DNA from: Candidatus Woesebacteria bacterium UBA1430
GTDB taxonomy: Bacteria; Patescibacteriota; Microgenomatia; UBA8517
Direction: 5' to 3'
Length of the DNA stretch: 64,000 nucleotides
NCBI GenBank assembly: GCA_002329465.1
Contig: DCTW01000005.1
Location: forward strand, 4,131-68,130
Shown here: positions 1 through 64,000 of the stretch, piece after piece
Numbering within the stretch: the first letter of the stretch is position 1
How the letters are laid out: each line of letters opens with the position of its first letter
The notes under the pieces: generated by a model
What the model saw: the letters and a program-made list of their open reading frames with translations, nothing else
Databases searched by the model: none
Told to the model about the DNA's origin: nothing
Program-made: the position numbers and the translations under genes

Positions 1-1375
1 TAATTCTTTCTTGATATACCCGATCATTTAATAGCTCTAGGGCAAAGGTAATTAGGCCCGGTAGATATTGCATAATTTCCGGATCATCAGTATATTCCTC
101 CAGATGCCGGAGTTTATTGTCAATAGCTTCACAAAGCAACAAAAACGGTGAACGAGCACAGCCCTGAGGCCTGATTTGGCTTCGAATTTTTTCTAAATCT
201 AGCCCAGATTGTTTATTCACACGAATCCATAAGGGGTCAAAAATTTGGTAAAAATCAAACAAAGATAGCATAGCGGCCCCCCAAACCTCTTTTGCTTGAG
301 AAGTCTTTGCATATTTTATAAAGATCTTAATATGCTGATCTACAACCTCATCGATAATCTTTAGCGTCTGGTTTTCTATTTCTGCCACTTCTTTCGTGGG
401 TAATTCAAGTAACCTTATGTGTCCATTTGCGAATGAGTATTGAACTTGCTTCAAGTCTCTGGAGAAATCAGCAGCCGCTAAGGCTGTTGCATTAAGATGA
501 ATAGAATTTTCGCGTAAAGTATCTATATATCTGTTAAACGGATTGTATATTTCTACAATTTCCTTTTCATAAGACGATAAATGAGAAGTATCGATTGTTA
601 GAGGTTGTGCCTCAAATACCTCTCGAGTCACAGCGGAAGCAGTACTTTTTGCGGTCGTTCCCAGTATAAACCCCGTACCTACTACTCCAAGTTTGAGAAA
701 TGATCGGCGAGAAAATCCCCTTTTTTTGTTTAGCGTTTTATTGTAACCCAATTTTCTGTCTAGATACGAAGTAACGAATTCCGAAGCTATGCTCGAACTA
801 AAAAATGTAATCTGTCCAGATATTTGGGCTAGAACCTGTGTATCTCTCATATAATCCAAAAAATTTCTTGTGCTCATACGTGTATCACAAATTCCTATTA
901 TCGCGGATTTCTGATACTTTTTTCGTTCCTCTGATACGCTCTCTTTAGATACGAACTCGATGCCTGAAGGGCCATATTTTGTTTTTTCAGGAAATACATT
1001 TATTGGATCCTCCTCTGATATTTGAAACCAGGGAAATTCTCCAACAAGCAAAGTTTTATCCGCCTTATCTTTTGGCACCGAAACACTATGTCCGCCTTTT
1101 TCCCAGATATCAATTATTGGAGTAAGCCCGTATAAGTCTTTTAGATGCTGCTTCGTTTTGATTAGCTCTCTAAAATATCTTGCCTCTATTGATAAATCAG
1201 GCCCCAACAATATGCCGGACATTGGCGCAACCATACCCGCTATTGTTAAAACTGGTGCATTTTTAACGACATCCCTGCGTGTTAATCCTTTTCCTGTCGG
1301 TGAGTGTTCCATGGATATTTCATGGTTAGGCTCGCTCATTTGTTTCTGTGTCCCTAGGAAGAATCGAACTTCCAT
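1..1375 (-). CDS. Partial hypothetical protein with two twin-arginine-like motifs. The 3' end runs off the window, so it is missing from the ORF track.
   Basis: An uninterrupted minus-strand reading frame runs from an ATG at 1373-1375 to position 1 with no stop. The translation contains 'TRRDVVKNAPVLTIAGMVAPMSG' and 'SRRSFLKLGVVGTGFILGTTAKSTASAV', both resembling an RRxFLK motif followed by a hydrophobic stretch. The true start is uncertain; an internal ATG at 848-850 is an alternative. Confidence 0.4.
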   Translation of the reverse strand, partial: MEVRFFLGTQKQMSEPNHEISMEHSPTGKGLTRRDVVKNAPVLTIAGMVAPMSGILLGPDLSIEARYFRELIKTKQHLKDLYGLTPIIDIWEKGGHSVSVPKDKADKTLLVGEFPWFQISEEDPINVFPEKTKYGPSGIEFVSKESVSEERKKYQKSAIIGICDTRMSTRNFLDYMRDTQVLAQISGQITFFSSSIASEFVTSYLDRKLGYNKTLNKKRGFSRRSFLKLGVVGTGFILGTTAKSTASAVTREVFEAQPLTIDTSHLSSYEKEIVEIYNPFNRYIDTLRENSIHLNATALAAADFSRDLKQVQYSFANGHIRLLELPTKEVAEIENQTLKIIDEVVDQHIKIFIKYAKTSQAKEVWGAAMLSLFDFYQIFDPLWIRVNKQSGLDLEKIRSQIRPQGCARSPFLLLCEAIDNKLRHLEEYTDDPEIMQYLPGLITFALELLNDRVYQERI

Positions 1376-1435
1376 TTCAGGTTTAGGAAACCCGCGTTCT
1401 ATCCGTTGAACTATAGGGACTTGTTATTATACAAT

Positions 1436-2605
1436 CTACTTCAAACTCAGCCAATAAAGATTTGGCACGCTTTCGCCCCCAAAATTGGTAAGAAGAAGTA
1501 TCCTATTGCTGCTTGTTGAAGGATAGGCGTGGGGGTATTCGTAATTTCCGGTAAAAACAACCTGCCTGTTCGTCCCGTCATAGTCAAGTATAGAAATCTT
1601 ATCCTCGCTCGGTAAAAGAATATTAAGGGAATTTGAAAGCCAGGAAAGGTTTTCATTAGGATCACCAACCAAGAAATTTTTATCTTCCTTTATGTCATAA
1701 ACATAGCTTGCACCCTCCTTCAAGTTTCTGGACTCAGCTTGAGTGGAGGAGCCGGGAAGCGGCTTGACAAGTCCGGTTGGGATGCTCGTCTGAGACTCTG
1801 CGGTATATAAGATACGGTTTTCATCGGGTGAAAATTTAATATTAGTTGCGTGCTGCTTAAATACTTTTTCTATCTCATCAGGAAGCTGGGAAAGCTTGGA
1901 TGTTTCGCGCTTGGCAAGTTCTGCATTCCATTCCGTTCTAATTTCCTCAACACGGCTTGCTACATTCACCATTTGTGTCTGGGGTGTAAAAACGGACGTA
2001 TCAAGCAGGAACACCCCATTTTTTGTGGTAAGGAGTATTTCGCGTCCATCAGGCGACCATTCCCAGCTTGATTCTAAAAGATTACCATCGGTAATCCTTC
2101 TTGCATCTCTGTTAAATCCCAAAGGCAAGTTTACGGTTTCAAGCACCCAAAGCCCGGCTTTTTCCTCATTGTCCGAATTTGTAGGTACACCGTATGAAAT
2201 TTTTGAAAAATCAGGGCTAAGTGTTGGATTAAAAGCGCCCGAAAAAGTAAGTGCGGTTAATGAAGGCGCAAGCTGTACCAAAAAAGCATCAATTTGGGTA
2301 ACCGTTTCCTTTTCTATAGTAATGCGCTTCTCCCAGGGAAGAAATCCCTCCTTTTTAACCTGGATATTATAAGTTCCGGGTATTAACGAAATAGTGTTGT
2401 TGGTAGCGGTCTTAAGCTCATTATCTACAAAAACTTGTGCACCTGTTGGATCCGAATTGGCAACCAAAAGCCCCCTTGTGCTTATTGAAATTTTTTCCTC
2501 TCTAAGCCCAAGCCGATACCCGCGGGCATAAAGTATTGCTATACTTCCAAAAATAATGAGTATCACTACGGTGAGCAAAAAAACGGCAATTCTTGCCTTT
2601 GTCAT
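1436..2605 (-). CDS. Membrane-anchored PEGA-domain protein with a TolB/WD40-like beta-propeller region.
   Basis: There is an N-terminal transmembrane helix. The PEGA-like block is 'PGTYNIQVKKEGFLPWEKRITIEKE'. The propeller-like motif is 'WSPDGREILL'. Confidence 0.55.
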   Translation of the reverse strand: MTKARIAVFLLTVVILIIFGSIAILYARGYRLGLREEKISISTRGLLVANSDPTGAQVFVDNELKTATNNTISLIPGTYNIQVKKEGFLPWEKRITIEKETVTQIDAFLVQLAPSLTALTFSGAFNPTLSPDFSKISYGVPTNSDNEEKAGLWVLETVNLPLGFNRDARRITDGNLLESSWEWSPDGREILLTTKNGVFLLDTSVFTPQTQMVNVASRVEEIRTEWNAELAKRETSKLSQLPDEIEKVFKQHATNIKFSPDENRILYTAESQTSIPTGLVKPLPGSSTQAESRNLKEGASYVYDIKEDKNFLVGDPNENLSWLSNSLNILLPSEDKISILDYDGTNRQVVFTGNYEYPHAYPSTSSNRILLLTNFGGESVPNLYWLSLK

Positions 2606-2732
2606 AGCTAATTATACCACTTGTTGAAGTGGGATTTCATTAATATACTTACAATAGTCAATTTTAATCAAATATATCTTAATACAATGATAATAGATCA
2701 AAATGTATACAATATTCATTAATCATTAATCT

Positions 2733-3740
2733 ATGTTGCGCAAACGTTTAGCCATAGATTTAGGTACAGCCAATACTCTTGTCTGGATAGCTGGTGAGGG
2801 AATAGTCGCAAACGAGCCAAGTGTAGTAGCGATTTCTGCTGAGGACAATAAAGTCGTGGCCGTTGGCGAAGACGCCAAAAGAATGCTGGGCCGCACTCCC
2901 GAAACATTAGTCGCAAGTAGGCCAATGAGAGAGGGAGTAATTGCCGATTATCAAGTAACAAAAGCAATGCTTCGCTATTTTATCAACAAGGTGGCTTCAA
3001 AATCTTTCGTCTTAAGGCCGGATGTGATGGTTTGCGTACCAGCGGGGTGCACACAAGTCGAGAGACGTGCGGCACTTGATGCCACTTTGGAAGCCGGAGC
3101 CGCCCATGCATATCTTATAGATGAGCCATTGGCTGCTGCAATCGGGGCAAATATACCGGTATCCGCTCCAAGCGGACACATGATAATCGATATTGGAGGA
3201 GGAGCGGCTGAAGCAGCGGTTCTAAGCCTTGGGGGAGTCGTTGTTCACAAAAGCGTACGGGTCGCAGGAAATAAAATAGACGAAGCAATTCAAAATTACC
3301 TCAAAAAAAAACACAACTTAATAATAGGAGATCAAACTGCAGAGGATATAAAAATTAAAATAGGCTCCGCAGTAAAACTGGAAAAAGAAGAAAAAATACA
3401 GATTTCAGGAAGGGATGTGGTATTCGGCCTGCCAAGAAGTGTGGTGGTAACGTCAACTGAAGTAACAGACGCAATTTATCCGCCCCTATCCCAAATTATA
3501 GGCGCAGTTAAAGCAGTTCTTGAAGAAACGCCCCCCGAGCTTGCTTCCGATATTATAGATAAGGGAATTGTTATGAGCGGAGGCACAAGCCTTCTTAGAA
3601 ATTTTGATAAATTATTAACAGAAGAAACGGGTGTTCCAAGCCATGTTGCAGAAGAGGCTTTGTACTGTGTCGTGCGCGGAACAGGAATAGTGCTTGAAAA
3701 CATAGAACTCTGGAAGAGAAGCGTTACAACGAAAAGATAA
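2733..3740 (+). CDS. mreB: Rod shape-determining protein MreB (paralog 1).
   Basis: The actin-fold N-terminus 'LAIDLGTANTLVWIAGEGIVANEPSVVAI' and the full-length MreB signature are present. Confidence 0.9.
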   Translation: MLRKRLAIDLGTANTLVWIAGEGIVANEPSVVAISAEDNKVVAVGEDAKRMLGRTPETLVASRPMREGVIADYQVTKAMLRYFINKVASKSFVLRPDVMVCVPAGCTQVERRAALDATLEAGAAHAYLIDEPLAAAIGANIPVSAPSGHMIIDIGGGAAEAAVLSLGGVVVHKSVRVAGNKIDEAIQNYLKKKHNLIIGDQTAEDIKIKIGSAVKLEKEEKIQISGRDVVFGLPRSVVVTSTEVTDAIYPPLSQIIGAVKAVLEETPPELASDIIDKGIVMSGGTSLLRNFDKLLTEETGVPSHVAEEALYCVVRGTGIVLENIELWKRSVTTKR

Positions 3741-4158
3741 AACTATAAGTTTTTAAGAGATAACAAATTTCTTAAAAAAACAAAAAAAATAAAAGTTTTA
3801 AAATTAAAAAAACAGTAAAATTAAAAAAATTCGAACAATAAAATAAAGTATATAGTATAAACTAATTAATATTTTAGAGATTGTTGACAAAATGAGGATA
3901 ACATTAAAAAATTTAAGTCAAAAAAATGAATAAAAAATTTCAACAGAATTGTTAATTTTTAAAACGGTATAATTTAATTATTATAACTTATAGTAAAAGT
4001 GACAAAAAAATAAAAAAATCGGTATTACAAAAAGTCATAAAAACCAAACCAAATTTAGCTATAGGTTATTAATAAGAAAGCATTTTTATAATCCAAACAA
4101 AAATTGGTTATAAAAAGGCTCTAAAAAATATCAAAAAACCAAGTAATAAAGACAAAAA

Positions 4159-4932
4159 ATGACTCGCAAACACGGAAAAATAATGGGAATTAGCATTTCT
4201 AGCACTCAAGTGAGCAAAGTGCTAAAATTTATAGACTTTAGCCTCAAAAAAAAGCACAAATTTTTTATTGCTACACCAAATCCTGAAATTTTAGTTGAGG
4301 CTAGCAAAAACAATAGTCTTCAAAAAGCGCTTAGATCCGCAGACATCTTGCTTCCGGATGGCGCCGGTCTTATTTTAGCCTCAAAATTTTTAGGCTTTAA
4401 GCTTAATCGGATAACAGGAAGAAAAATGTTTGAAAAAATCCTAAAGTTTGCAGATCAAAAAAATTTAAAAATTTTTCTCTTGGGCTCCTCAGGAAAAGTT
4501 ATATCGCTTTGCCTCAAGCGCTTGAAAGGTGAATATAGCACCATAAAGGCATCAGGCTTTGAAGGGCCTTTTTTAGATAAAGAGGGTAGCCCTATTACCA
4601 ATAAAGACTTGGAAGCAGAAAAAAGGGCTTTGAGAATGATAAACACCTTTAAGCCTGATATTCTATTTGTAGCCTTCGGGGCGCCAAAGCAAGAAATCTG
4701 GCTTAACAACAACTTACATAAGCTCAAAATAGGTGGGGGTATGGTTGTTGGTGGTACATTTGATTATTTTTCAGGGGTAAAGCCGCTGCCGCCGCGCTTT
4801 CTCTCCAAAATAGGCCTCGAGTGGCTCTGGCGCCTAATTTACGACCCAAAAAGATTAAAAAGGATCTTTAATGCACTTGTCGTTTTCCCATTTTTGGTAC
4901 TGTTCAAAAAACAAAATGAAAGAAAAAATTAA
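4159..4932 (+). CDS. WecB/TagA/CpsF-family glycosyltransferase.
   Basis: The motifs 'FIATPNPEIL', 'LLPDGAGL' and 'FGAPKQE' are typical of N-acetylmannosaminyltransferase-family enzymes. Confidence 0.7.
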   Translation: MTRKHGKIMGISISSTQVSKVLKFIDFSLKKKHKFFIATPNPEILVEASKNNSLQKALRSADILLPDGAGLILASKFLGFKLNRITGRKMFEKILKFADQKNLKIFLLGSSGKVISLCLKRLKGEYSTIKASGFEGPFLDKEGSPITNKDLEAEKRALRMINTFKPDILFVAFGAPKQEIWLNNNLHKLKIGGGMVVGGTFDYFSGVKPLPPRFLSKIGLEWLWRLIYDPKRLKRIFNALVVFPFLVLFKKQNERKN

Positions 4933-5335
4933 CGTTTTCGGACTTAAAGGATGTATGCTTCCAAACGGTAATCTGTGCGAGGTTTGTTGCAAACTTTTTG
5001 AGCATCCCATACACGAATCATTTGGAGAAGTTACAGTTAAAAAAGCATTGTCTCCATGCCCTTATCTTAAAAGCTTAAGAGGAGAGGGTAGAGGTTGCTT
5101 ATTGCATAAAACTTCTGAACAAACAGATGTTTGTGCAAATTTCCACTGCAGTCAATATCCGGATCCTGAATACATCATTGCCGGGGCAATAGCTTTTGGT
5201 GAAATAACTTGCGAAGAAGCAGCCTCCATAGTAGATGAAGAAGCGCTTGAAAGAATAATCGAAAGGTCAGAACAAATAAGATTGAAATATAATAATAGAG
5301 CTCAAGTAGAATACTTTGAATTTGAACAGCCATGA
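4916..5335 (+). CDS. Cys-rich hypothetical protein. It overlaps the end of the glycosyltransferase gene and directly precedes the mevalonate-pathway gene.
   Basis: An ORF of 140-154 aa carries several CxxC/CC motifs ('CEVCCKLF', 'CPYLK', 'CANFHCSQ'). I recognise no family. Confidence 0.35.
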   Translation: MKEKINVFGLKGCMLPNGNLCEVCCKLFEHPIHESFGEVTVKKALSPCPYLKSLRGEGRGCLLHKTSEQTDVCANFHCSQYPDPEYIIAGAIAFGEITCEEAASIVDEEALERIIERSEQIRLKYNNRAQVEYFEFEQP

Positions 5336-6297
5336 AAGCCGCAGCAAAAGCAACCTCAAATATAGCATTCATAAAATATTGGGGCAAAAAAGATGAAGCT
5401 TTAAGAATTCCTGCGAATTCATCAATCTCAATGAATCTTTCAAACGCTTACTCAATTACCTCTGTGGAATTAAGTAAAAACCTGAAAAAAGATCAAGTTT
5501 ACCTAAATTCTAAAAAAGCCGAGGAAGATGAATACACCCGTATAGTAAAGCATCTTGATTTAATTAGAGCTCTGGCAAAATCAAATCTTTTTGCCAAAGT
5601 TAAAAGCAGAAATAGTTTTCCAAAAGGCACTGGTATTGCTTCATCGGCTTCGGGATTCGCCGCACTTACTCTTGCTGCTACTAAAGCTTTTAAGCTAAAT
5701 CTGTCTCAAAAAAAGCTCTCAATCTTAGCGCGCCTTGGATCAGGCTCGGCATGCAGGTCAATTCCGCCCGGGTTCGTTGAGTGGGTTAAGGGGGCAGATT
5801 CGAAAACCTCATACGCAAAAACGCTTTATCCTCCAAGCTATTGGGATATACTCGATATCGTAGCAATAGTGGGGGAATCCAAAAAAGAAATTTCTTCTAC
5901 AAAAGGGCATTCCCTAACCGGCACAAGCCCATTTTTTAATAAAAGAATTGCCGATTTGCCTCAAAAAATAAAAGATATTAAAAAAGCTCTTAAATTCAAA
6001 GATTTCACTAAATTAGGGACCATCATCGAAGAAGAAGCTCTAAATATGCATGCGGTAATGCTCACCCAGCGCCCGCCGCTTATCTATTTCAACTCAAGCT
6101 CACTTTCGATAATTCGCGAAATTTACGAGATGAGAAAAAAGGGGATAGAAGCATACTTTACACTCGACGCAGGCCCCAACGTTCATATTATCTGTAAGGC
6201 GCCAGACGCGCCAAAAATCAAAAAAATTCTCAAAAACCAAAAGATTGTCAAAAAAATTTTGGTTAACAAACCTGGAAACGGCACTGAAATAATTTAG
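5332..6297 (+). CDS. mvaD: Diphosphomevalonate decarboxylase (GHMP kinase family).
   Basis: The MVD signature 'NIAFIKYWGKKD' is present, along with the GHMP ATP-binding motif 'PKGTGIASSASGFAAL'. Confidence 0.8.
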   Translation: MKAAAKATSNIAFIKYWGKKDEALRIPANSSISMNLSNAYSITSVELSKNLKKDQVYLNSKKAEEDEYTRIVKHLDLIRALAKSNLFAKVKSRNSFPKGTGIASSASGFAALTLAATKAFKLNLSQKKLSILARLGSGSACRSIPPGFVEWVKGADSKTSYAKTLYPPSYWDILDIVAIVGESKKEISSTKGHSLTGTSPFFNKRIADLPQKIKDIKKALKFKDFTKLGTIIEEEALNMHAVMLTQRPPLIYFNSSSLSIIREIYEMRKKGIEAYFTLDAGPNVHIICKAPDAPKIKKILKNQKIVKKILVNKPGNGTEII

Positions 6298-6327
6298 CGA
6301 AAAATACATATGCTATAATCCATCATT

Positions 6328-6834
6328 ATGGAGCGACGCTTTGAAATAGAAAAGATAGAAATAAGCAATTTATATAGCTTGATTACTAACCCCTTGAGAA
6401 GAGACACGTTGGCAAGAAAACAGCAAGGTGTTGGTGTGGTTATTATTTCAGATAGAAAAATTTTGATGGTTCAGGAAAATAGAAAAGATAAAAAGTATGG
6501 CACAGAAGTTGATATGTGGTCTTTTCCGGCAGGTACTATGGAAAAGGAAGAATCTCCAGCCGATACTGCAATGAGAGAAGTTTTAGAAGAGACAAATAGT
6601 CGGATAACCTCACTAGAGTACTTTGGGTCTTATTTTTATACCAACCAAGCAATAGGCCACATTTATCTGGGAAATATAGATCCTGAACCTGATGGTCTTA
6701 AATCAAACGATAGTGACATTAAAAACGTCAAGTGGATCCCAATAGAACGCATGTTAAATGGTGAAATGAATCTAAGACCTTTTGTAAAAGAGATAGTCAT
6801 GGATGTTACTCTTAATGGTCACGATTCAAAATAA
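6328..6834 (+). CDS. NUDIX hydrolase.
   Basis: The Nudix box is 'GTMEKEESPADTAMREVLEETN'. The IDI-1 catalytic Cys motif is absent, so this is not a type-1 isopentenyl-diphosphate isomerase. Confidence 0.7.
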   Translation: MERRFEIEKIEISNLYSLITNPLRRDTLARKQQGVGVVIISDRKILMVQENRKDKKYGTEVDMWSFPAGTMEKEESPADTAMREVLEETNSRITSLEYFGSYFYTNQAIGHIYLGNIDPEPDGLKSNDSDIKNVKWIPIERMLNGEMNLRPFVKEIVMDVTLNGHDSK

Positions 6835-7903
6835 AATCAATTAAAAGCTTGATACTACTCCTTTGAGGCTCTTTTTTAAGAAATCCTAGCCGCGCTTCAA
6901 ACAACCGGTTAGATTTGTCCTTCAAATGTCTGGCCGCGCTCCGTGCATAATCAATACTTCCGTGCTTGTTCATCATATTTAAAATCCACTTTATTTCCTT
7001 TTTGGTTTTTTGCTCTCTTTTTTTGCCGAGGATCACCCCAAGCTTTTCAAAATCCGATTTGTTTAAATTTCTTGCAAGATGTCCGAGAATAAGCGTTCTT
7101 TTCCCCTCATATATATCATTGGCCATCTCTTTTTTCCCGCCGAAATCGCCGGTTAGATCCAAAATATCATCAACAAGCTGAAAGCATCGCCCAAGATAAA
7201 CCCCAAACTCAGTTATAGCCTGAAGCTCATCCTCACTCGCACCTGCGATAATTGCTCCGAGCCTCATTGGACCGGCGATTGTGTAGTAAGAAGTTTTTCC
7301 GTCAACTATAAAAAAATAGTCTTCATCACTGATCGTTTTCCGATTATTTTCTGTCCAGATGGCTTCAACAGATTGTCCCATATAAGTTCTAACAAGAATT
7401 TTGTACATTTCTTCGTATATCGCCTCGGATTTTTCTCGCCCCAGAAGTTTGTAATTTTTGGATAACAATTGCCATATTGCGCTTTGGAGATGGTCCCCTG
7501 CGTTGATAGAAACATTTACTCCGTATATCCTGTGAAGCGCTTTTTTGCCGCGTCTTTTGGTTGATCCATCCATAATATCATCATGTACAAGAAGAAAGTC
7601 CTCGGATAGCTGCATAGCAGTAGCGGTAGGCAAAATTTTCTTGCGGCTAGCTCCCATTGCTTCTGCCGTAAGCATTAGAAGTGCCGGCCTTAAATATTTA
7701 CCCTTGCGCCTTGGATATTCGCGAACGGCATGAGAGTGAATATTGGTATAATTTTGATACTTTTTAGGTATTCTAAATTTTTCTGGGAATAAGGGATCGT
7801 CAAGCGCTCTGTCAATAAGAGGCCAAATTATTTTTCTATAATCCTCTAAAATTTTATAGGCTTCGTGTTTTTTAGCTGTCATTCCAGGTAGATTATATTT
7901 CAA
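6812..7903 (-). CDS. Polyprenyl (geranylgeranyl/farnesyl) diphosphate synthase.
   Basis: Both aspartate-rich motifs are present: 'LVHDDIMDG' (FARM) and 'QLVDDILDLTGD' (SARM). Confidence 0.85.
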   Translation of the reverse strand: MKYNLPGMTAKKHEAYKILEDYRKIIWPLIDRALDDPLFPEKFRIPKKYQNYTNIHSHAVREYPRRKGKYLRPALLMLTAEAMGASRKKILPTATAMQLSEDFLLVHDDIMDGSTKRRGKKALHRIYGVNVSINAGDHLQSAIWQLLSKNYKLLGREKSEAIYEEMYKILVRTYMGQSVEAIWTENNRKTISDEDYFFIVDGKTSYYTIAGPMRLGAIIAGASEDELQAITEFGVYLGRCFQLVDDILDLTGDFGGKKEMANDIYEGKRTLILGHLARNLNKSDFEKLGVILGKKREQKTKKEIKWILNMMNKHGSIDYARSAARHLKDKSNRLFEARLGFLKKEPQRSSIKLLIDFILNRDH

Positions 7904-7941
7904 ATGATATCACAAACCAAATATGTGATATAATCTTTACT

Positions 7942-9222
7942 ATGCCGGAAAAGTTGGCAACTCTTCCCAAAGGCACAAAAATTCCAAACCATATAGCAAT
8001 TATCCCGGACGGCAACAGGCGCTGGGCTAGGGCAAGAGGATTGGATCCTTCGGATGGGCATAAAATAGGAGCGGAAAGGGTACACGAGATTGTCTGTACC
8101 GCACGCGATTGGGGAGTACATACAGTTACCTTTTGGGGGCTTTCTACCGAAAACTGGCGTGAAAGAAGCCCCAAAGAAGTAAAAATTTTATACCAAACAA
8201 TAAATAAATTTATAGATAAGCATCTTGTTGAAGCAAAAAAAGACGGAGCGAGAATAATCCATCTTGGCAGAAAAGATCGCCTTCCTCGCTGGCTAATTAA
8301 AAAAATTAGCAAAGCGGAAAAAGAAACCATTAACAATACAAAATATGTTTTCAATATAGCCTTGGATTATGGCGGCCAGGACGAAATAATTCGTGCAGTT
8401 CAAAAAATAGTCAAAGACAAAGTCAAGCCTGAAGAAATAACGGTAAAATTAATAGATAGCTATATGGATACAAAAGACCAGCCATATCCGTATCCGGATC
8501 TTTTAATTAGAACATCAGGTGAGCAACGAACAAGCGGTCTTCTTCTCTGGCAATCCGATTACACAGAAATGTACTGGGAAACAGATCATCTTCCGGCATT
8601 TACCCCGGAAAAGCTAAAAGATGCAATCCTTGATTATTCAAGACGAAGAAGGCGTTTTGGCGGAAACGATAGCGAAAAGCACTTTGCCTTTAAACCTGCT
8701 GTCGCGGCCAAATTGGAGCTTGATTGGTGGAGATTGGCAAATATTCCCGAGGACAAGTCTTTCGGAGAATATACAAAGGAGCATCTTGTTGAGCAGTGGG
8801 GATTATCAAAAAGTTTGGCCGGAAAAGGCGCAAAGCTTATGGCAGAGGCCTTGGTTCATGGAAAAAGAGAAAAATGGGTTAAGTCCAAAAAATACCTAAA
8901 AGAATTTTATAAACTCATTAAAGACGAGGTTAAGCTGGCTTTCGAGCCTTCGCTTGCTGCATCATTCGAGATAAACATACTCCAGCAGATAAACGGCGGA
9001 TCAAAAGAGATAGAAACAGAAAAAATAGAATACGAATCAAGAAGGTTATTATCCGAAGTCTATAGAATAAGCGATCTGCAGGCCAGGAAAGCAGCCCACC
9101 TAAGAGCACTTGCAACCCTGGAAAGAAACAGGGCGGAGCGTGGAGAAGGGGATGACCATTGGGTTAAAGCTGGTACTTATCTTGAACTATATTACGAAGC
9201 CCTCAAGGACCGCATTGCCTAA
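7942..9222 (+). CDS. uppS: Undecaprenyl-diphosphate synthase (cis-prenyltransferase) with an unusual C-terminal extension of about 185 aa.
   Basis: The UppS core carries 'HIAIIPDGNRRWA' and 'LLIRTSGEQRTSGLLLWQ'. The enzyme is 426 aa against roughly 250 aa for typical UppS proteins; the extra C-terminal region is charged and helical. Confidence 0.8.
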   Translation: MPEKLATLPKGTKIPNHIAIIPDGNRRWARARGLDPSDGHKIGAERVHEIVCTARDWGVHTVTFWGLSTENWRERSPKEVKILYQTINKFIDKHLVEAKKDGARIIHLGRKDRLPRWLIKKISKAEKETINNTKYVFNIALDYGGQDEIIRAVQKIVKDKVKPEEITVKLIDSYMDTKDQPYPYPDLLIRTSGEQRTSGLLLWQSDYTEMYWETDHLPAFTPEKLKDAILDYSRRRRRFGGNDSEKHFAFKPAVAAKLELDWWRLANIPEDKSFGEYTKEHLVEQWGLSKSLAGKGAKLMAEALVHGKREKWVKSKKYLKEFYKLIKDEVKLAFEPSLAASFEINILQQINGGSKEIETEKIEYESRRLLSEVYRISDLQARKAAHLRALATLERNRAERGEGDDHWVKAGTYLELYYEALKDRIA

Positions 9223-10187
9223 ATATATTTCAATACGATTTTTTTTGCTTTCTTAATAAAAACAGAATCTTCCATAGCAACGCTTAGGCTATTTGTTCCT
9301 TTAGTTTTACATCCGCCAAAAATATAGACATTACCTCCGGTTCCAAGCTCAAAATAAGCATGCTGAACATTTGTAATAAAGTTTTCCTCAAAAAACTTTT
9401 CAGCTTCGGCCTTAAATTTAGGCCATGAATTTTTCTTTCCGGACTCATGCTCAATTAAAAGTCTCCCCAATCCTTGAAGAGCACGAGCCGTTCTCATAAA
9501 CTCTGAAATTCCTTGGGTATAAAAGACTCTAAATTCGGTAGCGACATTATCTATGCACTTTGAATTTTTTAGTTTGATAAAGTTTTGTTGATTCATAACT
9601 CCTCCCGCCCCTTTTTCATAAGGGCCGCCTTCTCTAAGCCTTCCCGAATCAGAGCTCCACCCGCACGCGGCAACAGCGCTCATAATAAGGTGCGCTTCGT
9701 CTGAAACATTAATTCCGCCTAAAGTAAAATGTGTTTCATATTTAAATCTCGGATCAAGAAACCCGCGAAGATATAAATAATAAACCTCACGCGACAAAGT
9801 CAGATAACTATTTGCAGGATTTAGAGAAAACTCATAAATTCCATCTTTACCTTGAGGAATCCCCATGCCTTCCGCTGCCAATTGATAGCATTCCGATACA
9901 CTAAGATGGGGATAATCCTCACGGCATATATATATTTCCCGACTAGTCCTTGGAATTTTATGCTCAAACACCTCAATTTCAGCGCCAATTGTCGGTGTAA
10001 AAGGTAATGGGTTTCTCTCCCTTTCTTCCCAGTGAAGTTTCCTGTGGAGTGGATTTAGCAAAAACCTATACAAAGAAAGCATTTCGTCATTTACAGTAAT
10101 AGGGGGCATGTCGTCATCTTGCTGATAATGTGACACAGCCATTCTGTCAACCGAGACAAGCCTCTTTTCTATTTCATTTAAAGCCAT
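9219..10187 (-). CDS. Hypothetical protein.
   Basis: A 322-aa ORF with no recognised motifs. Confidence 0.35.
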   Translation of the reverse strand: MALNEIEKRLVSVDRMAVSHYQQDDDMPPITVNDEMLSLYRFLLNPLHRKLHWEERERNPLPFTPTIGAEIEVFEHKIPRTSREIYICREDYPHLSVSECYQLAAEGMGIPQGKDGIYEFSLNPANSYLTLSREVYYLYLRGFLDPRFKYETHFTLGGINVSDEAHLIMSAVAACGWSSDSGRLREGGPYEKGAGGVMNQQNFIKLKNSKCIDNVATEFRVFYTQGISEFMRTARALQGLGRLLIEHESGKKNSWPKFKAEAEKFFEENFITNVQHAYFELGTGGNVYIFGGCKTKGTNSLSVAMEDSVFIKKAKKIVLKYI

Positions 10188-10286
10188 GGGAAGTGTATTT
10201 TACCAAATTGCTTATTGACATAGGAAGTTTATTTTTGATACCTTGTGATTAAGAAAGATATTAGATAAGTTCAAAACTATATCAAA

Positions 10287-10511
10287 ATGACAAAAGATAC
10301 ATCAAAAACTAAAAACATTGACATAAATAATCTCCCTGATTTATTAACAGTTAGGGAAGTAGCCCAGCTTCTAAGAGTCTCTCCCTTGACTATAAAAAGA
10401 TGGGGTAAAAGAGGAAAGCTACCACCCATACGAATAAACTCCCGAGGCGACCGCCGCTACAAAAAAGAAGCGGTTCTCTACCTTCTCGGCATGCAGTCCC
10501 CGAACGAATAA
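10287..10511 (+). CDS. Small helix-turn-helix DNA-binding protein of the excisionase/AlpA-like family.
   Basis: The sequence 'LLTVREVAQLLRVSPLTIKRWGKRGKLPPIRINSRGDRRYKKEAV' matches the excisionase-family HTH pattern. Confidence 0.6.
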   Translation: MTKDTSKTKNIDINNLPDLLTVREVAQLLRVSPLTIKRWGKRGKLPPIRINSRGDRRYKKEAVLYLLGMQSPNE

Positions 10512-10588
10512 CTTACTTTTCATACTATATATACACGAAATACGTTTTTTGCTAAACTCATCTTAGATATAAAAAAATAAATCTGCCC

Positions 10589-13500
10589 ATGCTAAAGACT
10601 AAGTTCAAACTCGGTCAAAAAATTGTATTTAAAATAGCTAAAAAAATTTTCTTGCTTTTTTTAATATTTTTATTTGCTTTCCCCTTTAATATTATTGTGC
10701 CGAAAACAAATAGCGTTTTTGCCTCGACATCCCATGTAATTACTACGCGCGAAGATTGGGATAGCGGCGAATTCAATTTCGTTGAATCCGAGACTGAAAA
10801 CGGATCTATAAAACTCAGAGCAGATGGTGAATGGGAGCCAAGAAGCTTTGAAACACCAAATCTTACGTTGTCATACGGCGCGTCTTTTGTCTCTGACGGT
10901 ACTTATATTTATGTGTTAAGAGGATACGGGGACGATGCTTTTTGGAAATATAATCCGAATGATGATAAATGGGAAGACCTTGCAAGCCCTGATCTTGGGG
11001 CTTATCACGGAGCAGATCTTGTAATTATAGGCAACTACATATATGCAATTTTCGGCGGCAATCAGCCTAACTTCGCCAGGTACGACAAGGAATCCGACGC
11101 ATGGACCAATCTTGAATCACTTCCTGCTTTGGTAAATACGGGGGGATCACTGGCAACGGACGGTACGGATATCTATGCTATGAGAGGCGGATCAACCACA
11201 GTATATTTTTATGATGTAAGCGAAGACGATTGGTTGGAAAAACCCGAATTTCCCTCATCCGTATCTTATGGAGACTTGGTTTATCACAATGGCTATCTAT
11301 ATAATGTTGATAACAGCAATCCAAACAGATTTTTCAAATATTCTGTGGCGGACGGTTCTTATGAACAGCTTGAAAGCCCGCCCCAAAGAATAACAAACGA
11401 AACAGACGCGACCATTCACGATGGCTACATCTATTACATGCGCTCCTCAAATACTACGGATTTTTATAGATACAACCTGTCCGGTGGAACCTGGGAAACA
11501 TTAACATCAACGCCCCAAAATAGCCGAGGAGGCGTAGTCTATCACTCCGCTGATAACTATATTTACGTTTTTCGAGGCAATTCAAGCTACGATTTTTGGA
11601 AATACGATATTTCTAACGATTCATTCCTTGGCCCTACCGACTCTCCGGTAACACTCTATAGGGGAAGCGATATGCTCTACTACAATTCGAATTTTTATAT
11701 TCTAAGAGGATACAATACCCCGACATTTTATGAGTATGATATTTCGGAAGCAACTTGGACCCAAAAAGCTGACGCACCGGGTAACATTTATTACTACACT
11801 CGGGGAACAGCCGCCGGGCAGTATCTTTATTTTTTCCAAGGAAACAGCACAAGCTTTTATAGCTATGATCCTCTGGAAAATTTATGGACGACGCTAACGC
11901 CGGCTCCACTTTCAACTAGCGAAGGAGCACTTGCTTATCCGGGGAGCGGGGACTATATCTACGCAATCCGTGGAGGTGGAACATCAACATTCTGGCGCTA
12001 TAGCATTTCACAAAACGAGTGGCAAGATAACGAAGCAGAGGATCTGCCCTCGGGAATAGCAGCGGGAAGCGGATCGGCTTTAATCAGCGTTGAAGGAGAT
12101 CTGTTTTTGCTTTTAGGTTCAGGAACGCCTGGATTTTATAAGTACGATGTATCTGAAAATTCCTGGTCGGCATTGCTTGAGGCTCCTTTTGCGCCTTCAA
12201 ACAGCTCGGACATTGCTTACGATAACTCAAATAAAATACTGGCGATTGCATCCAACTACGATGACGATCTTTATGAATACAATATTTCCTCAAATACATG
12301 GAGGCGTCTTGCCAACATGTCTGAATACTATGGATACAAACTTGGCACTGCCAATGGAAGCTCAATTGAATACGACGGCTTAGGAAGCTTCTATATAGTA
12401 AGGGGACAGACAACAATTAATCTTCTTAAATATAACCCAAGCAATTACAATTATCCGGTTTCCGGTACTTGGATAAGCGATGCCTTAGATTTATCCTATG
12501 TATCAAGCTGGGTTTCGCTTTCGGCAAGCACAACCACACCTTCCGATTCCTCTATAAACCTTGAAACAAGAACCAGCAGCGATTTATCTAACTGGTCATC
12601 ATGGGAAAGCGTATCAGAAGGCACTATCTTCTCGCCGGCCAACCGCTATATCCAAATAAAAGCAACGCTCTACGCATCAACAGATAGAACTGAAACTCCA
12701 AAACTTAATGACATAACTGTTGCTTATACCGGAGACGAGGTAGATCCACTAAATCCAAGTAGCGTAACGGCTTTGTCGCAGCAGGTAGGAGGAAGCAGCT
12801 TAACAAGCGGGGAGACATATTCTCACGCTCATCCTTACTTCTATTGGTCTGGTTCGGATGAGCATACTTCGGTAGCAGGATATTATGTTTATTTCGGCGC
12901 TTCAAGTGACGCAAATCCTAAAACACAAGGGAATTGGCAAACATCAGGTATTTTTACCGTTACAACACCACTATCCCAAGGAAGCTATTACTTAAGGATA
13001 ATTACCAAAGATCAAGTAGGAAACGAGTCGGATCCGGTAACACTTTTTACATACGTTTACAGCGGTGTGGGGGCGGATCAGTCATTTACGGCGGACGAAA
13101 CATCCGAGTTTCTTGGTACAACATCAAATGTAGATGTTTCAAACGACCAGATTACCCTTGCTTCGGTAGACGGCTTTTGGCTCGAAGAAAGATTTAGCCT
13201 TGCTCCGGCGGGCCTTCAATATGCAGCGCACACTCCGGCTTACGTCAGCTCTACAAATAAACTTTATATCCTTCGTGGAGCAAACGACAATGTTTTTTTA
13301 GAGTACGATCTAACAACAGATACATGGACCACGCTTTCTCCGGCTCCCGATGCGGCAAGAATGGGTGGAGGAGTAATCGAAGGTCCGGCGGGATATCTAT
13401 TTGCGCTTCAGGGAAACAATACCAACAAGTTCTGGCGCTACAGCATAGCTACAGATGAATGGAGCGATGAAGAAGCATCCGATGCTCCAAGCAACGTTTA

Positions 13501-16500
13501 CTACGGAGGAAGCATGGTTTACGACCAATCCCGCTATATTTATGCAACCCGTGGGGACAATACCGATTCGTTCTGGCGCTACGACACTATTGATAACACA
13601 TGGAGCAGCTCGGCAGTAGCTTCTCTAAATTTCGGGGCACCCACAAACGTAGGCACAAACAATGCATATACCGGAGCAGACCTTGTATTTGATGGAGATG
13701 ATACAATCTATGCAATACAGGGCAATTATCAGGCCGGTTTTTCCGCTTACAGTATAAGCAGTAACGAGTGGACACCCCTTTTAAATCTGCCGATTCTTCC
13801 CAGTTCCGGTGCTTCAATCGAAATCTCAAGCGACAATTCTTCAATCTACTACGCCCCCGGAGATAACCAAACGGATTTATTTAAATACAGTATTGCAAGC
13901 AATACCTGGTCCCAAATGTCCGATGCTCCGGCAAGTATAAGTTATGGCGGATCAATAAGAAGAATTGGCGAAAAGCTTTACGTAATAAGAGGAGGAAACC
14001 AGACACAAATTTATACATACAACACGGAAACCGATATGTGGAAAGTTCCTGTGCGAGGTTTATTTGGCCCCGTTTTTCAAGGGACTTCCCTTGATTCCCT
14101 TAATTACAGCAGCGCTATAGCCAAAGGCGTTGGGTCAAATTTTTACATGATACGCGGCAATTACGCAAACGACTTTATAAGCTACAATTCTCAAACAGGC
14201 GAGGTAACAAGGTTAAAAGACTTGCCCTCCGGTTCTTATTTGGGTGCCAGTTTAGTTTACGACAGTGTAAACGCCAAAATATATTATCATCCGGGTGTAT
14301 ATTGGAACCATTTTTATGTATATGACACCTCAAGCGACACATGGAGCGAAGAAACAAGCGACCCCCCGCCAGCCGCTCCCAACGCAGGATCAAGCATGGT
14401 ATATGACGGATCAAGATATATCTATCTATCTCGAGGTGGATGGACAAATTCGTTTTATCGCTTTGATACAGAAAACCAATCGGCAGGAACTAAGTGGGAA
14501 ACTTTAAACAACACCCCCGCTTCTTTAAGCTATGGATCAGAACTGGTTTATAAAGATAGCTATATCTATACTCTGCGGGGTGCAAATGAAGCCAATAATC
14601 CCTTTTATCGGTACGATACGGTGGAAGGCACCTGGGACGATGCGGCGGTGGCGGATCTTGATATAGATGTTTATTACGAAGGCTTTTTGGTGGATGGCCA
14701 CGATGGCTATCTTTATGCGGCAAGAGGCGATAACGCAAATGAATTCTATCGTTACTCAATAAGTGAAAACAGTTGGGAAAGTTTGGCCAGTGTACCCGGT
14801 CAGGTTTACAGAGGAGGCGCGGCTATATCAGACGAAGCAGGCAAAATCTTGGTTTTCGCAGGAGCGGGGACAAATACATTTAACGACGCTCTTTATACCT
14901 ATGTCCAAAACACAAGCTCTTCAGGTTTTCAAGAGAGTGGTACATACACCTCACAAGCACACGACCTTACAAGCGTTTACAAATGGGGTAATATTACCCT
15001 TACTTATCAATCTGCTTCGGATACAACGCTTCAAGTAGAAACGCGCACTTCAAGCGACGGATCGGACTGGTCCGGATGGCAGGAATCAACTAAATTAAAA
15101 ACAATCGCCACAAGCTATGAATATTTGATCAATTCGCCGGCGAATCGCTATATTCAGGTGCGTTTTAGCCTAGATTCTACAAACGGAATTTATTCAGGTG
15201 TTATTTCAGACTATACAATCAATTATTATCAGGATTTAACAGCACCTTCTAACCCCGCTGCGATAACGACATATAGCAGTAGTAATAAAACTATCGAGTT
15301 GACAGAATCCGATGCTTGGTATTCATACACCTCTCCTTATTTTGATTGGCCGGATGAGGAAACAGCGGGAGGTGCTACAGACAGCTCAACCGGCTCCGGA
15401 GTAGTGGGTTATTATGTTTATTTTGGTACAAATGAAAGCGCAGACCCAGCAGTCTCAGGTGAATTAACCTCAGATACATATTATCAGGCACAAAATTTGG
15501 TAACAGGCCAGACATACTATCTGAGAATAAAAACGGCTGACGATGCAGGCAACACACAGGAAGAAATTTGGCAGCCTTTTATCTATAAATTTGACAGCAC
15601 CAACCCCTCAATACCAACAGGTCTGGAAGCGGACCCTTCCGGATATTCGGCTGTTGACAGCTTTAGCTTTGGCTGGAATGCCTCAAGCGATCCCGAGTCG
15701 TTAATAACATCTTACTGCTACAAAACAGGTGCCGAAAGTGGTGCCTGGTCCTCCGATCAATGCGCCGACGCATTGACGGTGTCAAGCGTACCGTCGTATA
15801 AGACGGGAGCAAATGTTTTTTATGTAAGAAGCAAAGATTCGGCCGGAAATTATTCGGATTATGCAACTGTTACTTATTATTTTAATACAGGCGCTCCTTC
15901 TGCGCCTCAGAACCTAAGCGTAACACCCTCTGTTAATACGCTAAATTCGTTTTCGTTCTCATGGTCTGCCCCCGCAGTCTATCTCGGCAGCGAATCAAAC
16001 ATCAAGTATTACTACAGCATCAACGCCCTCCCCACAGCTCAAAGCGTAACCGAAACGCTAACGTCAATGCTTTCGGCAGGTGCGTATGCAACTCTGCCTG
16101 GAGAGAATACATTCTATGTAGTAGCAAAAGACGAAGCAGGAAACATGGATTACAATAATTATGCTTCAATCACATTTACCGCAAATACCACAGCACCGGG
16201 TATCCCGACAAGCGTTGATATAGCGGATGTTTCCGTAAAAGCGACAAGCAGTTGGAAACTTGCAGTTTCTTGGGAAGAGCCTAGCCTTACCGGAGCGGGT
16301 ATAGCAACATATAAAATTTATAGATCAATAGACGGCATTGCCTACACTTACAGAGCATCCACAAGCGGAATTTCCTATGTTGACACAGGATTAACACAGC
16401 AAACCTATTACTACAAAATCAATGCATGCGATAGCGCCAATAATTGTGGTGAATTTTCAAGCACGGTATCAATGTATCCGGACGGCAAATTTACAGAAGC

Positions 16501-17725
16501 GGCGCCTTTGATAAGCGATCCTTCTGTAAGTAATATAACGACCCGTAAGGCTGTTGTTTCTTGGACGACTTCAAGAACAAGCGATTCCAAGGTGGCTTAC
16601 GGCACCTCATCCGGAAGCTATTTTACAGAAGAAGTAAGTAACTCGGATCACGTAACAAGCCACACAATTACACTGACAAATCTTGAGCCTGGAACTACAT
16701 ATTATTACATAGCAAAATGGACCGATGAGGACGGGAACACAGGCACAAGCTCGGAAAATACTTTTGAGACAAGCCCCGCTCCCTCGGTAAAAGACGTATC
16801 CGTTTCTGAAATAGGTATAGAATCGGCGCTGATAACATTTACCGTAACAGGAGCTTCCAAAATAAAAATATACTATGGCGAATCTACATCCTTCGGAGGT
16901 ATAAAAGAAATAAGTACCTCCGCCTCTGAATCAACATATACGGCGCAATTGACAGGTCTGCTTGACGGAACAAAATATTACTATAAAATTAACGCCTTTG
17001 ATAGCGAAGAATATGAATACGCAGGTACAACACTTGATTTTGAAACACTTCCGAGGCCGCAAATAAGCGAAGTCACCGTCCAACAAGTCAAAGGAACCGC
17101 TCAACCAACCCTACTTGTCACCTGGGAAACAAACACCGAAGTGTCAAGCATTGTTTCTTACTATCCTTTGGAAAATCCTCTTCAGGCAAGAGACGAAATA
17201 AACGCAGATCTTACAAAAGGGGAGCACAAAATGATCGTCCGCGGCCTGATGCCCGAAACGGTTTATGCGCTTGTTATAAAAGGAAGAGATAAAGTAGGAA
17301 ACGAAGCCGTCTCTGATGTAATTAACTTAACAACTTCTTCCGATACACGCCCTCCACAGATAACAAATCTAAAAGTTGAAGGTAGCCTTATGCCGAATAT
17401 ATCGGATCAGGGCGAATCGGTAACCCAGCTGGTAGTTTCCTGGGATACGGACGAGCCCTCATCGGCACAAGTTGAATTCGGAGAGGGCACGGCAGATACT
17501 TACGCTCAAAAAACCCAAGAAGACTCAAATCTTACATATAATCATCTTGTAGTTATATCCGGACTTTCTCCAAGCAAAGTTTATCATCTTAGAGCGGTTT
17601 CAAAAGACAAAGCCGGAAACGAGGGTAAATCAGTTGATACCGTAACTATCACCCCCAAGGCCACAAAAAGCGCTCTTGATCTTGTAATTACAAATCTTTC
17701 CGAAGCATTCGGGTTTCTTAAATAA
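10589..17725 (+). CDS. Giant (2378 aa) secreted or surface protein made of Kelch-type beta-propeller repeat arrays and fibronectin-III-like domains.
   Basis: It has a signal peptide or N-terminal anchor. There are at least 25 repeats of about 47 aa with the pattern 'IYxxRGxxxxxFxxYxxxxxxWxxLxxxP'. Domains containing 'SPANRYIQ' and 'YYVYFG' are duplicated. The C-terminal Fn3-like modules include 'GTTYYYIAKWTDEDGNTG' and 'KVYHLRAVSKDKAGNEG'. Confidence 0.8.
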   Translation: MLKTKFKLGQKIVFKIAKKIFLLFLIFLFAFPFNIIVPKTNSVFASTSHVITTREDWDSGEFNFVESETENGSIKLRADGEWEPRSFETPNLTLSYGASFVSDGTYIYVLRGYGDDAFWKYNPNDDKWEDLASPDLGAYHGADLVIIGNYIYAIFGGNQPNFARYDKESDAWTNLESLPALVNTGGSLATDGTDIYAMRGGSTTVYFYDVSEDDWLEKPEFPSSVSYGDLVYHNGYLYNVDNSNPNRFFKYSVADGSYEQLESPPQRITNETDATIHDGYIYYMRSSNTTDFYRYNLSGGTWETLTSTPQNSRGGVVYHSADNYIYVFRGNSSYDFWKYDISNDSFLGPTDSPVTLYRGSDMLYYNSNFYILRGYNTPTFYEYDISEATWTQKADAPGNIYYYTRGTAAGQYLYFFQGNSTSFYSYDPLENLWTTLTPAPLSTSEGALAYPGSGDYIYAIRGGGTSTFWRYSISQNEWQDNEAEDLPSGIAAGSGSALISVEGDLFLLLGSGTPGFYKYDVSENSWSALLEAPFAPSNSSDIAYDNSNKILAIASNYDDDLYEYNISSNTWRRLANMSEYYGYKLGTANGSSIEYDGLGSFYIVRGQTTINLLKYNPSNYNYPVSGTWISDALDLSYVSSWVSLSASTTTPSDSSINLETRTSSDLSNWSSWESVSEGTIFSPANRYIQIKATLYASTDRTETPKLNDITVAYTGDEVDPLNPSSVTALSQQVGGSSLTSGETYSHAHPYFYWSGSDEHTSVAGYYVYFGASSDANPKTQGNWQTSGIFTVTTPLSQGSYYLRIITKDQVGNESDPVTLFTYVYSGVGADQSFTADETSEFLGTTSNVDVSNDQITLASVDGFWLEERFSLAPAGLQYAAHTPAYVSSTNKLYILRGANDNVFLEYDLTTDTWTTLSPAPDAARMGGGVIEGPAGYLFALQGNNTNKFWRYSIATDEWSDEEASDAPSNVYYGGSMVYDQSRYIYATRGDNTDSFWRYDTIDNTWSSSAVASLNFGAPTNVGTNNAYTGADLVFDGDDTIYAIQGNYQAGFSAYSISSNEWTPLLNLPILPSSGASIEISSDNSSIYYAPGDNQTDLFKYSIASNTWSQMSDAPASISYGGSIRRIGEKLYVIRGGNQTQIYTYNTETDMWKVPVRGLFGPVFQGTSLDSLNYSSAIAKGVGSNFYMIRGNYANDFISYNSQTGEVTRLKDLPSGSYLGASLVYDSVNAKIYYHPGVYWNHFYVYDTSSDTWSEETSDPPPAAPNAGSSMVYDGSRYIYLSRGGWTNSFYRFDTENQSAGTKWETLNNTPASLSYGSELVYKDSYIYTLRGANEANNPFYRYDTVEGTWDDAAVADLDIDVYYEGFLVDGHDGYLYAARGDNANEFYRYSISENSWESLASVPGQVYRGGAAISDEAGKILVFAGAGTNTFNDALYTYVQNTSSSGFQESGTYTSQAHDLTSVYKWGNITLTYQSASDTTLQVETRTSSDGSDWSGWQESTKLKTIATSYEYLINSPANRYIQVRFSLDSTNGIYSGVISDYTINYYQDLTAPSNPAAITTYSSSNKTIELTESDAWYSYTSPYFDWPDEETAGGATDSSTGSGVVGYYVYFGTNESADPAVSGELTSDTYYQAQNLVTGQTYYLRIKTADDAGNTQEEIWQPFIYKFDSTNPSIPTGLEADPSGYSAVDSFSFGWNASSDPESLITSYCYKTGAESGAWSSDQCADALTVSSVPSYKTGANVFYVRSKDSAGNYSDYATVTYYFNTGAPSAPQNLSVTPSVNTLNSFSFSWSAPAVYLGSESNIKYYYSINALPTAQSVTETLTSMLSAGAYATLPGENTFYVVAKDEAGNMDYNNYASITFTANTTAPGIPTSVDIADVSVKATSSWKLAVSWEEPSLTGAGIATYKIYRSIDGIAYTYRASTSGISYVDTGLTQQTYYYKINACDSANNCGEFSSTVSMYPDGKFTEAAPLISDPSVSNITTRKAVVSWTTSRTSDSKVAYGTSSGSYFTEEVSNSDHVTSHTITLTNLEPGTTYYYIAKWTDEDGNTGTSSENTFETSPAPSVKDVSVSEIGIESALITFTVTGASKIKIYYGESTSFGGIKEISTSASESTYTAQLTGLLDGTKYYYKINAFDSEEYEYAGTTLDFETLPRPQISEVTVQQVKGTAQPTLLVTWETNTEVSSIVSYYPLENPLQARDEINADLTKGEHKMIVRGLMPETVYALVIKGRDKVGNEAVSDVINLTTSSDTRPPQITNLKVEGSLMPNISDQGESVTQLVVSWDTDEPSSAQVEFGEGTADTYAQKTQEDSNLTYNHLVVISGLSPSKVYHLRAVSKDKAGNEGKSVDTVTITPKATKSALDLVITNLSEAFGFLK

Positions 17726-17745
17726 ATTTGATAAACTAAAATAAG

Positions 17746-18258
17746 ATGCAGGACGATTTAATCAGATTTTTTTCAACAACAGAAATATCGGTTTTCAAGG
17801 GATTGTTTTTTATTACAACAGCCTTTTTTTTAATCTCAATATTTATAGTAATTCTTCTTTCGGCGCTTTCTACAACCACTTTTATTAAAAAAAGAGATAA
17901 AAAAAATAGAAATAAGCTGATAATGGTACTAATTATCCTTCTGGCACTTCCGGTCGGCGTTTCAACAATGGCTCTACAAAAAAGTCTTGGAAAAAGTTCC
18001 AAGGCATATTCTATTGGTATTGTTTTTAAAGAATCTGTACCCCTTGATGATTCAAGCTATCTTGTTAATATAGAAACAAAATCTCCACACATTCTCTATC
18101 TTAAAGCAAAGCTTCCTACTGGCGATTTTGAAACAATAATGCCCACTTATTCGCTTGAGAAAAGGAAACTCCACTCGTTTATTATCCCGCGGGAACATCT
18201 CGACGATCTTTATATAGTGGCAGAGGATTTGGAAATGCCTTTTGATATTTCCGATTAA
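17746..18258 (+). CDS. Hypothetical membrane protein.
   Basis: A 170-aa protein with two transmembrane segments, lying directly upstream of the ABC transporter genes. Confidence 0.4.
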   Translation: MQDDLIRFFSTTEISVFKGLFFITTAFFLISIFIVILLSALSTTTFIKKRDKKNRNKLIMVLIILLALPVGVSTMALQKSLGKSSKAYSIGIVFKESVPLDDSSYLVNIETKSPHILYLKAKLPTGDFETIMPTYSLEKRKLHSFIIPREHLDDLYIVAEDLEMPFDISD

Positions 18259-18263
18259 CCAAA

Positions 18264-19043
18264 ATGGAATATACAAAGATCGTCCAAATAAATAATCTAA
18301 CTAAATCTTTTAGAGTAGGCAGTCAAGATATCAACGTACTCAAAAATATTTCATTTTCGATTTCGAATGGAGATTTTGTAATAATAGTTGGCCCTTCCGG
18401 GTGTGGTAAATCAACACTTCTTCATACAATCCTAGGTCTTGAGCCTCCGACAAGCGGGGATGTAATTTTCCTTGGCAGAAACGTCTATCGTGAATTGGCA
18501 ACCGAGGACGAGCGGTCTGATTTTCGGAAAAAACATATAGGCATGGTTTACCAGCAATCAAATTGGGTAAAAGCGCTTACTTCTATAGAGAATGTTTTTT
18601 TTCCGCTGATGCTTATGGGCTACGACGAGGAGCTCTGCAGACAAAAAGCCGAGGACATGCTCAAAAAAGTAAACATGCTTGAGTGGAAGGATTTCATTCC
18701 CACAGAACTCTCCGGTGGACAGCAGCAAAAAGTCGCTCTCGCAAGAGCACTGATTAATAATCCCGATGTAATTATCGGAGACGAGCCTACGGGAAATCTG
18801 GATTATGCGTCCGGCGAAGAGATTATGAATCTTTTTATAGAGCTTAACAGCAAAGAAAAAAAGACCGTAATAATGGTTACTCACAACCTTGATTATTTAA
18901 ACTACGCAAAAACGACAATAAGGTTGTTTGATGGACAGCTTGTCGGTATATATAAAGAAAAAGATAGGAAGCAACTTGCAAAAGATATAGAAAAATTTAA
19001 GCTTGGAAACAAATCTCAAAACAAAAATGAAAAAAGCATTTGA
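18264..19043 (+). CDS. ABC transporter ATP-binding protein (MacB/LolD/FtsE-like).
   Basis: Walker A 'GPSGCGKST', the ABC signature 'LSGGQQQK' and Walker B 'IIGDEPTGNLD' are all present. Confidence 0.9.
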   Translation: MEYTKIVQINNLTKSFRVGSQDINVLKNISFSISNGDFVIIVGPSGCGKSTLLHTILGLEPPTSGDVIFLGRNVYRELATEDERSDFRKKHIGMVYQQSNWVKALTSIENVFFPLMLMGYDEELCRQKAEDMLKKVNMLEWKDFIPTELSGGQQQKVALARALINNPDVIIGDEPTGNLDYASGEEIMNLFIELNSKEKKTVIMVTHNLDYLNYAKTTIRLFDGQLVGIYKEKDRKQLAKDIEKFKLGNKSQNKNEKSI

Positions 19044-20997
19044 CAAGGTAAAAAATTTCCCAAAAATTAGTTTTGGAAAAATTGTTCTTTCATCTTTAAA
19101 AGAATTTGTATCAATATTTTTTTTTAACATCGTTTTGATCGTTTATCTTTTGGAAATTTTTTTCGTATGGATATCTAAAAGAAAATTTTTTCCCAAAATA
19201 ATTTCGAGAAAAATTAGTCCACCGGTTCGCAAAGTTACTAATAAAATATACTCTCTATCTAAAAGATCCGAAGGCAGTATAAATACAATTAGTTTGATCA
19301 ATCTTGCCTTAAGAAGCATGAGAACCAAAAGATCCAGGACTTTTGTTACAATCGGTGGAATGTCCGTAGGTATCGGTGCGATAGTTTTTCTTGTATCGAT
19401 AGGTTATGGCCTTCAAAGGGTAGTGGTTAGCCGCGTTGCGAGACTCGAAGAGCTTAAACAGTATGAGGTAAGCACCCAAATCGGTTCGCAGGTTAAAATT
19501 ACAGATTCGTCAATGGCTGATATCTCAAACATAGACGGTGTAGTAGAAACTCTGCCGCTTATTGCAGTAGTAGGAAGGGTAAACTACCAAAACTCTGTTA
19601 CGGACCTTGCAGTATATGGAGTAACTTCAAAATTTCTAGTTCACTCTGCTATAAAACCCATTAAAGGCGACACCTTCCGGACAGAAGAAGTTGTCGTTAC
19701 TAAAAATATTCAAGAAGAAGTTTCAGGTGTTTCAGACACGAGGATTGATCAAAATATTGGAGATGAAATCGGAAAAGTGCATTTTTTAATACCCGAGGGT
19801 GAGCAGATAAAAGTAAGAAGCGAACCGTCAAAATCATCGTCACTAGTTGGCTATGCCAAAGGCACGGGTAATGCTCTTTTGGGCACTGAAGTATGGGGAA
19901 GTTATTATGATTCTGCTAACCCCGAAGACCAAGCAGAAAACACAAACGGGCAAAAAATGAGCAAATGGATAAAAGCAAGCCTGCAGGTCTGGGAAAAAGA
20001 AGGAAACGGCTTTACTGTAAAGGGGTTTATTTCAAAAGAGCAAATTAGGGTGTCAGGTGTTTTAGGCACTACAGATGAAATCGATGTTTCGGAGTTGGCA
20101 GAACTTATCGAATCAACAGGCTCGGCAGAAATCGAACTTCTCGAACTTGCTTCCGAATCGGCAGGGCTAAAGAATAATGAAATAAAAAAAGTTGATCTTG
20201 CTGAAAATACGCTTAAAGAAGCGGTTGTCAACAGATCCTTCTTAACTCTTTTAGGTATTGAAGAATCTCAAGCAGTAGGAAAAACTTTTGATATATCTTT
20301 TGTGATAGTCGGAGACCTTTTGTCAAATACGGAGGAAAAAATAGAGTCCATACCGGCTTCTTACAAAATAATCGGAGTTATCCCGGATGAAGATTCTGCC
20401 TATATCTACGTTCCTTTTTCAGATCTTAAAAGCCTTGGTATTAAAAATTATACACAACTTAAATTAGTAGTCGAAGACGATAAAAAACTTGAGCATGCCC
20501 GTAGGCAAGTAGAAGCTATGGGTTTTACAACATCCTCTGTAATAGATACGGTAAATCAAATAGATCAGCTGTTTGCCACCCTAAGATTTGCCCTTGCTTC
20601 GGTTGGAATGATAGCGCTGGCAGTTGCCGCCCTTGGTATGTTCAATACAATGACGGTATCTCTACTTGAAAGAACAAGGGAAGTAGGATTAATGAAAGCA
20701 ATGGGAATGAGATCCGGCGAGGTAAAAGATCTTTTTTTGACCGAGTCAATGACAATGGGCTTTCTGGGAGGTCTTTTTGGATTGGGCATAGGCTTTATTG
20801 CTGGAAAATTAGTAAGCGTACTTATATCCATATTGGCATTAAGTAAAGGCTTAGGCTTTATAGATATAAGCTATATTCCACCTATGTTTATACTAGTAAT
20901 AATTATTATGTCCACTCTCGTCGGTCTTTTTACAGGTATTTATCCTGCCCGCCGTGCCAAAAACATCTCTGCACTCAACGCATTGCGCTACGAATAA
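19027..20997 (+). CDS. ABC transporter permease (MacB/FtsX-like) with a large extracytoplasmic domain.
   Basis: The N-terminal transmembrane segment is 'FVTIGGMSVGIGAIVFLVSIGYG'. The C-terminal FtsX-type four-helix bundle is 'LKAMGMRSGEVKDLF…'. The track start at 19003 overlaps the ATPase gene, so I used the ATG at 19027. Confidence 0.75.
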   Translation: MKKAFDKVKNFPKISFGKIVLSSLKEFVSIFFFNIVLIVYLLEIFFVWISKRKFFPKIISRKISPPVRKVTNKIYSLSKRSEGSINTISLINLALRSMRTKRSRTFVTIGGMSVGIGAIVFLVSIGYGLQRVVVSRVARLEELKQYEVSTQIGSQVKITDSSMADISNIDGVVETLPLIAVVGRVNYQNSVTDLAVYGVTSKFLVHSAIKPIKGDTFRTEEVVVTKNIQEEVSGVSDTRIDQNIGDEIGKVHFLIPEGEQIKVRSEPSKSSSLVGYAKGTGNALLGTEVWGSYYDSANPEDQAENTNGQKMSKWIKASLQVWEKEGNGFTVKGFISKEQIRVSGVLGTTDEIDVSELAELIESTGSAEIELLELASESAGLKNNEIKKVDLAENTLKEAVVNRSFLTLLGIEESQAVGKTFDISFVIVGDLLSNTEEKIESIPASYKIIGVIPDEDSAYIYVPFSDLKSLGIKNYTQLKLVVEDDKKLEHARRQVEAMGFTTSSVIDTVNQIDQLFATLRFALASVGMIALAVAALGMFNTMTVSLLERTREVGLMKAMGMRSGEVKDLFLTESMTMGFLGGLFGLGIGFIAGKLVSVLISILALSKGLGFIDISYIPPMFILVIIIMSTLVGLFTGIYPARRAKNISALNALRYE

Positions 20998-21039
20998 TAT
21001 TGCTCCTTAAAGCAAGTAGAATGATATAATACGAATTAT

Positions 21040-21939
21040 ATGAAAAAGATTTTACCCTTACTATTAATAGTATATTTTTTTGTCTTTTCCGAGAAATCTG
21101 TTTGTGCTCAAATAAAGACGGAAGTCCCAAGCCCTACCGCGACTTTCGAGTCTGAACCAACAGCCTCGCCGGATCCGACTCCGGAGCCAACCCCAAGGGT
21201 TGACATTACCCAAAAAAGCGAAGAATCAATAGGCCCTCTCGAAAAGCTTTTAAACGATCAGGTGTTAGGGCCTGTTTTTCCCGCAAACCCACTTAAATAT
21301 GCAATTCGTGCTTCAGTCAAAGCGGGAGTGCCGCCTAACACTATAGTACTTCTAATTCTCTTGCCGTTAATAGCCGCAGTTATAGCAGCGGCACGCCACA
21401 TAATAGGCTTAAGAGGATTTGGTATTTTTCTGCCGGCTGCTTTATCAATAGTATTTGTTGCGATAGGCCCTGTAGTCGGGCTTTTGTTGTTTTTAGTTAT
21501 AGTATCCGCCTCGACATTTTTTAGAATGCTTTTAAGAAAAATAAAAATCAAGCTTCAATATTTACCAAGGATGTCTTTGATTCTCTGGTTTGTTGTCTGC
21601 GGAGTTCTTTTGGTGTTGTTTCTCGCACCGCTTATCAAAATACCCGGGCTTACCAATGTTTCGATTTTCCCGGTTTTGCTTTTGGTTCTTCTTGCGGAAG
21701 ATTTTACCAAACTCCAGCTTGGAAAAAGCGCACGTACAGCGGTAAGCTTTATAACGGAAACAATTATTTTGTCTTTGATATCATATATGTTTCTTACCAT
21801 GCAGTCGCTTCAGCGTTATGCTTTGCTCAATCCGGAGATTACGCTTCTATCGGTTGCGGTTTTTGATCTCATATTAGGAAAATATACAGGCCTTCGCGTA
21901 TTGGAATACTGGAGATTCAGAAAACTAATTAAAGGCTAA
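21040..21939 (+). CDS. Signal peptide plus a seven-helix polytopic membrane protein.
   Basis: A cleavable-looking signal ('…FVFSEKSVCAQ') is followed by a Pro/Thr-rich linker and then seven hydrophobic helices. The gene sits directly upstream of the ATP-grasp genes. Confidence 0.55.
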   Translation: MKKILPLLLIVYFFVFSEKSVCAQIKTEVPSPTATFESEPTASPDPTPEPTPRVDITQKSEESIGPLEKLLNDQVLGPVFPANPLKYAIRASVKAGVPPNTIVLLILLPLIAAVIAAARHIIGLRGFGIFLPAALSIVFVAIGPVVGLLLFLVIVSASTFFRMLLRKIKIKLQYLPRMSLILWFVVCGVLLVLFLAPLIKIPGLTNVSIFPVLLLVLLAEDFTKLQLGKSARTAVSFITETIILSLISYMFLTMQSLQRYALLNPEITLLSVAVFDLILGKYTGLRVLEYWRFRKLIKG

Positions 21940-21943
21940 ATCT

Positions 21944-23269
21944 ATGAAAGCTCAAAACATCTTGGGTCTTAACGCAAGAACTCAACTTTTTTCATATCAA
22001 TACAATAAACCAAAGTCAAAACGCATTGCCTCATCAAAACTGTTAACTGAAAAGGTGCTTAAAAAGGCCGGTATTCCAACTCCGCTAATATATAAAAAAT
22101 TTATAAAGCCGAAAGATATTCTTAATTTTGACTGGAACGGCCTGCCTGAAGCTTTCGTAGTTAAACCAAGCAGGGGACTGGGAGGAAATGGGATCATAGT
22201 CATTAAAAAAAGATCTAAAGACAAAACAGGTTGGATCACAACAAGTAGGAAAAAATTACTCGAAGAAGATTTAAAACTCCATGTTTTAGATATTTTAGAA
22301 GGCGCTTTTAGCATGCACAACTCACCGGACGCAGCCTTTATTCAGGAATACGTACCTCGCCATAAAGCTTTTAGAAAGTACGCATATCGCGGCACGCCTG
22401 ATATAAGAATTATTGTTTTTAACAAAGTGCCGGTAATGGCGATGATGCGTCTTCCCACAAAAGATTCCGGCGGCCGAGCAAATCTCCATCAGGGCGCAAT
22501 AGGTGTGGGAGTTGATATAGCAACAGGTATAACAACAAAGTCTATTTGGTATGGCAATCAGATCCGCTATAAACCGGGCACAAAAAGAAAGCTTCATGGT
22601 ATTAAAATCCCTCACTGGACGGATATATTAAAAATTGCGGTCTTGAGCCAAGAAGCATCAGGGCTTGGACTTTTAGGGGTTGATATTGTTCTTCATCCTA
22701 CCAAAGGGCCAATGGTTCTCGAGTTAAACTATCAGCCGGGTACGCAGATACAGCTTGCAAACATGGCAGGTCTTAGAAAAAGGCTTGAGAGAGTTGAAGA
22801 TCTTAAAGTAAGAGATGCAGAGCATGGTGTTAAAATTGCAAAAGCACTTTTTATGTCTGACTTCTCAGATAGAGTAAAAGCAGATGAAGGGGTAAAAACA
22901 ATTTCGTCATTAGAAGAGATAAAAATAAAAGGCGCTCAAAAAGGGCTCAGAAAAAAGGTTTACGCAAAAGTCGATACGGGTGCCTGGAGAACGTCAATTA
23001 GTAAAAAATTAGCCGAAGAATTAGGACTTCTTAATCAGAATAACATCCTTTGGACTAAAGAATTCAAAAGTTCTCTTGGTAAAGAAGAAAGGCCCGTTAT
23101 AAGCCTTACATTTTGGCTTGCGGGTAGAAAAATCACAACTCCAGCTTCAGTCGCGAAAAGAATGACACTTAAATATCCAATAATAATAGGAAGAAAAAAT
23201 CTTAAAGGTTTCTTGGTAGATCCGCACATTCCCATAGATAAAGTAAAGGAGGCAAGAGAAAAAAAATGA
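21944..23269 (+). CDS. RimK-like ATP-grasp ligase fused to a C-terminal retropepsin-like (clan AA) aspartic protease domain.
   Basis: The ATP-grasp core carries 'VVKPSRGLGGNGIIVI' and 'ELNYQPG'. The C-terminal domain carries the active-site motif 'AKVDTGAWRTS' (D-T-G-A) and 'PIIIGRKNL'. Confidence 0.7.
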   Translation: MKAQNILGLNARTQLFSYQYNKPKSKRIASSKLLTEKVLKKAGIPTPLIYKKFIKPKDILNFDWNGLPEAFVVKPSRGLGGNGIIVIKKRSKDKTGWITTSRKKLLEEDLKLHVLDILEGAFSMHNSPDAAFIQEYVPRHKAFRKYAYRGTPDIRIIVFNKVPVMAMMRLPTKDSGGRANLHQGAIGVGVDIATGITTKSIWYGNQIRYKPGTKRKLHGIKIPHWTDILKIAVLSQEASGLGLLGVDIVLHPTKGPMVLELNYQPGTQIQLANMAGLRKRLERVEDLKVRDAEHGVKIAKALFMSDFSDRVKADEGVKTISSLEEIKIKGAQKGLRKKVYAKVDTGAWRTSISKKLAEELGLLNQNNILWTKEFKSSLGKEERPVISLTFWLAGRKITTPASVAKRMTLKYPIIIGRKNLKGFLVDPHIPIDKVKEAREKK

Positions 23270-24138
23270 AAGTAGCTTTAGTTACCACACTTCCTTCACT
23301 TATTGAAAATAGCCGCATTAAAGAAGAAATAAAAGCCCTAAACTACAGCTTCACACTAATAGATTTAAGCAATTTTTCCTTCAGCGTAGTTGGAGGAAAT
23401 TTAAGCGTAAAAGGCCTTACGGATCAAGAATTCGATATAATAATTTCAAGAGGAATATTTAGCTCAATAAAACCAATTATAGCCGTTCTTCAGGGATTAA
23501 GAAAAAAGGGAATTAAAATATTTGACAACAATTTTCTTCACGATCAATACCTTATAAACAAAACTTCCGATTTGGCAAAGCTGGCTTTAAATAATATCCC
23601 GGTTCCAAACACCGCTCAATCAAGAAATTTTTCCGACTACAAAAATTTATCAAGTAATTTAGGCTTCCCGTTGGTAATCAAATCTACACGCATGGGAAAA
23701 GGAGCAAATGTGTTCAAAATTTCTAATTTAAATGGTCTTTATAGATTTATCGAAGATGAAGAAAATCGAGGTCGTGAAGCTAAAAACTTTATTCTCCAAG
23801 AATTTATTCCTTATAAATACGACCTTCGTGTCTTAATTATCGGAGACAGGGTTTTTACGATGAGAAGAATACCGGCAAAAGGTGAGTTCAGAGCAAATTT
23901 TTCTTTAGGTGGGCATGTCGAAAAATTTGATTTGGATGAAGATGGCCTAAATTTGGCAAAATCTGCCCTTAAGGCAGTTGGTCTCGAAATTGGCGGAGTA
24001 GATTTGCTCATAACTAAAGACAACAAAAAATATGTTCTAGAAGTAAACCATACGGCTGGGTTTGTAGGCATGGAAAAAGCATATAATGAAAATATCGGAA
24101 AAGTATTTGTTGAATACGCCATAGCAAACGCAAGATGA
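23266..24138 (+). CDS. RimK/LysX-like ATP-grasp ligase.
   Basis: The motifs 'PLVIKSTRMGKGANV', 'QEFIPYKYDLRVLIIGDRV' and 'LEVNHTAGF' are present. The gene is translationally coupled to its neighbours. Confidence 0.75.
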   Translation: MKVALVTTLPSLIENSRIKEEIKALNYSFTLIDLSNFSFSVVGGNLSVKGLTDQEFDIIISRGIFSSIKPIIAVLQGLRKKGIKIFDNNFLHDQYLINKTSDLAKLALNNIPVPNTAQSRNFSDYKNLSSNLGFPLVIKSTRMGKGANVFKISNLNGLYRFIEDEENRGREAKNFILQEFIPYKYDLRVLIIGDRVFTMRRIPAKGEFRANFSLGGHVEKFDLDEDGLNLAKSALKAVGLEIGGVDLLITKDNKKYVLEVNHTAGFVGMEKAYNENIGKVFVEYAIANAR

Positions 24139-25037
24139 AAATTTTAATAGTTGGTTTAGTCAAAAATAGCCAGATCGTTCGCCTTCAAGAAGAAGGAGAA
24201 AAACGAGGCCACAAAGTAGAAGGCTGCTACACAAACGAGCTTGTAATAGAAACTGGGTCAGATTTTTTTAACCCGACGCTTAGAGGAAAATCCCTGAAGA
24301 ATTATGATCTAATTTACCTCTGGTCAGCAGGAAAACGCAGATGGGAATGGTACACAGCCTGTCTTTATCTTTGGGAAAAATTTGGAAGCATAATAATTAA
24401 CAAAAAGTGCATCTCCCCCGAGTACAATTTTTACTTAACTCCTGCAATTGATTACTATCTTCAGGTAAAAAATAAACTTCCATTTCCACGCTCCGCAATA
24501 ATATTTTCAACCAAATCAATTGACTCGGTTATCAAGGACTTTAACTTCCCGCTTATTCTTAAAACCTCAGGAGGAAGGCAGGGCAAGGGAGTATTCAAAA
24601 TAGAAGATAAAGATGCCCTAAAAAATAAAAGCGATGAGCTTTTCAAAGTTTCACCGAGCCTGGTTATAAGAGAGTTTATTCCAAACGACGGAGATATTAG
24701 AATTTTTACCGTCGGCTACAAGACAATTGCGGCAATGAAACGAATCCCCACACAAAAAGGCGAATTTAGAAGCAACATAAGTCAAGGAGGTAGGGGTGAA
24801 AATTTTAACCTCGATGATTATCCTAAAATTCGCGATATTGCCGAAAAAGCAAGTAAAATTATGGAAACAGAAATAGCGGGTGTGGACATTATAATTGATA
24901 AAAAGACACGCATGCCGTATATTTTGGAAATTAATCCCGGCCCGCAATTTACAGGGCTTGAAAAGTACACCAAGGTAAACGCCGCTAAAAAAATAATAGA
25001 ATATTTCGAAGAAGTTAAACATGCTATAATTCCATAA
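24135..25037 (+). CDS. RimK-like ATP-grasp ligase (third paralog).
   Basis: The motifs 'PLILKTSGGRQGKGVF', 'REFIPNDGDIRIFTVG' and 'LEINPGP' are present. Confidence 0.7.
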   Translation: MKILIVGLVKNSQIVRLQEEGEKRGHKVEGCYTNELVIETGSDFFNPTLRGKSLKNYDLIYLWSAGKRRWEWYTACLYLWEKFGSIIINKKCISPEYNFYLTPAIDYYLQVKNKLPFPRSAIIFSTKSIDSVIKDFNFPLILKTSGGRQGKGVFKIEDKDALKNKSDELFKVSPSLVIREFIPNDGDIRIFTVGYKTIAAMKRIPTQKGEFRSNISQGGRGENFNLDDYPKIRDIAEKASKIMETEIAGVDIIIDKKTRMPYILEINPGPQFTGLEKYTKVNAAKKIIEYFEEVKHAIIP

Positions 25038-25038
25038 A

Positions 25039-25518
25039 ATGTGCATAGAAGCAGGGGAAAACTGCCTGCTCAAAAGCTTTTGTGATTTTTTGGATTTTAA
25101 CCAACTATCAGAACTTCTTGTTGAGAGGATTATTCTGATACACGAAAACACAATACCTTCCTCGGATATATTTCCTCAGTGCCAAGGTGATTTATACCTT
25201 CGTCTTAAAGAGTTGATAAATGAAACTTTTAAAAACACTGATATTATAAAAAAATGTCACGATTTGATAAATGAAAGTGGGATAACCGGAAATGCTGATA
25301 GGGAACTTTTATGTATGGATATCTTTGGAAAAGACAATAATCTTAATAACCCCTCACAAATATATCTTGCCACCCTTTTTATTTCTTCACCCTTTCTTAA
25401 TCCTACCGAATTTGGGCAACATCTAATTGAAGGGCCAAAACAAATTTTGGGATACACCTATCAATTGTCCGCAAAAGACATTAAAACAGTATTTTCGGAA
25501 TTAAATGAATTACTTTAA
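25039..25518 (+). CDS. Hypothetical protein that starts one nucleotide after the stop of the third ATP-grasp gene.
   Basis: A 159-aa ORF with no recognised domain. Confidence 0.4.
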   Translation: MCIEAGENCLLKSFCDFLDFNQLSELLVERIILIHENTIPSSDIFPQCQGDLYLRLKELINETFKNTDIIKKCHDLINESGITGNADRELLCMDIFGKDNNLNNPSQIYLATLFISSPFLNPTEFGQHLIEGPKQILGYTYQLSAKDIKTVFSELNELL

Positions 25519-25539
25519 AAGCCTTTAGCTAAAAAAATT

Positions 25540-25974
25540 TTACTTAAGCTCTACGCTTGCGCCTGCCGCTTTAAGCTTTTCGGCCGCCTCTTTTGCCTCC
25601 TCGGCCTTGGCGTCTTTTAGAATCTCGGCGGGGACAGCCTCTGTCATATCTTTAGCTTCCTTAAGACCAAGATTTTGATTGATCTCACGGATTGCTTTTA
25701 TGACAGCTATTTTATTTGCACCGGAATCGGTAAGAACAACTGTTTTATTTCCGCCTTCATCAGCCGCAGAATCAGCCGAAGCATCACCGGCGGAAGCCGC
25801 AGGAGCTGCAGCCGGAGCAGCCATAGCAATAGGTGAAACACCGAGTTTGTCCTGCAATTCATTAACAAGATCAGATAGCTCAAGCACGGAAAGCTTGCTA
25901 ATTTCATCGACAATTTTTCCAACCTTCACGCTTACTTTTTTGTTGTCTTTATCTTCTGCTGCCATAATTTTCAC
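25540..25974 (-). CDS. rplL: Ribosomal protein L7/L12.
   Basis: An Ala-rich hinge is followed by the C-terminal 'KEAKDMTEAVP…LKAAGASVELK'. Confidence 0.9.
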   Translation of the reverse strand: MKIMAAEDKDNKKVSVKVGKIVDEISKLSVLELSDLVNELQDKLGVSPIAMAAPAAAPAASAGDASADSAADEGGNKTVVLTDSGANKIAVIKAIREINQNLGLKEAKDMTEAVPAEILKDAKAEEAKEAAEKLKAAGASVELK

Positions 25975-26501
25975 CCCCTTGCCTCAGTTAAAATCAAAAC
26001 AAGTTTTTGCATGTTTGCATTTAAAATTCCTGTTATTCCATACAAAGGTGAAGACACTGCTCCGACAACTCTTGCCAAAAGCTCGTCTTTTCCGGGAAGC
26101 TTTGAAATTCTTATCAATCCCTCTTTATCTTGAAAAACACCTTCAATAACCCCGGCTTTAAAATCCGTAATTTCTGCTTCAAGCTGGAACTTACCAAGTA
26201 TCTGAATGGGGGAAACAGGGTCATCATTCGAAAAAACCAAAGCGGTTTGGTTGGTTAAAGCATTTTCATTATCTGAGATTTCCTTGAATCCGGCATTAAT
26301 AGCAGCAATCTTAAGAAGCGTATTTTTTGCAACAAGCATATTTGCTCCTTGTTCCTTTAGCCTTTTTTTAAGCTCCTGCTGAGACTTTACGTCAAGGCGG
26401 CTATAATCTATTAAAGCAAAGCCCTTAGCAGACTTCATAATAGCCGAAAGCTCTTCTACCTTTTCCTTCTTTTCTGGTTTAATTTTGGTATCTGATTTCA
26501 T
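25971..26501 (-). CDS. rplJ: Ribosomal protein L10.
   Basis: The L10 N-terminal pattern 'EKKEKVEELSAIMKSAKGFALIDYSRL' is present. Confidence 0.9.
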   Translation of the reverse strand: MKSDTKIKPEKKEKVEELSAIMKSAKGFALIDYSRLDVKSQQELKKRLKEQGANMLVAKNTLLKIAAINAGFKEISDNENALTNQTALVFSNDDPVSPIQILGKFQLEAEITDFKAGVIEGVFQDKEGLIRISKLPGKDELLARVVGAVSSPLYGITGILNANMQKLVLILTEARG

Positions 26502-26504
26502 ATC

Positions 26505-26528
26505 AATAAAAAACGCGCCCGAAGCGCG
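26505..26528 (-). terminator. GC hairpin plus U-tract located in the short rplJ leader, directly 5' of the start codon. Likely an attenuator.
   Basis: On the minus strand the RNA reads 'cgcgc-uucgg-gcgcg' followed by 'uuuuuuauu', ending a few nucleotides before the rplJ AUG. Confidence 0.4.
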
Positions 26529-26581
26529 AATTTACTCCTCGGGGTGGCTTACTTATCTGCACCCTGTCTTCGGATAAAGTT

Positions 26582-26611
26582 ATTATATAGCTTACTGCTT
26601 CCAAAAGTCAA
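26582..26611 (-). promoter_or_regulatory. Sigma-70-like promoter for rplJ-rplL.
   Basis: On the minus strand: TTGACT, an 18-nt spacer, then TATAAT. Confidence 0.45.
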
Positions 26612-26629
26612 AATATGATAAATATTTTA

Positions 26630-26659
26630 TTGACTCAACTTATAATATTAAGTACTATA
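26630..26659 (+). promoter_or_regulatory. Promoter for the 26667 gene. It implies a leaderless or very short-leader mRNA.
   Basis: TTGACT, an 18-nt spacer, then TACTAT. The -10 element ends 7 nt before the ATG. Confidence 0.35.
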
Positions 26660-26666
26660 GGGAAAA

Positions 26667-27242
26667 ATGACCCAGATTGAAATTTCGATAGGTAAGCGCG
26701 ATTCTGTCCCCGCAACTCTTACAGACATAATAAACAGAAGATATCCCTTACTAACATTGGGAAATAGCGCTTCGTTATTAGAGGATTACCGCAACTGGAA
26801 AATTGATGGCTGTTGCATAAGAGTAGAGGATGTCTATTCTCCTTTCGGAAGAAATTTCCTTGACTATGCAATTTCCAGATGCCGCAAAGCAAAGAAAGGA
26901 GAACCTGCTTACTGTGAACATGGAATCAGGGAACACAATAATTTTTTTGAGGTTCTTAAGATTCTCCAAGCCAGAATTCGTAGCGGAGAATTCTTACTTC
27001 AAAGCCAGGACACGGGGAACAAAAAAGGACTTCCAGAACAAAGATTTATACTAACACCCAACAATTATTTTTCCGATAGAAATATCCCTTATGTTGTTTT
27101 TGAAGGGCTTTCAACAATTGCAAATATTGAAATGCAACAACTTGTATTACCAACACCTTCCGATAAAAGACGCTTTTTTGGCTTAATAACAACTAAAATA
27201 ATAACAGCTAAGCGATCAAATAGAGCTATACTCTTCTCTTAG
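26667..27242 (+). CDS. Hypothetical protein inserted in the ribosomal L1-L10 interval.
   Basis: A 191-aa ORF with no recognised motif, convergent with the two hypotheticals downstream of rplA. Confidence 0.45.
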   Translation: MTQIEISIGKRDSVPATLTDIINRRYPLLTLGNSASLLEDYRNWKIDGCCIRVEDVYSPFGRNFLDYAISRCRKAKKGEPAYCEHGIREHNNFFEVLKILQARIRSGEFLLQSQDTGNKKGLPEQRFILTPNNYFSDRNIPYVVFEGLSTIANIEMQQLVLPTPSDKRRFFGLITTKIITAKRSNRAILFS

Positions 27243-27477
27243 GTTTTTCTGGCAAAGGGAAATCTGGAATATGATTTGAATAGTTCTGAAGCGCCAGCGC
27301 GAATCCGGAATTTTTATTTGCCTCCTCGACCAATTTATTTATGATGGGATCAAAAAAATCAGATAAGTAGCGAGCCTCATCCGAATCATCTATGGGAACT
27401 AAATAGCAAAAAATTGACCCACCATCATTATAATCAACCTGCCCGATGTGAGAATTTCTATTATCGTCAAATGTCAT
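27226..27477 (-). CDS. Hypothetical small protein (83 aa).
   Basis: Its start overlaps the stop of the 180-aa gene ('ATGA'). Confidence 0.4.
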   Translation of the reverse strand: MTFDDNRNSHIGQVDYNDGGSIFCYLVPIDDSDEARYLSDFFDPIINKLVEEANKNSGFALALQNYSNHIPDFPLPEKPKRRV

Positions 27478-28016
27478 TCTAAGAGTCCTTTTTTTAAGCC
27501 CTTTCCTAGAACTATCGACGCTTGATCTTCTTTTAGACGGATCGCCCCACAGGGCTTAGATAATTTGTGAGAATCAAAAAGCGAAGCCTTAAATCTCAAT
27601 AAGTCTCGCAACCGTCCCGTTTCCACTTTAGGTATTTTCTTTTTTTCAGGCCATGCGTCAAGATATTCAGAAACTGGTTCTTTATCCATAAAGCTTTCTC
27701 TATGACTTAGATCCGGGATGCCAATTTGTAATAAACAAAATCTATTGGGATGCATTATCAAATATCGATGGTCAACATTATATCGATCTCGCTCAAGATT
27801 AACCCTTATGGGTTTAAGAATTACAACTCCTCCATCATTAATTTGGGCAGCAATAGGAAGATCGGTCAAATTTTGAATATCGGAAATTCTTTGTATGATA
27901 CTGACACGTCTCTCATAAGCACTAATTGCTGCAAGTTCATTTTGAGCGACGGCTTCCTCAAGGTCACTCAGTATATCAGCAGAGGGGACAGGTATATTAT
28001 CATATCTCTCAATCAT
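27474..28016 (-). CDS. Hypothetical protein (180 aa) coupled to the 3' end of rplA.
   Basis: Its start codon lies 8 nt inside the end of rplA. No family recognised. Confidence 0.45.
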   Translation of the reverse strand: MIERYDNIPVPSADILSDLEEAVAQNELAAISAYERRVSIIQRISDIQNLTDLPIAAQINDGGVVILKPIRVNLERDRYNVDHRYLIMHPNRFCLLQIGIPDLSHRESFMDKEPVSEYLDAWPEKKKIPKVETGRLRDLLRFKASLFDSHKLSKPCGAIRLKEDQASIVLGKGLKKGLLE

Positions 28017-28719
28017 TTAAATCAATCTTCACAGAAGGGGACATACTGGCGCAAACATGCGCGCGATCTACGTTTTTGAGGCCAATAGCGTCAAATATTG
28101 CCTTTATATTTTCAGCAATTTTAGAAGGATCCATTGAAAGCTTGCCGACTGTGGTGTGGATAACAGGCTGCTTTTTCTCCGTCTTTATCGTCACGCTTTT
28201 TGCGGAAAAAAACTCAGCTTCCTTTTCGGATTTTATTAGGGTTTTGTTTTTTGGATTAGGCATAAGTCCGCGTGGACCCAAAATTTTTGCAAAAGGTACC
28301 AATTTGGGCATAAATTCGGCAGTTGCTAGAAGTACATCAAAATCTATTTTTCCCGATTCAAGTTTTTTTATTGTTGCTTCACTTGCTAATTCAATGCGTT
28401 TTTCTTTTCCTGTGGAATGCGGTAATTCAAGATTAATTTGAATATCGTCTTTTTTTGTTTTTATATGAAGCTCTACTGTACCGTCAAACTTTGCAAGATG
28501 TGTTTCCTTAATAAGCTTTAGAGCATCTTTAATTGAATAAAGCTTGTTTTTATCTATTTTGGATTTCATTTCTTTATATCTTTTTCCTCGCTCCTTTTTG
28601 GCTCTTTTGGATGATTTTTTGGTTTCTTCTGCCTCTGGTTTTTCAAAAACCGGTTCAGCATTTTTAAGATCTGAAGCTTTTCCTGTTTCTCCGACTATTG
28701 CCGTTTTAGTTTTTCCCAT
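28009..28719 (-). CDS. rplA: Ribosomal protein L1.
   Basis: The motif 'LVPFAKILGPRGLMPNPKNKT' is present. Confidence 0.9.
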   Translation of the reverse strand: MGKTKTAIVGETGKASDLKNAEPVFEKPEAEETKKSSKRAKKERGKRYKEMKSKIDKNKLYSIKDALKLIKETHLAKFDGTVELHIKTKKDDIQINLELPHSTGKEKRIELASEATIKKLESGKIDFDVLLATAEFMPKLVPFAKILGPRGLMPNPKNKTLIKSEKEAEFFSAKSVTIKTEKKQPVIHTTVGKLSMDPSKIAENIKAIFDAIGLKNVDRAHVCASMSPSVKIDLND

Positions 28720-29140
28720 TGATTTTTACCCCCATGCTCCGTGCAGTTCCGGCGACAATTCGCTTCGCCGCTTCAACATCATCGGTATTCAAATCCGCCA
28801 TTTTTTCCCTTGCTATTTCATTAACTTGCGAATCATTTAAAGTACCTACAATATCCCTGGGCGTTGCCCCGGACCCCTTTTCAATTTTTAATGCCTTTTT
28901 AATCATCTCGGAAACAGGAGCAAGCCTAAGCTCGAAATCAAAGCTTCTATCCTCATAAATAGTAATAACAGCCGGGACAACCTGGCCCTTTTTTTCCGCT
29001 GTTTTGTCATTATAAGCCTTGACAAAGTCCATAATAGCTACACCGTGTTGTCCCAAAATAGGCCCGAGCGGAGCAGCGGGCGTTGCTTCCCCGGCTTTCA
29101 GATTTACCTTAACTGTAGTTAAAACTTTCTTTGCAGCCAT
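28706..29140 (-). CDS. rplK: Ribosomal protein L11.
   Basis: The motif 'PAAPLGPILGQHGVAIMDFVKAYN' is present. Confidence 0.9.
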   Translation of the reverse strand: MAAKKVLTTVKVNLKAGEATPAAPLGPILGQHGVAIMDFVKAYNDKTAEKKGQVVPAVITIYEDRSFDFELRLAPVSEMIKKALKIEKGSGATPRDIVGTLNDSQVNEIAREKMADLNTDDVEAAKRIVAGTARSMGVKINGKN

Positions 29141-29244
29141 ATTTAACCATTAACAATCAATCATTATCCATCAAATAGAGGTATTCATATTCTACTATTT
29201 ATTTGCCAAAAGTAAAGATTAGTATTATAAGATAAATATTAGAT

Positions 29245-29487
29245 ATGCCCGAACGAAGATGCATTCATGCTTGCGTTGCAAAAGGCGAGTGTAATCTAGC
29301 AGACGGTTGTGGATGTAATCTAAGGAGGTTGGTACAGGAGTATCCCGAAAACCAACTTGCCTACATACTGTCTGTTTTGGATAAGTACGCGCAAGGCTGC
29401 GAAGAAATTGACGAGCTTCGTCTGGACATTGAAAGGAGGCTTGACTATTTAAACGGCTCCGCCCCACCGGAAATATTTATTGGATAG
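29245..29487 (+). CDS. Small Cys-rich hypothetical protein.
   Basis: An 80-aa ORF containing 'CIHACVAKGECNLADGCGCN'. Confidence 0.3.
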   Translation: MPERRCIHACVAKGECNLADGCGCNLRRLVQEYPENQLAYILSVLDKYAQGCEEIDELRLDIERRLDYLNGSAPPEIFIG

Positions 29488-29496
29488 GCGTGTTTT

Positions 29497-30126
29497 TTAG
29501 TTACTTTCTTCAAAAGATTTCAAAATAGCAACAAGGTCTTGGGTCAGCGACTCTACCACATTTCTTCTTTCTGTTTTACTTAATTTTTTCCACCTCGAAT
29601 GAGAAGATGTCTTGTTTCCGGCATATCTGTCAATTCCAAAAAAATTTTCCTTGATTATATTTAAAGCATTATCTAGATGCGTAAAAACATCACTTTGTAC
29701 ATCGAAAGTAGGAGCAATCTCATGAAATAGTTTCAGAGCTGGATAAACTACAGCAATGCTGTTTCCTGTTAATTTATTTCTATTTAAGAAATTATTAACC
29801 CTCTCACTTGCGCCAGAACCATAAGTATTTTTCACCTCATCCAAAAGGTTTTGTTTTCTTATAGCCCTTTTGGCATGGCTTTTATATGAATCTTCAATTA
29901 TTGGTAAATTAACATATTCTTCCATGGCCGAGAGTATGTTGCCAACAAATTCTCGATCTTTCTCGTTGGTCACGGCAGATAAGTCATACTCCTCCGTTAA
30001 GCCATAATCTTTTGGCGGAATTATTTTTATCGAATATCCGGACTTTTCGATTATTCCCAAAATATCAGAATCGCTTAACTCTAGGCCTTCTCTTGGGTTA
30101 AATCCCTCAATATCTTCATAATTCAT
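29497..30126 (-). CDS. Hypothetical protein.
   Basis: A 209-aa ORF with no recognised motif. Confidence 0.4.
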   Translation of the reverse strand: MNYEDIEGFNPREGLELSDSDILGIIEKSGYSIKIIPPKDYGLTEEYDLSAVTNEKDREFVGNILSAMEEYVNLPIIEDSYKSHAKRAIRKQNLLDEVKNTYGSGASERVNNFLNRNKLTGNSIAVVYPALKLFHEIAPTFDVQSDVFTHLDNALNIIKENFFGIDRYAGNKTSSHSRWKKLSKTERRNVVESLTQDLVAILKSFEESN

Positions 30127-30159
30127 AAATGGATAAATTTATTATATAATAAATTTTCT

Positions 30160-30933
30160 ATGACCGAAGAGAGCGGTGAGCATCAAGATCCATATGATAT
30201 TAATCGTTTTCTTGATACATTTCTCACAGTTTATGAAGGACATCAAAACGAGCAGGGAACTTTATCTAGAGAAGATAGACCCAGGGAAGTAGCAGCAAAA
30301 GTTAGTTCGGTTGGTACAAAAGCCTACTCTTTAATAAATAGAGATCATGCGCCGGAAGAAATAATTCGCGACTTTGCAGACAAAGCACTGGGTAGAATAA
30401 TTGCAAAATATCCACAGGAAGCAGACCGGATTGCAAAAGCAGTAGGCGAAAATAAATATATTAGTCCTTATTCAAATGAAATTAATAAATATGCAGTAGA
30501 TGTAATAAATAGCCTGACCAGAAAGCAACTTGAAGATTTTACAGACGTTGAACTTGTAAATCTGGTCAGAATTGGTGGCGACAGAAATTCTGTTGTTGAA
30601 AAAATGAGAAAACTTCCTTACAAGGAAGGCTTCAGGCTTCGACTGGCTCAATCTTTGGTTTTTGGCGCGGGAGAAGTAGAGGATTTTCAAAAAATGTCTC
30701 ATGTTATAGGCACAACCTGGGCTGGCATTATTCAACGTCTTGATTATCCGTCTAAACAGGAAGAAAAAATAAAATTAGATGAAGCAAGGTCTCTTATGGA
30801 TCAATCTGTCGTTTTCATAAAAGAAAATTTGCCCGGAATAAGCGAAGAAGACTTAAGAGAATATTTTTATTCTGATCGCACACCCGATGCTATCCAAAAG
30901 CTTATTGAACACACCGGCTTCTCACTGGAATAA
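30160..30933 (+). CDS. Hypothetical protein.
   Basis: A 257-aa ORF with no recognised motif. Confidence 0.4.
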   Translation: MTEESGEHQDPYDINRFLDTFLTVYEGHQNEQGTLSREDRPREVAAKVSSVGTKAYSLINRDHAPEEIIRDFADKALGRIIAKYPQEADRIAKAVGENKYISPYSNEINKYAVDVINSLTRKQLEDFTDVELVNLVRIGGDRNSVVEKMRKLPYKEGFRLRLAQSLVFGAGEVEDFQKMSHVIGTTWAGIIQRLDYPSKQEEKIKLDEARSLMDQSVVFIKENLPGISEEDLREYFYSDRTPDAIQKLIEHTGFSLE

Positions 30934-30962
30934 TTTGCCTTTCCAAGTAGATTTGTAAGTTT

Positions 30963-31586
30963 TTAAACCTTCGTCACCTGAAGAAAATCAAGTTCAACCG
31001 GGGTCTCTCTTCCAAAAATAGAAACAAGCACTTTTACCTTTCCTTTTTCCTCATCAACCTCGTTTATTGTTCCAAGAAAATCGCTAAAAGGCCCATCCGT
31101 AATTTTAACGGCTTCTCCGACGGATAGCTTTGTCTTAAACCTGGGAGCAGGAGATGAAATAAACTTTTGGATATTTGAAACCTCGCTTTCCGAAAGGGGA
31201 GTCGGCTGGTTTCCGATTCCCACAAATCCCGTTATTCCGGGAGTTGTCCTCACGGCAAGCCAGCTATTATCATCCAATATCATTTTTACAAGCAAATACC
31301 CCGGGAAAATTTTTTCCTTAATATTTGCCTTTTTGCCTCCCCTTACTATCACCCTGTCTTGAGTAGGCACAAGAAGTTCAAAAATCCGCTCTTTTAAATT
31401 CATAGACTCAACTCTCTGCCTCAAAGTTTCGGCAACTCTTACTTCATGTCCGCTTGCGGTGTGAACAACATACCACTTGGCATTTTCGTCCGAAGTTTTG
31501 CTAACTACAATATGCCCGGGAATTTTTTTCTTTCCCGTGCCTTTTTCGTAAACGCTTTCTTCTTTTTTATTCTGATCTGTATCCAT
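30963..31586 (-). CDS. nusG: Transcription antiterminator NusG.
   Basis: The NGN domain '[11 protein letters not shown]' and a C-terminal KOW domain are present. Confidence 0.9.
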
Positions 31587-31591
31587 GTATC

Positions 31592-31777
31592 TTATTTTGC
31601 AATTATTAGCTCAACCAATTTTGTAAAGGCTATATCAAGCCCGCCAAGATATGCGCCCACAATAGCTGAAATCAAAAAAACTACAGCAGTAAGCCTAACC
31701 ACCTCATCCTTTTTTGGCCAATCAACTCTGTCAAGCTCACCCTTAACTTCCTTTAAATAGCCAATTACTGCTTTCAC
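31592..31777 (-). CDS. secE: Preprotein translocase subunit SecE.
   Basis: A 61-aa single-transmembrane protein immediately upstream of nusG. Confidence 0.75.
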
Positions 31778-31855
31778 AGTTAGCTATTTTATAACATTTA
31801 AGTAAAAATCACAACAAAAAGGGCGTAGAACAAATAAGGTATAATATATCAAAAT

Positions 31856-32275
31856 ATGTCTAGTAAAGCAGAGAGGCTGCGTCGAGCAAAGTCTGCTGTT
31901 AGCCAGGCAGAAAGAAAAAGGAAAGCAAATTCAATCGACACAAATAGCGATGAGTATAAAAAAATATATACTCATTTTATTCCTATTGTCTTTAATTTAG
32001 ACGTAAGCTCTGCGGATCAGGCAGATTATTGGACAAATCTTGAGCCCGATAACCCCATGACGCTTCAGACCGCTTGTTTGCGAATGAAGATTAATGGAGT
32101 AACACACGAAGATTTAGCAAGACACATTGTTTTGACAAACCCAAAAATAATGGCAGCTTTAGCTTTAGGCGGTTTAACAGATCCTCAAGTAAGAAGCGTA
32201 ATAGAAACACTTGCTAACGCAATTTTTGAGCATTATCCTCAAAACTACAAGGATGGATGGGAAAAGAAAGGGTAA
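31856..32275 (+). CDS. Hypothetical protein.
   Basis: A 139-aa ORF. Confidence 0.35.
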   Translation: MSSKAERLRRAKSAVSQAERKRKANSIDTNSDEYKKIYTHFIPIVFNLDVSSADQADYWTNLEPDNPMTLQTACLRMKINGVTHEDLARHIVLTNPKIMAALALGGLTDPQVRSVIETLANAIFEHYPQNYKDGWEKKG

Positions 32276-32915
32276 AGGCCTGCCCGACTTTAGCTACGAA
32301 TCAAAATTTTGGGAAAAAGGGCTTTTAGTTGGGGGAGCGGATGAGGTAGGTAGAGGCGCTCTCGCAGGCCCTGTAATGGCAGGATTTGTAGTATTTAAGC
32401 CAAAAACAAAGCTCGAAGTGGAAATTAACGACTCAAAGCTTCTTTCTCCGCGAAAAAGGGAAGAAGCAAGTCTCTGGATAAAACAAAACGCTCTTTTGTG
32501 GGCGATAGGAGAGTCCGATGTTAATACAATAAACCAAAAAGGCATTGTAAAAGCCACCCAAAAAGCTTTTCGCCGCGCCATTAGCCATCAATCATCAATC
32601 ATTAACCATTTACTTCTTGATGCCTTTTATGTTCCTTATATCAATGGAATAGGCAAAAAAAATCAAACCCCAATCGTTAAAGGGGATCAAAAGGCTATTT
32701 CAATCGCCGCCGCATCAATAATTGCAAAAGTTGAAAGGGATGCAATAATGACATTTCTTTCAAAACAAAAAACGCTAAAAATCTATGCATGGGACAAAAA
32801 TAAAGGCTACGGCACCAAAGCCCACAAAGAAGCAATCATTCGCTTTGGTCCATCAAAAGAGCATAGAAAACTCTTTATCAGTTCTTTCTTTTCTCAAGCT
32901 CAATCTGAAATCTGA
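32253..32915 (+). CDS. rnhB: Ribonuclease HII.
   Basis: The motifs 'VGGADEVGRGALAGPV' and 'DSKLLS' are present. I took the start at the internal ATG 'MDGKRKG' rather than the track start at 32211. Confidence 0.8.
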   Translation: MDGKRKGKGLPDFSYESKFWEKGLLVGGADEVGRGALAGPVMAGFVVFKPKTKLEVEINDSKLLSPRKREEASLWIKQNALLWAIGESDVNTINQKGIVKATQKAFRRAISHQSSIINHLLLDAFYVPYINGIGKKNQTPIVKGDQKAISIAAASIIAKVERDAIMTFLSKQKTLKIYAWDKNKGYGTKAHKEAIIRFGPSKEHRKLFISSFFSQAQSEI

Positions 32916-33069
32916 CTCTCTTTTTTCTTTCGGCACGCTCCTCGGATTTTTTCTTGTATCTTTCCCGGTCTCTAAACTCTGGGATAATCCCGGAAGATAT
33001 TACCTTTTTTCGAAACCTCGCAATTAATTTTTCGTCTGATTCCCCCTTTTTCTTTTTGACGACGACCAT
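32878..33069 (-). CDS. rpsU: Ribosomal protein S21.
   Basis: The motif 'LIARFRKKVISSGIIPEFRDRERYKKKSEERAERKK' is present. Confidence 0.75.
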   Translation of the reverse strand: MVVVKKKKGESDEKLIARFRKKVISSGIIPEFRDRERYKKKSEERAERKKRVRFQIELEKRKN

Positions 33070-33229
33070 TTATAATTTCGCCTCCTTTCATCAAAGCAAT
33101 AAAATTATCTTTCATAAAGCCATCACCTAAAGCCAATTTTAGCAAATTATACTTCAAAAATCATTCCCTAAATTAATTTTCTTGCTTTCCAAAATTATTT
33201 TGGTATATGATTAATCTAGTCCTATATGT

Positions 33230-33943
33230 ATGGCAAATTTTAAAAAGATTAAGCCGCATTATCTTCTGGGTGTATTTTTAATTTTCTTTTTTGTCATTTC
33301 TTTAGCTATAGCCTTAGTTTTAGTACAAAAATCAAAAGAAACATCTGAATCAAAAGCGGCTGCAACAGCAACTCTAAGTATTGCTCCACAAACATCTGTG
33401 CTTTCTCAAAATCAAAACCAGGAATATAAAATAATGCTTAATTCCTCGGTCCAAAACGAAAAAATATTTTTTGTGCGTGTTGACATCGAATTTGATAAAA
33501 ACGCACTCAATTTAGTTAGTATAACTCCTTCGGAAAATTTTGTAATTCCTCAAAAAACCAGCGGAGAAAGCCTGGTTAGTACTCCGGCAGAAGCCAACTC
33601 AAGTGGCAAGTTTTATGCCGTTTTTGTTGTGCCTTCTGATAAATTCTCAAGCGCTCCATTGGGGAATTTCGAAGTGGCAAGCTTTACACTTAAAGGCGTT
33701 GCTTCTACTAATTCAAGCAGCATTTCATTCATCACAAATTCTATGCAGGTAGTAAGCCTTAATAGCGACCCAAATCAAAGAAATCTTATTATCTCACCTC
33801 AAAACGCTTCGGTTACCGTAGGCTCGGGAGCCTCGAGTAGTCCGTCGCCCGATGATGCCAGAGCGGATATTAACAGCGACGGTATAGTAAATTTACTTGA
33901 TTATATAATCCTTTTGGAAAATTTTGGGAAACGTTTTAACTAA
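33230..33943 (+). CDS. Secreted or anchored protein with a cohesin-like domain and a C-terminal dockerin-like repeat.
   Basis: There is an N-terminal transmembrane/signal segment. The C-terminal motif 'DINSDGIVNLLDYIILLENFG' has the dockerin calcium-binding repeat pattern. Confidence 0.5.
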   Translation: MANFKKIKPHYLLGVFLIFFFVISLAIALVLVQKSKETSESKAAATATLSIAPQTSVLSQNQNQEYKIMLNSSVQNEKIFFVRVDIEFDKNALNLVSITPSENFVIPQKTSGESLVSTPAEANSSGKFYAVFVVPSDKFSSAPLGNFEVASFTLKGVASTNSSSISFITNSMQVVSLNSDPNQRNLIISPQNASVTVGSGASSSPSPDDARADINSDGIVNLLDYIILLENFGKRFN

Positions 33944-35123
33944 TATGAAAATTGGAAATAAAGCTCTTTTCATAATTTTTACTCTATTTATTCTTTTAGG
34001 AATTGCCTCAGCGGTTTTCTTAAGTCAAAAAACCCAAATAACCACCAAAAAAACCGCCCCTGCAACACAGCTTTCTTTGGTAGGTGACAAAGCAGCCAGG
34101 CTAAGCGAAGAATATAATCTCTCCGTAAATATGGAAACAGGCGAAAACAATGTAGTGGGAGCCGAGCTATATATTGATTATGACCCGGAATTTCTTGAGC
34201 CTACTGCGGTTTCAAAAGGAGCTTTTATGCAGTCCGCCGATGTAATAGGCCCAAGAATCGAATCGGGGGAGATCTTTTATACACTTATAGTAAAGCCAAA
34301 CGACACACCTGTTACTGGAAGTGGAACTATAGCCCAAATTACTTTTAAGACCCTAAAAACCGGAAACACAAATATTAGTCTAAACGAAGGGAAAACACTG
34401 GCAGTAGCAGTAGGGGAAGGAAGTGTTAATGTAATCACAAAATATTCACCTTTAAGCCTAAATATTTATAACACGTTTGTATCTTTGCGCTTAAGCCCCG
34501 ATAAATCCGGATACAATGTAGGTGACGAAGTTATAATTTATGCCTGGGTAAATAGTGGAGGAGTAGATTTGGTGGGGATCGAAATGTTTATAAAGTACGA
34601 TTCCAATATGCTTCGCTTTGAAAAAGCAGACGCGCTTGATTATTTCCAAAATCCGGATATTGTAGGTCCCAATGTTAACACTGAAGCGGGCACAATCCAC
34701 TATACACAAATTCTTCCTCCCGAAAATCACAACACAAAAGAGCAGGGGAACATTGCTGCCTTCACCTTCACGGCTCTAAAAAGCGGCCAGTCAAGCTTGT
34801 CGTTTATAAATCAGCAGACAATCGCAGTAGCCTATGGCCAAGGCCAGCAAAACGTGCTGAAAGAAGCCTTTCCGGCTGAAGTTTTCGTATCGGGCGCTAC
34901 GGCCTCGCCCGGTCCTTCATTGAGCCCGAGCCCGACTCCGGGCGGAGTTATTCCGGGCGATATAAATAGGGACGGCAAAGTAGATATCCTGGACTACACA
35001 CTTCTTCTTGAGTATTTTAGTAAAGAATCGTCAGCCTATCCCAATGCGGATCTGAATGCAGATGGCAAGATCAACCTTTTGGATTATATAGTACTTTTCG
35101 AAAATTTCGGCGCTTCTTCATAA
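33924..35123 (+). CDS. Secreted protein with two cohesin-like domains and a C-terminal double dockerin-like repeat.
   Basis: The cohesin-like blocks are 'IDYDPEFLEPTAVSKGAF…IAQITFKTLKTGNTNISL' and 'IKYDSNMLRFEKADALDYF…AAFTFTALKSGQSSLSF'. The dockerin-like repeats are 'GDINRDGKVDILDYTLLLEYF' and 'DLNADGKINLLDYIVLFENFG'. Confidence 0.55.
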   Translation: MGNVLTNMKIGNKALFIIFTLFILLGIASAVFLSQKTQITTKKTAPATQLSLVGDKAARLSEEYNLSVNMETGENNVVGAELYIDYDPEFLEPTAVSKGAFMQSADVIGPRIESGEIFYTLIVKPNDTPVTGSGTIAQITFKTLKTGNTNISLNEGKTLAVAVGEGSVNVITKYSPLSLNIYNTFVSLRLSPDKSGYNVGDEVIIYAWVNSGGVDLVGIEMFIKYDSNMLRFEKADALDYFQNPDIVGPNVNTEAGTIHYTQILPPENHNTKEQGNIAAFTFTALKSGQSSLSFINQQTIAVAYGQGQQNVLKEAFPAEVFVSGATASPGPSLSPSPTPGGVIPGDINRDGKVDILDYTLLLEYFSKESSAYPNADLNADGKINLLDYIVLFENFGASS

Positions 35124-35654
35124 ATGCCAAAAATTCGGATAAAAATTTTTTTGATTGGAATAGCGATTATCGCATTGTCGATTTTTGTTTATTTTACTTT
35201 TTCTTCAAAAAACAATGATTCAGAAGATGGCTTTGATGCAGTTTTTAGCGGGCACGAAAAAGCTTGGCAAAAAGGGGAGATCAATTCGCTTACAATATCG
35301 CTCAAAGAGGGAGTCGGAAAAGACTCCTTTCTTCACGCAGTAGCATTTACCATAAGTTTTGATCCAGAAACGCTCGAGCCGATATCTGTCCATGAAGGCA
35401 CAATCTGGAGCAAAACAAACAAACTCGAAGAAAAGATAGATCATTCCCTCGGATTAATCAAAGTAAGCTACGGAATGGCTTTTGATGGAGAGATTGTTGA
35501 AGGTGCAAAAACGCTCGCTTCGTTCGAATTTAAAGTAATTGGTGATAAGAATGAAGTCGAGATAATTCCACTTGCAAAAAGTGCAGCGCGCATGGGCGAG
35601 CGCGATTACCTTTGGATAAATCTAAAACCGGCTATCCTAAAGATAAAACAATAA
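35124..35654 (+). CDS. Small cohesin-like secreted protein.
   Basis: An N-terminal transmembrane/signal segment is followed by 'TISFDPETLEPISVHEGTIW…ASFEFKVIGDKNEVEI'. Confidence 0.45.
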   Translation: MPKIRIKIFLIGIAIIALSIFVYFTFSSKNNDSEDGFDAVFSGHEKAWQKGEINSLTISLKEGVGKDSFLHAVAFTISFDPETLEPISVHEGTIWSKTNKLEEKIDHSLGLIKVSYGMAFDGEIVEGAKTLASFEFKVIGDKNEVEIIPLAKSAARMGERDYLWINLKPAILKIKQ

Positions 35655-35794
35655 CACCAAAAAGCATCACTAATGCACCTACAATCCTTTCTTTTAATTC
35701 TCGCTCTCCCAAAAATACGCTACCCATAATTATCGTAAATATCATACTTAGCTTAAAAACAGCTGTTGCATTGAAGTGTTATAATATTTCCATT

Positions 35795-36838
35795 ATGGGC
35801 GAAGATCCAGGAAGTCCCCGTGATCCGGAACGCCGATATGCGCGCGTCGATGCTACTCTAAATTACAGAAAAGAACTGGAAGAGAATCTAAACGTGGCTT
35901 ATCCGGAAATAACATGGGAAAATATTGACGATTTTAGAAACGGCAAGATCCCCTTCGGTTCAATTAATCTGAAAGAAAAAGATATAAAATTAATAGGCAA
36001 TGTTTTAACATCTGCACTAGAAAGAGCTTCAGATCCACAAGATGTCGCACACAGCACCCACGGTGCAGAGCACGATGTCTATCAAGAAACTTTATCTGTT
36101 TTAGCAGAACATATTGAAGAAGGACAATATTCGATTAGAAGGTCTCGCTCCTACATTAAAATAACCACAGATGCCGGAATCGAAAGAATTCCGATTGAAA
36201 GATTTGTTCTCGAGGGACAACAATTTTTAAGAACCACTTATCGTCCCGAAGCTATTGAAGAGGCGGAATCCTTAAAAAAAGAAAACGACCTTAAAAAAGT
36301 AAATAAAGAGCTAAGAAGAATATGTTTGAGCCGTGGCGTGCCTTACGGCATTCTCGTAGCTACTTATTTTGGATTTAGCCATGACAATATTTTCTCGTTT
36401 TTTGCTGAACCAAACTTTCAAAAAAGCTTAAAAGATGAACTTGGAGATAAAATCAAAATTCCTACACGCAATCGAAAACAAGATGCAAATATGCTTCGTC
36501 AGCTGTCAAACAATATAGTTGTTAGGACAGCAAGTGGCGAAATTTATCCCCAAAGATCAGCCGATGCGCACCAAAAAGGCCTAGAAACTCTTCTCCATTT
36601 CGGGTGGATAGAAAAAGATCAAGTTAGGAAACCGCCGTTATTAATGAAAGAAGTTGAAGACCTGGCTACCCCCAAGGCAATTCTCGTTGGGATGACAGAG
36701 GCGGCACAAAGAAGAGCCTCGAAATCGTATAAAGATCCAGACAAATCCGAATACATATTAGACGAATATTCTAATGTTTCGACAACGATGGTTGTCACGG
36801 CTTATCTGGAAATCCAACCGGTGGACAGTAACGCCTAG
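35795..36838 (+). CDS. Hypothetical protein.
   Basis: A 347-aa ORF taken from the ATG at 35795. The track start at 35612 overlaps the previous gene. Confidence 0.4.
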   Translation: MGEDPGSPRDPERRYARVDATLNYRKELEENLNVAYPEITWENIDDFRNGKIPFGSINLKEKDIKLIGNVLTSALERASDPQDVAHSTHGAEHDVYQETLSVLAEHIEEGQYSIRRSRSYIKITTDAGIERIPIERFVLEGQQFLRTTYRPEAIEEAESLKKENDLKKVNKELRRICLSRGVPYGILVATYFGFSHDNIFSFFAEPNFQKSLKDELGDKIKIPTRNRKQDANMLRQLSNNIVVRTASGEIYPQRSADAHQKGLETLLHFGWIEKDQVRKPPLLMKEVEDLATPKAILVGMTEAAQRRASKSYKDPDKSEYILDEYSNVSTTMVVTAYLEIQPVDSNA

Positions 36839-37233
36839 TTAATTCCCTTAAACGCCTGTCGGGCAAGCCAGTTTGAAAAAGATATTGCAAAACCGCAAGC
36901 CAAAGCCCAAGTAAAACGAGAAACTCCAAATCCGCTTACATCAGCCGCTCTTGCGGTAAGCCAAACCCCGGCACCGGCCGCCAGCCAATAATAAAGAAAC
37001 ATCGCGTATCTGCCTTTTTTATTTAAATTAAAAGTCTTTGCCAACCCCTTTGCCATAAATAGAAGCACAGTTAAAAAAAATCCCGAAAATATTGCAGCGG
37101 ATGGGGTAGTAATATATTCATTCCCAAGCTCAAACATATCAGGAAACAGCGAGTCAGCAAGCGACAAAACAAGGGCATTAAGAGTCCAGTATCCGATAAA
37201 CTTTATACAAAATTTTTTATCCACTTTCCTCAC
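36835..37233 (-). CDS. Hypothetical membrane protein.
   Basis: A 132-aa ORF with four hydrophobic helices. Confidence 0.4.
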   Translation of the reverse strand: MRKVDKKFCIKFIGYWTLNALVLSLADSLFPDMFELGNEYITTPSAAIFSGFFLTVLLFMAKGLAKTFNLNKKGRYAMFLYYWLAAGAGVWLTARAADVSGFGVSRFTWALACGFAISFSNWLARQAFKGIN

Positions 37234-37352
37234 CCCCTTGCTTAAAAAAACATTCCTACATTCAGAATAGAATTATCACAAGATTCCTGTCAAATTAGAA
37301 ACAATCTGGCACGAAACCAGCTCATTTGATGTTGAAAGATTGGGGTAATTTC

Positions 37353-37919
37353 TCAATCCACTTTCTTCAATAAATTTAGCGTATTGATGAAAATTTCATC
37401 ACCATAAGCTATATCCTGAAATATCTCTGGATGAAATTGAAACCCGTATATTGATTTTGTTTTATGTTTTATCACTTCATAACCTGTTTCAGATTTAGCT
37501 AAACCATGAAGTTCTTCAGATAAAGTCTCTATTGCTATTTTATGGTTTTCATACGCGGTGAAAATTTTTGTTTCTCCAAAAATACCATCAGCATTAACAA
37601 CTTCTACATTGACAAGGCCTTTTTGTTTATCTGGTAAAGTTGAGAGTTTTGCCCCGAAGGCGTAGGAGACAATCTCAGCACCGAGGCAAACTCCTAAAAC
37701 TGGTTTGTTTGTTTTTTTAACCAGTTCTATTTCTTTCTGATAATCTTCTGGGTGTTCAGTAATGTAAGTATGATGACCCCCTGACAGGACTACTAAGTTG
37801 TAGTCGTCTTCGTTGAAATCGTATTTTGAACTTATCACTTTTACTTGCCCGAACTTAGTTAATAAAGATTCTAGATGGGGGAGATACGAAGTCTTATTGT
37901 CTATAAGAAGTATGTTCAT
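37353..37919 (-). CDS. Class I glutamine amidotransferase-like protein.
   Basis: The nucleophile elbow 'GVCLGAEIV' and the motif 'YGFQFHPE' are present. Confidence 0.7.
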   Translation of the reverse strand: MNILLIDNKTSYLPHLESLLTKFGQVKVISSKYDFNEDDYNLVVLSGGHHTYITEHPEDYQKEIELVKKTNKPVLGVCLGAEIVSYAFGAKLSTLPDKQKGLVNVEVVNADGIFGETKIFTAYENHKIAIETLSEELHGLAKSETGYEVIKHKTKSIYGFQFHPEIFQDIAYGDEIFINTLNLLKKVD

Positions 37920-37954
37920 AAAATTAACTATATCAATTTAAGACTTAAAGCGAA

Positions 37955-38030
37955 ATGCGATTTAGGGAAAGTGACTTCAAAATTCAATCCTCCTCAGGGC
38001 TGAGGACAGTTTGATATAGTTTTGTGAGGC
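37955..38030. repeat. Direct repeat B1, about 70 bp and about 80% identical to B2 at 40612-40680.
   Basis: The motif '…ttcaatcctcctcagggctgaggacagtttgatatagttttgtgaggctacaaaaaatgcagg' matches the sequence abutting the tRNA-Trp 3' end. It contains the palindrome 'cctcagggctgagg'. Confidence 0.6.
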
Positions 38031-38093
38031 TACAAAAAATGCAGGGGTTAGTAAACTTAGTCAGGAACTTCTATGTTAGTATAAATTATCTAA

Positions 38094-38414
38094 ATGTTAC
38101 TAAAGATAATTATTATCATAAATTTAGTTTGGCAGTCAGTTTTTCTAATAGGAGCAGTTGAGTCAATTAGTAAACTAAGCAAACTAGTGACTGGACACAC
38201 ATTCACTTTTGGTTATCTTTGGCTCACCTTGCTTTGGGGTTTTGGAGTGTCTGCAAACTTGCTTCTCTTAATTTATTTGCTGAAAACTAAGAAAAATATT
38301 GAGATAAAAAAACAAGTTATTATTGGTTTACTATTGGTAATGATACCAATCACTATTTCTTACATTATTGGGGGCTACTATCAACTAAACCTCATCAATA
38401 TTGTTTCGCAATAG
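38094..38414 (+). CDS. Small hypothetical membrane protein.
   Basis: A 106-aa ORF with three hydrophobic helices. Confidence 0.35.
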   Translation: MLLKIIIIINLVWQSVFLIGAVESISKLSKLVTGHTFTFGYLWLTLLWGFGVSANLLLLIYLLKTKKNIEIKKQVIIGLLLVMIPITISYIIGGYYQLNLINIVSQ

Positions 38415-38424
38415 CCTAGGCTCT

Positions 38425-38545
38425 AATCGAGGTTAAAGTGCAGGCTTTGGTTGCCAGACTTCGAACAATTTGGTGTGAATTAAACACTTTTGAGATTGGG
38501 AAAATAGGCCAGTTTGTCAATCCAGAACCAGCTTTTAGTTTTAGT
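38425..38545. repeat. Direct repeat A1, about 115 bp and about 88% identical to A2 at 39785-39905.
   Basis: 'ggctttggttgccagacttcgaacaatttggtgtgaatt…aaaataggccagtttgtcaatccagaaccagctttt' is repeated upstream of both the 38570 and 39918 genes. Confidence 0.65.
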
Positions 38546-38569
38546 TGATTTCAAGTAAAATATCAGCAG

Positions 38570-39184
38570 ATGGATATGACAAAACTGATTTTGGTTAGAC
38601 ATGGTGAAACAGAAGTTAATGTTAAGGGTAAAATTCACAAATACGGGGACTCTGAACAGTTAACAAAAAAAGGGATTTCGCAGATTGGTAAAACCTCGCA
38701 GGCACTAAAGAAATATCAACCATCCGTTGTATATTGTTCTAAAGAAGAGCGTGCCAAACAGTCAGCAAAAATAATTTCGGATAAGTTGGGCATCCCCTTA
38801 GTTGAAGTAGAAGGACTTGAAGAAAGGAACTGGGGAGACTTTGCTGGTTTATCTTTTCAGGAAATAAAAGAAAAGGCTGGTATGGATAAAATGAGCTTTG
38901 AGGAAAGATACACTTTTCATCCTCCTAATGGAGAGTCGTGGCAGGAAACAGAAGATAGATTGTTAAAAACACTAAATGAAATCCTTTCTAAAAATCAAGG
39001 TAAAAATATAGTGTTAGTTACTCATGGCGGGTCTATTAGAATTTACATGCCCACTCTTTTAGGGGTTAATAAGGAAGAAAGTTACAAATACGACCCTGAC
39101 AATGCCTCAATTTCTGTATTTAGTTATCAAGATGACAAATTTTTCAAAATTATTTACAACGACACATCTCACTTAAATGATTAA
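38570..39184 (+). CDS. Histidine phosphatase (phosphoglycerate-mutase superfamily).
   Basis: The catalytic His motif is 'LILVRHGETEVN'. The C-terminal motif is 'LVTHGGSIR'. Confidence 0.75.
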   Translation: MDMTKLILVRHGETEVNVKGKIHKYGDSEQLTKKGISQIGKTSQALKKYQPSVVYCSKEERAKQSAKIISDKLGIPLVEVEGLEERNWGDFAGLSFQEIKEKAGMDKMSFEERYTFHPPNGESWQETEDRLLKTLNEILSKNQGKNIVLVTHGGSIRIYMPTLLGVNKEESYKYDPDNASISVFSYQDDKFFKIIYNDTSHLND

Positions 39185-39641
39185 GGCTCTATTATTTGAC
39201 TTTTCAAGAACAATTTTATTTCCCAAAGATAGGAGTTATCAGGGTGGATTAAACTCCTTACATAAAGAGATGTCATTGCGAGAAGGATATAACTTTCTTG
39301 ACCATTTTGAATTGGACGAACACTTGCTAGGTTATCTCAAAAGTGTAAAAAGTAAATACAAACTGTATATTTTTACTTCTGGTTCAGTTCAAAATGCTCC
39401 TGAAATTAAACCGCGACTTGATGAAATTTTTGACAAGATTTTTTCAGCTGAAGAAATTGGTTTAGCCAAGAACGACCCAAAAGCCTACGAGTATATTGCA
39501 GAAGCCATAGGATTAACTCCTGATGAAGTTCTCTTTACTGATGACACTGAAGAAAACATTAAGGCCGCTAAGTCTATTGGAATGAACACTACGCTTTACA
39601 AAGAGCTTGAGGAATTAAGACGGAAGATTAGTGAGGTATAG
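39177..39641 (+). CDS. HAD-superfamily hydrolase.
   Basis: Motif I is 'ALLFDFSRT'. The C-terminal motif is 'LFTDDTEENIKAAKSIGM'. Confidence 0.65.
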   Translation: MIKALLFDFSRTILFPKDRSYQGGLNSLHKEMSLREGYNFLDHFELDEHLLGYLKSVKSKYKLYIFTSGSVQNAPEIKPRLDEIFDKIFSAEEIGLAKNDPKAYEYIAEAIGLTPDEVLFTDDTEENIKAAKSIGMNTTLYKELEELRRKISEV

Positions 39642-39784
39642 AATAGAGAATAACACTGACATGGTGAAACTAAGACTAATTTCGCTGGTAAATTACACAA
39701 AGGTGATGATCCAAAAGAATTGACTGAATTAGGCAAAAAGCAAACAAGAATAATGGCAATGACTATTAAAAATTAACAAACCCG

Positions 39785-39905
39785 ATCTAGCCCAGAGTAG
39801 GCTTTGGTTGCCAGACTTCGAACAATTTAGTGTGAATTGAATAGCTTTGAGATTGAGAAAATAGGCCAATTCGTTAATCCAGAACCTGCTTTTAAGTTTG
39901 TTTAG
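39785..39905. repeat. Direct repeat A2, the partner of A1.
   Basis: See A1. Confidence 0.65.
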
Positions 39906-39917
39906 TTTTTGATATAG

Positions 39918-40607
39918 TTGTGGCTGATGAAGAAGTTGGCATTGTTTGATTTCGATAATGTTATATACAGGGGTCATTCTGTTTTTGATATTATTCAACT
40001 CATGGAAAAAGATGGTTTCATTCAACCAGTTATGTGGAAAGTGGTTGAAGAACAGTTGCATAAGTATAAAAGTAATGAGATTTCATATAAAGATGCTGCT
40101 GATAAAATGCTATTTTCTTGGGCAAAAGCCTTGGAATTTAGAAGTTATCAGTCAGCTTTAGATTATGTTCAAAATTACTTTACAAATAATCCGGACAAGT
40201 TTTTTGGCTGGTTTGAAACTATTAACCAGGTACTTAGCAAGAGTTATAATATTTTTATTATTAGTACTAACTATCAGTTTATTGCAGAAGCAGTCGTTAG
40301 CAGATTTGGATTGCGTGGTTATGTTTCATCTGTGGCGGGAGTAGAAAACGGTTTATTCACTGGTCAATTACAAAAATCGTTAGCTGGAAATAAAGGAGAG
40401 GTTGCATCAATTCTTAAATCCTATCCCAGAGATGATTCTGTTGCAGTTGGAGATTCAGAAAATGATATTGATGTGTTAGAGCGTGTTGATTATCCGATAT
40501 GTTTCCAACCTGATGAAAAACTCAAAATGGTTGCACAGCAAGAAGGCTGGAAATTGGCTGACGAAAATAGTATCCTACAGGTTTTTGATGAGATTTTAAA
40601 AGACTGA
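39918..40607 (+). CDS. HAD-superfamily phosphatase (phosphoserine-phosphatase-like).
   Basis: Motif I is 'LALFDFDNVIY'. Motif IV is 'VAVGDSENDIDVL'. Confidence 0.7.
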   Translation: MWLMKKLALFDFDNVIYRGHSVFDIIQLMEKDGFIQPVMWKVVEEQLHKYKSNEISYKDAADKMLFSWAKALEFRSYQSALDYVQNYFTNNPDKFFGWFETINQVLSKSYNIFIISTNYQFIAEAVVSRFGLRGYVSSVAGVENGLFTGQLQKSLAGNKGEVASILKSYPRDDSVAVGDSENDIDVLERVDYPICFQPDEKLKMVAQQEGWKLADENSILQVFDEILKD

Positions 40608-40611
40608 CTTA

Positions 40612-40680
40612 GCTTTAAAGTTCAATTCTCTTCAGGGTTAGGAATAGTTTGATGTAGTTATGTGAAGCAAAAGAAAATGC
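40612..40680. repeat. Direct repeat B2, immediately 3' of tRNA-Trp.
   Basis: See B1. The repeat ends at the tRNA discriminator base. Confidence 0.6.
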
Positions 40681-40750
40681 AGGCCTGGAGGGAATCGAAC
40701 CCCCGTCACGGGTTTTGGAGACCCGGGTCCTACCACTGAACGACAGGCCT
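40680..40750 (-). tRNA. tRNA-Trp (anticodon CCA).
   Basis: The reverse complement folds as a cloverleaf: acceptor AGGCCTG/CAGGCCT, anticodon stem CGGGT/ACCCG with loop CTCCAAA, and a T-arm GGTTCGATTCC. Confidence 0.85.
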
Positions 40751-40858
40751 AAGCACACATATTTTATCCCGAATCTCTCAGTCAGTCTAGTTTTCACCGC
40801 ATCCCCTCATCAAGTAGGCTTTTAAGATTATTAATACCGGAAGAACCATAAAGACATT

Positions 40859-41004
40859 GAAAAAAAGTAGGGGTAACTGCAAGTACTGGAGTGGTGCCTT
40901 CTTCCTTGAAATATAGTGCGAAGCCGGTTAAAGGTGAGCTACTTTGTCTTGCGAACGAGCCATTCGTGCGTAAAGGCTTGTCTTGGCAGGAGGGTGCTTA
41001 CCCC
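40859..41004 (-). ncRNA. Candidate structured small RNA (family unknown; 6S- or SRP-like architecture) with an enclosing helix and a 3' U-tract.
   Basis: On the minus strand, 5' 'GGGGUAA' pairs with 3' 'UUACCCC', followed by U7. Internally there is an extended imperfect helix (purine-rich 'CUUGGCAGGAGGGUG' against pyrimidine-rich 'GCCUUCUUCCUUG') and a local ACGA/UCGU hairpin. No ORF is present. Confidence 0.25.
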
Positions 41005-41025
41005 AAAAATTATTATAGCAATTAA

Positions 41026-41325
41026 ATGCAGCTTGCAAGAAGTAAAAAATTTTTTCTAATTTTAATTAAAAGGAGGTGTGTGATATTGAGCATAGAAAAT
41101 TTAGGAGAAAGAATAAATAGTCAAGCGCAATTAACCGTCAACGGAATAGAGCTTGACCCCGGCCAAAGATTTAATGCCGTAATTTTGGGAGTCGAGATAG
41201 CAGATTTAAATGTGCCACCGGCTGAAGTGGACAAAGAAGAACTTAGCGAAAGATTAACAACGATCGCAAGGCAAACGGGCGATCCCTTAACGGCGATTCT
41301 TGCCGCACAAATAGTAGAGGACTAA
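41026..41325 (+). CDS. Hypothetical small protein. The true start is probably the internal TTG or GTG after the strong SD 'AAAGGAGG', giving about 80 aa.
   Basis: The ORF translates as '…SIENLGERINSQAQLTVNGIELDPGQRF…'. An AGGAGG sits 9 nt before the internal TTG. Confidence 0.4.
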   Translation: MQLARSKKFFLILIKRRCVILSIENLGERINSQAQLTVNGIELDPGQRFNAVILGVEIADLNVPPAEVDKEELSERLTTIARQTGDPLTAILAAQIVED

Positions 41326-41816
41326 TAGGAGCCTTTGTTAAGAAGCCAATTGATAATATCGTCCTCCGGCGCATCAGAAAGGTCATCCTGGACTTCCGGA
41401 TTAGGACTATTTTCCCCGAACCGATTAAGGATTGAGTTATATTGCTCAACTGTTATCTCGCCATTATGAAGTGCAGCTGTTGCAGACATGGCAATTCTTT
41501 GAAATGCGGCGTTTCTTATTTTGGGATCGGGGCTCGTGGCTAGTTTATAGATATCCGAAGAGCAGTGATACGCTCCGCAAATAAAAGGCCTCCCACTCGC
41601 GTTTTCCAATACAAACCTACATCCCTGTCCATACAATTGATACTCACACGGCTCTCCTGCATTCTTTTTAAAATCAGAGTTTGCATCTCTTACCTCTAGA
41701 GCATAGCAGCAGCCGGTGCATAAACTACCATTTCCGGTTTCACAGATTGGCTCACCGCCCACTCCCACCATTCCGTGGATATTGGCATTCGGGTGATTGG
41801 GGTTGTATTCCACCAT
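41322..41816 (-). CDS. Cys-rich hypothetical protein translationally coupled to rpmG.
   Basis: A 164-aa ORF containing 'CETGNGSLCTGCCYALE', 'CEYQLYGQGCRF' and 'ICGAYHCSS'. Its start lies 2 nt after the L33 stop codon. Confidence 0.45.
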   Translation of the reverse strand: MVEYNPNHPNANIHGMVGVGGEPICETGNGSLCTGCCYALEVRDANSDFKKNAGEPCEYQLYGQGCRFVLENASGRPFICGAYHCSSDIYKLATSPDPKIRNAAFQRIAMSATAALHNGEITVEQYNSILNRFGENSPNPEVQDDLSDAPEDDIINWLLNKGSY

Positions 41817-41818
41817 TT

Positions 41819-41992
41819 TTATTTAAGCTTCGAAGATTCCTTGTGCTCAGTTATCTTTTTACAGAATTTGCAGTACTTTTTAAGCACAAGCTTCCCCTCC
41901 ATATTCACCTTATTTCGGGTGGTGATATAGTTTTGTCTCTTGCACTCGCTACAAACAAGCGCAACTATTTTATCTGTCCTCTTCTGAGCCAT
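41819..41992 (-). CDS. rpmG: Ribosomal protein L33 (zinc-ribbon type). It is 57 aa and so below the ORF-track length cutoff.
   Basis: The minus-strand translation is 'MAQKRTDKIVALVCSECKRQNYITTRNKVNMEGKLVLKKYCKFCKKITEHKESSKLK', carrying CxxC…CxxC. Confidence 0.8.
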   Translation of the reverse strand: MAQKRTDKIVALVCSECKRQNYITTRNKVNMEGKLVLKKYCKFCKKITEHKESSKLK

Positions 41993-42020
41993 GAATTAAC
42001 TGATAACTGATAACTTAATA

Positions 42021-42239
42021 CTATTTGTTGATTTTTCTTCTAAAACCATATAACTTTTTAAGTAACATCTCGCACTTGAGCGTGTACGCTTTATGCTTCG
42101 TCGATGAAATATACCTTAAATCATAACAAATATCCAGTACCGCTACAATTTCACCCAGTGATCCAATAGATATCATGAGATATCTAGAAAACTCCTTATC
42201 GGATTTCTTTATCAATCCCTCGGCAAGATTTAAAATCAC
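42021..42239 (-). pseudogene. Truncated four-helix-bundle protein of the 23S rRNA intervening-sequence family. Only the C-terminal half is present.
   Basis: 'NLAEGLIKKSDKEFSRYLMISIGSLGEIVAVLDICYDLRYIS…LLKKLYGF' matches the second half of the roughly 115-aa family. Upstream in frame there is a stop codon and no N-terminal half. Confidence 0.45.
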
Positions 42240-42283
42240 CGAAGTGCTCGCCCTTATATATAGGAAACTCCTGAAACCTCAAC

Positions 42284-42341
42284 ATCAGCAATCAGTTATT
42301 AGTAATAAGTAATAAGTCATCAGTCATTAGTCATCAGTCAT
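42284..42341. repeat. Tandem heptamer repeat, about 8 copies of AT(C/T/A)AGT(A/C/T) on the plus strand.
   Basis: The repeat reads 'atcagca atcagtt attagta ataagta ataagtc atcagtc attagtc atcagtc' and lies between tRNA-Thr and the truncated four-helix-bundle gene. Confidence 0.7.
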
Positions 42342-42344
42342 TTG

Positions 42345-42416
42345 AGCCTGAGGCGGGATTTGAACCCGCGACCCCTTTCTTACCAAGAAAGTGCTCTACC
42401 CCTGAGCTACCCAGGC
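42345..42416 (-). tRNA. tRNA-Thr (anticodon GGU).
   Basis: The reverse complement is 'GCCTGGGTAGCTCAGGGGTAGAGCACTTTCTTGGTAAGAAAGGGGTCGCGGGTTCAAATCCCGCCTCAGGCT'. The anticodon loop is TTGGTAA. Confidence 0.85.
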
Positions 42417-42468
42417 GATATAACACAAATTATACCTGCTCTTTCAAAATATAGTTTATACTAAGAAA

Positions 42469-43401
42469 ATGAAAATAGCAGCTTCAATTTTAGCATTTTT
42501 TATTTTTGTATTGGCAATTTCATCCTTGTTTCTTAATAAAAATATACCTAAGAGAACCCCTTCGCCCGAGTCCAAATCTCAGCAGGAATCAAAAGCTACA
42601 ATTCTTCTCGGAGGTGACGTAATGCTCGCTAGATCCGTAATGACAAAAAGTATTAAGGCAGGAGACTATGCTTATCCGTTTAGTAAAATCGCGGATTTTA
42701 CAAAAGACGCTGACATTTTTTTTGTTAATCTTGAAAACCCCATTGTATCCGGCTGTCCAAAAACAGATAGTGGATTTAAATTCTGCGCGGATCCAAAAAT
42801 GATCGAAGGTCTGTTATTCGCTGGAGTTGACGTTGTAACTCTTGCCAACAATCACGCGGGTAATTACGGGCAAGAAGGGATAGAAGAAACAAAAAAATTT
42901 TTGGACCAATCAGGCATAAAATTTGTCGGCTTTGATAATCTTGAAACAATAAAAGTAGGGGATATAAAAATAGGCCTTCTCGGATTAGATTTTTTAACAA
43001 ACACTCCTAAAGATTCGGATTTCAAGCTGATTTCAGAATCAAAAAAAGAAGTTGACTTTCTTGTTGTCGGTATCCACTGGGGAGTGGAGTATAGGTATGA
43101 GCCTGAAAGTTATCAAAAAGAGTTGGCTAAAAAAATAATCGAGAGCGGGGCGGACGCAATTGCTGGCCATCACCCGCACTGGGTACAAAAGATAGAGTAT
43201 ATAGAGGGAAAACCAATTTACTACTCGCTTGGTAATTTGGTTTTTGATCAAATGTGGAGCGAAGAAACAAAAAAAGGATTGTTAGTAAAACTTACAGTAA
43301 ACAAAAACGGTAAAATTGTAAACGAAGAATTCATAAAAACCTACATGAGCGCCTTCGCTCAACCGGAACTTGTGCCAAGGCCAGGATTCGAACCTGGGTA
43401 G
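42469..43401 (+). CDS. CapA/PgsA-family metallophosphatase-like protein (poly-gamma-glutamate capsule synthesis family).
   Basis: An N-terminal transmembrane segment and the motifs 'GGDVMLARS', 'LANNHAGNYG' and 'GHHPHWVQ' are present. The last ~29 nt of the ORF (about 10 codons) read through tRNA-Tyr, so the true stop or C-terminus is uncertain. Confidence 0.7.
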   Translation: MKIAASILAFFIFVLAISSLFLNKNIPKRTPSPESKSQQESKATILLGGDVMLARSVMTKSIKAGDYAYPFSKIADFTKDADIFFVNLENPIVSGCPKTDSGFKFCADPKMIEGLLFAGVDVVTLANNHAGNYGQEGIEETKKFLDQSGIKFVGFDNLETIKVGDIKIGLLGLDFLTNTPKDSDFKLISESKKEVDFLVVGIHWGVEYRYEPESYQKELAKKIIESGADAIAGHHPHWVQKIEYIEGKPIYYSLGNLVFDQMWSEETKKGLLVKLTVNKNGKIVNEEFIKTYMSAFAQPELVPRPGFEPG

Positions 43402-43457
43402 GCCTTTCGGCCGGCAGTTTTACAGACTGCTACGTTTGTCCACTCCGTCACCTTGGC
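43373..43457 (-). tRNA. tRNA-Tyr (anticodon GUA) with a long variable arm.
   Basis: The reverse complement is 'GCCAAGGTGACGGAGTGGACAAACGTAGCAGTCTGTAAAACTGCCGGCCGAAAGGCCTACCCAGGTTCGAATCCTGGCCTTGGCA'. Confidence 0.85.
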
Positions 43458-43477
43458 AAATCTTTATTTTTAACTTG

Positions 43478-43550
43478 AGCCTAGGGTGGGATTCGAACCC
43501 ACGACCCCATGTTTACAAAACATGTGCTCTAACCACTGAGCTACCCAGGC
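43478..43550 (-). tRNA. tRNA-Thr (anticodon UGU).
   Basis: The reverse complement is 'GCCTGGGTAGCTCAGTGGTTAGAGCACATGTTTTGTAAACATGGGGTCGTGGGTTCGAATCCCACCCTAGGCT'. Confidence 0.85.
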
Positions 43551-43627
43551 ACCTCAAAGCAATTTATGTGAATATTATATCAGCAAAGAAGATAATTTTT
43601 AATTTTGATTTTTAAACTTAACGGTAT

Positions 43628-43812
43628 GACCCCGCCGCGGGAACTAGGCGATTTCCTGGTACTAGACCAGGTGGGCTAGACTGGTCCGTCTCCCTCGGGA
43701 AATCGGACACCCGTCTGCTTCGAATTTCTTCGAAGCGCTCCGCCCTGAGCGGGGCTCCCGGAGTAATTTTTAGTCAGGAAATGTGCCTAGCTATCCTCCC
43801 TTTAGCAGGGTC
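43628..43812. ncRNA. Candidate structured non-coding RNA of about 185 nt, GC-rich. Family and strand unresolved; it lies between the M50 protease gene and the tRNA cluster.
   Basis: There is no ORF. Long-range pairs include 'gaccc…gggtc' at the termini and 'ctaggcgatttcctg' against 'caggaaatgtgcctag'. Local hairpins include 'gcttcgaa-tttc-ttcgaagc', 'gaccagg…ctggtc' and 'gccc-tgagc-gggc'. On the minus strand one hairpin has a GAAA tetraloop followed by 'GCAGAC'. Confidence 0.3.
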
Positions 43813-43834
43813 ATTATTATTATAACACGAAAAA

Positions 43835-44473
43835 TCAAAATGCCATTACACCGGGCAAGTATATAGAAAGAAGAAAATTAATTATTGGAGATAGTATCGT
43901 AAAAACAGGAGACACTCCGCTCCAAATGGGAAAAATGAGCAAAATTAGTATAAAAATTCCATACTGTTTTAAAAAAATATCTACCGTATGCGCGTCCTTT
44001 TCTGGCAAAAATCCGACAAGTATTTTCCCGCCGTCAAGGGGGTGAATGGGCAGTAGATTAAAAACGGCAAGGATAATATTCAAAAAAATAAAAGGTGTAA
44101 GTATTGTAGCAACTAGCGAAAAAGGCGTAACAACAAAATGAATTATTATAGATAAAATTGCGGCAAAAAAAAGATTGCTAAATGGCCCTGCCAGAGAAAT
44201 AATAGCCGCATCGCGCCTGGGGTTGGCCAAATTATACGGATCAAATTGCACAGGCTTTCCCCATCCGAAACGCACAATAAGAAGCATTAATGTCCCTAGC
44301 GGATCAAGGTGCGCCAGCGGATTTAATGTAAGCCTGCCCTGGATCTTCGGAGTAGGGTCTCCAAGCTTAACGGCAGTCCAAGCATGGGCAAACTCATGAA
44401 CCGTAATAGCCGAAACAAGGGCGGCTATCCATATTAAAAACGAGGCTGGATTGGATAAAAGTGTATCAAACAT
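43835..44473 (-). CDS. M50-family (site-2 protease-like) membrane zinc metalloprotease.
   Basis: The HExxH motif is 'HEFAHAWTA'. There are several transmembrane helices and the motif 'PLDGGKILVG'. Confidence 0.7.
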   Translation of the reverse strand: MFDTLLSNPASFLIWIAALVSAITVHEFAHAWTAVKLGDPTPKIQGRLTLNPLAHLDPLGTLMLLIVRFGWGKPVQFDPYNLANPRRDAAIISLAGPFSNLFFAAILSIIIHFVVTPFSLVATILTPFIFLNIILAVFNLLPIHPLDGGKILVGFLPEKDAHTVDIFLKQYGIFILILLIFPIWSGVSPVFTILSPIINFLLSIYLPGVMAF

Positions 44474-44533
44474 TTGTGAATCTTTAACTTTACTATTATA
44501 ATATGAACTTGTCTATTATCTAAAGGAGTTTAT

Positions 44534-44773
44534 ATGGCAAGCATTTGCTTTATTTGTCACAAAAGTTCGGTCGTAGGAAAAAGCCAAAAGCACCGAAGAG
44601 GTGTGGCGGGTAAGCGTTGGAAAAATAAAGTTACGCCCACAAAACGTGTTTTCAAACCAAATCTTCAACCCATTACGCTCAAAGTAAACGGAATAAACAA
44701 AAAAGTTTACCTATGCACAAGGTGCATCAAGAGACTTAAAAAAGACAAAAAAGAAGCTATTTTTCAAATCTAG
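44534..44773 (+). CDS. rpmB: Ribosomal protein L28.
   Basis: The motifs 'CFICHKSSVVGKSQKHRRG…KRVFKPNLQ' are present. Confidence 0.75.
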   Translation: MASICFICHKSSVVGKSQKHRRGVAGKRWKNKVTPTKRVFKPNLQPITLKVNGINKKVYLCTRCIKRLKKDKKEAIFQI

Positions 44774-45701
44774 CTTCAGGATACCCCTCAATAAACTGTT
44801 TGTAGCTAACTGTGTTTTTACCCTCCAGCTGAACACGCTCCAAAATTAACTTTTTGTTCTCAAGTCTGGCTGAAAATATTTTTAGTCTCTTTTTTATTTT
44901 TCCTGGTAAGCTAATCTCGCTATAAGTTGTCGGCCAGGGATTTGTTGCCCTGATAAATCTTTCGATAGTTATTGGATTTGCTTTTTGAGTATAATTTTTC
45001 AAAAAAGCTATCTCCCAATCTCTGGACGACTCTTTTCCCTCCAAAGCATTCTTAATAAATTCCGGTAAAATAAAGCCATGTTCCCTTTTTATCGGAGTAG
45101 TAAAGCTTGCAGAGGATTCGTCCTGAACTTTAAGGTTAATTTTTCCGCTGATATAGCTCGGGATAAGCCGCAAAATAAACTCTCCGGATCTTTCAAACAA
45201 TCTTTCCGTTAAAGACCCCTGTGTATCATCCGGCTTTATCTCCTCTTTAAAGCTGGAAACAATCGGCCCATGGTCAAGCTTCTCATCCATCTTAATTACG
45301 CTAACTCCACTAAAGCGCTCCCCGGCGGCGATTGCTGCTTGGACAGGAGAGGCACCTCTATATTTTGGCAAAAGCGAGGGATGGATATTTAATATCCCGT
45401 ACTTAAATTTCCCCAAAACCTTCTTGGGTACAATGTTTCCATAAGCAGCTAAAATACCCAAATCTGCTTTTGGTATATCGGTAAGATTTCTAAATATTGG
45501 TATTTTTCTTTTATGGGCAAAGTTGTCAACAGGGCTGTATTCAAGAAACTGTTTTCTGCCTACCGGTTTGGGCGGCTGTGTAACAACTCCGATAATTCCA
45601 CCGTTCCTATTATATCTTTTATAAAGAAGCTTCAAAATATTTGCCGAATAGTAAGGTGTGCCGAAAAATACGATTTTCATGTCAGCTCTACTTCTTCCCA
45701 C
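44757..45701 (-). CDS. fmt: Methionyl-tRNA formyltransferase.
   Basis: The motifs 'KIVFFGTP', 'ILNIHPSLLPKYRGASPVQAAI' and 'SGVSVIKMDEKLDHGPI' are present. Confidence 0.9.
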   Translation of the reverse strand: MGRSRADMKIVFFGTPYYSANILKLLYKRYNRNGGIIGVVTQPPKPVGRKQFLEYSPVDNFAHKRKIPIFRNLTDIPKADLGILAAYGNIVPKKVLGKFKYGILNIHPSLLPKYRGASPVQAAIAAGERFSGVSVIKMDEKLDHGPIVSSFKEEIKPDDTQGSLTERLFERSGEFILRLIPSYISGKINLKVQDESSASFTTPIKREHGFILPEFIKNALEGKESSRDWEIAFLKNYTQKANPITIERFIRATNPWPTTYSEISLPGKIKKRLKIFSARLENKKLILERVQLEGKNTVSYKQFIEGYPEARFEK

Positions 45702-46243
45702 TCATCGCCTTTAATATGATAAAGCGGAGATTTGTTTTTAAGTATGTGGTCAACAAACATCACGCCTATAAGATGATCCATTTCATGCTGTACAATTTGT
45801 GCAGGAAAACCGCTAAACTGCTCTTTAATCCTTTTTCCTTTAATGTTTTGATATTCAATAGCAATTTTAGATGCGCGCTCGATAGGTCCATAAAAATGGG
45901 GGATTGATAAACAGCCCTCAAGTATGTTTTCGTTCTTTTTGTTTTTAGGTTTTATTCTTTTTTTAGATATGCTAATAACTTTTGGGTTTATAACCTCTTT
46001 TGTAGTAATTCCCGCTTCTGGATAGTGCATAATAAATATTTTCAAATTTTTCCCTACTTGGGGAGCTGCAAGCCCAACGCCCTCAGGGTCTTTCTGAGAA
46101 AGCAGAGTCTCTTTCATATCCGAAACAAGAGATTTTATCTTTTTATCGATTTTTACCACCTCTTTGGATTTTTTTCGAAGAGCAGGATGTTTTATATCAA
46201 CAATTTTAAGTATCATATAAGTATAAATTATATCACTCTTCAA
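45677..46243 (-). CDS. def: Peptide deformylase.
   Basis: The motifs 'GVGLAAPQVG', 'EGCLSIP' and 'HEMDHL' are present. Confidence 0.9.
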   Translation of the reverse strand: MKSDIIYTYMILKIVDIKHPALRKKSKEVVKIDKKIKSLVSDMKETLLSQKDPEGVGLAAPQVGKNLKIFIMHYPEAGITTKEVINPKVISISKKRIKPKNKKNENILEGCLSIPHFYGPIERASKIAIEYQNIKGKRIKEQFSGFPAQIVQHEMDHLIGVMFVDHILKNKSPLYHIKGDEWEEVELT

Positions 46244-48102
46244 TGACCATCCCGCTGGGCGTACAAAACCGACAGAAGGACAAATGCCTTTTCATAATCG
46301 GGCTTAAGAAGGCAGGCTTTTTTAAGGTGCTCTATTGCTTTTTCAAAGTTTCCGGTTCTTGCGTAGCTAAGCGCTAAAACATAGTAATTTCTTGGGTCGG
46401 TGGGGGACAAATCTATCATTCTTTCGAGTATTTCAATGGATTTTAATAAATATTCGCCGTCAATCTGGGACATATCTGCATAAGAATTTGATATTATCTG
46501 AAGAATTTTTATATTTCTGGGTGACTGCGAAAACGCTTTTTCGGAAGCGTATTCGGCATTAGCTGCACTTTCTTGATAATCAATACCGCTCAAAAATTCA
46601 TCCAGAGCTTTTGCTGACGAGGCCGATGAAAAGTGTGCCCAGTAAAGAGGCTCGTTGTTTAAACCTAAAGCCTTATTAAAAAAATATTCCGATTCAGCGT
46701 AATTTTTACGCGATAAGCTCTTTGTAGCCTTTGCATAATAGATATCCGCAGCAAAATATCTAGCAATTAAAACCAATCCAAATATATAAGCAATTGTCAA
46801 AAAACTCATACCGAAGGCTATTGATCCTTTTTTAATTTTTAGCACTTTATCTTTTGAGTTATCGTTTTTTTTACATAAAGCGGGATATAGAAAAAAGGTT
46901 ACCGAAGTGGAAACCACGCTGAATCCGAAAAAGTTCGTTATTAAAAGCCCCAGATATCCGGCCAAAAGTGCATTTTTATAATCGGACTTGGAAACAACAA
47001 TCATTTTGATCGAAGCGGCAACGATTAACATATACGCCAAAAAGCCGAAAATACCGGTTGTGGCAAGATAATTTAGATATTCATTGTGCGCTTTGTTATA
47101 AATGTAATTCCACTCGCTGGTTAAGTTGTGCTCAACAGGCCTGTATTTGTAATATGAAAACGCAAAAGTCTCAACCCCCGAGCCGAATAGGGGGTAGTCT
47201 CTAAAAATATCAAAAGCCCCCCTCCAAATTATTTTTCTTATGTCGCTACTTTCTGTTATTAAAACATCTGCACTCGGCTTTTTATAGGCACGGTCCTTAG
47301 TTATTACGGAATTTGTCCAAGGTGTTCCAAAAACCGCTGAAATTATTGCAATTATAAATATTCCAAGAAAAGCTACCCGCTTTCTTGTAAGAAAAAGATA
47401 AACTAGATAGGCGATCAAAAATCCCAAAACTCCGGATCTTGATTTAGTGAACAAAACCGCACTGTAAATTAACCCAAAAATTAAGATACTAAGCTTTCCC
47501 TTAAACATCAAAAAGCTTAGAGCAGTAATTGTTACAAGCCAAGCAGCAAGCCAATTGGGCTGCCCAAAACTTGCAAAAGCTCTGTGAGTAACGTCTTGTA
47601 CCCAGCAGTCGGCGCCAAATTCTCCCTTTAAAATAAAACAGCTGGGGCTTTTGCCGAAATGTTCAAATCCAGCCCAAAGCGATAGAATTAAACCCGAAAA
47701 TATAGCATTTCTTAACATAACACGGCTTTCTTTGTTTGCGACATTAGAAACATACCCCCAGTATAAAACTGAGTAGGCGGTACTGGACAAAAGACCGCCG
47801 TTGAACCGTGAATAATACCCAAAAATAGAAGTTCTTGTGTCTATTGAAAAATAAGTGGAAACGGCCTGGGATAAAATAAAAAAAAGTAAAGGTAAGTCTA
47901 ATATTGTGCGACTAAAAATAATTTTTCTTTCAGTTAAAGACCTTAAAATCCACAAAAATAAAATTGTCAAAGCTGAAAAATAGATAAAAACTAATTTATT
48001 AAACTCAAAAACCTCGCTTGTAAAAGGCAAAAAAATTAAAGGCGTTAAGAAAAAAAGTAATTTGTAAAAAAAAGATATTATTTTTTTATAAATTTTAGAC
48101 AT
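46240..48102 (-). CDS. O-antigen-ligase (Wzy_C)-family polytopic membrane protein with C-terminal TPR repeats.
   Basis: There are at least ten transmembrane helices. The family motif is 'KAHNEYLNYLATTGIFG'. The C-terminal TPR-like motif is 'YVLALSYARTGNFEKAIEHLKKA'. Confidence 0.65.
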   Translation of the reverse strand: MSKIYKKIISFFYKLLFFLTPLIFLPFTSEVFEFNKLVFIYFSALTILFLWILRSLTERKIIFSRTILDLPLLFFILSQAVSTYFSIDTRTSIFGYYSRFNGGLLSSTAYSVLYWGYVSNVANKESRVMLRNAIFSGLILSLWAGFEHFGKSPSCFILKGEFGADCWVQDVTHRAFASFGQPNWLAAWLVTITALSFLMFKGKLSILIFGLIYSAVLFTKSRSGVLGFLIAYLVYLFLTRKRVAFLGIFIIAIISAVFGTPWTNSVITKDRAYKKPSADVLITESSDIRKIIWRGAFDIFRDYPLFGSGVETFAFSYYKYRPVEHNLTSEWNYIYNKAHNEYLNYLATTGIFGFLAYMLIVAASIKMIVVSKSDYKNALLAGYLGLLITNFFGFSVVSTSVTFFLYPALCKKNDNSKDKVLKIKKGSIAFGMSFLTIAYIFGLVLIARYFAADIYYAKATKSLSRKNYAESEYFFNKALGLNNEPLYWAHFSSASSAKALDEFLSGIDYQESAANAEYASEKAFSQSPRNIKILQIISNSYADMSQIDGEYLLKSIEILERMIDLSPTDPRNYYVLALSYARTGNFEKAIEHLKKACLLKPDYEKAFVLLSVLYAQRDGH

Positions 48103-48155
48103 TTTACTAGTGTTATAATGCGTAAAACATTATACATAGTATAATTCAATCTGTT

Positions 48156-49190
48156 ATGATCAATAGACTCTTTGGATTGTTCAGTCACGATATAGGAATA
48201 GATCTTGGTACAGCAAATACTCTTGTGTTCGTTGCAGAAAAAGGCATCGTAATACGAGAGCCCTCGGTAGTAGCTCGACATAAAAAAACAAAAGAAATCC
48301 TTAGCATTGGCTCCTCTGCAAAAAAGATGGTGGGCAGAACTCCCGCCTCAATAGAAGCAATAAGGCCGCTAAAAGACGGAGTAATAGCGGATTTTGATGC
48401 GACTTCGGCAATGCTCTCTTACTATATCAAAAAAGTCCACGAATCTGGTTCAACCATACCCAAAATACCCCGACCGAGAGTGGTAGTCGGAATCCCCTCG
48501 GGTGTAACTGAAGTAGAGCGAAGAGCTGTGGTCGATGCAGCGCTTTCAGCAGGAGCAAGGCGCGCCTATCTGGTAGAAGAGCCTGTTGCCGCGGCAATTG
48601 GGGCGGATATTCCCATAGAAGATCCAAGCGGTGTTTTTATCGTAGATATCGGGGGTGGTACCACTGAAATTGCGCTAATTTCGCTCGGTGGAATAGTACT
48701 AGGCAGATCAATAAGAGTAGCGGGAGATGAAATGGACGAGGCAATTATAAACTATTTTAGGCTAAAATATTCTTTGCTTTTGGGTCAGCCGACAGCTGAA
48801 GAGATCAAAATAGGTATCGGCTCGGCAGCGGCTGCAAAAGAAAAATTTTTAGTAGTAAGAGGAAGGGATTTGGAAACAGGTCTCCCAAGATCGCAAAAAC
48901 TTTCAAGCGATGAAGTTCGCGAAGCCCTTGCGCCTATAATCCAAGAAATAGTAGGACACGTAAAAGATTCGCTTGAGGAAGCCCCTCCCGAGCTTTTATC
49001 GGATGTCTTAAAGTCAGGAATAGTTCTTGCCGGAGGTGGATCGCTGATTGAGGGTATCGACAAAGTTATTTCAGAAGCCACAAAAACAAAAGTAGAAGTT
49101 GCAAATGATCCAATCTCCTGTGTTGCTCGGGGATGTGGAAAACTGCTTCGCGACAATTCGCTGCTCAAAAAAATTAAAATTACAAGTTAG
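48156..49190 (+). CDS. mreB: Rod shape-determining protein MreB (paralog 2).
   Basis: 'IGIDLGTANTLVFVAEKGIVIREPSVVA' and the full-length MreB signature are present. Confidence 0.9.
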   Translation: MINRLFGLFSHDIGIDLGTANTLVFVAEKGIVIREPSVVARHKKTKEILSIGSSAKKMVGRTPASIEAIRPLKDGVIADFDATSAMLSYYIKKVHESGSTIPKIPRPRVVVGIPSGVTEVERRAVVDAALSAGARRAYLVEEPVAAAIGADIPIEDPSGVFIVDIGGGTTEIALISLGGIVLGRSIRVAGDEMDEAIINYFRLKYSLLLGQPTAEEIKIGIGSAAAAKEKFLVVRGRDLETGLPRSQKLSSDEVREALAPIIQEIVGHVKDSLEEAPPELLSDVLKSGIVLAGGGSLIEGIDKVISEATKTKVEVANDPISCVARGCGKLLRDNSLLKKIKITS

Positions 49191-49191
49191 T

Positions 49192-50814
49192 ATGGAGACT
49201 TTTTCAAGTGCCCAAAAAGAAAGCTGGCTTTCCTGGTTTTTAAAAGGAATATTGCTTCTTGGTTTTTTTATTCTTTTGGCAAGGGCAATAGAGCTTCAAA
49301 TAATAAAAGGCTCTTATTATAGAGACTTGGCCGAAGGAAATCGCCTTCGTACAATAGTTATACCTGCACCCAGAGGGAAAATACTCGATAGAAATGGCAA
49401 GGTCCTCGTAGATAACAAAATGGATTATTTTAACTTTACTCTTACGCCGGAGCTTAGCCTGGAGGCCAAAAAGGCAGACTCGCCGAATGAAGAGTCAATA
49501 GCTATCTGGACAAGGCATTACCCTCTGGGTGAAAAATTTGCCCATGTTAGCGGATATTTAGGAGAAGTAAACAGCAAGGAAGTCGGTAAAGTAAATCCCC
49601 TGTGTAAAGAAAAAGGGATTAGAAAATTAGGCTCAATGGTAGGAAGGGGTGGACTTGAAGAACACTACGACTGCCTTTTAAGAGGAATAGACGGTGAAGA
49701 ACTCTTGGAAGTTGATACTTTCGGTAAAAAAATAAGAACCTTCGCGCGAAAAAACCCCCAAAACGGCCAAGACCTAACAACAACTATAGATATAGGTCTT
49801 CAAAACGCAGTTTCCCTAAGGCTTACCGGAAAACGCGGAGCAATAGTGGCATCCGATCCGAACGGCGAAATTTTGGCAATCTATTCTTCTCCAAGCTACG
49901 ATCCAAACTTATTTGCAAGTAGCGAAAATCAAAATAAAAACAAGCTCCAATCAATACTGGATGATAAATCAATGCCGCTTTTTAATAGGGCAATATCCGG
50001 TCTTTATCATCCTGGCTCAATTTTTAAAATGGTGACGGCAACTGCGGCTTTGGAATCAAATGTAATAGACAAGGATTTTACATACGAGGACAAGGGGATA
50101 ATTATCGTAAATGACTTTAGCTACACAAACTGGTATTTTACCCAATATGGGCGTACAGAAGGAATAATCAATCTTCCCCGGGCAATTGCCCGCTCCACAG
50201 ATACCTTTTTTTATAATTTGGGAGAGCTAACAGGTATCGACGCCATAGTAGAATGGGCTAAAAATTTCGGTCTTAATGGGAAAACAGGAATAGATTTAGT
50301 TTCGGAATCAAAAAGCCTGGTTCCCTCGCCCGAATGGAAAAAGGCGGTAATTGGAGAGCGCTGGTTTCTGGGAAACACTTTTCATATAGCCATAGGTCAG
50401 GGCGATCTCTTAGTTACCCCACTTGCCGCGAACATGGCTGTCGCAGCACTTATTAAAGGCGAGCTTTGCGTACCCCATATAAATGCCGATATGGAAAAGT
50501 CGTGTAAAAGCCTAGCTATTTCAAAAGAAAATCTTGAAATCATAAAAGAAGGCATGAAGGGAGCTTGCTCCCAAGGAGGTACCGCGTATCCATTTTTTGA
50601 TTTTACTCCAGAAGTCGCATGCAAAACAGGTACTGCGGAAACTTCAAAAGAGGACACAACTCATGCTTGGTTTACGGTTTATGCTCCTATTGATAATCCA
50701 GAAATTGTATTGACAATCCTCGTCGAAGAAGGGGGAGAAGGCTCAAGCGAAGCAGCGCCTATAGCACGCGACATTCTTGAGTATTGGTTTCGAAGAAAGA
50801 GTAATGAAAATTAA
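49192..50814 (+). CDS. mrdA: Penicillin-binding protein 2 (elongation transpeptidase).
   Basis: There is an N-terminal transmembrane segment. The PBP motifs are SxxK 'GSIFK', SxN-like 'SYTNW' and KTG 'KTGTAE'. The gene sits directly after mreB. I took the start at the internal ATG 49192. Confidence 0.85.
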   Translation: METFSSAQKESWLSWFLKGILLLGFFILLARAIELQIIKGSYYRDLAEGNRLRTIVIPAPRGKILDRNGKVLVDNKMDYFNFTLTPELSLEAKKADSPNEESIAIWTRHYPLGEKFAHVSGYLGEVNSKEVGKVNPLCKEKGIRKLGSMVGRGGLEEHYDCLLRGIDGEELLEVDTFGKKIRTFARKNPQNGQDLTTTIDIGLQNAVSLRLTGKRGAIVASDPNGEILAIYSSPSYDPNLFASSENQNKNKLQSILDDKSMPLFNRAISGLYHPGSIFKMVTATAALESNVIDKDFTYEDKGIIIVNDFSYTNWYFTQYGRTEGIINLPRAIARSTDTFFYNLGELTGIDAIVEWAKNFGLNGKTGIDLVSESKSLVPSPEWKKAVIGERWFLGNTFHIAIGQGDLLVTPLAANMAVAALIKGELCVPHINADMEKSCKSLAISKENLEIIKEGMKGACSQGGTAYPFFDFTPEVACKTGTAETSKEDTTHAWFTVYAPIDNPEIVLTILVEEGGEGSSEAAPIARDILEYWFRRKSNEN

Positions 50815-51436
50815 GCTTCTTAATCTAGTCAACACGGATTTACCCCCAAAAATATTCTTTGCGGGGGAAATAAAACCAGAAGATCGTCGCGCCGTAGCTA
50901 TCGTCGGATCAAGATTGATGAGCTCTTATGGTAAAAAAATAGCGTCGGACTTCTCATTCTATTTATCTTCAAACGGAATAACAATTATTTCAGGACTAGC
51001 AAGGGGTATAGATACGGTGGTGCATGAAAGCGCTCTCAAAGCCAAAGGAAGAACAATAGCAGTTTTAGGTTCCGGGCTTGATATTGTCTATCCGCCGGAA
51101 AACGCGAAATTATTTGAAAGAATTGTTAAAAGAGGGGCGGTAATAAGCCAGTTTCCTCTCGGCACAAAGCCATATGGCAAGAACTTTTTGGCAAGAAATC
51201 GTACAATCGCGGCACTTTCGCTTGCGGTTGTAGTCGTTGAGGGAAAGAAAAAAAGCGGAACCCTCTCAACCGCTTCCCATGCTGCAGACTTGGGTAAAGA
51301 GGTTTTTGCAGTCCCGGGGCCAATTACGTCTCCGCTTGCAGAAGCGCCCAATTTCTTACTTGAAAACGGCGCAAGGATTGCCAAATCTCCGAAAGAAGTA
51401 TTAGAGTACGTTAAGAGCATAAATTTGACAAAATGA
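50777..51436 (+). CDS. dprA: DNA-processing protein DprA/Smf (short form).
   Basis: The motifs 'VAIVGSRLMSSYG', 'ISGLARGIDTVVH' and 'IAVLGSGLDIVYP' are present. Confidence 0.8.
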   Translation: MSIGFEERVMKIKLLNLVNTDLPPKIFFAGEIKPEDRRAVAIVGSRLMSSYGKKIASDFSFYLSSNGITIISGLARGIDTVVHESALKAKGRTIAVLGSGLDIVYPPENAKLFERIVKRGAVISQFPLGTKPYGKNFLARNRTIAALSLAVVVVEGKKKSGTLSTASHAADLGKEVFAVPGPITSPLAEAPNFLLENGARIAKSPKEVLEYVKSINLTK

Positions 51437-51462
51437 AAATTTTTAAATATTTTTAATTTCTT

Positions 51463-53409
51463 ATGAATCTTATTATTGTCGAATCGCCGACCAAAGCACG
51501 CACACTAAGCCGGTTTCTTGACAAAGACTATTCTGTTGAGGCAACTATGGGCCATATCAAGGATCTGCCGAAATCCAAGCTTGGTGTGGACATAGAAAAA
51601 GATTTCGAGCCGGACTACCTGTTGATCGAAAAGAGAAAAAAAGAAATTCAAAAAATTAAGTCGGCTTCCAAAAAAGCAAACCTAATTTTCCTAGCCTCCG
51701 ACCCGGATCGTGAAGGAGAAGCAATAGCAGCACATGTAAAAGAAGAAATTGGAAACGGAAAAACAAGAAGAATAGTATTTCACGAAATTTCAAAGGAAGC
51801 AGTCTTCGAAGCGATTAAAAACCCAAGGGATATAAATTCCGATCTCGTCAACGCCCAGATAGCAAGAAGAGTACTCGACAGGCTTGTAGGATATAAGCTT
51901 TCTCCGCTTCTTTGGAAAAAAGTTCGTCGTGGACTTTCAGCCGGAAGAGTCCAGTCCGTAGCAGTAAGGCTTATTGTCGAAAGGGAAAGGGAAATAGAAA
52001 ATTTTACCCCAGAGGAATATTGGGAAATAGCCGCAGAGCTGGCAAAATCCGGCGACAAAAAAACATTTATCGCCTCTTTGACAAAAATTAAAGACAAAAA
52101 AGCCGAGGTTAAAAATAAAAATGAGGCGGATGATATAGTCAAAGATCTTTCCGGTGCCGATTATAAAGTAGAAGACGTTTCTACGCGTGAAATCAGAAAT
52201 AATCCCTATCCTCCGTTTACCACTTCTACAATGACACAAAGCGCATCAAGGCTTTTCGGCTGGTCTTCAAAAAAAACAATGAGCGTCGCTCAGAAACTAT
52301 ATGAAGAAGGTTTAATAACATATCATAGAACAGATTCTACAAATCTATCTCGATCTGCAGTCCAAAAGGCACGCTCACTTATTCAAAAAGAGTTTGGAGC
52401 TAAATATTTGCCTCAAAAAGAAAGAGTCTATAAAACCAAAAGCAAAAGCGCCCAAGAAGCACACGAGGCAATAAGGGTGGTCGATCCTTTTCTTAAAGAG
52501 CCAGAAACAAAAGGGCGCTTTGCAAACGATTCCCTAAAGCTTTATAAACTTATCTGGAAAAGATTTTTAGCATGCCAAATGTCCGAAGCGCTCTATGATA
52601 GAAAAACGATTATTGTTTCGGCCTTTTCTAAATATACTCTTAAAGCCTCCGGTCAGACGATGAAATTCGACGGCTGGACTACGCTTTATGCAAGCATAAA
52701 GGATAGCTCCGAAAGTGTAATCTATCTCCCAGAGGTTAAAAAGGGAGAAATCCTGGATTTTATTAAAATTCACAAGGAGCAGCGTTTTACACAGCCGCCG
52801 CCAAGGTTTAACGAGGCTTCTTTAATAAAAACGCTTGAACAATTAGGAATAGGCCGACCTTCGACTTATGCCCCAACTATTTCAACAATTCTGTTTAGAA
52901 ATTATGTGGAAAAGGATGAGGGAAAGTTTGTCCCTACTGCAATTGGGACGGCGGTCAATGATTTTTTGGTCAAAAATTTTCCTGAAGTTTTTGATTACGG
53001 ATTTACCGCAGAAATGGAAGAAAATCTGGACAAAATAGCCGAAGGAAATTCACAGTGGAAAATAACAATTAAAAAATTTTGGGATCCTTTCGCAAACAAG
53101 CTGGAAGTAATTGAGCAAAAAGCAGAAAGGGTTAAAATAGAAACCGAAAAGCTTGGGAAGAAATGCCCCGAATGTAAAACGGGTGAGCTGGTAATACGAA
53201 CGGGAAGGTTTGGAAAATTTATTTCCTGCTCGCGTTTTCCCGATTGTAAATACACTGAAAAATATGAGCAAAAGCTAAAAATGAAATGTCCCGAATGCAA
53301 AAAAGGCGAAGTTGTGATTAAAAAGACCAAAAAGGGTAGAAAATTTTTTGGCTGCTCACGCTATCCCGATTGCACCTGGGCAAGTTGGACTGATCCGAGA
53401 AAAAAATAA
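51463..53409 (+). CDS. topA: DNA topoisomerase I.
   Basis: The TOPRIM motifs are 'LIIVESPTKARTL' and 'LASDPDREGEAIA'. There are two C-terminal C4 zinc ribbons. Confidence 0.9.
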   Translation: MNLIIVESPTKARTLSRFLDKDYSVEATMGHIKDLPKSKLGVDIEKDFEPDYLLIEKRKKEIQKIKSASKKANLIFLASDPDREGEAIAAHVKEEIGNGKTRRIVFHEISKEAVFEAIKNPRDINSDLVNAQIARRVLDRLVGYKLSPLLWKKVRRGLSAGRVQSVAVRLIVEREREIENFTPEEYWEIAAELAKSGDKKTFIASLTKIKDKKAEVKNKNEADDIVKDLSGADYKVEDVSTREIRNNPYPPFTTSTMTQSASRLFGWSSKKTMSVAQKLYEEGLITYHRTDSTNLSRSAVQKARSLIQKEFGAKYLPQKERVYKTKSKSAQEAHEAIRVVDPFLKEPETKGRFANDSLKLYKLIWKRFLACQMSEALYDRKTIIVSAFSKYTLKASGQTMKFDGWTTLYASIKDSSESVIYLPEVKKGEILDFIKIHKEQRFTQPPPRFNEASLIKTLEQLGIGRPSTYAPTISTILFRNYVEKDEGKFVPTAIGTAVNDFLVKNFPEVFDYGFTAEMEENLDKIAEGNSQWKITIKKFWDPFANKLEVIEQKAERVKIETEKLGKKCPECKTGELVIRTGRFGKFISCSRFPDCKYTEKYEQKLKMKCPECKKGEVVIKKTKKGRKFFGCSRYPDCTWASWTDPRKK

Positions 53410-53426
53410 AGCAAAAAATAAATTAG

Positions 53427-54026
53427 ATGGCAAAAATATTGGCTGTAAAAACAAATACTCTTTTCCCAAAAGAAATTCCAAATGGATTTCAAATGGCCAA
53501 ATGGGAAGATGTTGTTTCAATTATTAATAAGCACGCTGAATTTATTGAAAGAGATTTGCTCGAAGATGACTCTTCATATCAGCAGATTGTTGTTCAAATA
53601 GCATTGTCTTTTAAAAATAAGTTTTTCATCCATAAAATACCAAGTTCAGGTTCCGAATCCCGTCTGCACGACATGTGGCCAATACTTCTTGGCGGGCACG
53701 TAGAAGAATACGACGATTCTCTGGAAAAAGCAGCTGAGCGTGAATTCAACGAAGAAATAGACTATCAAGGCAAAATAGTTTCAAAAAATTTTCTGGGTTT
53801 AATAAAAATAAACAACGAAAAGCCAGTAAATCAAGTCCACACCGGCTTAGTCTGGATTTTCAAAGGAGACTCCGAAGACTTCAAATACACAGGAGACAAG
53901 GGAATAACCAAGGCAAAATTTCTTACCATTAGCGAGTTAAAGCCATTTAGAAAAAAGATGACTTGGTGGTCACAAGCGGTATTCGATCACCTTGCCCATG
54001 TTCGACATGCCGTCAGACTGTACTAA
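53427..54026 (+). CDS. Hypothetical protein, possibly a degenerate Nudix-like protein.
   Basis: 'LGGHVEEYDDSLEKAAEREFNEEIDYQG' loosely resembles a Nudix box. Confidence 0.35.
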   Translation: MAKILAVKTNTLFPKEIPNGFQMAKWEDVVSIINKHAEFIERDLLEDDSSYQQIVVQIALSFKNKFFIHKIPSSGSESRLHDMWPILLGGHVEEYDDSLEKAAEREFNEEIDYQGKIVSKNFLGLIKINNEKPVNQVHTGLVWIFKGDSEDFKYTGDKGITKAKFLTISELKPFRKKMTWWSQAVFDHLAHVRHAVRLY

Positions 54027-54531
54027 TTTGAAGTCCCATGCTCGGGCGTCGCTTTCTCTCCAAAACTACAAATTCAAAAGGCGGCATTTTTTCTTTGTGT
54101 GTTTCTTTTTCAGTCTCACTCCATTTATTAAAATCAATCTTGGGAAAATGCCGATCCCCACTGTATTCTTTAAGTATCCTCGTCAGATAAATTCTGTCAG
54201 ATTTTTCCAAAAAATATTTGTAAATCGACTCACCGCCGATAATCATAAGTTCGCGCTCCTTGCGCTTTTTAGCAAAAACAACCGCCTTTTCCGGATCGTC
54301 AAATACAAAAATCCCGTGTGCTTTAAATTTTTTGTCCGAAGTAATTACGATGTTTTGTCTTTTTGGCAGAGCTTTTCCTATGGATTCAAAAGTAGCTCTA
54401 CCCATTAGTACATGGTGTCCCGTGGTAATTTTTTTAAATCTTTCTAGATCTTCTTTTATATTCCAAGGAAGCTTTCCATTTTTTCCTATTGTGTTATTTA
54501 AACTTACTGCGGCAACAATTGATATTTTCAT
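54013..54531 (-). CDS. folA: Dihydrofolate reductase.
   Basis: The motifs 'ISIVAAVSLNNTIGKNGKLPW' and 'VLMGRATFESIG' are present. Confidence 0.85.
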   Translation of the reverse strand: MKISIVAAVSLNNTIGKNGKLPWNIKEDLERFKKITTGHHVLMGRATFESIGKALPKRQNIVITSDKKFKAHGIFVFDDPEKAVVFAKKRKERELMIIGGESIYKYFLEKSDRIYLTRILKEYSGDRHFPKIDFNKWSETEKETHKEKMPPFEFVVLERKRRPSMGLQISTV

Positions 54532-55460
54532 ACTGAAATAGGTGCTGCTATGGGCGGATGTGGATTATATCCTTCAATATCAATCCAATCAGTCTTAATA
54601 TTATCAATATCGCAAAGCTTTGGATTTAAAATAAGTTTTGGCAAAGCTTTGGGAGTACGGGATAATTGCTCTTTAGCTTGTTTTATATGATTTAAGTAAA
54701 GGTGGGTATCTACCAAAGCCATCGTTAATTCTCCGGGAACTTTGCCCGCAACCTTTGCAATTATATGGGTTAAAAGAGCATACGAAGCAATATTAAACGG
54801 AAGCCCGAGAAAAGTATCAACAGATCTCTGAAGCATAAAACAATTTAATTTATTGCCAATCACCTGAAATTGGTAATAAAGATGACAAGGTGGAAGTGCC
54901 ACTTGTTCCAAAGTGGAAGGATCCCAAGCGGTGACAATTATCCTCCTTGAGTGGGGATTATTTTTAATCAAGTCAATGGTTTTTTTTAACTGATCAACCT
55001 GTCCGCCCCTTCCTTTCCAGTGACGCCAGACGTATCCATAAACAGGCCCCAGATCTCCATATTTTTCTGCAAAGTTAGCATCTGACTTAATTTTGTCAAC
55101 AAACTCATCCATCTTCTTTTTCCATGAGGGAGAATATTTTGGATAGCGCTTGGCCAGACCTTTTGATTCAAGATATTTCTGAAAAGGCCATTCGTTCCAG
55201 ATATTTACACCACTAATTACAAGATTTCTAATATTTCGCTCTCCCTTTATAAACCAAAGAAGCTCCTCTTTCACTCCCTTAAACCACACCTTTTTTGTGG
55301 TTAGAAGGGGGAAGCCAAGTGACAAATCAAATTTAAGCATTCTCCCAAAAACTTTTTTAGTCCCGGTTCCCGTTCTATCATCGCCTTCGACGCCGTTTTG
55401 TAAAATATCATCAAGAAGTGCCAAATATTGCTCATCAACCCTGTTTTTAAAAGTTGACAT
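54528..55460 (-). CDS. thyA: Thymidylate synthase (ThyA type).
   Basis: The motifs 'DRTGTGT' and 'LPPCHLYYQFQV' are present. Confidence 0.9.
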   Translation of the reverse strand: MSTFKNRVDEQYLALLDDILQNGVEGDDRTGTGTKKVFGRMLKFDLSLGFPLLTTKKVWFKGVKEELLWFIKGERNIRNLVISGVNIWNEWPFQKYLESKGLAKRYPKYSPSWKKKMDEFVDKIKSDANFAEKYGDLGPVYGYVWRHWKGRGGQVDQLKKTIDLIKNNPHSRRIIVTAWDPSTLEQVALPPCHLYYQFQVIGNKLNCFMLQRSVDTFLGLPFNIASYALLTHIIAKVAGKVPGELTMALVDTHLYLNHIKQAKEQLSRTPKALPKLILNPKLCDIDNIKTDWIDIEGYNPHPPIAAPISV

Positions 55461-55552
55461 CAGCCCAATTTTAGATTAATAGTGGGAGGATGGAAAGAGG
55501 AAAGTATCAGACATTATTTTTAATCGGTAAAAACAGTATTTTTGTTTTATAG

Positions 55553-56164
55553 ATGACTGAAAGATTAACAGCAATATCCGGATCAATGTTTTCTGGCAAA
55601 ACCGAAGAATTAATAAGACTTATTGGGCGTAGCGAATACGCAGGAAAAAATACTCAAATTTTTAAACCAGTAATCGATGATCGTTGGGGAAAAACGAAAA
55701 GTATTAAATCTCATTCAGGCACAGAGCACGAAGCAATTCCAATTTCAGCATCAAAAGACATACTAGATAATTTAGATCCTGATACCAATCTAGTAGCAAT
55801 CGATGAAATACAATTCTTTGATGAAGATATAGTACCAGTTATTCGGGAATTGTTAGATAGAAATATTGAGGTAATCTTTGCGGGATTACCGACTGATTTT
55901 CGCGGGGAACCTTTTGGCCAGATGCCCATTCTACTATGCCTTGCTGACGAGACAGTTAGCCTTACAGCTATCTGCACTTATAGTGAGAACGGAGAAATAT
56001 GTGGAAAACCTGCTACTAAAACACAGCGTCTAATAAACGGCGAACCCGCAAATTATGACGATCCAATAATTTTAATCGGAGCAGAGGAAAGCTACGCGGC
56101 ACGATGTCCGAATCATTTTGTGGTTCCTGGCAAACCCGAAAACATTTTCAGCCGAAAGAGTTAA
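55553..56164 (+). CDS. tdk: Thymidine kinase.
   Basis: The P-loop 'GSMFSGKTEEL' and 'VAIDEIQFFD' are present, with C-terminal Cys zinc ligands. Confidence 0.85.
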   Translation: MTERLTAISGSMFSGKTEELIRLIGRSEYAGKNTQIFKPVIDDRWGKTKSIKSHSGTEHEAIPISASKDILDNLDPDTNLVAIDEIQFFDEDIVPVIRELLDRNIEVIFAGLPTDFRGEPFGQMPILLCLADETVSLTAICTYSENGEICGKPATKTQRLINGEPANYDDPIILIGAEESYAARCPNHFVVPGKPENIFSRKS

Positions 56165-56173
56165 ATCTATTTT

Positions 56174-57391
56174 ATGGTTATAAATTTACTTATAAAAAAA
56201 GAAGAAATGCGGCAGAAAGAAACCTTAATGCTTATTCCCTCTGAAAACTACGCACCAAAGGAAGTAAGGCAGGCTCTTTGCAGCATGCTTAACAACAAGT
56301 ACTCCGAAGGCTACCCGGGAAAGCGCTATTATCAAGGAAATAAATACATTGACGAAATTGAGCTTATAGCAATCGAATCCGCAAAAAAGCTTTTTGGTGT
56401 GCCTCACGTAAACGTACAAAGCTACTCAGGTTCACCTGCAAACTCGGCAGTTTACATGGCGCTTCTTAATCCGGGGGATAAAATCCTGGGTCTTGCATTA
56501 TCCTCAGGGGGGCATCTGACTCATGGCCACCCGAAAATTACCTTTTCGGGAAAATTTTTCCAAAGCTTTCAGTACGAAGTTGGCAAAGACGGTTTTATTG
56601 ATTACGACGCGCTCGAAAAATACGCCAAAAAAGTTAAACCCAAAATAGTTATCGCAGGCACCACATCATATCCGAGAAAACTCGAATGGCCCCGCTTTTC
56701 ACAAATTGCCGACAATATAGGAGCTATTCTACTTGCCGATATTTCCCATATTGCAGGTCTTGTGGTAGCCGGCGTGCATCCGTCGCCGGCAAGATATGCC
56801 CATGTTATTACAACTACGACCCACAAAACTCTAAGAGGTCCTCGTGGAGCACTAATAATGGTTACCAAAAAAGGTTTAAGAAAATACCCCGATCTTGGCA
56901 AAAAAATAGACCGCGCTGTATTCCCGGGACTTCAAGGAGGCCCCCATAATAGCCAAACCGCAGCAATAGCAATAAGCCTTCAAAAGGCTCTTACCCTAGA
57001 TTTCAAAAAATATGCCAAACAAATTGTTTTGAACTCAAAAGCCTTGGCAAAGGCACTCAAAAATTACGGATTCGATCTGGTTTCGGATGGCACTGATAAT
57101 CATTTAATTCTTATAGATCTCAGGTCAAAAGAAATTCTTGGTAAGGATTTTGCAATAAAGCTGGAAAAAGCAGGAATAATAGTAAATTACAACGCAATTC
57201 CAAAAGACCCAAACCCACCCGCAAACCCGTCCGGTATTAGAATTGGCACGCCTGCAATTACTACACGAGGAATGAAAGAGCCGGAAGCAAAAATCATCGC
57301 CGATTTTATTAATAGAGTACAAAAAGGCGATTCGTCAAATAATGTTAGAAGAGAAGTAAAAGCTCTTTGCAAAAAATTCCCCATCTCATAA
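56174..57391 (+). CDS. glyA: Serine hydroxymethyltransferase.
   Basis: 'LIPSENYAPKEV', 'VQSYSGSPANSAVY' and the PLP-lysine region 'TTTTHKTLRGPRG' are present. Confidence 0.9.
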   Translation: MVINLLIKKEEMRQKETLMLIPSENYAPKEVRQALCSMLNNKYSEGYPGKRYYQGNKYIDEIELIAIESAKKLFGVPHVNVQSYSGSPANSAVYMALLNPGDKILGLALSSGGHLTHGHPKITFSGKFFQSFQYEVGKDGFIDYDALEKYAKKVKPKIVIAGTTSYPRKLEWPRFSQIADNIGAILLADISHIAGLVVAGVHPSPARYAHVITTTTHKTLRGPRGALIMVTKKGLRKYPDLGKKIDRAVFPGLQGGPHNSQTAAIAISLQKALTLDFKKYAKQIVLNSKALAKALKNYGFDLVSDGTDNHLILIDLRSKEILGKDFAIKLEKAGIIVNYNAIPKDPNPPANPSGIRIGTPAITTRGMKEPEAKIIADFINRVQKGDSSNNVRREVKALCKKFPIS

Positions 57392-57397
57392 CAGGTC

Positions 57398-58324
57398 TTA
57401 TTTCAAAGAAATGTCTTTTTCTATCAACTCGATATCTTTGAGCAATTTTGTCATAAATGGTTTGGACATTGCAGCAGCAGACTTAGCGGCAACCTGGCTA
57501 ACAAGAAACTCAGTGCGCCGATCTGTCGTGCCATCGTAGAAATGCTTTGGTTTTAATTGATGTACATGGTGCCAAAGAATGCTGATGGTATCCATAATAA
57601 ATTGCCATTTTGAGGGATCTCGCTGCTTTATTTCTGCTAATACTCGTATAATCAAATTTCTGTGTTTTTGGTTAACTTCTGGGGGTATTGAAGGGGTCAA
57701 ATAAACTATCAAGTTACTTGCTAATTCATCAATGTCTTTACACTTAAAAAATCTTCGTGCATCATCTATATCGGCAAGCTCATCGATACAATATTCAGCA
57801 TTATAGTATTCACATGCATAAGTACTTATTCCATATTGCTCTGCTATATTTGGAATATCGCTTTCCATAGCCATTCTTGCTCGGGTTAAACTCTCTCTAA
57901 TTTCATCTGGGTCAATACTTTTCCTGGTAATAGTTATAATATCCACGTCAGGGGTGCCCGATCTCGCGGCCTCGCGCAGATTAGCACCTCCGTGAAGTCC
58001 GCTGCCTACAACTACTAAACCTGCTATTGTATCCATTTCAAGCATCAGAACTCTATTAGCCATATCCTCAGCCACGGCAAGAATCTTTGAGTTTGGGTTA
58101 AATTCATTTTGTGTAAACGCGACTAGCATCTGATCAATATTGACTCTTTCCTCTTGCGCTCTAACGGCAGACTTTACAGGCTCTGCGTCCGTATGATTAC
58201 CATACAAGAACTCTTGGTCAATTAGCACTCGTCGCACAGCTCTTTTTGTTTCTTTTATCCATTGCTCTTGTTCTACCATGGGGCAATATTTAATCATATT
58301 TTCTGTATTTTTGCTACTGGTCAC
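57398..58324 (-). CDS. Hypothetical protein with a Pol-beta-superfamily nucleotidyltransferase-like motif.
   Basis: 'VVVGSGLHGGANLREAARSGTPDVDIITI' fits the hG[GS]…DhD nucleotidyltransferase pattern. The rest is unrecognised. Confidence 0.4.
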   Translation of the reverse strand: MTSSKNTENMIKYCPMVEQEQWIKETKRAVRRVLIDQEFLYGNHTDAEPVKSAVRAQEERVNIDQMLVAFTQNEFNPNSKILAVAEDMANRVLMLEMDTIAGLVVVGSGLHGGANLREAARSGTPDVDIITITRKSIDPDEIRESLTRARMAMESDIPNIAEQYGISTYACEYYNAEYCIDELADIDDARRFFKCKDIDELASNLIVYLTPSIPPEVNQKHRNLIIRVLAEIKQRDPSKWQFIMDTISILWHHVHQLKPKHFYDGTTDRRTEFLVSQVAAKSAAAMSKPFMTKLLKDIELIEKDISLK

Positions 58325-58348
58325 TAATCATTTGCTAAAATAACGACT

Positions 58349-59167
58349 ATGACAGTGATTTTTAACGGCCGTCGATGGGCTGAACTAGAAGAATCAATAA
58401 TAAAAAATAAAGTCGAGGAATTAAAAAGAAACTACGGAATTTTTCCTCATCTTGTTGTGATTATGGTCGGAAACGATCCCGCAAGCGCTCTTTATGTCTC
58501 TCTTAAAATGAAAGCGGCGGCAAGAGTTGGTATTAAATTTACGGCCAAATTTTTCGAAGAGGAAACAAAAGCTTCAGAAATAATTAAGTACATTAAAAAG
58601 GTAAGAAAAGACAAAAATGTCCATGGTATTTTAGTCCAGCTTCCACTGCCGGCAAGGCTTAAAAAATACAAATCCAGAATAATCAAAACAATTCCAATAA
58701 AAAAAGATGTGGACGGTTTAAGGGGCGATTCATATATTCATCCCACTGCAAAGGCCGTCTTTGATATTCTTACTCAAGCTTCAAACATTGGTAAAAATTC
58801 ATCTATAGCGATCGTTGGAGCGAGAGGGATGGTAGGGAGCGCTTTGGTTAAATTGCTTGAAAAAGAAAAATTTACAATTGTTTTTAAATGCAACTCAAAA
58901 ACAAAAAATCTTGCCGAAATTACAAAATCGGCAGATGTAGTTATAAGCGCAACAGGAACTCCGAATCTAATCAACAAAGATATGATTAAAGAAGGTAGCG
59001 TCCTAATAGACGTAGGCTCCCCAAAGGGTGATATTGATTTTGAATCTGTTAAAAAAAAGGCATCGTTTGTCACCCCCGTACCGGGAGGAGTTGGACCTGT
59101 TACTATTTATAATCTGCTTTCAAATCTGTTATTGATAGCAGAGGGAACGATAACTAATCCGGTTTGA
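58349..59167 (+). CDS. folD: Bifunctional methylene-THF dehydrogenase/methenyl-THF cyclohydrolase.
   Basis: The motifs 'HGILVQLPLP' and 'TPVPGGVGPVT' are present. Confidence 0.9.
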   Translation: MTVIFNGRRWAELEESIIKNKVEELKRNYGIFPHLVVIMVGNDPASALYVSLKMKAAARVGIKFTAKFFEEETKASEIIKYIKKVRKDKNVHGILVQLPLPARLKKYKSRIIKTIPIKKDVDGLRGDSYIHPTAKAVFDILTQASNIGKNSSIAIVGARGMVGSALVKLLEKEKFTIVFKCNSKTKNLAEITKSADVVISATGTPNLINKDMIKEGSVLIDVGSPKGDIDFESVKKKASFVTPVPGGVGPVTIYNLLSNLLLIAEGTITNPV

Positions 59168-59269
59168 TTTTATATATAAAACTGCTATAATCATAAAAGT
59201 CAAAAACACACACTTGCCGGAAACCTCCTGAATTACTTCTGGCGAGTGGAGGACTAAGGAGGTAAATAT

Positions 59270-59986
59270 ATGGCAACCGAATTATCACTGGACAAACTGC
59301 TTGAAGTAGGTGCTCATTTTGGCCATCAATATAAGCGCTGGAATCCCAAAATGAAGCCCTTTATGTACACTGTCAAAGACGGAGTTTACGTGTTTGATTT
59401 AGTTAAAACACACGAGCTTCTTAAAGAGGCTTTAGAGGCAATTAAAGATTTTTCCTCACGCGGCAAAACAATTCTTTTTATTGGAACCAAAAAGCAAGCT
59501 AAAGACAAAATAAAAGAAATAGCCGAGAAAACTTCTTGTCCTTACATAAATGAAAGATGGCTTGGGGGCACGCTTACGAATTTTGATCAAATCGGCAAAT
59601 CAATCAAAAATTTAAACGAGCTTAAGGAAAAAGTAAAAGTTGCTAAAAAAGAAGGTTACACCAAAAAAGAAAGGCTTTTAATGGCTCGCCAAATTGAAAA
59701 GCTTAAAAAAAATTTTGGGGGAATAATCGGTCTCGAAGCCCTGCCTGATCTTATGGTAATTTTTGATACACACAAAGAAGCTATGGCAGTCAAAGAGGCT
59801 AACAAGCTTGGCATACCGATCGTCGGAGTTGTGGATTCAAACGCGGATCCGGAAGGCGTTAACTGGCCTGTTCCAATGAATGACGACGCGACAAAAGCGG
59901 TTGAATATGTACTTGATCTTTTCTGTCAAGCGGTTTTAGATGGAAAAGGAAAAGACAAGAAACTCAAAAAAAATGGCGATAAATAG
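59270..59986 (+). CDS. rpsB: Ribosomal protein S2.
   Basis: The motif 'LLEVGAHFGHQYKRWNPKM' is present. Confidence 0.9.
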   Translation: MATELSLDKLLEVGAHFGHQYKRWNPKMKPFMYTVKDGVYVFDLVKTHELLKEALEAIKDFSSRGKTILFIGTKKQAKDKIKEIAEKTSCPYINERWLGGTLTNFDQIGKSIKNLNELKEKVKVAKKEGYTKKERLLMARQIEKLKKNFGGIIGLEALPDLMVIFDTHKEAMAVKEANKLGIPIVGVVDSNADPEGVNWPVPMNDDATKAVEYVLDLFCQAVLDGKGKDKKLKKNGDK

Positions 59987-60431
59987 CGATCAGATACGAA
60001 AATTAAGAGACGAAACCGGTGCTCCCGTAATGCGGGTAAAACAGGTTTTGGAAAAAGTTGGCGGAAACGAGAAAAAAGCCTCAGAAATTCTCAAAAAAGA
60101 AGGATTTGAAAAGGTTTCAAAAAGAGCAGGTAGAGATACTACCCAGGGTTCTATCTTTGTTTACAGGCACCACACGGGCAAAGTGGCAAGCATGCTTGAG
60201 CTTCTTGTTGAAACGGATTTCGTCGCTAAAAACGAGCTTTTCCAAAACTTGGGGGGAGACCTCGCAATGCAGGTCGCATCCATGGACCCAAAAAATGAAA
60301 AAGAGCTCCTAAGCCAGGATTTTATTAAAGATCCCACAAAAAAGATCGAAGATCTAATAAAAGAAACAATCACAAAAACCGGCGAGAACATCCGCCTCGG
60401 CCGCTTTGAAAGAATTGAGATAGGTAAATAA
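59940..60431 (+). CDS. tsf: Elongation factor Ts (short form).
   Basis: The UBA-like N-terminus is 'IRKLRDETGAPVMRVKQVLEK'. Confidence 0.85.
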   Translation: MEKEKTRNSKKMAINSDQIRKLRDETGAPVMRVKQVLEKVGGNEKKASEILKKEGFEKVSKRAGRDTTQGSIFVYRHHTGKVASMLELLVETDFVAKNELFQNLGGDLAMQVASMDPKNEKELLSQDFIKDPTKKIEDLIKETITKTGENIRLGRFERIEIGK

Positions 60432-60466
60432 TTTTTTGAAATTGTTTCGTGCTATAATAACCAAAG

Positions 60467-61018
60467 ATGGATGAAGCCAAAATTAAGCGTAAGATGGATG
60501 AGGTCGTTAATCTTATTAAAACCGATATTGCGGGTATAAGAACAGGCCGCGCAACCCCTTCACTTGTAGAAAATATCACAATAGACGCTTATGGCGGCAC
60601 TCAGAAACTAAAAGTAATCGAGCTTTCTTCAATCACATCACCCGATCCGCAGACAATAGTTATCGACCCATGGGATAAATCAATAATCGGCGATATCAGA
60701 AAAGGAATTGTTGCTGCAAATATAGGCCTTAACCCCTCAATAGACGGCGATATTATCAGAATTTCAATCCCGCCTCTTACAACCGAGGATAGACAAAAAT
60801 TTGTTAAACTGCTAAATTCAAAGCTTGAACAGGGCAAAATAATGATAAGAAGAATAAGAGTTGAGGCAATAAACGCAGTTCGGGATAGCTTTGAAGAAAA
60901 ACGAATCTCAGAAGACGAAAGATTCCAGCACGAAAAAAGTGTCCAAAATTTGGTTGATGAATACAATAAATTACTAGACGAGCTGGGGGAGGCAAAAGAA
61001 AAAGAACTTCTAGGTTAA
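60467..61018 (+). CDS. frr: Ribosome recycling factor.
   Basis: It follows tsf directly. The motifs 'GIRTGRATPSLVENI' and 'ISIPPLTTEDRQ' are present. Confidence 0.9.
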   Translation: MDEAKIKRKMDEVVNLIKTDIAGIRTGRATPSLVENITIDAYGGTQKLKVIELSSITSPDPQTIVIDPWDKSIIGDIRKGIVAANIGLNPSIDGDIIRISIPPLTTEDRQKFVKLLNSKLEQGKIMIRRIRVEAINAVRDSFEEKRISEDERFQHEKSVQNLVDEYNKLLDELGEAKEKELLG

Positions 61019-61019
61019 T

Positions 61020-62123
61020 ATGATCTCTTTAATAATAATCGCAGTCATTTCTCTTTCCGTACTCATACTCATCCATGAGCTTGGCCATTATTTGGCCGCA
61101 AGGCTCTCTGGAGTGTGGGTTGAAGAATTTGGCATAGGTCTTCCTCCAAGGATTTGGGGAGTCAAGATAGGAAGCACGATTTATTCTCTAAACGCGCTTC
61201 CCATAGGAGGTTTTGTGAGGCTTCACGGCGAGTCCGGCGAAGACAGAGTAACTAAACCGAAAAAAGCCTTTGTCAATAAATCAAAGCTTGCAAGAATTTT
61301 TATCTCAATTGCAGGAATTTTAATGAATTTTCTTTTCGCAATAATTTGTTTTTCGATAATATACTGCTACACAGGCATTCCGCGCGGAGTACAAATTACC
61401 GATGTTTCAGTTACTTCACCCGCCGAAGTCGCAGGGCTTAAAAAAGGCGACACGATAGTAGAATTTAACGGCAAAAAAAATTTGGATTATGAATATTTTC
61501 CGGATCTGATAGCAAAAAACAAAGGAAAAGCAGTAATGCTAAAAGTAGAATCCCAAACGGATGGTATTACAAAGACCAAAGATGTGGAATTGGTTATAAG
61601 ATCAGAATCCCCAGAAGGTGAAGGGCTTCTTGGTGTTCAATTCATACCGGAGGAAATTTACTACCCCCCAATTATTAAAAGGCCTTTCGTTTACACAAAA
61701 TATGGAGTACAAAAGGCAGTATACGTTTCCGAAAAAACAATAGCCGGATTTGAGTTTATTTTTTCCGAACTTTTCAAAGGACAAAAGCCAAAGGGAGTAG
61801 CAGGCCCTCTTGGCGTAACGGTATTTATAGCAGAAGTAGCAAGCATAGGATTACTACCCCTTATCGAATTTGTCGGGATAATATCAATAAATTTAGCGCT
61901 TGTTAATCTAATTCCATTTCCCCCGCTGGACGGCGGGCGGGTGCTTTTGATATCAATCGAAGCAGCTCTCGGCAAAAAAATACTACCCAAAATTGAATCA
62001 TCAATTCATATAGCCGGCATGGTGGTTCTTCTTTTCTTAATGCTTTTGGTTACAGCGGGCGAAATTCCAAAACTTTTATCCGCGAATTCGCTTTCGGAAT
62101 TTGTGGACAGCCTGATAGAGTAA
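61020..62123 (+). CDS. rseP: RseP-like site-2 protease (M50 with PDZ domain).
   Basis: HExxH 'HELGHYLAA', a PDZ region and 'PLDGGRVL' are present. Confidence 0.8.
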   Translation: MISLIIIAVISLSVLILIHELGHYLAARLSGVWVEEFGIGLPPRIWGVKIGSTIYSLNALPIGGFVRLHGESGEDRVTKPKKAFVNKSKLARIFISIAGILMNFLFAIICFSIIYCYTGIPRGVQITDVSVTSPAEVAGLKKGDTIVEFNGKKNLDYEYFPDLIAKNKGKAVMLKVESQTDGITKTKDVELVIRSESPEGEGLLGVQFIPEEIYYPPIIKRPFVYTKYGVQKAVYVSEKTIAGFEFIFSELFKGQKPKGVAGPLGVTVFIAEVASIGLLPLIEFVGIISINLALVNLIPFPPLDGGRVLLISIEAALGKKILPKIESSIHIAGMVVLLFLMLLVTAGEIPKLLSANSLSEFVDSLIE

Positions 62124-62139
62124 ATATATACTATCTTAA

Positions 62140-63357
62140 ATGAGGCAAAGCGAGCTGTTTCCTAGAACCAAAAAAGAGTTTCCCAAAAAAGCAGAAAGTA
62201 TAAACCACCGCCTTCTTGTTCAAGCGGGCTTTATCGACCAGCTTATGACAGGCTCTTGGACGCTTCTTCCCTTGGGAAAAAGAGTTGTCTATAAAATTGA
62301 AAACATAATCCGGGAAGAATTAAATAAAATAGGCTGTCAAGAAATTCTTATGCCCCTTTTGCATCCAAAAGCGATCTGGAATGAAACAGGAAGATGGGAC
62401 AAGGCCGATGAAGTCATGTACAAGCTTAAAGATACTAGAAAAAAAGATTTTGCCCTTTCATTTACACACGAAGAAATTTTCCTGGATCTTGTCAGAAAGC
62501 ATATTTCAAGCTATCAAGACTTACCTCTAGCGCTTTATCATTTTTCAACGAAATTTAGAAACGAATTGCGCGCCCGTTCCGGGATATTGCGCGGCAGGGA
62601 ATTTTTGATGAAGGATCTTTACAGTATCCACGAAAGCGAAAAAGATTTAAACGGATTCTATGAAGAAGTCAAAAACGCTTATTTAAATATTTTTTCAAGA
62701 ATAGGTTTTAAAACATTAGTTACCGAAGCAGGTGGAGGAGTCTTTACAGATAATATAACTCACGAATTCCAAATTATTGCAGATTCCGGCGAGGACACAA
62801 TCTATTATTGTAAATCCTGCGGCTGGGCGCAAAATAAAGAGATTTTTAAAGGAGGAAATAAATGCCCCTCATGCAAAAAGGAAAGTATTTTAAAAGCAAA
62901 ATCAATAGAAGTTGGAAATATATTTCCCTTCGGCACTTACTATTCTGAAAGAATGAACGTTCACTTTACCGATAAAAACGGAAAAAGAAAACCCGTTTAT
63001 TTCGGAAGCTATGGCATAGGCACATCACGCGCCATAGGAGCCTGGGTCGAGGTGTCCCACGACGATTCCGGAATAATCTGGTCACCCCAGATAGCTCCTT
63101 TTGATGTTCATTTGGTCGAGCTCCCTGGGGCAAAGGAAACGGAAAAGCTTTACAAATCATTAATAGATCAAGGCATTGAAGTCCTTTGGGACGATAGAGA
63201 AGTAGGAGCCGGAGAAAAATTAAAAGACGCAGATTTGATAGGGATACCAATACGCCTTGTTGTGTCCGAAAAAAGAGGAAATAAAATTGAATTTAAAAAA
63301 CGCTCGCAGAATAAAATAGAAACTCTCTCGCTGGATGAGTTATTGAAAAAAATTTAA
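62140..63357 (+). CDS. proS: Prolyl-tRNA synthetase, compact form without the editing insertion.
   Basis: 'REFLMKDLYSIH' is class II motif 2-like. 'SYGIGTSRAIGA' is motif 3. The N-terminus resembles ProRS ('LLPLGKRVVYKIENIIREEL'). A Cys cluster 'CKSCGW…CPSCKK' is inserted. Confidence 0.75.
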   Translation: MRQSELFPRTKKEFPKKAESINHRLLVQAGFIDQLMTGSWTLLPLGKRVVYKIENIIREELNKIGCQEILMPLLHPKAIWNETGRWDKADEVMYKLKDTRKKDFALSFTHEEIFLDLVRKHISSYQDLPLALYHFSTKFRNELRARSGILRGREFLMKDLYSIHESEKDLNGFYEEVKNAYLNIFSRIGFKTLVTEAGGGVFTDNITHEFQIIADSGEDTIYYCKSCGWAQNKEIFKGGNKCPSCKKESILKAKSIEVGNIFPFGTYYSERMNVHFTDKNGKRKPVYFGSYGIGTSRAIGAWVEVSHDDSGIIWSPQIAPFDVHLVELPGAKETEKLYKSLIDQGIEVLWDDREVGAGEKLKDADLIGIPIRLVVSEKRGNKIEFKKRSQNKIETLSLDELLKKI

Positions 63358-63358
63358 A

Positions 63359-63682
63359 ATGATCAAAGACTGCATTTTTTGTAAAATCATAAACAAACAA
63401 ATTCCTGCTGATTTCGAATACGAAGATAACGATTTTGTGGTTTTTAAGGACATTCATCCAAGCGCTCCGATTCATTTTTTAATAGTCCCAAAAAAACATA
63501 TTAAAGACATTTCCGAATCAGATAGCGCTCTTTGGGACGAAATTAGAAAAATTGCACTTAGACTTAGTAAAAAGCTAAACACCTCAGGATTCAGATTGGC
63601 AACAAACGTAGGTGATGCCGCTTTAGTAGAACATCTACACGTCCATTTCCTTGCCGGAATAACAAAAGAAAGAAAACTATGA
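63359..63682 (+). CDS. HIT-family (histidine triad) protein.
   Basis: The motif 'HLHVHFLAG' is present. Confidence 0.8.
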   Translation: MIKDCIFCKIINKQIPADFEYEDNDFVVFKDIHPSAPIHFLIVPKKHIKDISESDSALWDEIRKIALRLSKKLNTSGFRLATNVGDAALVEHLHVHFLAGITKERKL

Positions 63683-64000
63683 TAATAGACAACATTCACC
63701 AAAGTATCGCAGAGGCTCTAAAATCCAAAGACAAAACTCGTCTTTCTACACTAAGGATGCTTTTATCCGCCATCAACTACCAAAAGATAGAAAAAGGAAA
63801 AGAATTATCACAAGAAGAGGAGTATGATGTGGTCCGAAAAGAAGTCAAAAAACGCCGCGATGCTATGGAGGCATATCAAAAAGGTTCGCGTAAAGATTTA
63901 TATGAAAACGAAAAAAACGAGCTTTCCATACTCTATGAATTTCTTCCTCCCGAGATTTCGGACGAAGAGCTCGATAGCCAGATTCAAAAAGAACTTGTTA
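63681..64000 (+). CDS. YqeY/GatB-domain protein. Partial; it runs off the window end.
   Basis: 'MIIDNIHQSIAEALKSKDKTRLSTLRMLLSAINYQKIEKGKELS…' resembles the YqeY family. There is no stop before position 64000. Confidence 0.55.

Follow-up and report, generated by a model that had tools for sequence, protein, structure and literature searches.

The 64,000-nucleotide stretch of contig DCTW01000005.1 from Candidatus Woesebacteria bacterium UBA1430 analyzed here (the window, to whose positions all coordinates refer) contains a gene for a giant protein, raising the question of what such a protein does at the cell surface and whether the small HTH gene in front of it is its partner. The sequence-only reading had described a single Kelch/Fn3 open reading frame with an N-terminal signal or anchor and a two-fold super-repeat, residing in a small-genome bacterium, and these features were recovered (Table 1). 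An intact copy, identical or 99.8% identical, was found in two independent assemblies (loci L001 and L092), and the named matches belong to Patescibacteria, Woesebacteria, WWE3, and Levybacteria.

Table 1. Features of the giant-gene locus, with their positions in the window and the basis of each assignment.
Feature	Position	Strand	Basis
BldC-like/excisionase-type HTH, 74 aa	10287..10511	+	HTH_17 4.9e-11, MerR_1
Four-gene cassette (giant, p170, ABC, FtsX), 10.5 kb	10502..21021	+	Absent from the site in the closest relatives
Giant surface protein gene	10589..17725	+	2,378 aa, intact, 0 internal stops
N-terminus, aa 1-46: basic stretch, 18-residue hydrophobic segment, 'VFA|S'	10589..10726	+	Hydropathy
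Kelch array 1, 12 blades, aa 96-622	10874..12454	+	Blade HMM, AF2
'SPANRYIQ' jelly-roll domain 1, aa 623-718	12455..12742	+	No Pfam model; AF2
Fn3/Big-like domain 1 with 'YYVYFG', aa 722-825	12752..13063	+	Big_13 4e-4, sub-threshold; pairs with Fn3-like 2 in self-alignment
Kelch array 2, 12 blades, aa 881-1451	13229..14941	+	Blade HMM; PF24681 best stretch aa 1190-1351
'SPANRYIQ' jelly-roll domain 2, aa 1452-1548	14942..15232	+	Self-alignment, ortholog comparison
Fn3-like domain 2 with 'YYVYFG', aa 1555-1665	15251..15583	+	fn3 1.1e-3, sub-threshold
Stalk, seven Fn3-like modules, aa 1668-2350	15590..17638	+	fn3 and Pur_ac_phosph_N above cut-off in the last four modules
Amphipathic C-terminal tail 'KATKSALDLVITNLSEAFGFLK', aa 2351-2378	17639..17722	+	62% mean identity, no indels
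p170, small two-TM membrane protein, beta-rich C-terminal part	17746..18258	+	Hydropathy
ABC ATPase, MacB/LolD/FtsE type, 259 aa	18264..19043	+	ABC_tran 1.7e-35
MacB/FtsX-type permease, 656 aa from ATG 19027	19027..20997	+	MacB_PCD 1.4e-14, FtsX 6.9e-19

Domain Architecture of the Giant Protein

The protein consists of an N-terminal signal or anchor, two copies of a head unit, seven Fn3 modules, and an amphipathic C-terminal tail. Its single hydrophobic segment lies at aa ~10-40, with none predicted elsewhere by hydropathy, and the region aa 1-46 is predicted to be either a signal peptide or an N-in membrane anchor. This region is the least conserved part of the protein (19.7% identity); in the relative L090, the equivalent segment comes after fused cytoplasmic HTH domains.

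Each head unit comprises 12 Kelch blades, a jelly-roll domain of ~98 aa carrying the motif 'SPANRYIQ', and an Fn3-like domain. An iterated, self-built blade HMM detected exactly 12 blades in each array, with i-Evalues between 1e-8 and 1e-20 per blade, in agreement with the 12-13 Kelch-like blades counted previously. Kelch membership, defined by repeats of ~44-50 aa scoring above the Pfam gathering cut-off, was established with Kelch_6 (105.4 bits; cut-off 25.3), Kelch_3 (93.5; 22), Kelch_1 (78.4; 20.1), Kelch_4 (64.6; 21.6), Kelch_2 (40.4; 21.3), and PF24681 (113.8; 50). In the AF2 model of array 1 (pLDDT 87.4, pTM 0.79), each of blades 6 and 12 shows just three strands in sequence, as read from the DSSP pattern, suggesting two Velcro closures. 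The best fold matches of this model are tandem double propellers, and the six-bladed Keap1 covers half of it. Judging from strand pattern and fold matches, each 12-blade array would fold as two six-bladed propellers.

The 'SPANRYIQ' domain follows each array, as proposed before with a length of ~90 aa, the motif being located at aa 682 and 1516. The structure prediction that had been recommended for it gave a jelly-roll (AF2 pLDDT 94.7) with CBM32 and CBM6 as nearest folds. Membership in either family was not supported, since no significant sequence or fold match was obtained: Pfam gave none, the best PDB profile match had E=0.47, and no Foldseek hit reached E<=0.001 (best E=0.045, TM 0.47-0.56, CBM32/CBM6-like), so that the likeness lies at the level of the jelly-roll fold. 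The domain is present in 4,820 cluster representatives, and elsewhere it is found together with domains of the GH16, LamG, and glucodextranase-B types. The Fn3-like domain expected after each array was also found, but 'YYVYFG' (aa 765 and 1608), previously taken as its beginning, is situated ~43 residues inside it.

The two halves of the head align as a single pair (aa 71-817 versus 852-1660; 28.6% identity over 828 columns, E=1.1e-60), and no self-similarity was detected within the gene at the DNA level. The layout K12-S-K12-S occurs in every full-length ortholog, even in those only 35-40% identical, and each head copy shares 41-58% identity with its orthologous copy versus 28-42% with the paralogous one; the duplication is thus not lineage-specific. 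The two-fold super-repeat of the earlier reading therefore stands, but not as a recent segmental event of this lineage: by sequence comparison, the head duplication is real but ancient.

For the stalk, seven Fn3-like modules were counted instead of about six. Fn3 membership is evident from the score of the whole protein (PF00041, 61.5 bits; cut-off 25) and was distributed unevenly over the modules: Fn3-6 to Fn3-9 gave strong fn3/Pur_ac_phosph_N matches, Fn3-like 2, 4, and 5 were sub-threshold for fn3 (16.7-19.5 bits), Fn3-like 1 matched Big_13 only (21.3 bits, below the cut-off of 27), and Fn3-3 had no Pfam match. The first three stalk modules were accordingly below threshold or found only through the common motif 'YY.[RK]...D..GN'. 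The stalk is among the most conserved regions of the protein (up to 60-62% identity), and its cysteine pairs C1710/C1725 and C1947/C1953 are invariant, which was counted in favor of an extracytoplasmic location. In the tail, a conserved amphipathic helix, A2362, L2363, F2374, and F2376 are invariant.

Distribution and Conservation of the Protein Family

At least 120 full-length orthologs of about 2,350–2,400 aa were found across Patescibacteria, sharing 46-54% identity at 88-100% coverage (mostly 97-100%); 109 of the 120 best orthologs are 2,300-2,399 aa long. At least 401 family stretches were confirmed in the species-dereplicated genome set. For the same genome pairs, the giant protein is 47-52% identical, versus 31-34% for L10, 42-46% for L12, and 31-37% for WecG. 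These comparisons point to purifying selection on the giant protein, which in these pairs is better conserved than the ribosomal proteins L10 and L12. In class-2 relatives, the head is of a different, lectin type (LamG), the stalk (~57% identical) and the tail are kept, and the ABC gene pair described below is usually kept. The protein is therefore not a one-off adhesin; it is a member of an ancient, uncharacterised, strongly conserved Patescibacteria-wide cell-surface family of ~2,375 aa. Fixed length and conservation above that of L10 and L12 make it unlike typical fast-evolving adhesins.

Some orthologs carry the JGI label 'N-acetylneuraminic acid mutarotase', which is a repeat-level transfer and not a functional assignment. 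The protein shares with the Kelch mutarotases NanM/YjhT the six-blade repeat type and partial matches to TIGR03547 and TIGR03548, but its scores are 91 and 44.5 bits versus cut-offs of 243 and 256, and it embeds four predicted propellers in a surface protein of 2,378 aa.

The Downstream ABC/FtsX Operon

The giant gene is the first of an operon in the order giant, (small membrane protein), ABC ATPase, and MacB/FtsX-type permease. Directly 3' of it, the ATPase was found in 66 of 71 loci and the permease in 67 of 71; the five loci with no ABC gene immediately downstream mostly belong to class 2. The gaps measure 0-30 nt or hold one small TM gene, and in the window the four genes are separated by 20 nt, 5 nt, and then an overlap. 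This conserved gene pair had not been reported in the sequence-only reading. Its synteny with the giant gene is retained in many contexts whose gene order has changed and in different head classes; without a functional link, this would be difficult to account for.

The small protein p170 has no match in Pfam or NCBIfam and is the positional analogue of a ~130-aa TM+Fn3-like gene in 16 other loci, with marginal sequence similarity. The ATPase has intact Walker A (GPSGCGKS), LSGGQ, Walker B (VIIGDEP), and H-loop (THN) motifs and, judged by these, is predicted to be a catalytically competent member of the LolD/FtsE/MacB type. For the permease, a TTG start at 19003 is possible as an alternative; the copy in L092 was called as 656 aa. 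TM segments at ~112-142 and 522-649 (hydropathy) enclose an extracytoplasmic domain of ~380 aa, and the scores for FtsX (68.5 bits, cut-off 25.5; aa 534-656) and MacB_PCD (55.3 bits, cut-off 27; aa 113-254) identify an FtsX domain and a MacB-like core between TM1 and TM2, as defines the permeases of type VII ABC systems.

Assignment to a named equivalog was rejected for both proteins. The nearest NCBIfam models of the ATPase (LolD, FtsE, YbbA, DevA, and MacB) all remained below their cut-offs (LolD 216.7 < 307.75, FtsE 181.7 < 264.85, MacB 173 < 966), as did those of the permease (LolC/E 66.4 < 362, FtsX_Gpos 35.2 < 225).

The Upstream HTH Gene and Placement of the Cassette

The 74-aa excisionase-family HTH gene noted 77 nt upstream of the giant ORF was verified, with matches to HTH_17 (43.2 > 27 bits), MerR_1, and TIGR01764 'excise' (31.6 > 28.8 bits). 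Its best solved relatives are the BldC-DNA complexes 6AMK/6AMA (E=1.7e-8), and, like Streptomyces BldC, it is a protein of ~70 aa that consists solely of a MerR-type wHTH, domains for dimerisation or effectors being absent. It differs from BldC in scoring below the NCBIfam HTH_BldC cut-off (45.4 versus 77 bits) and in being situated, in these genomes, in a PEGA-MreB-WecG envelope neighbourhood. BldC-like proteins have been reported to 'radiate throughout eubacteria' (PMC5859096). Here, homologs formed more than 6,300 clusters, the best 120 being 78-97% identical across Levy-, Woese-, and Gottesmanbacteria.

In the closest relatives, the HTH gene lies directly 5' of a 7TM_transglut/ATP-grasp (7TM-transglutaminase) operon. 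Nucleotide identity between L084/L086 and the window is 85-88% up to position 10501 and resumes at 21022, the HTH-to-7TM spacer in L084/L086 being 32 nt; near relatives L084 and L089 have no cassette at this site, and the independent assembly L092 has the same cassette gene order as the window. The HTH gene thus adjoins the giant gene in the window because the cassette lies within the spacer that separates the HTH gene from its usual downstream operon. At the same locus in cassette-free relatives, the HTH protein is 97-100% identical. The cassette junctions showed neither a recombinase nor a flanking tRNA nor direct repeats, no recombinase occurs among the HTH neighbours (UppS, p322, and the 7TM/ATP-grasp operon or the giant cassette), and the GC3 of the cassette (0.28-0.39) lies inside that of the window (0.353+/-0.032). 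No ortholog more than 54% identical to this allele was present among the best 120 matches; together with the cassette-free near relatives, this suggests that some lineages may do without the system.

Consistent adjacency of HTH and giant genes, which had been proposed as a check, was not observed: it occurs in none of 43 loci of the window's clade and none of 14 in class 2. In 5 of 11 loci of a Moranbacteria-like clade, the giant gene is preceded by a separate HTH gene at a distance of 29-97 nt. In L090, a single ORF joins two MerR/HTH_17 domains to the giant ectodomain through a basic linker and a TM segment; the next gene encodes a 2xHTH-TM protein, only ~1 kb of contig being left. Given this recurrence and fusion, the HTH protein may have a regulatory link to the giant gene. 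Sequence comparison characterizes the HTH protein of the window as a putative BldC-like, vertically inherited DNA-binding protein, which is a conserved housekeeping neighbour outside the cassette.

Putative Function of the Giant Protein

For this intact member of a conserved family and operon, we lean towards the reading that the giant protein is a lectin-like surface arm, probably the extracytoplasmic partner of a type VII ABC mechanotransducer. The conserved synteny suggests the partnership with the ABC/FtsX pair. Heads binding glycans or other ligands would be displayed on the Fn3 stalk, and the arm would be coupled to the large outer domain of the permease, most likely via its conserved C-terminal end. 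By analogy with FtsEX-EnvC/PcsB, LolCDE, and YbbAP-TesA, ATP hydrolysis may drive assembly, release, or a conformational change of the arm; type VII ABC systems are reported to work through extracytoplasmic partners (PMC7668044, PMC12646458, PMC5985334).

The locus resembles these systems (FtsEX-EnvC/PcsB/CwlO/RipC, LolCDE-LolA, MacAB-TolC, YbbAP-TesA) in its separate LolD/FtsE/MacB-like ATPase, its permease, which has four TM segments, an FtsX domain, and, between TM1 and TM2, a large outer domain of MacB_PCD type, and its tight genetic linkage to an extracytoplasmic protein. The small membrane co-factor gene of some giant loci is reminiscent of SweC/SweD (PMC6705773). The partner differs from theirs: where those systems have a coiled-coil hydrolase activator, an adaptor, a lipoprotein carrier, or an esterase, this locus has a 2,378-aa Kelch/Fn3 protein. 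Both the ATPase and the permease stay under every equivalog cut-off, and an insertion of ~150 aa splits MacB_PCD in the permease ectodomain.

Alternatively, in line with the host or particle attachment put forward in the sequence-only reading, the protein could be a stand-alone adhesin, a Sec-exported, N-anchored fibre binding host, prey, or particles, with the ABC genes merely co-transcribed for efflux, lipid, or peptide export. In favor of this are the long Fn3 stalk with its lectin-type heads (Kelch propellers and a CBM-like jelly-roll; in class 2, LamG), the N-terminal signal or anchor, the exchange of heads between lineages, which changing ligands would lead one to expect, and the episymbiotic lifestyle reported for all cultivated Patescibacteria (PMC11623550). 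We nonetheless regard it as unlikely, given the unusually constant length (109 of the 120 best orthologs within 100 aa), heads 49-51% identical across lineages in which L10 is at 31-34%, and an ABC/FtsX synteny kept through rearranged contexts and head classes. Giant repetitive adhesins (LapA, SiiE, SprB, Ebh-type) are likewise extracellular proteins of very large size and modular build, combining a beta-sandwich stalk with an end that binds ligands, and an ABC transporter is encoded near LapA and SiiE, as it is here. They differ from the giant protein, which lacks a long array of near-identical repeats and instead has a fixed ancient domain order across orders and a conservation far above the adhesin norm. 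Secretion by a T1SS (LapA/SiiE type) was rejected on account of the N-terminal Sec-type signal or anchor, no RTX or Calx matches, no C-terminal T1SS signal, and a linked ABC of FtsX type with no MFP, TolC, or other OMP gene at the locus; sortase anchoring was rejected as well, since the C-terminus (...TPKATKSALDLVITNLSEAFGFLK) contains neither LPXTG, another known sorting signal, nor a TM segment.

Housekeeping-like conservation and fixed length would also suit an envelope scaffold or S-layer-like structural protein, a core component of the cell surface in Patescibacteria, around which the ABC/FtsX pair would remodel or assemble the wall in the manner of FtsEX. A distant relationship of the permease to FtsX agrees with this, as do the many genes for envelope and morphogenesis functions in the window and in related loci (two MreB, PBP2, UppS, WecG, Wzy_C, PEGA, sortase, polysaccharide deacetylase). 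This appears distinctly improbable, as the ~0.9-Mb contigs of the closest relatives have no cassette at the site and no close ortholog among the best 120 matches, as Pfam revealed no self-assembly motifs, SLH, or other wall-binding domains in the giant protein, and as the permease matches MacB_PCD and not the FtsX ectodomain family, its FtsX NCBIfam scores being far below cut-off. A giant transmembrane sensor, whose heads would perceive an external glycan or surface with HTH output and the ABC pair as co-sensor, as in BceAB, is very improbable. It draws on the L090 fusion with its following 2xHTH+TM gene, on the separate upstream HTH genes of the Moranbacteria-like loci and the window, and on the Bacteroides hybrid two-component glycan sensor BT4663 (Y_Y_Y), whose periplasmic part, two propellers followed by a beta-sandwich on the outer side of the membrane, ranks with the best structural matches (E=1.4e-14). 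But this score is no better than that of unrelated tandem propellers, the propellers of BT4663 are seven-bladed (Reg_prop) and not six-bladed Kelch, and the giant protein has an N-terminal TM and no kinase or receiver domains. An HTH output is fused in only 1 of the 120 best homologs (L090), in most family members just 10-20 N-terminal residues are cytoplasmic, and the HTH adjacency, absent from the 43 loci of the window's clade and from class 2, is explained in the window by cassette placement. Finally, the sequence-only reading had considered that the HTH gene might be left from a mobile element by which the giant gene was brought in. An above-cut-off 'excise' match and a cassette inserted relative to close relatives would fit, yet this idea has next to no chance of being right: it is already contradicted by the near-identical HTH protein at the same place in cassette-free relatives, its conservation across three lineages, junctions devoid of recombinase, tRNA, and repeats, and a cassette GC3 matching that of the window.

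Integrity and Domain Architecture of the Giant Protein

The giant gene was recovered as a single uninterrupted ORF of 2,378 codons in the ORF table and its translation, in agreement with the sequence-only reading, and the 74-aa HTH gene and the 77-nt spacer ahead of it were likewise confirmed. An identical giant gene was found in an independent Logan assembly (L001), and that of a JGI assembly (L092) shows 4 differences in 7,137 nt, with the two regions being 99.83% identical across 19 kb and the gene order being the same on both sides. Because the same intact gene and order recur in these independent assemblies, a pseudogene and a chimeric or artefactual assembly were ruled out. In an ENA assembly from the same 90%-identity cluster as P0001, the giant protein is split into 473 + 1,706 aa (P0391 and P0393, contig of 58,224 nt), which could reflect an assembly error, a frameshift, or pseudogenization at the strain level.

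Coordinates of the features discussed (in the window, unless another locus is named)
Feature	Locus	Position	Strand	Length (aa)
MreB paralog	window	2733-3740		
UppS (Prenyltransf)	window	7942-9222		426
p322	window	9219-10187	-	322
HTH gene	window	10287-10511	+	74
Cassette	window	10502-21021		
Giant gene	window	10589-17725	+	2,378
SPANRYIQ domain, first copy	window	12455-12742		
SPANRYIQ domain, second copy	window	14942-15232		
p170, two-TM protein	window	17746-18258		170
ABC ATPase	window	18264-19043		
MacB_PCD+FtsX permease	window	19027-20997		
7TM_transglut/ATP-grasp operon	window	21040-25037		
Cohesin/dockerin protein	window	33924-35123		399
Wzy_C/TPR membrane protein	window	46240-48102		
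MreB paralog	window	48156-49190		
PBP2-type transpeptidase	window	49099-50814		
HTH-giant fusion	L090	6583-14178		
2xHTH gene with C-terminal TM	L090	14325-15068		
Class 2 relative	L070	4653-10559		
Class 2 relative	L062	4461-10598		

Domain parsing with HMMs matched the Kelch and fn3 families well over their Pfam gathering scores, and an HMM built from the giant protein itself placed exactly 12 + 12 blades (aa 96-622 and 881-1451), which settles the two arrays of about 12-13 Kelch-like blades described earlier. The 'SPANRYIQ' motif lies at aa 682 and aa 1516. An Fn3-like domain does stand behind each head, as had been read; however, 'YYVYFG' (aa 765 and aa 1608), taken to be its beginning, is internal to it. 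Segment-wise Pfam scans and the shared motif 'YY.[RK]...D..GN' revealed seven further modules in a row instead of about six, giving nine in total. The sole hydrophobic segment (aa ~10-40) has basic residues ahead of it and 'P...VFA|S' behind it. Four invariant cysteines, located within two Fn3 modules, fit an extracytoplasmic location of the protein.

The two halves of the protein pair once (aa 71-817 vs. 852-1660, 28.6% identity, E=1.1e-60), a similarity that emerged after splitting the protein in two, as whole-protein self-BLAST gave the main diagonal only; at the DNA level, self-BLAST detected no similarity left between them. The layout of 12 Kelch blades plus SPANRYIQ domain, occurring twice, is found in all full-length orthologs, even at 35-40% identity, and a SPANRYIQ copy is closer to its ortholog (41-58% identity) than to its paralog (28-42%), so that the head duplication is older than the divergence of these lineages. 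The duplication inside the gene that had been read from the twofold super-repeat is real, but ancient.

Predicted Structure of the Head Modules

For the 98-aa SPANRYIQ domain, no sequence match was found in Pfam or the PDB. The structure prediction proposed for it (AlphaFold, 45-sequence alignment) yielded a confident beta-sandwich model (pLDDT 94.7), with CBM32/CBM6-type modules, PirA, and phage baseplate domains as the nearest solved folds, none of them being a significant match (best E=0.045, TM 0.47-0.56). A profile search detected 1-10 copies of the domain per protein among 4,820 cluster representatives, 951 of which scored E<=1e-10, and sampled carriers also bear GH16, Laminin_G_3, glucodextranase-B, Calx-beta, fn3, or Kelch domains. 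Hence, it is a widespread module of extracellular, glycan-associated proteins for which Pfam holds no model.

Head unit 1 (aa 47-720) was modelled as one rigid body (pLDDT 87.4, pTM 0.79), in which the fourth in-sequence strand is missing from both blade 6 and blade 12. Tandem double propellers (Pwp2, Utp21, BT4663, Aip1, LRP6, and GH74) matched its fold best, and the six-bladed Keap1 spans just half of the model. From this strand pattern and these matches, we infer that each 12-blade array would fold into two six-bladed propellers.

A Conserved Protein Family with Exchangeable Heads

The giant protein is part of a large family of orthologs. The best 120 of 345 matches are full length, with a query coverage of mostly 97-100% (overall 88-100%), and 109 of these 120 measure 2,300-2,399 aa and are 46-54% identical to the giant protein. 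The closest non-self ortholog, at 54%, was obtained from 5.8 billion proteins searched. Sources named among the best 120 were Patescibacteria, Woesebacteria, and WWE3. Scanning of species-representative genomes revealed at least 401 confirmed matching stretches, the hosts among the matches listed being Roizman-, Levy-, Woese-, Shapiro-, Collier-, and Pacebacteria, WS6/Dojkabacteria, and Moranbacteria. Public labels of the orthologs are 'hypothetical', fn3-containing, or 'large repetitive protein', and JGI uses 'N-acetylneuraminic acid mutarotase'. Many TPA MAG records with this Patescibacteria-specific gene (L004, L009, L010, L014, L016, L021, and others) bear titles such as 'uncultured Pseudomonadales/Gammaproteobacteria/Bdellovibrionales/Saccharibacteria', and in one case the title is Melioribacter roseus; these titles look unreliable.

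The family is under purifying selection. For the same genome pairs, the giant protein reached 47-52% identity, compared with 31-34% for L10 and 42-46% for L12; it was also better conserved than WecG and the PEGA protein, and about as well conserved as the ABC ATPase (46-55%). The level of conservation changes little along the protein: the C-terminal tail, Fn3-9, and Fn3-4 to Fn3-6 are the most conserved parts (60-62%), and the signal region is the least conserved (20%).

A second class of relatives (L062-L083; ~1,950-2,070 aa, mostly with Parcubacteria-type titles) contains neither Kelch blades nor the SPANRYIQ domain. Its head consists of a ConA-like LamG domain interrupted by an array of ~55-aa repeats without Pfam match (pattern 'W..IGGDG.NSSW...YE.V.S...LYAGLG...DAEVW'). 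This class has retained the 'GYYVYFG' Fn3 and the seven-Fn3 stalk (~57% identity), with a jelly-roll-like segment ahead of them and the tail 'ALNLVITNL..VFGFL' behind; at most loci, the ABC/FtsX pair is retained as well. Because the head is swapped while these parts are kept, stalk, tail, and ABC engine constitute the constant core, and the lectin-type head is the variable part. When Fn3-6 to Fn3-9 and the tail served as the query of a protein search, most matches were C-terminal fragments cut off at contig ends, and no new head classes emerged.

Linkage to a Type VII ABC System

The giant gene heads an operon: after 20 nt it is followed by p170, after a further 5 nt by the ABC ATPase gene, and the end of the latter overlaps the permease gene. 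Among the 71 related loci with enough downstream sequence, the ATPase gene is located directly 3' in 66 and the permease gene in 67, and gene contexts on the other side of the giant gene vary widely. In 16 loci, a ~130-aa TM+Fn3-like gene resides between the giant and the ABC genes; comparison with p170 gave 7.2 bits only, and the resemblance is left as an apparent positional analogy.

All catalytic motifs are present in the ATPase, which is nearest to LolD, FtsE, YbbA, DevA, and MacB, and the permease is nearest to ADOP, MacB, LolC/E, and FtsX. Since all of these matches fall under the equivalog cut-offs, the pair represents a distinct kind of type VII ABC system. An SH3b-like stretch suspected in the permease ectodomain was dropped for want of Pfam support. 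Within 10100..21200, 29 promoter-like sites (25.5+/-5.5 expected) and 18 terminator-like sites (9.5+/-3.2 expected) were counted, and the intergenic gaps hold no convincing terminator.

The HTH Gene and the Cassette Site

In the closest relatives (L084-L086; flanking DNA 85-88%, MreB 98%, L10 91%, and HTH 97-100% identical to the window), the gene order is polyprenyl synthase, UppS, p322, HTH, 32 nt, and the 7TM_transglut/ATP-grasp operon, and the same HTH-to-7TM order occurs in L089. In the window, exactly the giant gene, p170, and the ABC and FtsX genes sit between HTH gene and operon. The near-complete genomes of L084/L089 encode homologs of the flanking genes at 85-98% identity, yet no giant ortholog above 54% identity was found; these relatives either are without the cassette or carry a very different one. 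A putative 'GATATAA(T/A)' element was read 12-17 nt upstream of the start of the giant and 7TM genes alike. A recent foreign origin of the cassette was rejected on composition, since its GC3 is ordinary and inside the range of the window, and codon position 2 accounts for its higher GC; a donor with a similar GC would be compatible with these values.

The HTH protein is HTH_17/MerR-like and scores over the cut-off of the TIGR01764 'excise' domain; among solved structures, the BldC-DNA complexes 6AMK/6AMA are closest to it. A mobile-element origin, as considered in the sequence-only reading, is contradicted by the 97-100% identical HTH in relatives and by the cassette junctions, where no repeats, recombinase, or flanking tRNA were found, and it retains a negligible probability. 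Homologs fall into >6,300 clusters, the top 120 being 78-97% identical and originating from Levy-, Woese-, and Gottesmanbacteria, so that the HTH is far more conserved than the giant protein. The 74-aa BldC-like protein ranks among the best conserved in these genomes: its identity is 75-100% where MreB reaches 52-98% and L10 31-91% (L003, L084, and L087-L089), and across different lineages its gene stays close to a PEGA-MreB-WecG cluster of envelope genes. It may therefore have a core regulatory or architectural role in Microgenomates.

Consistent adjacency of HTH and giant genes, raised earlier as a check, was not observed: a sensitive profile found it at 0 of 43 loci in the clade of the window, 0 of 14 in class 2, and 5 of 11 in a Moranbacteria-like clade (6 of 12 with L037). 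Several other genomes have the HTH at a distance of 2-6 kb, within the same PEGA-MreB-WecG-ribosomal-protein neighbourhood, and because both genes share this neighbourhood, they can end up adjoining. A single ORF of L090 (52% identical) joins two MerR/HTH_17 domains, a basic linker, and a TM to the giant ectodomain; the next gene encodes two HTH domains and a C-terminal TM. If the assembly is right, this fusion may be a transcription factor tethered to the membrane and bearing an ectodomain of 2,300 aa. The proposed role as a dedicated regulator therefore finds no support in the clade of the window, but is conceivable in general.

Proposed Function and Alternative Explanations

Taken together, the giant protein is probably an ectodomain protein with lectin-type heads that is functionally coupled to the MacB/FtsX-type ABC system; the descriptive parts of this picture, namely the domain architecture, the family, the purifying selection, the operon, and the exchange of heads on a constant stalk and tail, carry high confidence, and physical coupling to the ABC system has a slightly less than even chance. 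The N-terminus would serve export or anchoring, glycan- or ligand-binding heads would be displayed on the ~9-module Fn3 stalk, and coupling would most plausibly involve the most conserved C-terminal end and its amphipathic helix 'ALDLVITNL..FGFL'. This coupling is proposed by analogy with FtsEX-EnvC, LolCDE, and YbbAP-TesA, type VII ABC systems described as acting on extracytoplasmic partners without transporting substrates across the membrane (PMC7668044, PMC12646458, PMC5985334).

It is conceivable, yet unlikely, that giant protein and ABC pair form one ATP-powered surface machine that is core to much of Patescibacteria. The extracytoplasmic 'tool' of the mechanotransducer would then be a lectin-headed Fn3 arm instead of a hydrolase activator, ~50 nm long by a rough estimate from the domain count and docked by the conserved C-terminal helix; ATP hydrolysis would deploy, retract, or release it during host or surface attachment, and a BldC/MerR-type HTH would receive a signal of the arm's state in L090 and the Moranbacteria-like clade. 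A stand-alone adhesin with an unrelated co-transcribed transporter, which would suit the exchangeable heads and less so an ABC pair kept at most loci of both classes, is similarly doubtful. An envelope scaffold with an FtsEX-like assembly role, recalling FtsE and FtsX among the nearest relatives of a pair that misses both equivalog cut-offs, appears improbable. A giant sensor with HTH output would agree with the L090 fusion and, given the missing adjacency in the clade of the window, is very improbable.

Compared with these alternatives, functional coupling of the lectin-headed ectodomain protein to the ABC system is preferred and, if true, would widen the repertoire of type VII ABC 'mechanotransmission' partners. 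Patescibacteria (CPR) account for a large share of bacterial diversity; to our knowledge, surface building and host contact in most of them are unexplained outside the type IV pili of Saccharibacteria. Full-text searches on Kelch/Fn3/propeller/FtsX with Patescibacteria/CPR found no description of the giant family or its ABC linkage. The gene in the window is an ordinary member of this family, and the family-level picture is worth pursuing: a surface protein of 2,375 aa that is encoded at a single locus, constrained in length, and strongly conserved in hundreds of species, and that combines ABC linkage with swappable lectin-type heads, can be tested as a candidate core device for the surface or for attachment in Microgenomates, WWE3, Dojkabacteria, and Parcubacteria. 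In addition, a widespread ~98-aa jelly-roll module is flagged, and two annotation traps are cleared, namely the mutarotase label of the giant protein and the 'excisionase' label of a housekeeping BldC-like gene.

Other Genes in the Window

Upstream of the HTH gene, the Pfam domain of UppS covers aa 21-240 only, with ~185 C-terminal residues outside, and its end overlaps by 4 nt with p322, which has no Pfam/NCBIfam match and keeps its position in L084-L086. The operon behind the cassette, directly 3' of the HTH in close relatives, encodes a 7TM_transglut (RloB-like) membrane protein and three ATP-grasp/RimK-type ligases, one of them with a C-terminal RimB/Zn-protease-like domain. A 399-aa protein featuring cohesin (6.6e-17) and dockerin type I (1.6e-10) domains is unexpected in small-genome Patescibacteria. 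Finally, two MreB paralogs are encoded inside the 64 kb, the second adjoining the PBP2-type transpeptidase and the Wzy_C/TPR membrane protein.

Follow-up and report, generated by a model that had tools for sequence, protein, structure and literature searches.

A patescibacterial four-gene locus combining ATP-grasp ligases, a fused retropepsin and a 7TM protein, with likeness to the Rlo and Rim systems

Introduction

The stretch of Candidatus Woesebacteria bacterium UBA1430 DNA analysed here (64,000 nucleotides, referred to as the window) contains a row of five ORFs that brings together three ATP-grasp ligases, a retropepsin-like domain and a 7TM membrane protein. Do these genes form a functional unit, and if so what would it make? 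A first-pass annotation had regarded the row as a multi-ligase variant of a known ATP-grasp/retropepsin/7TM association that is uncharacterised biochemically.

Two systems bear on the question. The Rlo operon of P. aeruginosa encodes a retropepsin (RloA), a 7TM protein with an inactive transglutaminase (RloB) and an ATP-grasp protein (RloC) (Lormand et al., 2025, PMC12239564). The 2025 data comprise genetics together with structures and biochemistry of RloA; loss of RloB or RloC suppresses the loss of the RloA proteases, and RloB is reported to be 96% proteobacterial (PMC12239564). In the Rim system, RimK makes poly-α-Glu, and RimB cleaves poly-α-Glu and stimulates RimK (Little et al., 2025, PMC11957791). 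The description as biochemically uncharacterised is thus superseded in part for the parent Rlo operon (PMC12239564) and for the RimK/RimB pair (PMC11957791), and stands for the product of RloB/RloC.

Results

The conserved unit comprises four genes

All five ORFs are present on the + strand, with the following features:

21040..21939, + strand: g1, RloB-type 7TM membrane protein, 299 aa, transglutaminase domain absent
21944..23269, + strand: g2, RloC-type ATP-grasp ligase (aa ~15-300) fused to a retropepsin-like aspartic peptidase (aa ~316-430), 441 aa
21986..22798, + strand: g2 ATP-grasp domain, aa 15-285 (Pfam envelope, invariant columns, alignment with RimK-family ligases)
22895..23233, + strand: g2 retropepsin-like domain, aa ~318-430 (alignment to RloA crystal structures; AF2)
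22973..22984, + strand: g2 catalytic D-T-G-A motif, aa 344-347 (upstream of R383 and R406)
23266..24138, + strand: g3, RimK-family ATP-grasp ligase, paralog a, 290 aa (PF08443)
24135..25037, + strand: g4, RimK-family ATP-grasp ligase, paralog b, 300 aa (PF08443, TIGR00768)
25039..25518, + strand: g5, orphan ORF outside the module, 159 aa

The junctions are as tight as first described: 4 nt separate the g1 stop from the g2 ATG, g2/g3 and g3/g4 overlap at ATGA, and the g5 ATG lies 1 nt past the g4 stop. This spacing by itself suggests translational coupling between the genes. Pfam and NCBIfam profile searches bear out the domain types claimed for g1-g4, and their scores support a variant of the ATP-grasp/retropepsin/7TM association.

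The proposed five-gene unit contracts to g1-g4 (21040-25037). g5 has no match in Pfam, NCBIfam, PADLOC or PHROGs, hits nothing but itself in 1.84 billion representative proteins and was not found by tblastn in 24 related loci. The interval that holds it (25033-25536) is missing in the close relative L006, which shows 85% DNA identity as far as 25032 and again from 25537; upstream, the similarity begins at 21022, so that the similar segment fits exactly around g1-g4. Whether a real gene or not, g5 is best described as an orphan filling the variable interval from g4 to the convergent rplL, and both g5 and the ABC transporter upstream appear to be unrelated neighbours. PADLOC gave no match to anti-phage defence components in g1-g5.

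The neighbourhood analysis that the first-pass annotation had suggested shows the linkage to be kept for g1-g4. They lie side by side in seven of the seven loci chosen through g4 (L018-L024) and also in L001, L003, L004/L005 and L006, an arrangement far beyond chance. The g1+g2 pair occurs in every locus that reaches far enough upstream, from Woesebacteria, Paceibacterota, Gracilibacteria and other Patescibacteria; g1 was unseen in L008 and L010, loci whose sequence breaks off where the fusion begins or right beside that point. In most Patescibacteria the pair occurs without any RimK. Conservation is layered, with a g1+g2 core across Patescibacteria to which g3+g4 are added in a subset of Woesebacteria only. 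The multi-ligase description holds in that three ligases are present, but the feature is lineage-specific, g3+g4 being an add-on in part of the Woesebacteria.

Accessory ligases vary among close lineages, which have two RimK orthologs, two very divergent ligases, one of another family or none. Orthologs of g3 with 49-92% identity adjoin g2 and g4 in 11 loci. The accessory ligases of two sister lineages (L007, L009) have a degenerate substrate loop, therefore their role may not be catalytic everywhere. Two other loci (L013, L014) have the core pair followed by another ATP-grasp type and a GT4 glycosyltransferase. L016, a locus from Gracilibacteria, has a degenerate retropepsin that reads DLTA and carries an internal deletion, and a HExxH-bearing MATCAP domain has been added to the protein.

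Gene overlaps are frequent in the compact genomes of Patescibacteria, and in most Woesebacteria the block sits beside rplL-rplJ, usually at a few kb, so gene order inherited within a small and streamlined genome could be all that makes g1-g4 neighbours. Against this, g1 and g2 are paired in several patescibacterial classes in which the flanks are unrelated, and between close relatives the flanking DNA on both sides has been replaced while the block is retained. In L023 an inversion has made the two gene pairs convergent and the flanks are new, yet the four genes are still together. The same three protein types also constitute an experimentally linked operon in Pseudomonas. The absence of any functional unit is largely refuted and we regard it as highly improbable. 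Proximity to rplL-rplJ is itself lost in L023 and unseen within L021 (which has nusG and secE downstream), therefore it looks like inherited synteny.

g1 is a 7TM protein with a short extracytoplasmic region

The 7TM part of g1 (aa 104-296), and only that part, matches PF14402 (7TM_transglut; 7e-23, 81.8 bits, cut-off 25). The RloB model NF052267 aligns over positions 312-507 of 508, with 58.9 bits against a cut-off of 900. Profile searches against Pfam and NCBIfam gave no match to a transglutaminase domain, and the best 120 of 1755 homologs are all ~280-330 aa long and carry PF14402 only, which agrees with the earlier claim that the 7TM protein lacks this domain. The signal peptide (aa 1-23) ends at A23-Q24, nearly invariant in an alignment of 56 homologs, and is followed by a disordered Pro/Thr-rich linker (~aa 25-55) and a conserved ecto-segment (~aa 55-98). 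Seven TM helices (aa 99-283; hydropathy and AF2) lead to a basic, conserved C-terminal helix (aa 284-298), in which G284, L285, R286, E289, R292 and R294 are invariant among the 56 homologs. Upstream of TM1 there are only ~75 mature residues, half of which are the disordered linker (hydropathy, AF2). The signal peptide, helix count and positive-inside rule point to an N-out/C-in topology. Structure comparison with the AF2 model (pLDDT 81) found no solved structural relative, therefore a transporter role for g1 is without support.

g2 fuses a RloC-type ligase to a retropepsin

The N-terminal half of g2 matches PF14397 (ATPgrasp_ST, labelled ‘sugar-transfer associated’ in Pfam) over model positions 5-277 of 278 (6e-65, 219.7 bits, cut-off 31.4) and TIGR02291 over positions 8-293 of 317 (3e-79, 266.3 bits). 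It is above the first cut-off and below the hypothetical-equivalog cut-off of the second (314.2), and therefore a member of the family from a divergent subfamily. Homologs of g2 number more than 4800, including named ones from Woesebacteria and Patescibacteria. Of the three paralogs first called RimK-like, g3 and g4 do belong to the RimK family; g2 belongs to another ATP-grasp family. The g2 ligase shares 22-24% identity with g3/g4, which are 33.5% identical to one another. By comparison of the AF2 model (pLDDT 84.8, pTM 0.80), the nearest structures to the ligase half are ArgX/LysX and RimK, enzymes that couple amino acids to the carboxylates of peptides or proteins. The ATP-grasp motifs are DIR (aa 153-155), R178-x-N180, GVDI (aa ~245-248) and E260-x-N262, and the invariant ligase columns in an alignment of 53 homologs include D153, R155, R178, N180, D247, E260 and N262.

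The C-terminal half reaches PF05618 (retropepsin-like) marginally (3e-6, 27.6 bits, cut-off 27) and scores 21-27 bits with the NCBIfam RloA1-3 models, far under their cut-offs of 210-280. The region is modelled by AF2 as a β-rich domain, and it aligns together with its DTGA motif to two crystal structures, 9g58 and 9g59, which were confirmed to be RloA. Among the 53 homologs D344, T345 and G346 do not vary and conservation of A347 is at least 90%; the D-T-G is retained in distant fusions from Patescibacteria. R383 and R406, also invariant among the 53 homologs, align through 9g58 with RloA R114 and R137; when these arginines are mutated, both the cleavage of poly-Glu and function in vivo are abolished (PMC12239564). 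No signal peptide was found on g2; the retropepsin is the C-terminal domain of a cytoplasmic ligase. Glutamate specificity of the g2 ligase would be an extrapolation.

A retropepsin and an ATP-grasp ligase also share one polypeptide in RimBK hybrids such as Desulfotalea psychrophila DP2392, in which the protease domain has been shown to be active (PMC11957791). Those hybrids have the retropepsin on the N-terminal side of RimK proper, whereas g2 has it on the C-terminal side of a RloC-type (PF14397) ligase; the g2 fusion is independent of the RimBK fusion.

g3 and g4 are RimK-family ligases

g4 matches PF08443 (RimK) at 3e-35 and exceeds the TIGR00768 cut-off (158 bits against 143.4). g3 matches PF08443 at 4e-27 and falls just below the same cut-off (141.2 bits). 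The best solved relative of g3 is P. aeruginosa RimK (7qyr, full length, 3e-15) and those of g4 are RimK entries 7qys, 5zct and 4iwx (~1e-23, full length). Aligned with RimK-family ligases, both proteins keep every ATP-grasp catalytic motif, in g3 as K, QEF, DLR, R-x-N, GG, GVD and E-x-N. g3 and g4 are old RimK-family paralogs that are catalytically intact by their motifs. At E<=1e-10 g4 has 474 homologs, named ‘RimK family alpha-L-glutamate ligase’ in Woesebacteria and Blackburnbacteria.

Narrower assignments were rejected. The model for RimK proper (S6--L-glutamate ligase, NF007764) has a cut-off of 331 bits, and g4 reaches 91.9 and g3 57.5. The canonical acceptor of RimK is ribosomal protein S6, and its gene rpsF was not found in the 64-kb window, either by tblastn with an approximate E. 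coli S6 query or in the ORF list. Equivalog scores for the LysX/ArgX carrier ligases are 28-112 bits against a cut-off of 275.6, those with TIGR02144 being 100-112 bits. RimK-family ligases act on a protein C-terminal Glu in the LysX/ArgX-LysW systems and the fold of the g2 ligase is nearest ArgX, but no LysW-like carrier or lysine/arginine pathway gene lies in or next to the woesebacterial block, and a small carrier gene within it is excluded because the gaps between genes are <=4 nt. Glutathione synthetase, D-Ala-D-Ala ligase and carbamoyl-phosphate synthase families reach 1e-5 to 1e-13 in Pfam, compared with 1e-27 and 1e-35 for RimK, and the NCBIfam scores are far below the cut-offs of those families. 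With RimK/ATPgrasp_ST matches so much stronger, the ligases are not ordinary fragments of these enzymes, an outcome that would have spoken against the original proposal.

Discussion

The locus shares with Rlo the same three protein types per operon (PF14397/TIGR02291 ligase, PF14402 7TM protein and RloA-type retropepsin), and its retropepsin has both the DTG (RloA D48) and the two poly-Glu-coordinating arginines. The Pseudomonas protease is a separate, signal-peptide-bearing and secreted protein, whereas the woesebacterial one is fused C-terminally to a cytoplasmic ligase; the logic of the two systems may therefore differ. Patescibacteria are not known to possess an outer membrane or periplasm. 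Further differences from Rlo are the signal peptide and Pro/Thr linker that replace the inactive transglutaminase of the 7TM protein, the two extra RimK-family ligases and the patescibacterial host. The likeness to RimK/RimB lies in the RimK-family g3 and g4, the pairing of a cytoplasmic retropepsin with ligases and the logic of a ligase with a Glu-trimming protease. Unlike that system, the woesebacterial module has an obligate 7TM partner and no RimA, the NCBIfam scores of g3 and g4 are not those of RimK equivalogs, and the retropepsin is carried by a non-RimK ligase. A more distant parallel is the tubulin code, in which TTL/TTLL ligases of the ATP-grasp type extend acidic C-terminal tails by Tyr or Glu, residues that a dedicated peptidase takes off again (PMC10499314). 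MATCAP/TMCP are C-terminal carboxypeptidases that also deglutamylate (PMC10499314), and MATCAP is fused to the orthologous ligase in L016; substrates and organisms are unrelated, and the peptidase in the window is a retropepsin and not MATCAP.

The reading that we favour, with a probability of about 0.6, is that the locus is a four-gene patescibacterial ligase and trimming-protease system of the Rlo/Rim type, running a cytoplasmic cycle of synthesis and hydrolysis at a membrane partner. The ligases would spend ATP to build α-linked, glutamate-rich (acidic) chains, either free poly-α-glutamate-like peptides or tails on an acceptor. The fused retropepsin would have to dimerise to complete a two-Asp active site and the dimer would cleave or trim the chains, giving a built-in synthesis-hydrolysis cycle as in RimK with RimB. 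This would take place at the cytoplasmic face of g1, whose conserved basic loops and C-terminal helix may dock the ligase. Counting against this reading, the g1 C-terminus is basic and offers no acidic acceptor.

The enzymes could instead glutamylate a protein as Rim does, with the fused retropepsin removing the added residues, the 7TM protein acting as an envelope-stress sensor that regulates them, and no export. The closeness of g3 and g4 to RimK itself (5zk6, the RimK-RpsF complex, among the matches), a retropepsin that is cytoplasmic like RimB and unlike secreted RloA, the removal of Glu from RpsF by RimB (PMC11957791), the structural proximity of the g2 ligase to enzymes acting on protein C-termini and the usual position near rplL-rplJ are all compatible with it. 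However, g3 and g4 are far under the S6-ligase equivalog cut-off, the rplL-rplJ proximity has the character of inherited synteny, the g1+g2 core occurs without RimK in most Patescibacteria, and Rim systems have no counterpart of the obligate 7TM partner. We consider this alternative unlikely.

Slightly more doubtful is a stepwise assembly, in which each of three ligases adds one residue to a defined peptide, decorated metabolite or envelope component that the 7TM protein displays or exports and the protease matures or proofreads. Three distinct intact ligases, divergent enough for different specificities to be possible, would suit it; the ATP-grasp and GT4 neighbours in L013/L014 and the Pfam label of PF14397 hint at a glycan or envelope link, and in Shewanella membrane vesicles are altered when a RloB homolog is disrupted (PMC12096838). 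Close lineages nevertheless differ in how many accessory ligases they have and of which type, which is unexpected for a fixed multi-step pathway. The conserved poly-Glu arginines and the swap in L016 to a peptidase family with deglutamylase activity point instead to a homopolymeric acidic chain that is made and trimmed. The stepwise oligopeptide put forward in the first-pass annotation is possible but lacks support.

The module is a compact and previously undescribed variant of the Pseudomonas Rlo/Rim systems; on the synthesis-hydrolysis reading, the chain made and trimmed is an acidic, probably α-glutamyl, peptide. In the Woesebacteria that have them, g3 and g4 would be a lineage-specific addition that raises or diversifies ligase capacity, and g1 would link the cycle to the envelope, by export of the product or by sensing.

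Gene layout and limits of the unit

The five consecutive + strand ORFs reported by the first-pass annotation are all present. They are joined by a 4-nt gap, two successive ATGA overlaps and a 1-nt gap, and a convergent rplL–rplJ pair comes next after g5.

Genes of the candidate ligation cluster
g1, 21040-21939, + strand: 7TM protein, 299 aa
g2, 21944-23269, + strand: ligase–retropepsin fusion ('the fusion'), 441 aa
g3, 23266-24138, + strand: RimK-family ligase, 290 aa
g4, 24135-25037, + strand: RimK-family ligase, 300 aa
g5, 25039-25518, + strand: 159-aa ORF

The window is patescibacterial, with collinear blocks of 85-91% DNA identity to CP055307, 'Candidatus Woesebacteria bacterium isolate Ch104b' (L006 among L001-L024, the 24 related loci gathered through homologs of g2 or g4). 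DNA similarity to L006 begins at 21022 and stops at 25032, which bounds a g1-g4 unit. Promoter and terminator scans gave counts at or near the shuffle expectation and are thus no help in delimiting the operon. A defence-system or phage origin was rejected, g1-g5 having no match in PADLOC or PHROGs.

g5, which had been counted as the fifth member, also has no match in Pfam or NCBIfam, finds only itself among 1.84 billion cluster representatives and gives no tblastn match in the 24 loci. In L006, unrelated DNA with a 244-aa ORF stands in place of the g5 interval (25033-25536); in other genomes the same slot holds a transposase, a methyltransferase or other genes. Orphan status and the replaced interval together place g5 in a variable slot outside the system. 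It was consequently rejected as substrate or partner, and the proposed five-gene cluster shrinks to g1-g4. In L001 (CP065002) the slot after the last ligase carries an IS200-type Y1 transposase (9367-10053). Another short segment of the window without an L006 counterpart, at 27219-28003 between rplJ and rplA, has two ORFs on the - strand (83 and 180 aa); L006 shares a 191-aa ORF (26667-27242), for which PHROGs gave no match.

Directly upstream of g1 lies a 10.5-kb segment (10502-21021) that is absent from L006, where the flanking conserved blocks are ~30 bp apart.

Genes within the 10.5-kb segment
10589-17725: 2378-aa repeat-rich secreted or surface protein
18264-19043: ABC ATPase
19003-20997: MacB/FtsX-type permease
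within the segment: 170-aa membrane ORF

The segment looks like a strain-specific island; the 24 loci contain no homolog of any of its genes. The ABC ATPase and MacB-type permease were considered as the system's exporter and rejected, because they have no homologs at related loci and sit inside an insertion missing from L006.

The ligases

The ATP-grasp half of g2 is of the PF14397/TIGR02291 type ('alpha-L-glutamate ligase-like', 6e-65 and 3e-79), that is, the type of RloC, the ATP-grasp protein of the P. aeruginosa Rlo operon, which also encodes the retropepsin RloA and the 7TM protein RloB. Comparison of its AF2 model places this half structurally nearest to ArgX/LysX and RimK. g3 and g4 belong to the RimK family (g4 above the TIGR00768 cut-off, g3 just under it), and among solved structures both are closest to genuine RimK proteins. 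Identity between g3 and g4 is 33.5%, against only 22-24% between either of them and the g2 ligase, a pattern that indicates a single RloC-type ligase beside two old paralogs of the RimK type, in place of the three RimK-like paralogs originally described. Alignments show the ATP-grasp catalytic motifs kept in g2, g3 and g4. In profile searches, the ligases match glutathione synthetase, Ddl and CPS only secondarily, with scores far below the curated cut-offs, which argues that none of the three is an ordinary member of those families. The protein identity of g4 to its L006 ortholog (9192-10085) is 73%, that of g1-g3 92-94%, and the divergence of g4 is distributed over the whole protein beyond the first 50 residues; by these comparisons the last ligase evolves faster or has been exchanged.

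The retropepsin domain of g2

The C-terminal retropepsin-like domain of g2 matches PF05618 marginally (27.6 bits, cut-off 27) and aligns with PDB 9g58 and 9g59, the RloA structures published by Lormand et al. 2025 (PMC12239564), with coinciding D-T-G-A motifs. Matching of residues through 9g58 (numbering offset 20) equates the catalytic D48 of RloA with D344 of g2, R114 with R383 and R137 with R406. Mutations of R114 and R137 in RloA caused the strongest loss of poly-Glu cleavage and abolished complementation (PMC12239564); D344, R383 and R406 are invariant across 53 homologs. Judged by these residues, the protease domain of g2 looks active and Glu-directed. In the AF2 model of g2 (pLDDT 84.8, pTM 0.80) a β-rich C-terminal domain follows a low-confidence linker (aa 307-315). 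The retropepsin active site is formed by a homodimer, so g2 would be at least dimeric.

The 7TM protein

The match of g1 to PF14402 ('7 transmembrane helices usually fused to an inactive transglutaminase'), at 7e-23, covers aa 104-296 only, and the alignment of g1 with the RloB NCBIfam model is confined to the C-terminal 7TM part of that model, in agreement with the initial description of a 7TM protein without a transglutaminase domain. The N-terminal 103 residues comprise a signal peptide (with a nearly invariant A23-Q24 site), a disordered Pro/Thr-rich linker and a short conserved segment. Seven membrane helices and a terminal amphipathic helix are seen in the AF2 model (pLDDT 81), and a search with this model found no solved structural relative of the 7TM fold. 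Conservation is marked in the C-terminal helix, where G284, L285, R286, E289, R292 and R294 are invariant, and in a basic loop (aa ~162-178). Given a cleaved signal peptide, and by the positive-inside rule, the N-terminus is expected outside, with the basic loop and the C-terminal helix facing the cytoplasm.

Conservation of the block

Homologs of the fusion number more than 4800. Identity to g2 is 65-77% for the best 120, and those with a named source come from Woesebacteria or Patescibacteria. A metagenome scan with g4 yielded only 3 loci, and neighbourhoods were taken instead from contigs encoding homologs, giving the 24 loci, a modest number chosen in part by similarity. The 7TM gene and the fusion are paired in every locus that extends far enough, also in Paceibacterota (L011), Gracilibacteria (L016) and other Patescibacteria (L013, L014, L017) at 36-47% identity. 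On gene content, the conserved core is this pair and nothing else. Orthologs of g3 and g4 follow it only in part of the Woesebacteria (L001, L003-L006), and L010 has no accessory ligases. In the sister lineages L007-L009 the fusion is followed by strongly diverged RimK-Pfam ligases. L007 and L009 have two apiece and L008, on a contig that breaks off, at least one; the identity of these proteins to g4 is 20-27%, except that one L009 gene has 38% identity to g3 over a partial stretch. These extra ligases are located at 2315-4077 in L007 and at 2859-3917 and 5031-5915 in L009. The R-x-N...G-G substrate loop is degenerate in three of the four aligned L007/L009 ligases, with the Mg-binding motifs kept; by their sequences the loop-degenerate proteins may be regulatory or altered in specificity.

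Starting from g4, g1-g4 are side by side in all seven loci recovered (L018-L024), as the proposal of a conserved linkage predicted. Mere synteny would account for such adjacency through inherited order. In L023, though, the g3-g4 and g2-g1 pairs are convergent and lie in another genomic context, with the four genes still neighbours; this persistence despite rearrangement argues for functional linkage beyond inherited order and leaves synteny a highly improbable explanation.

In L001 a gene of PF05635, the 23S rRNA intervening-sequence protein family, lies between the 7TM and fusion genes (5553-5930). L013 (8447-10464) and L014 (8404-10411) have a 7TM protein of only 215-224 aa and the fusion, then a 320-aa ATP-grasp protein of another type (ATPgrasp_ST/YheCD-like) and a GT4 glycosyltransferase, a gene set suggestive of a connection with the synthesis of glycans or of the envelope. 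Four MAG contigs labelled 'uncultured Gammaproteobacteria/Pseudomonadales' (L007, L008, L012, L015) carry the patescibacterial fusion at 44-66% identity, and L007 also has rplL/rplJ 43-60% identical to those of the window. These contigs are probably mis-binned rather than evidence for a proteobacterial fusion.

A peptidase swap in Gracilibacteria

In the Candidatus Gracilibacteria locus L016 (JALVIB010000037; 5442-9316) the orthologous ligase is a 777-aa protein in which the ATP-grasp domain is followed by a degenerate retropepsin (DLTA replacing DTGA, an internal stretch deleted) and an appended MATCAP metallocarboxypeptidase (PF08014, 7e-50) with an intact HExxH motif (HEIGTH). Metallocarboxypeptidases of the MATCAP/TMCP type shorten the acidic tails of tubulin and remove polyglutamylation (PMC10499314). 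A literature search for bacterial MATCAP/DUF1704 proteins associated with ATP-grasp found none. The occurrence of two unrelated peptidase families on the same ligase suggests that the ligase needs a product-shortening partner and, as both families have characterised glutamate-removing members, the comparative anatomy points to a glutamyl or acidic chain shortened by the peptidase. A defined hetero-peptide made stepwise, or decoration of the envelope, would fit the extra ligases and the glycosyltransferase neighbours better than it fits these peptidases, and is improbable.

The 7TM partner in L016 has 506 aa and an N-terminal PKD domain, and its C-terminus ('...DDSEE') resembles the S6 acceptor tail. 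This tail gave rise to the idea of the g1 C-terminus as an S6-like acidic acceptor, which was rejected: D or E is the last residue in just 3 of 120 homologs, and in most of them the sequence closes with '...RKLISG'.

Relation to the Rlo and Rim systems

The original comparative-genomics prediction for this kind of association is reportedly that of Iyer et al. 2009, as described in papers citing it. Among known systems, the Rlo operon of P. aeruginosa comes closest. Its retropepsin, RloA, is secreted and cuts stretches of 8 or more Glu; the 7TM protein RloB bears an inactive transglutaminase domain in the periplasm, and the ATP-grasp protein RloC is cytoplasmic. The triple protease mutant is relieved of its defects when RloB or RloC is lost, and the operon influences osmotic tolerance, antibiotic susceptibility, biofilm formation and cell shape (PMC12239564). 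The second relative is the RimK/RimB pair, in which RimK glutamylates S6 and synthesises poly-α-Glu and the cytoplasmic retropepsin RimB trims RimK-made chains and stimulates RimK (PMC11957791).

Unlike Rlo, the module in the window has neither a separate secreted protease nor a transglutaminase domain, and the architecture of the fusion does not conform to RimBK; it is thus a variant and a member of neither named system. Here one operon brings together a C-terminal retropepsin on an RloC-type ligase, an RloB-type 7TM protein that lacks the ectodomain, and two RimK-family ligases. We did not find this mix of Rlo and Rim elements described in the literature; a search pairing Patescibacteria with RimK returned nothing apparently relevant. 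That g1-g4 form an Rlo/Rim-type ligase–protease–7TM unit is very probable, and the first-pass reading as a peptide-ligation/modification system is in that part supported.

The overall reading that we favour, at a probability of roughly 0.6, is a cytoplasmic ligation and trimming cycle. The RloC-type ligase and the RimK paralogs would produce acidic, probably α-glutamyl, peptide chains, the fused dimeric retropepsin would control chain length, and the cycle would be tethered at the conserved cytoplasmic face of the 7TM protein, coupling it to the envelope by export or sensing. Taken separately, a glutamyl chain is a little short of an even bet, and export of the chain by the 7TM protein is doubtful. 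Glutamylation of a protein tail, as RimK performs on S6, with the 7TM protein as regulator, is an unlikely alternative to the ligation and trimming cycle. A search of the 64-kb window found no S6 gene.

Implications

A bolder and unlikely version of the cycle is a membrane-coupled, ribosome-independent polypeptide synthase, in which RloC- and RimK-type ligases at the cytoplasmic face of the 7TM protein would make an anionic α-glutamyl peptide, of length set by the fused retropepsin, that the 7TM protein translocates to the cell surface. If true, these ultra-small and probably host-attached bacteria would have a surface or extracellular polymer that has so far gone unrecognised, and the product of the Pseudomonas RloB/RloC pair would be revealed.

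The components and logic of the module will not surprise a specialist. The patescibacterial variant is nevertheless a natural 'minimal construct' that narrows the options for Rlo: it implies that the transglutaminase-like ectodomain is dispensable, that the protease can act in cis with the ligase, in the cytoplasm, that the 7TM protein and the ligase–peptidase fusion suffice as the conserved core, and that the peptidase can give way to one from the MATCAP family, some of whose members are deglutamylases. In Woesebacteria, enzymes of the type of RimK, a known poly-α-glutamate maker, are in the same operon. Taken together, these features make of the made-and-trimmed glutamyl chain a concrete hypothesis, one open to testing with a set of three or four small soluble proteins. 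Abundant and conserved in a phylum of barely charted physiology, the module offers a compact handle on Rlo-type products.

What the first reader, a model, noticed from the sequence alone, without database searches (positions are those of the whole stretch)
21944..23269. ATP-grasp ligase fused to a retroviral-type aspartic protease domain
The C-terminal 100 aa of this 441-aa ATP-grasp protein contain 'KVDTGAWRTS', which is the D-T/S-G-A retropepsin active-site signature, and 'IIIGRKNL', which resembles the retropepsin flap/dimerisation region. A ligase covalently tethered to a protease implies coupled synthesis and processing on the same substrate. The fusion also marks the locus as a member of the little-studied RimK-retropepsin families.
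Basis: partly seen in the sequence, partly recalled or inferred. Interest (0 to 1): 0.65.

Follow-up and report, generated by a model that had tools for sequence, protein, structure and literature searches.

The report
Ligase fused to retropepsin-like protease
This gene from a tiny "candidate phyla radiation" bacterium really does join a RimK/RloC-type peptide ligase to a retrovirus-like aspartic protease domain; it is a previously undescribed but widespread fused variant of the recently characterised bacterial Rlo/Rim polyglutamate "write-and-trim" systems.

Summary
Confirmed. ORF 21944-23269(+) encodes a 441-aa protein: an RloC-type ATP-grasp ligase (PF14397, aa ~15-305), a ~10-aa flexible linker, and a C-terminal retropepsin-fold domain (aa ~317-430). 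That domain is a divergent PF05618 (RimB/RloA) member. The AF2 model is confident (pLDDT 86.6) and all 50 best PDB fold matches are retropepsins, led by RloA. K342, D344-T345-G346-A347, R383 and R406 match the residues shown experimentally to matter in RloA, and most are invariant in 120 homologues. "IIIGRKNL" is the retroviral GR(N/D) helix motif, not the flap; the flap is hairpin 368-392. The gene lies in a tightly packed four-gene cluster: a 7TM protein (RloB-like, without the transglutaminase domain), the fusion, and two RimK-family ligases. The 7TM-plus-fusion pair recurs in about 70 of 80 related loci, almost all Patescibacteria. Likely function: synthesis of an acidic (poly-alpha-glutamate-like) chain and its endoproteolytic trimming by the tethered, dimerising protease, at the membrane. 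It differs from RloABC (secreted free protease, transglutaminase domain) and from the published RimBK hybrid (protease N-terminal, true RimK). It is a new variant of a known kind. Activity, substrate and dimerisation are untested.

The parts
21040..21939 (+). 7TM membrane protein, 299 aa. It has an N-terminal signal-peptide-like segment, a Pro/Thr-rich segment predicted to be extracellular, and seven TM helices homologous to the C-terminal half of RloB. It has no inactive-transglutaminase domain.
   Evidence: PF14402 7TM_transglut, 81.8 bits (cutoff 25), aa 104-296. NF052267 RloB matches only profile positions 312-507 at 58.9 bits against a cutoff of 900. The stop is 4 nt before the fusion's ATG. 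A homologue sits directly upstream of the fusion in about 70 of 80 related loci.
21944..22858 (+). ATP-grasp ligase domain of the fusion protein (aa 1-305), RloC / 'alpha-L-glutamate ligase-like' type.
   Evidence: PF14397, 219.7 bits, aa 15-285. TIGR02291, 266 bits, below its cutoff of 314. AF2 is confident. The nearest solved folds are ArgX/LysX and RimK. K74, D247, E260 and N262 are invariant in 120 homologues, and D247/E260/N262 have the spacing of the D...E-x-N Mg-ATP motif of ATP-grasp enzymes (own knowledge).
22862..22888 (+). Inter-domain linker (aa 307-315), predicted to be flexible.
   Evidence: This is the only internal segment with pLDDT below 50 in the full-length AF2 model. Its sequence varies among homologues.
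22892..23233 (+). Retropepsin-like aspartic protease domain (aa about 317-430). It is a short-flap subfamily of PF05618 (RimB/RloA family). Key features: catalytic D344-T345-G346-A347; K342, R383 and R406 as predicted acidic-substrate ligands; flap hairpin 368-392 with G379 at its tip; G416-R417 helix motif.
   Evidence: profiles; AF2 pLDDT 86.6; Foldseek: 9g58 RloA at E 5e-7, then 2pma, 9g59, foamy-virus and HIV proteases, APRc, Ddi1; A341, K342, D344, G346, G379, R383, R406, G416 and R417 invariant in 120 sequences; T345 and A347 at least 90%.
23234..23269 (+). Lys/Glu-rich C-terminal tail and stop codon of the fusion. The stop overlaps the start of the next gene (ATGA).
   Evidence: Tail length and sequence are not conserved.
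23266..24138 (+). RimK-family ATP-grasp ligase 1 (290 aa).
   Evidence: PF08443, 95.6 bits, plus a weak Rimk_N hit (E 3.3e-4, 21.3 bits, below its 26.4 cutoff). TIGR00768, 141.2 bits against a cutoff of 143.4. It has a 4-nt overlap with the neighbouring gene on each side. Orthologues (E below 1e-90) follow the fusion in the closest relatives.
24135..25037 (+). RimK-family ATP-grasp ligase 2 (300 aa).
   Evidence: PF08443, 122.1 bits. TIGR00768, 158 bits, above its cutoff of 143.4. Orthologues are present in the closest relatives. More distant relatives have 0 to 3 divergent RimK-like genes instead.

Best explanation
The ORF encodes a bifunctional cytoplasmic enzyme of a Patescibacteria (Woesebacteria-type) variant of the Rlo/Rim systems.

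Shown here: an RloC-type ATP-grasp amidoligase is joined by a flexible linker to a retropepsin-fold domain. That domain keeps the catalytic Asp-Thr-Gly-Ala and the Lys/Arg residues that in RloA bind oligo-glutamate. The gene is tightly packed (4-nt gap or 4-nt overlaps) with a 7TM RloB-like membrane protein and two RimK-family ligases.

Inferred mechanism:
1. The ligase domain, possibly helped by the two RimK paralogues, uses ATP to add acidic residues, most likely alpha-linked L-glutamate, onto a carboxylate acceptor. This builds an oligo- or poly-glutamate chain or tail.
2. Two fusion protomers pair through their retropepsin domains to form the two-Asp active site. Its basic channel captures the nascent acidic chain and cuts it endoproteolytically. 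This would set chain length, release product, or erase the modification. As RimB does for RimK, it may also stimulate the ligase.
3. The 7TM partner holds the enzyme at the membrane and may pass the product to the cell surface.

Fusion guarantees 1:1 stoichiometry and places writer and eraser on the same substrate.
For: - Domain identity.
- Residue mapping to experimentally validated RloA residues: K342-x-D344 matches K46-x-D48, and R383/R406 match R114/R137 with the same 23-residue spacing (alignments; roles from PMC12239564, read). K342, D344, R383 and R406 are invariant in 120 homologues retrieved by whole-protein similarity.
- Co-variation: in diverse representatives the DTGA motif and the two Arg are kept together (36) or lost together (22), with only 2 mixed cases. 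This is as expected if they serve one catalytic function, and the window protein belongs to the intact class.
- Charge and cysteines: the domain is strongly basic (29 K+R against 14 D+E) and has no Cys. This fits an acidic substrate and a cytosolic location (RloA's disulphide is periplasm-specific).
- Ligase fold: the nearest solved folds, RimK and LysX/ArgX, all ligate onto a protein C-terminal carboxylate.
- Context: 7TM plus fusion is conserved in about 70 of 80 loci. Two archaeal loci have the same short-flap protease free-standing, directly upstream of a RimK, which links this protease type to RimK-like ligases independently of the fusion.
- Precedents: RimB cleaves poly-Glu and stimulates RimK, and a RimB-RimK hybrid is proteolytically active (PMC11957791). 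RloA cleaves runs of at least 8 Glu, and rloB/rloC deletions suppress the protease-null phenotype (PMC12239564).
Against: - No activity of RloC-type ligases has been demonstrated, so glutamate as the added residue is an analogy.
- TIGR02291 and all RloA/RimB NCBIfam models score far below their cutoffs, so this is not an orthologue of any tested enzyme.
- The flap region is about 27-29 residues shorter than in RloA (D-to-R spacing of 39 against 66-68), so substrate length or specificity may differ.
- Dimerisation could not be modelled with the tools available.
- No genome-encoded poly-Glu protein and no S6 gene is in the window, so no substrate candidate was identified.
- Many relatives carry a degenerate, presumably inactive copy of the domain, which shows the domain can be retained for a non-catalytic role.
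Confidence: 0.6

Rival explanations
1. The C-terminal domain is a non-catalytic module. It would be a retropepsin-fold dimerisation, scaffold or allosteric domain that oligomerises or activates the ligase (as RimB stimulates RimK's ATPase) without cutting anything.
For: In 22 of 60 scorable diverse representatives, especially the roughly 780-816-aa MATCAP fusions and some roughly 429-aa Woesebacteria proteins, the domain persists although DTG and both Arg are lost. A structural role therefore exists in the family. RimB has a documented non-proteolytic stimulatory effect on RimK.
Against: In the window's own clade, D344, G346, K342, R383 and R406 are invariant and T345 and A347 are at least 90% conserved in 120 sequences at 65-77% overall identity. 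They are also kept in relatives down to about 41% domain identity, although that set was retrieved using the motif itself. Such retention of a catalytic dyad motif together with substrate-binding arginines is not expected for a pure scaffold.
Confidence: 0.15
2. Polyprotein-style self-processing. The retropepsin domain cuts the linker to free itself from the ligase, as retroviral proteases do, so that the mature products are separate RloC-like and RimB-like proteins.
For: There is a flexible, low-confidence linker at 307-315. Self-excision is the classical behaviour of retropepsins (own knowledge). Free-standing 115-aa versions exist in two archaeal loci.
Against: The linker and flanks contain no acidic run of the kind RimB/RloA need, which is at least 5-8 Glu. 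The linker sequence is not conserved. The D. psychrophila RimBK hybrid was purified as a hybrid protein and was active as such.
Confidence: 0.07
3. A ribosome-modification module like RimBK/RimABK. The cluster would polyglutamylate and de-glutamylate ribosomal protein S6 or another ribosomal protein, and the 7TM gene would be incidental.
For: Two genuine RimK-family genes lie in the cluster. The cluster lies next to rplL-rplJ in 42 of 80 loci. RimK/RimB act on RpsF.
Against: The ribosomal genes are convergent on the other strand, and the adjacency is absent from most of the more distant loci, so it looks like inherited gene order. The 7TM gene is the most constant partner, whereas the RimK genes are variable or absent. 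The fused ligase is RloC-type, not RimK. The genetics of the RloABC system point to the envelope. S6 could not be examined because it is not in the window.
Confidence: 0.1

Closest known systems
RloABC system of Pseudomonas aeruginosa / P. fluorescens (Lormand et al., mBio 2025, PMC12239564)
   Same: It has the same three building blocks in one co-directional cluster: a PF14402 7TM protein, a PF14397/TIGR02291-type ATP-grasp, and a PF05618 retropepsin-like peptidase with DTGA and the K46/R114/R137 equivalents. RloA structures are the best fold and sequence matches.
   Different: - Here the peptidase is fused to the C-terminus of the cytoplasmic ligase. It has no signal peptide and no Cys pair, whereas RloA is a free, secreted, disulphide-stapled protein.
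- The 7TM protein lacks the periplasmic inactive-transglutaminase domain. The window protein has a short Pro/Thr-rich N-terminus, and some other Patescibacteria have a PKD domain instead.
- The flap is about 27-29 residues shorter.
- Two extra RimK paralogues are present.
- All scores against the RloA, RloB and RloC NCBIfam models are far below their cutoffs.
- The host is Patescibacteria rather than Gammaproteobacteria.
RimBK hybrid protein (Desulfotalea psychrophila DP2392; Little et al., JBC 2025, PMC11957791)
   Same: It is a single polypeptide combining a PF05618 retropepsin-like protease with a RimK-superfamily ATP-grasp ligase. The hybrid and its isolated protease domain cleave polyglutamylated RpsF.
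   Different: The domain order is opposite: in RimBK the protease is N-terminal (residues 1-163). The ligase there is a true RimK, not an RloC-type ATPgrasp_ST. No 7TM partner is described. It is found mostly in Flavobacteriales and Rhodobacterales. The window protein is therefore probably an independent fusion event.
RimB-RimK (and RimA) of Pseudomonas fluorescens
   Same: A cytosolic retropepsin-like endopeptidase works with an ATP-grasp alpha-L-glutamate ligase. The peptidase needs a dimer and the catalytic Asp of DTG. Two archaeal relatives of the window domain have exactly this two-gene layout.
   Different: The proteins are separate. The target is ribosomal protein S6. There is no membrane partner. 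The RimB NCBIfam model scores only 15 bits on the window domain.
Classical retropepsins and retropepsin-like proteases (HIV-1 and foamy-virus proteases, Ddi1, Rickettsia APRc)
   Same: They share the half-barrel fold (Foldseek E 1e-5 to 1e-3, rmsd 2.7-4 A over about 100 residues), the DTGA signature, the Gly-Arg helix motif, and a flap of similar, short length.
   Different: Sequence identity is only 19-24%. The window domain has a basic channel with RloA-type arginines, is fused to a ligase, and has no viral or transposon context.

Membership tests
PF05618 / RimB-RloA family of retropepsin-like aspartic peptidases (clan AA) | Match to the family profile above the curated threshold | tested here: met
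   PF05618 scores 27.6 bits against a cutoff of 27.0 in the whole protein, and 30.9-31.1 bits for the domain alone. All 22 of 22 homologous domains match, with a best E of 4.5e-11. The pass is marginal and covers mainly the C-terminal half of the profile (positions 71-129 of 138).
PF05618 / RimB-RloA family of retropepsin-like aspartic peptidases (clan AA) | Catalytic Asp-Thr-Gly followed by Ala | tested here: met
   D344-T345-G346-A347 is present. D344 and G346 are invariant, and T345 and A347 are at least 90% conserved, in 120 homologues found by whole-protein similarity.
PF05618 / RimB-RloA family of retropepsin-like aspartic peptidases (clan AA) | Retropepsin half-barrel fold | tested here: met
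   The AF2 domain model has pLDDT 86.6 and pTM 0.76. All 50 of the top Foldseek PDB hits are retropepsin-fold proteins, with 9g58, 2pma and 9g59 first at E 5e-7 to 4e-6. This rests on a predicted structure, not a solved one.
PF05618 / RimB-RloA family of retropepsin-like aspartic peptidases (clan AA) | Basic residues lining the oligo-Glu channel (RloA K46, R114, R137) | tested here: met
   K342, R383 and R406 align to these positions and are invariant. R92 of RloA falls in the segment absent here.
PF05618 / RimB-RloA family of retropepsin-like aspartic peptidases (clan AA) | Long flexible flaps (longer than in HIV protease) | tested here: not met
   The Asp-to-'RPVI' spacing is 39 residues here, and 36-40 in 63 of the 80 related loci (the automated measure failed or mis-assigned in the other 17). 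It is 66-68 in RloA/RloA2. The predicted flap is a compact hairpin at 368-392. Long-flap fused relatives do exist, for example P0132 from Jacksonbacteria.
PF05618 / RimB-RloA family of retropepsin-like aspartic peptidases (clan AA) | Homodimer forming a two-Asp active site | not testable with these tools
   Only monomer prediction is available. Conservation of the Thr of DTG and of the G416-R417 motif is compatible with dimerisation, but this is inference.
PF05618 / RimB-RloA family of retropepsin-like aspartic peptidases (clan AA) | Endoproteolysis of poly-alpha-glutamate | not testable with these tools
   This needs a biochemical assay.
RloABC operon (Lormand et al. 2025) | RloC-type cytoplasmic ATP-grasp | tested here: inconclusive
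   PF14397 is met strongly (219.7 bits), but TIGR02291 scores 266 bits, below its cutoff of 314. It is the same domain family, but not an equivalog.
RloABC operon (Lormand et al. 2025) | RloB: inactive transglutaminase domain fused to 7TM | tested here: not met
   Only the 7TM half is present (PF14402, 81.8 bits). NF052267 matches profile positions 312-507 only, at 58.9 bits against a cutoff of 900. No transglutaminase domain is found in the upstream genes.
RloABC operon (Lormand et al. 2025) | Secreted RloA with signal peptide and conserved disulphide | tested here: not met
   The peptidase is an internal C-terminal domain of a protein with no TM segment or signal peptide, and it has no Cys in residues 312-441.
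RloABC operon (Lormand et al. 2025) | Conserved linkage of the three functions in one gene cluster | tested here: met
   The 7TM gene lies immediately upstream of the fusion on the same strand in about 70 of 80 loci, and in L001-L005 and L086-L088.
RimBK hybrid (Little et al. 2025) | RimB domain at the N-terminus of a RimK-type ligase | tested here: not met
   Here the protease is C-terminal. The ligase's best family is PF14397, while PF08443 RimK scores only 36.6 bits and TIGR00768 scores 49.7 against a cutoff of 143.4.

The most novel reading that the evidence does not exclude
Patescibacteria carry a self-contained, membrane-tethered 'writer-eraser' enzyme for an acidic peptide tag or polymer. 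A single polypeptide would both build and trim poly-alpha-glutamate-like chains in the cytoplasm and hand them to a 7TM partner for display on the cell surface.

Its relatives have swapped the eraser. The retropepsin domain is inactivated and a MATCAP-type metallo-carboxypeptidase is appended, which parallels the eukaryotic tubulin ligase/carboxypeptidase cycles.

If true, the fused form shows that the Rlo protease acts directly on the product of the Rlo ligase. It also shows that neither periplasmic location nor the transglutaminase domain is essential to the core mechanism. This would give a minimal system with which to solve the still unknown biochemistry of RloABC.
Probability: 0.3. Interest if true: 0.7.

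Novelty: new variant of a known kind. Interest (0 to 1): 0.5.

Why it matters
The RloABC system affects osmotic tolerance, cell shape, biofilm formation and antibiotic sensitivity in Pseudomonas. Its chemistry is unknown: nobody has shown what RloC makes, what RloB does, or where RloA meets its substrate (PMC12239564).

The fusion found here is widespread in Patescibacteria. It physically ties the protease to the ligase in the cytoplasm and dispenses with the transglutaminase domain. That is strong comparative evidence (the "Rosetta-stone" argument) that the protease works on the ligase's own product. It also offers a compact two-protein system (7TM plus fusion) for reconstitution.

It extends the known range of these systems well beyond Proteobacteria, where the Rlo paper places 96% of RloB hits. 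Within one family it also reveals a natural series of active and inactivated retropepsin domains combined with other peptidases.

The proteins are already in public databases under generic or misleading names such as "ATP-dependent zinc protease". This is therefore a reinterpretation and extension of known systems rather than a new kind of system.

Tried and rejected
- The Iyer/Aravind 2009 amidoligase paper (PMC3268129), which probably first described these operons, is not held. I could not check whether any ATP-grasp-peptidase fusion was noted there.
- The sigma-70 promoter scan was no better than shuffles (23 found against 24.4 expected). Terminator-like hits were about twice the shuffle mean (16 against 8.8, sd 2.9) but none marks an evident operon boundary. 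The operon structure rests on gene spacing only.
- Substrate hunt: no ORF in the window has an acidic C-terminal tail or an internal run of at least 5 Glu.
- The upstream MacB-type ABC transporter (18264-20997) was considered as an exporter for the product. I rejected it as part of the module because the permease is absent from all 80 related loci and present only in same-species contigs.
- ORF 25039-25518 (159 aa) was considered as a fifth gene or substrate. It has no Pfam or NCBIfam hit and no homologue in the 80 loci.
- The longer 7TM proteins in distant relatives were suspected of retaining the transglutaminase domain. They carry PKD domains instead.
- Literature searches for a description of the Patescibacteria fusion found nothing. 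The held library is incomplete, so this is not proof of absence.
- Dimer modelling is not possible with the monomer-only predictor.
Full report
**1. Observation**

ORF 21944..23269 (+) starts with ATG and encodes 441 aa. 'KVDTGAWRTS' lies at residues 342-351 and 'IIIGRKNL' at 413-420. The opposite strand has only short shadow ORFs, and no Rfam family is detected there.

A D[TS]G[AS] tetrapeptide appears in 1.9% of shuffles of this protein. This is the only DTGA in all six-frame ORFs of the window. The motif alone proves little, so the case rests on the evidence below.

**2. Domain identity**

- Ligase domain: Pfam gives PF14397 (ATPgrasp_ST) at aa 15-285 with E 6e-65.
- Protease domain: PF05618 just passes its threshold (27.6 vs 27.0 bits), and PF13650/PF13975 hit the DTGA region weakly. 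On its own the domain scores 30.9-31.1 bits, and all 22 homologous domains tested match PF05618.
- NCBIfam: the ligase is closest to TIGR02291 'alpha-L-glutamate ligase-like' (266 bits, cutoff 314). The C-terminus is closest to the RloA1/2/3 and RimB models, but far below their cutoffs.
- Solved structures by sequence: a profile of the C-terminal domain finds RloA2 (9g59, E 6e-6), RloA (9g58) and Legionella Lpg0085 (2pma), then weakly APRc and Ddi1.

**3. Structure**

- AlphaFold2 on the domain with 22 homologues gives mean pLDDT 86.6 and pTM 0.76. The domain is beta-rich with one short helix, and DTGA directly follows a strand in a block with pLDDT about 90.
- Foldseek against the PDB returns only retropepsin-fold proteins in the top 50. 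RloA, 2pma and RloA2 come first (E 5e-7 to 4e-6), then foamy-virus and HIV-1 proteases, APRc and Ddi1.
- The full-length model (120 homologues) has pLDDT 84.9 and pTM 0.79. It shows two confident domains joined by a linker at residues 307-315, which is the only internal segment with pLDDT below 50.
- The ligase domain is structurally closest to ArgX/LysX and RimK. These are ATP-grasp enzymes that ligate an amino acid onto a protein C-terminal carboxylate (own knowledge of those families).

**4. Functional residues**

The RloA paper shows that D48 is essential and that K46, R114 and R137 line a basic channel for oligo-glutamate. R114A and R137A are the most damaging substitutions. RloA is a dimer with long disordered flaps and a periplasm-specific disulphide.

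- K342-x-D344 reproduces K46-x-D48 here.
- R383 (in 'ERPVISL') and R406 (in 'AKRMTLKYPIIIG') align with the 'RPVI' and 'DRS..YP.(L/I)IG' segments of RloA. They are 23 residues apart, as R114 and R137 are.
- In 120 homologues collected by whole-protein similarity (65-77% identity), A341, K342, D344, G346, G379, R383, R406, G416 and R417 are invariant. T345, A347 and W348 are at least 90% conserved.
- The domain has 29 K+R against 14 D+E and no cysteine.
- 'IIIGRKNL' corresponds to the retroviral Ile-Ile-Gly-Arg-Asn/Asp motif at the start of the single helix (own knowledge of HIV-1 protease residues 84-88). In the model the helix begins right after G416-R417. It is therefore not the flap. The flap is the hairpin 368-392 with invariant G379 near its tip.
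- The Asp-to-'RPVI' distance is 39 residues here, against 66-68 in RloA. This is a short-flap subfamily.

**5. Context in the window**

| Coordinates | Product | Evidence |
|---|---|---|
| 21040-21939 | 299-aa protein: signal-peptide-like N-terminus, Pro/Thr-rich stretch, PF14402 7TM module | Matches only the C-terminal half of RloB; no inactive-transglutaminase domain |
| 21944-23269 | The ligase-protease fusion | See sections 2-4 |
| 23266-24138 | RimK-family ligase 1 | |
| 24135-25037 | RimK-family ligase 2 | |

Gaps and overlaps between these genes are 4 nt, which suggests translational coupling. This is an inference. The promoter scan was uninformative and the terminator-like hits, though about twice the shuffle mean, mark no evident operon boundary.

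**6. Distribution**

- The whole-protein search gave 4874 hits. The best 120 are all about 425-463 aa, and where they carry a name it is Woesebacteria or Patescibacteria, annotated 'alpha-L-glutamate ligase-like protein' or 'ATP-dependent zinc protease'.
- A scan of species-representative genomes with the domain signature found 87 loci. They are mostly Woesebacteria/Microgenomates, with other Patescibacteria and a few archaeal-labelled MAGs.
- Many MAGs are labelled 'uncultured Gammaproteobacteria'. They share Woesebacteria synteny, and one is a 0.6-Mb chromosome, so I take these labels to be placeholders (inference).
- In about 74 of the 80 loci the domain is fused to the ATP-grasp, and in about 70 the 7TM gene is immediately upstream.
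- RimK1/RimK2 orthologues occur only in the closest relatives. Others have 0 to 3 divergent RimK-like genes. The core is therefore the 7TM gene plus the fusion.
- Two archaeal-labelled loci (L071, L083) encode the same short-flap domain as a free 115-aa protein directly upstream of a genuine RimK.
- The motif-based scan cannot show that the fusion is restricted to Patescibacteria.

**7. An internal control from diverse relatives**

An exhaustive search of 50%-identity representatives gave 1795 hits. Besides the ~430-445-aa class, it revealed:

- ~465-500-aa fusions with longer flaps, for example from Jacksonbacteria;
- ~780-816-aa triple fusions with a C-terminal MATCAP/PF08014 metallo-carboxypeptidase domain;
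- a YdjC fusion and a double-ATP-grasp fusion;
- ~300-330-aa stand-alone RloC-like ligases.

The census was independent of the motif. Among the 60 representatives scorable at the key columns:

| | Both Arg kept | Both Arg not kept |
|---|---|---|
| DTGA kept | 36 | 1 |
| DTGA lost | 1 | 22 |

Fisher's p is 4e-14, but this is not corrected for phylogeny and so is descriptive only. Most MATCAP fusions are in the degenerate class. Two conclusions follow:

1. The catalytic motif and the arginines behave as one functional unit, and the window protein is in the intact class.
2. The domain can also be kept for a non-catalytic role, which sustains the main rival explanation.

**8. Mechanism**

Shown: the architecture, the predicted fold, the conservation of residues validated in RloA, and the gene linkage.

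Inferred by analogy with RimK/RimB and with the genetics of RloABC (protease-null defects are suppressed by deleting rloB or rloC):

- The ligase builds an acidic, probably alpha-glutamyl, chain.
- Two protomers pair their retropepsin domains and cut that chain, and possibly stimulate the ligase.
- The 7TM partner localises the enzyme at the membrane and may export or display the product.

I put 0.6 on this as a whole. The identity of the domains themselves is above 0.95. The rivals are a non-catalytic scaffold (0.15), S6/ribosome modification (0.10) and self-excision (0.07).

**9. Comparison with known systems**

- It works like RimB-RimK and RloA-RloC.
- It is not a member of the RloABC operon type as defined: there is no secreted protease, no disulphide, no transglutaminase domain, and scores are below the equivalog cutoffs.
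- It is not a member of the RimBK hybrid class: the domain order is opposite and the ligase clade is different.
- It is a member of PF05618 and clan AA, although it does not meet the family's long-flap feature.
- I found no description of this architecture in the searchable literature. The 2009 amidoligase survey could not be read.

**10. Verdict**

This is a real, correctly spotted feature. It is a new variant of a known kind, and the proteins are already present in databases under uninformative names. Interest is moderate (0.5). It would not astonish a specialist, because ligase-retropepsin partnerships and one hybrid are already published. It does, however, bear directly on the unsolved biochemistry of the Rlo system and offers a minimal, naturally fused version for testing it.

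Noticed in passing
Proteins P0124, P0143, P0157, P0164, P0167 and others (relatives); not in the window: There are about 780-816-aa triple fusions of ATPgrasp_ST, a retropepsin-like domain and MATCAP/PF08014 (TIGR02421 'QEGLA'), a metallo-carboxypeptidase family. In most of them the retropepsin-like domain has lost DTG and both arginines, as if the carboxypeptidase had replaced it as the 'eraser'. A ligase plus MATCAP pairing echoes the eukaryotic tubulin tyrosination cycle.
   Followed up: partly
L071:5943-7270 and L083:5968-7295: Two archaeal-labelled MAGs (Woesearchaeota, Parvarchaeota) encode the same short-flap PF05618 domain as a free 115-aa protein directly upstream of a genuine RimK ligase. 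This is a minimal RimB-RimK pair in DPANN-type archaea.
   Followed up: partly
L015:4246-6366: A single 706-aa ORF combines the 7TM module, an N-terminally truncated ATP-grasp and the retropepsin-like domain. It is either a true triple fusion or a deletion or assembly artefact in that MAG.
   Followed up: no
L069:3413-4969, L073:3408-5057, L075, L082, L085: In Andersenbacteria-labelled and 'Saccharibacteria'-labelled relatives the 7TM partner is about 520-550 aa. It carries an N-terminal PKD domain where RloB has the inactive transglutaminase domain.
   Followed up: partly
window 25540-26501 (- strand) and 28009-29140 (- strand): The ribosomal protein genes rplL and rplJ (the latter two ORFs identified from their translations only, presumably rplA/rplK) lie convergent to the cluster. 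The rplL-rplJ adjacency recurs in 42 of 80 related loci, mostly the closer ones. This is probably inherited gene order, but a link between RimK-type ligases and ribosomal proteins cannot be excluded.
   Followed up: partly
window 10589-17725 (+): A giant 2378-aa ORF has a signal-like N-terminus, many Kelch-like 'Y.Y..RG' repeats and repeated FN3-like modules. It is probably a surface protein and was not analysed.
   Followed up: no
window 18264-20997 (+): An ABC ATPase plus a MacB/FtsX-type permease lie directly upstream of the 7TM gene with a 43-nt gap. The permease is absent from all 80 related loci, and is present only in same-species contigs L086-L088, so it is not part of the conserved module.
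   Followed up: yes
window 25039-25518 (+): A 159-aa ORF follows RimK2 with a 1-nt gap. It has no Pfam or NCBIfam match and no homologue in the 80 related loci, although it is called as a gene in same-species contigs. Its status is unknown.
   Followed up: partly
Loci L008-L010, L013, L018, L020 and others; record titles: Many MAGs titled 'uncultured Gammaproteobacteria bacterium' (binchicken assemblies) carry this locus with Woesebacteria-like synteny and 55-75% identity. One is a 0.6-Mb 'chromosome' (OZ246397.1). These taxonomic labels look like placeholders or errors.
   Followed up: no
P0131 / P0275 (MBP7842480.1, Candidatus Woesebacteria): Some Woesebacteria carry a roughly 429-aa version of the fusion in which DTGA is replaced by NTGR and the first arginine (R383 equivalent) is lost. 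Whether these co-exist as paralogues with an intact copy in the same genome was not determined.
   Followed up: no
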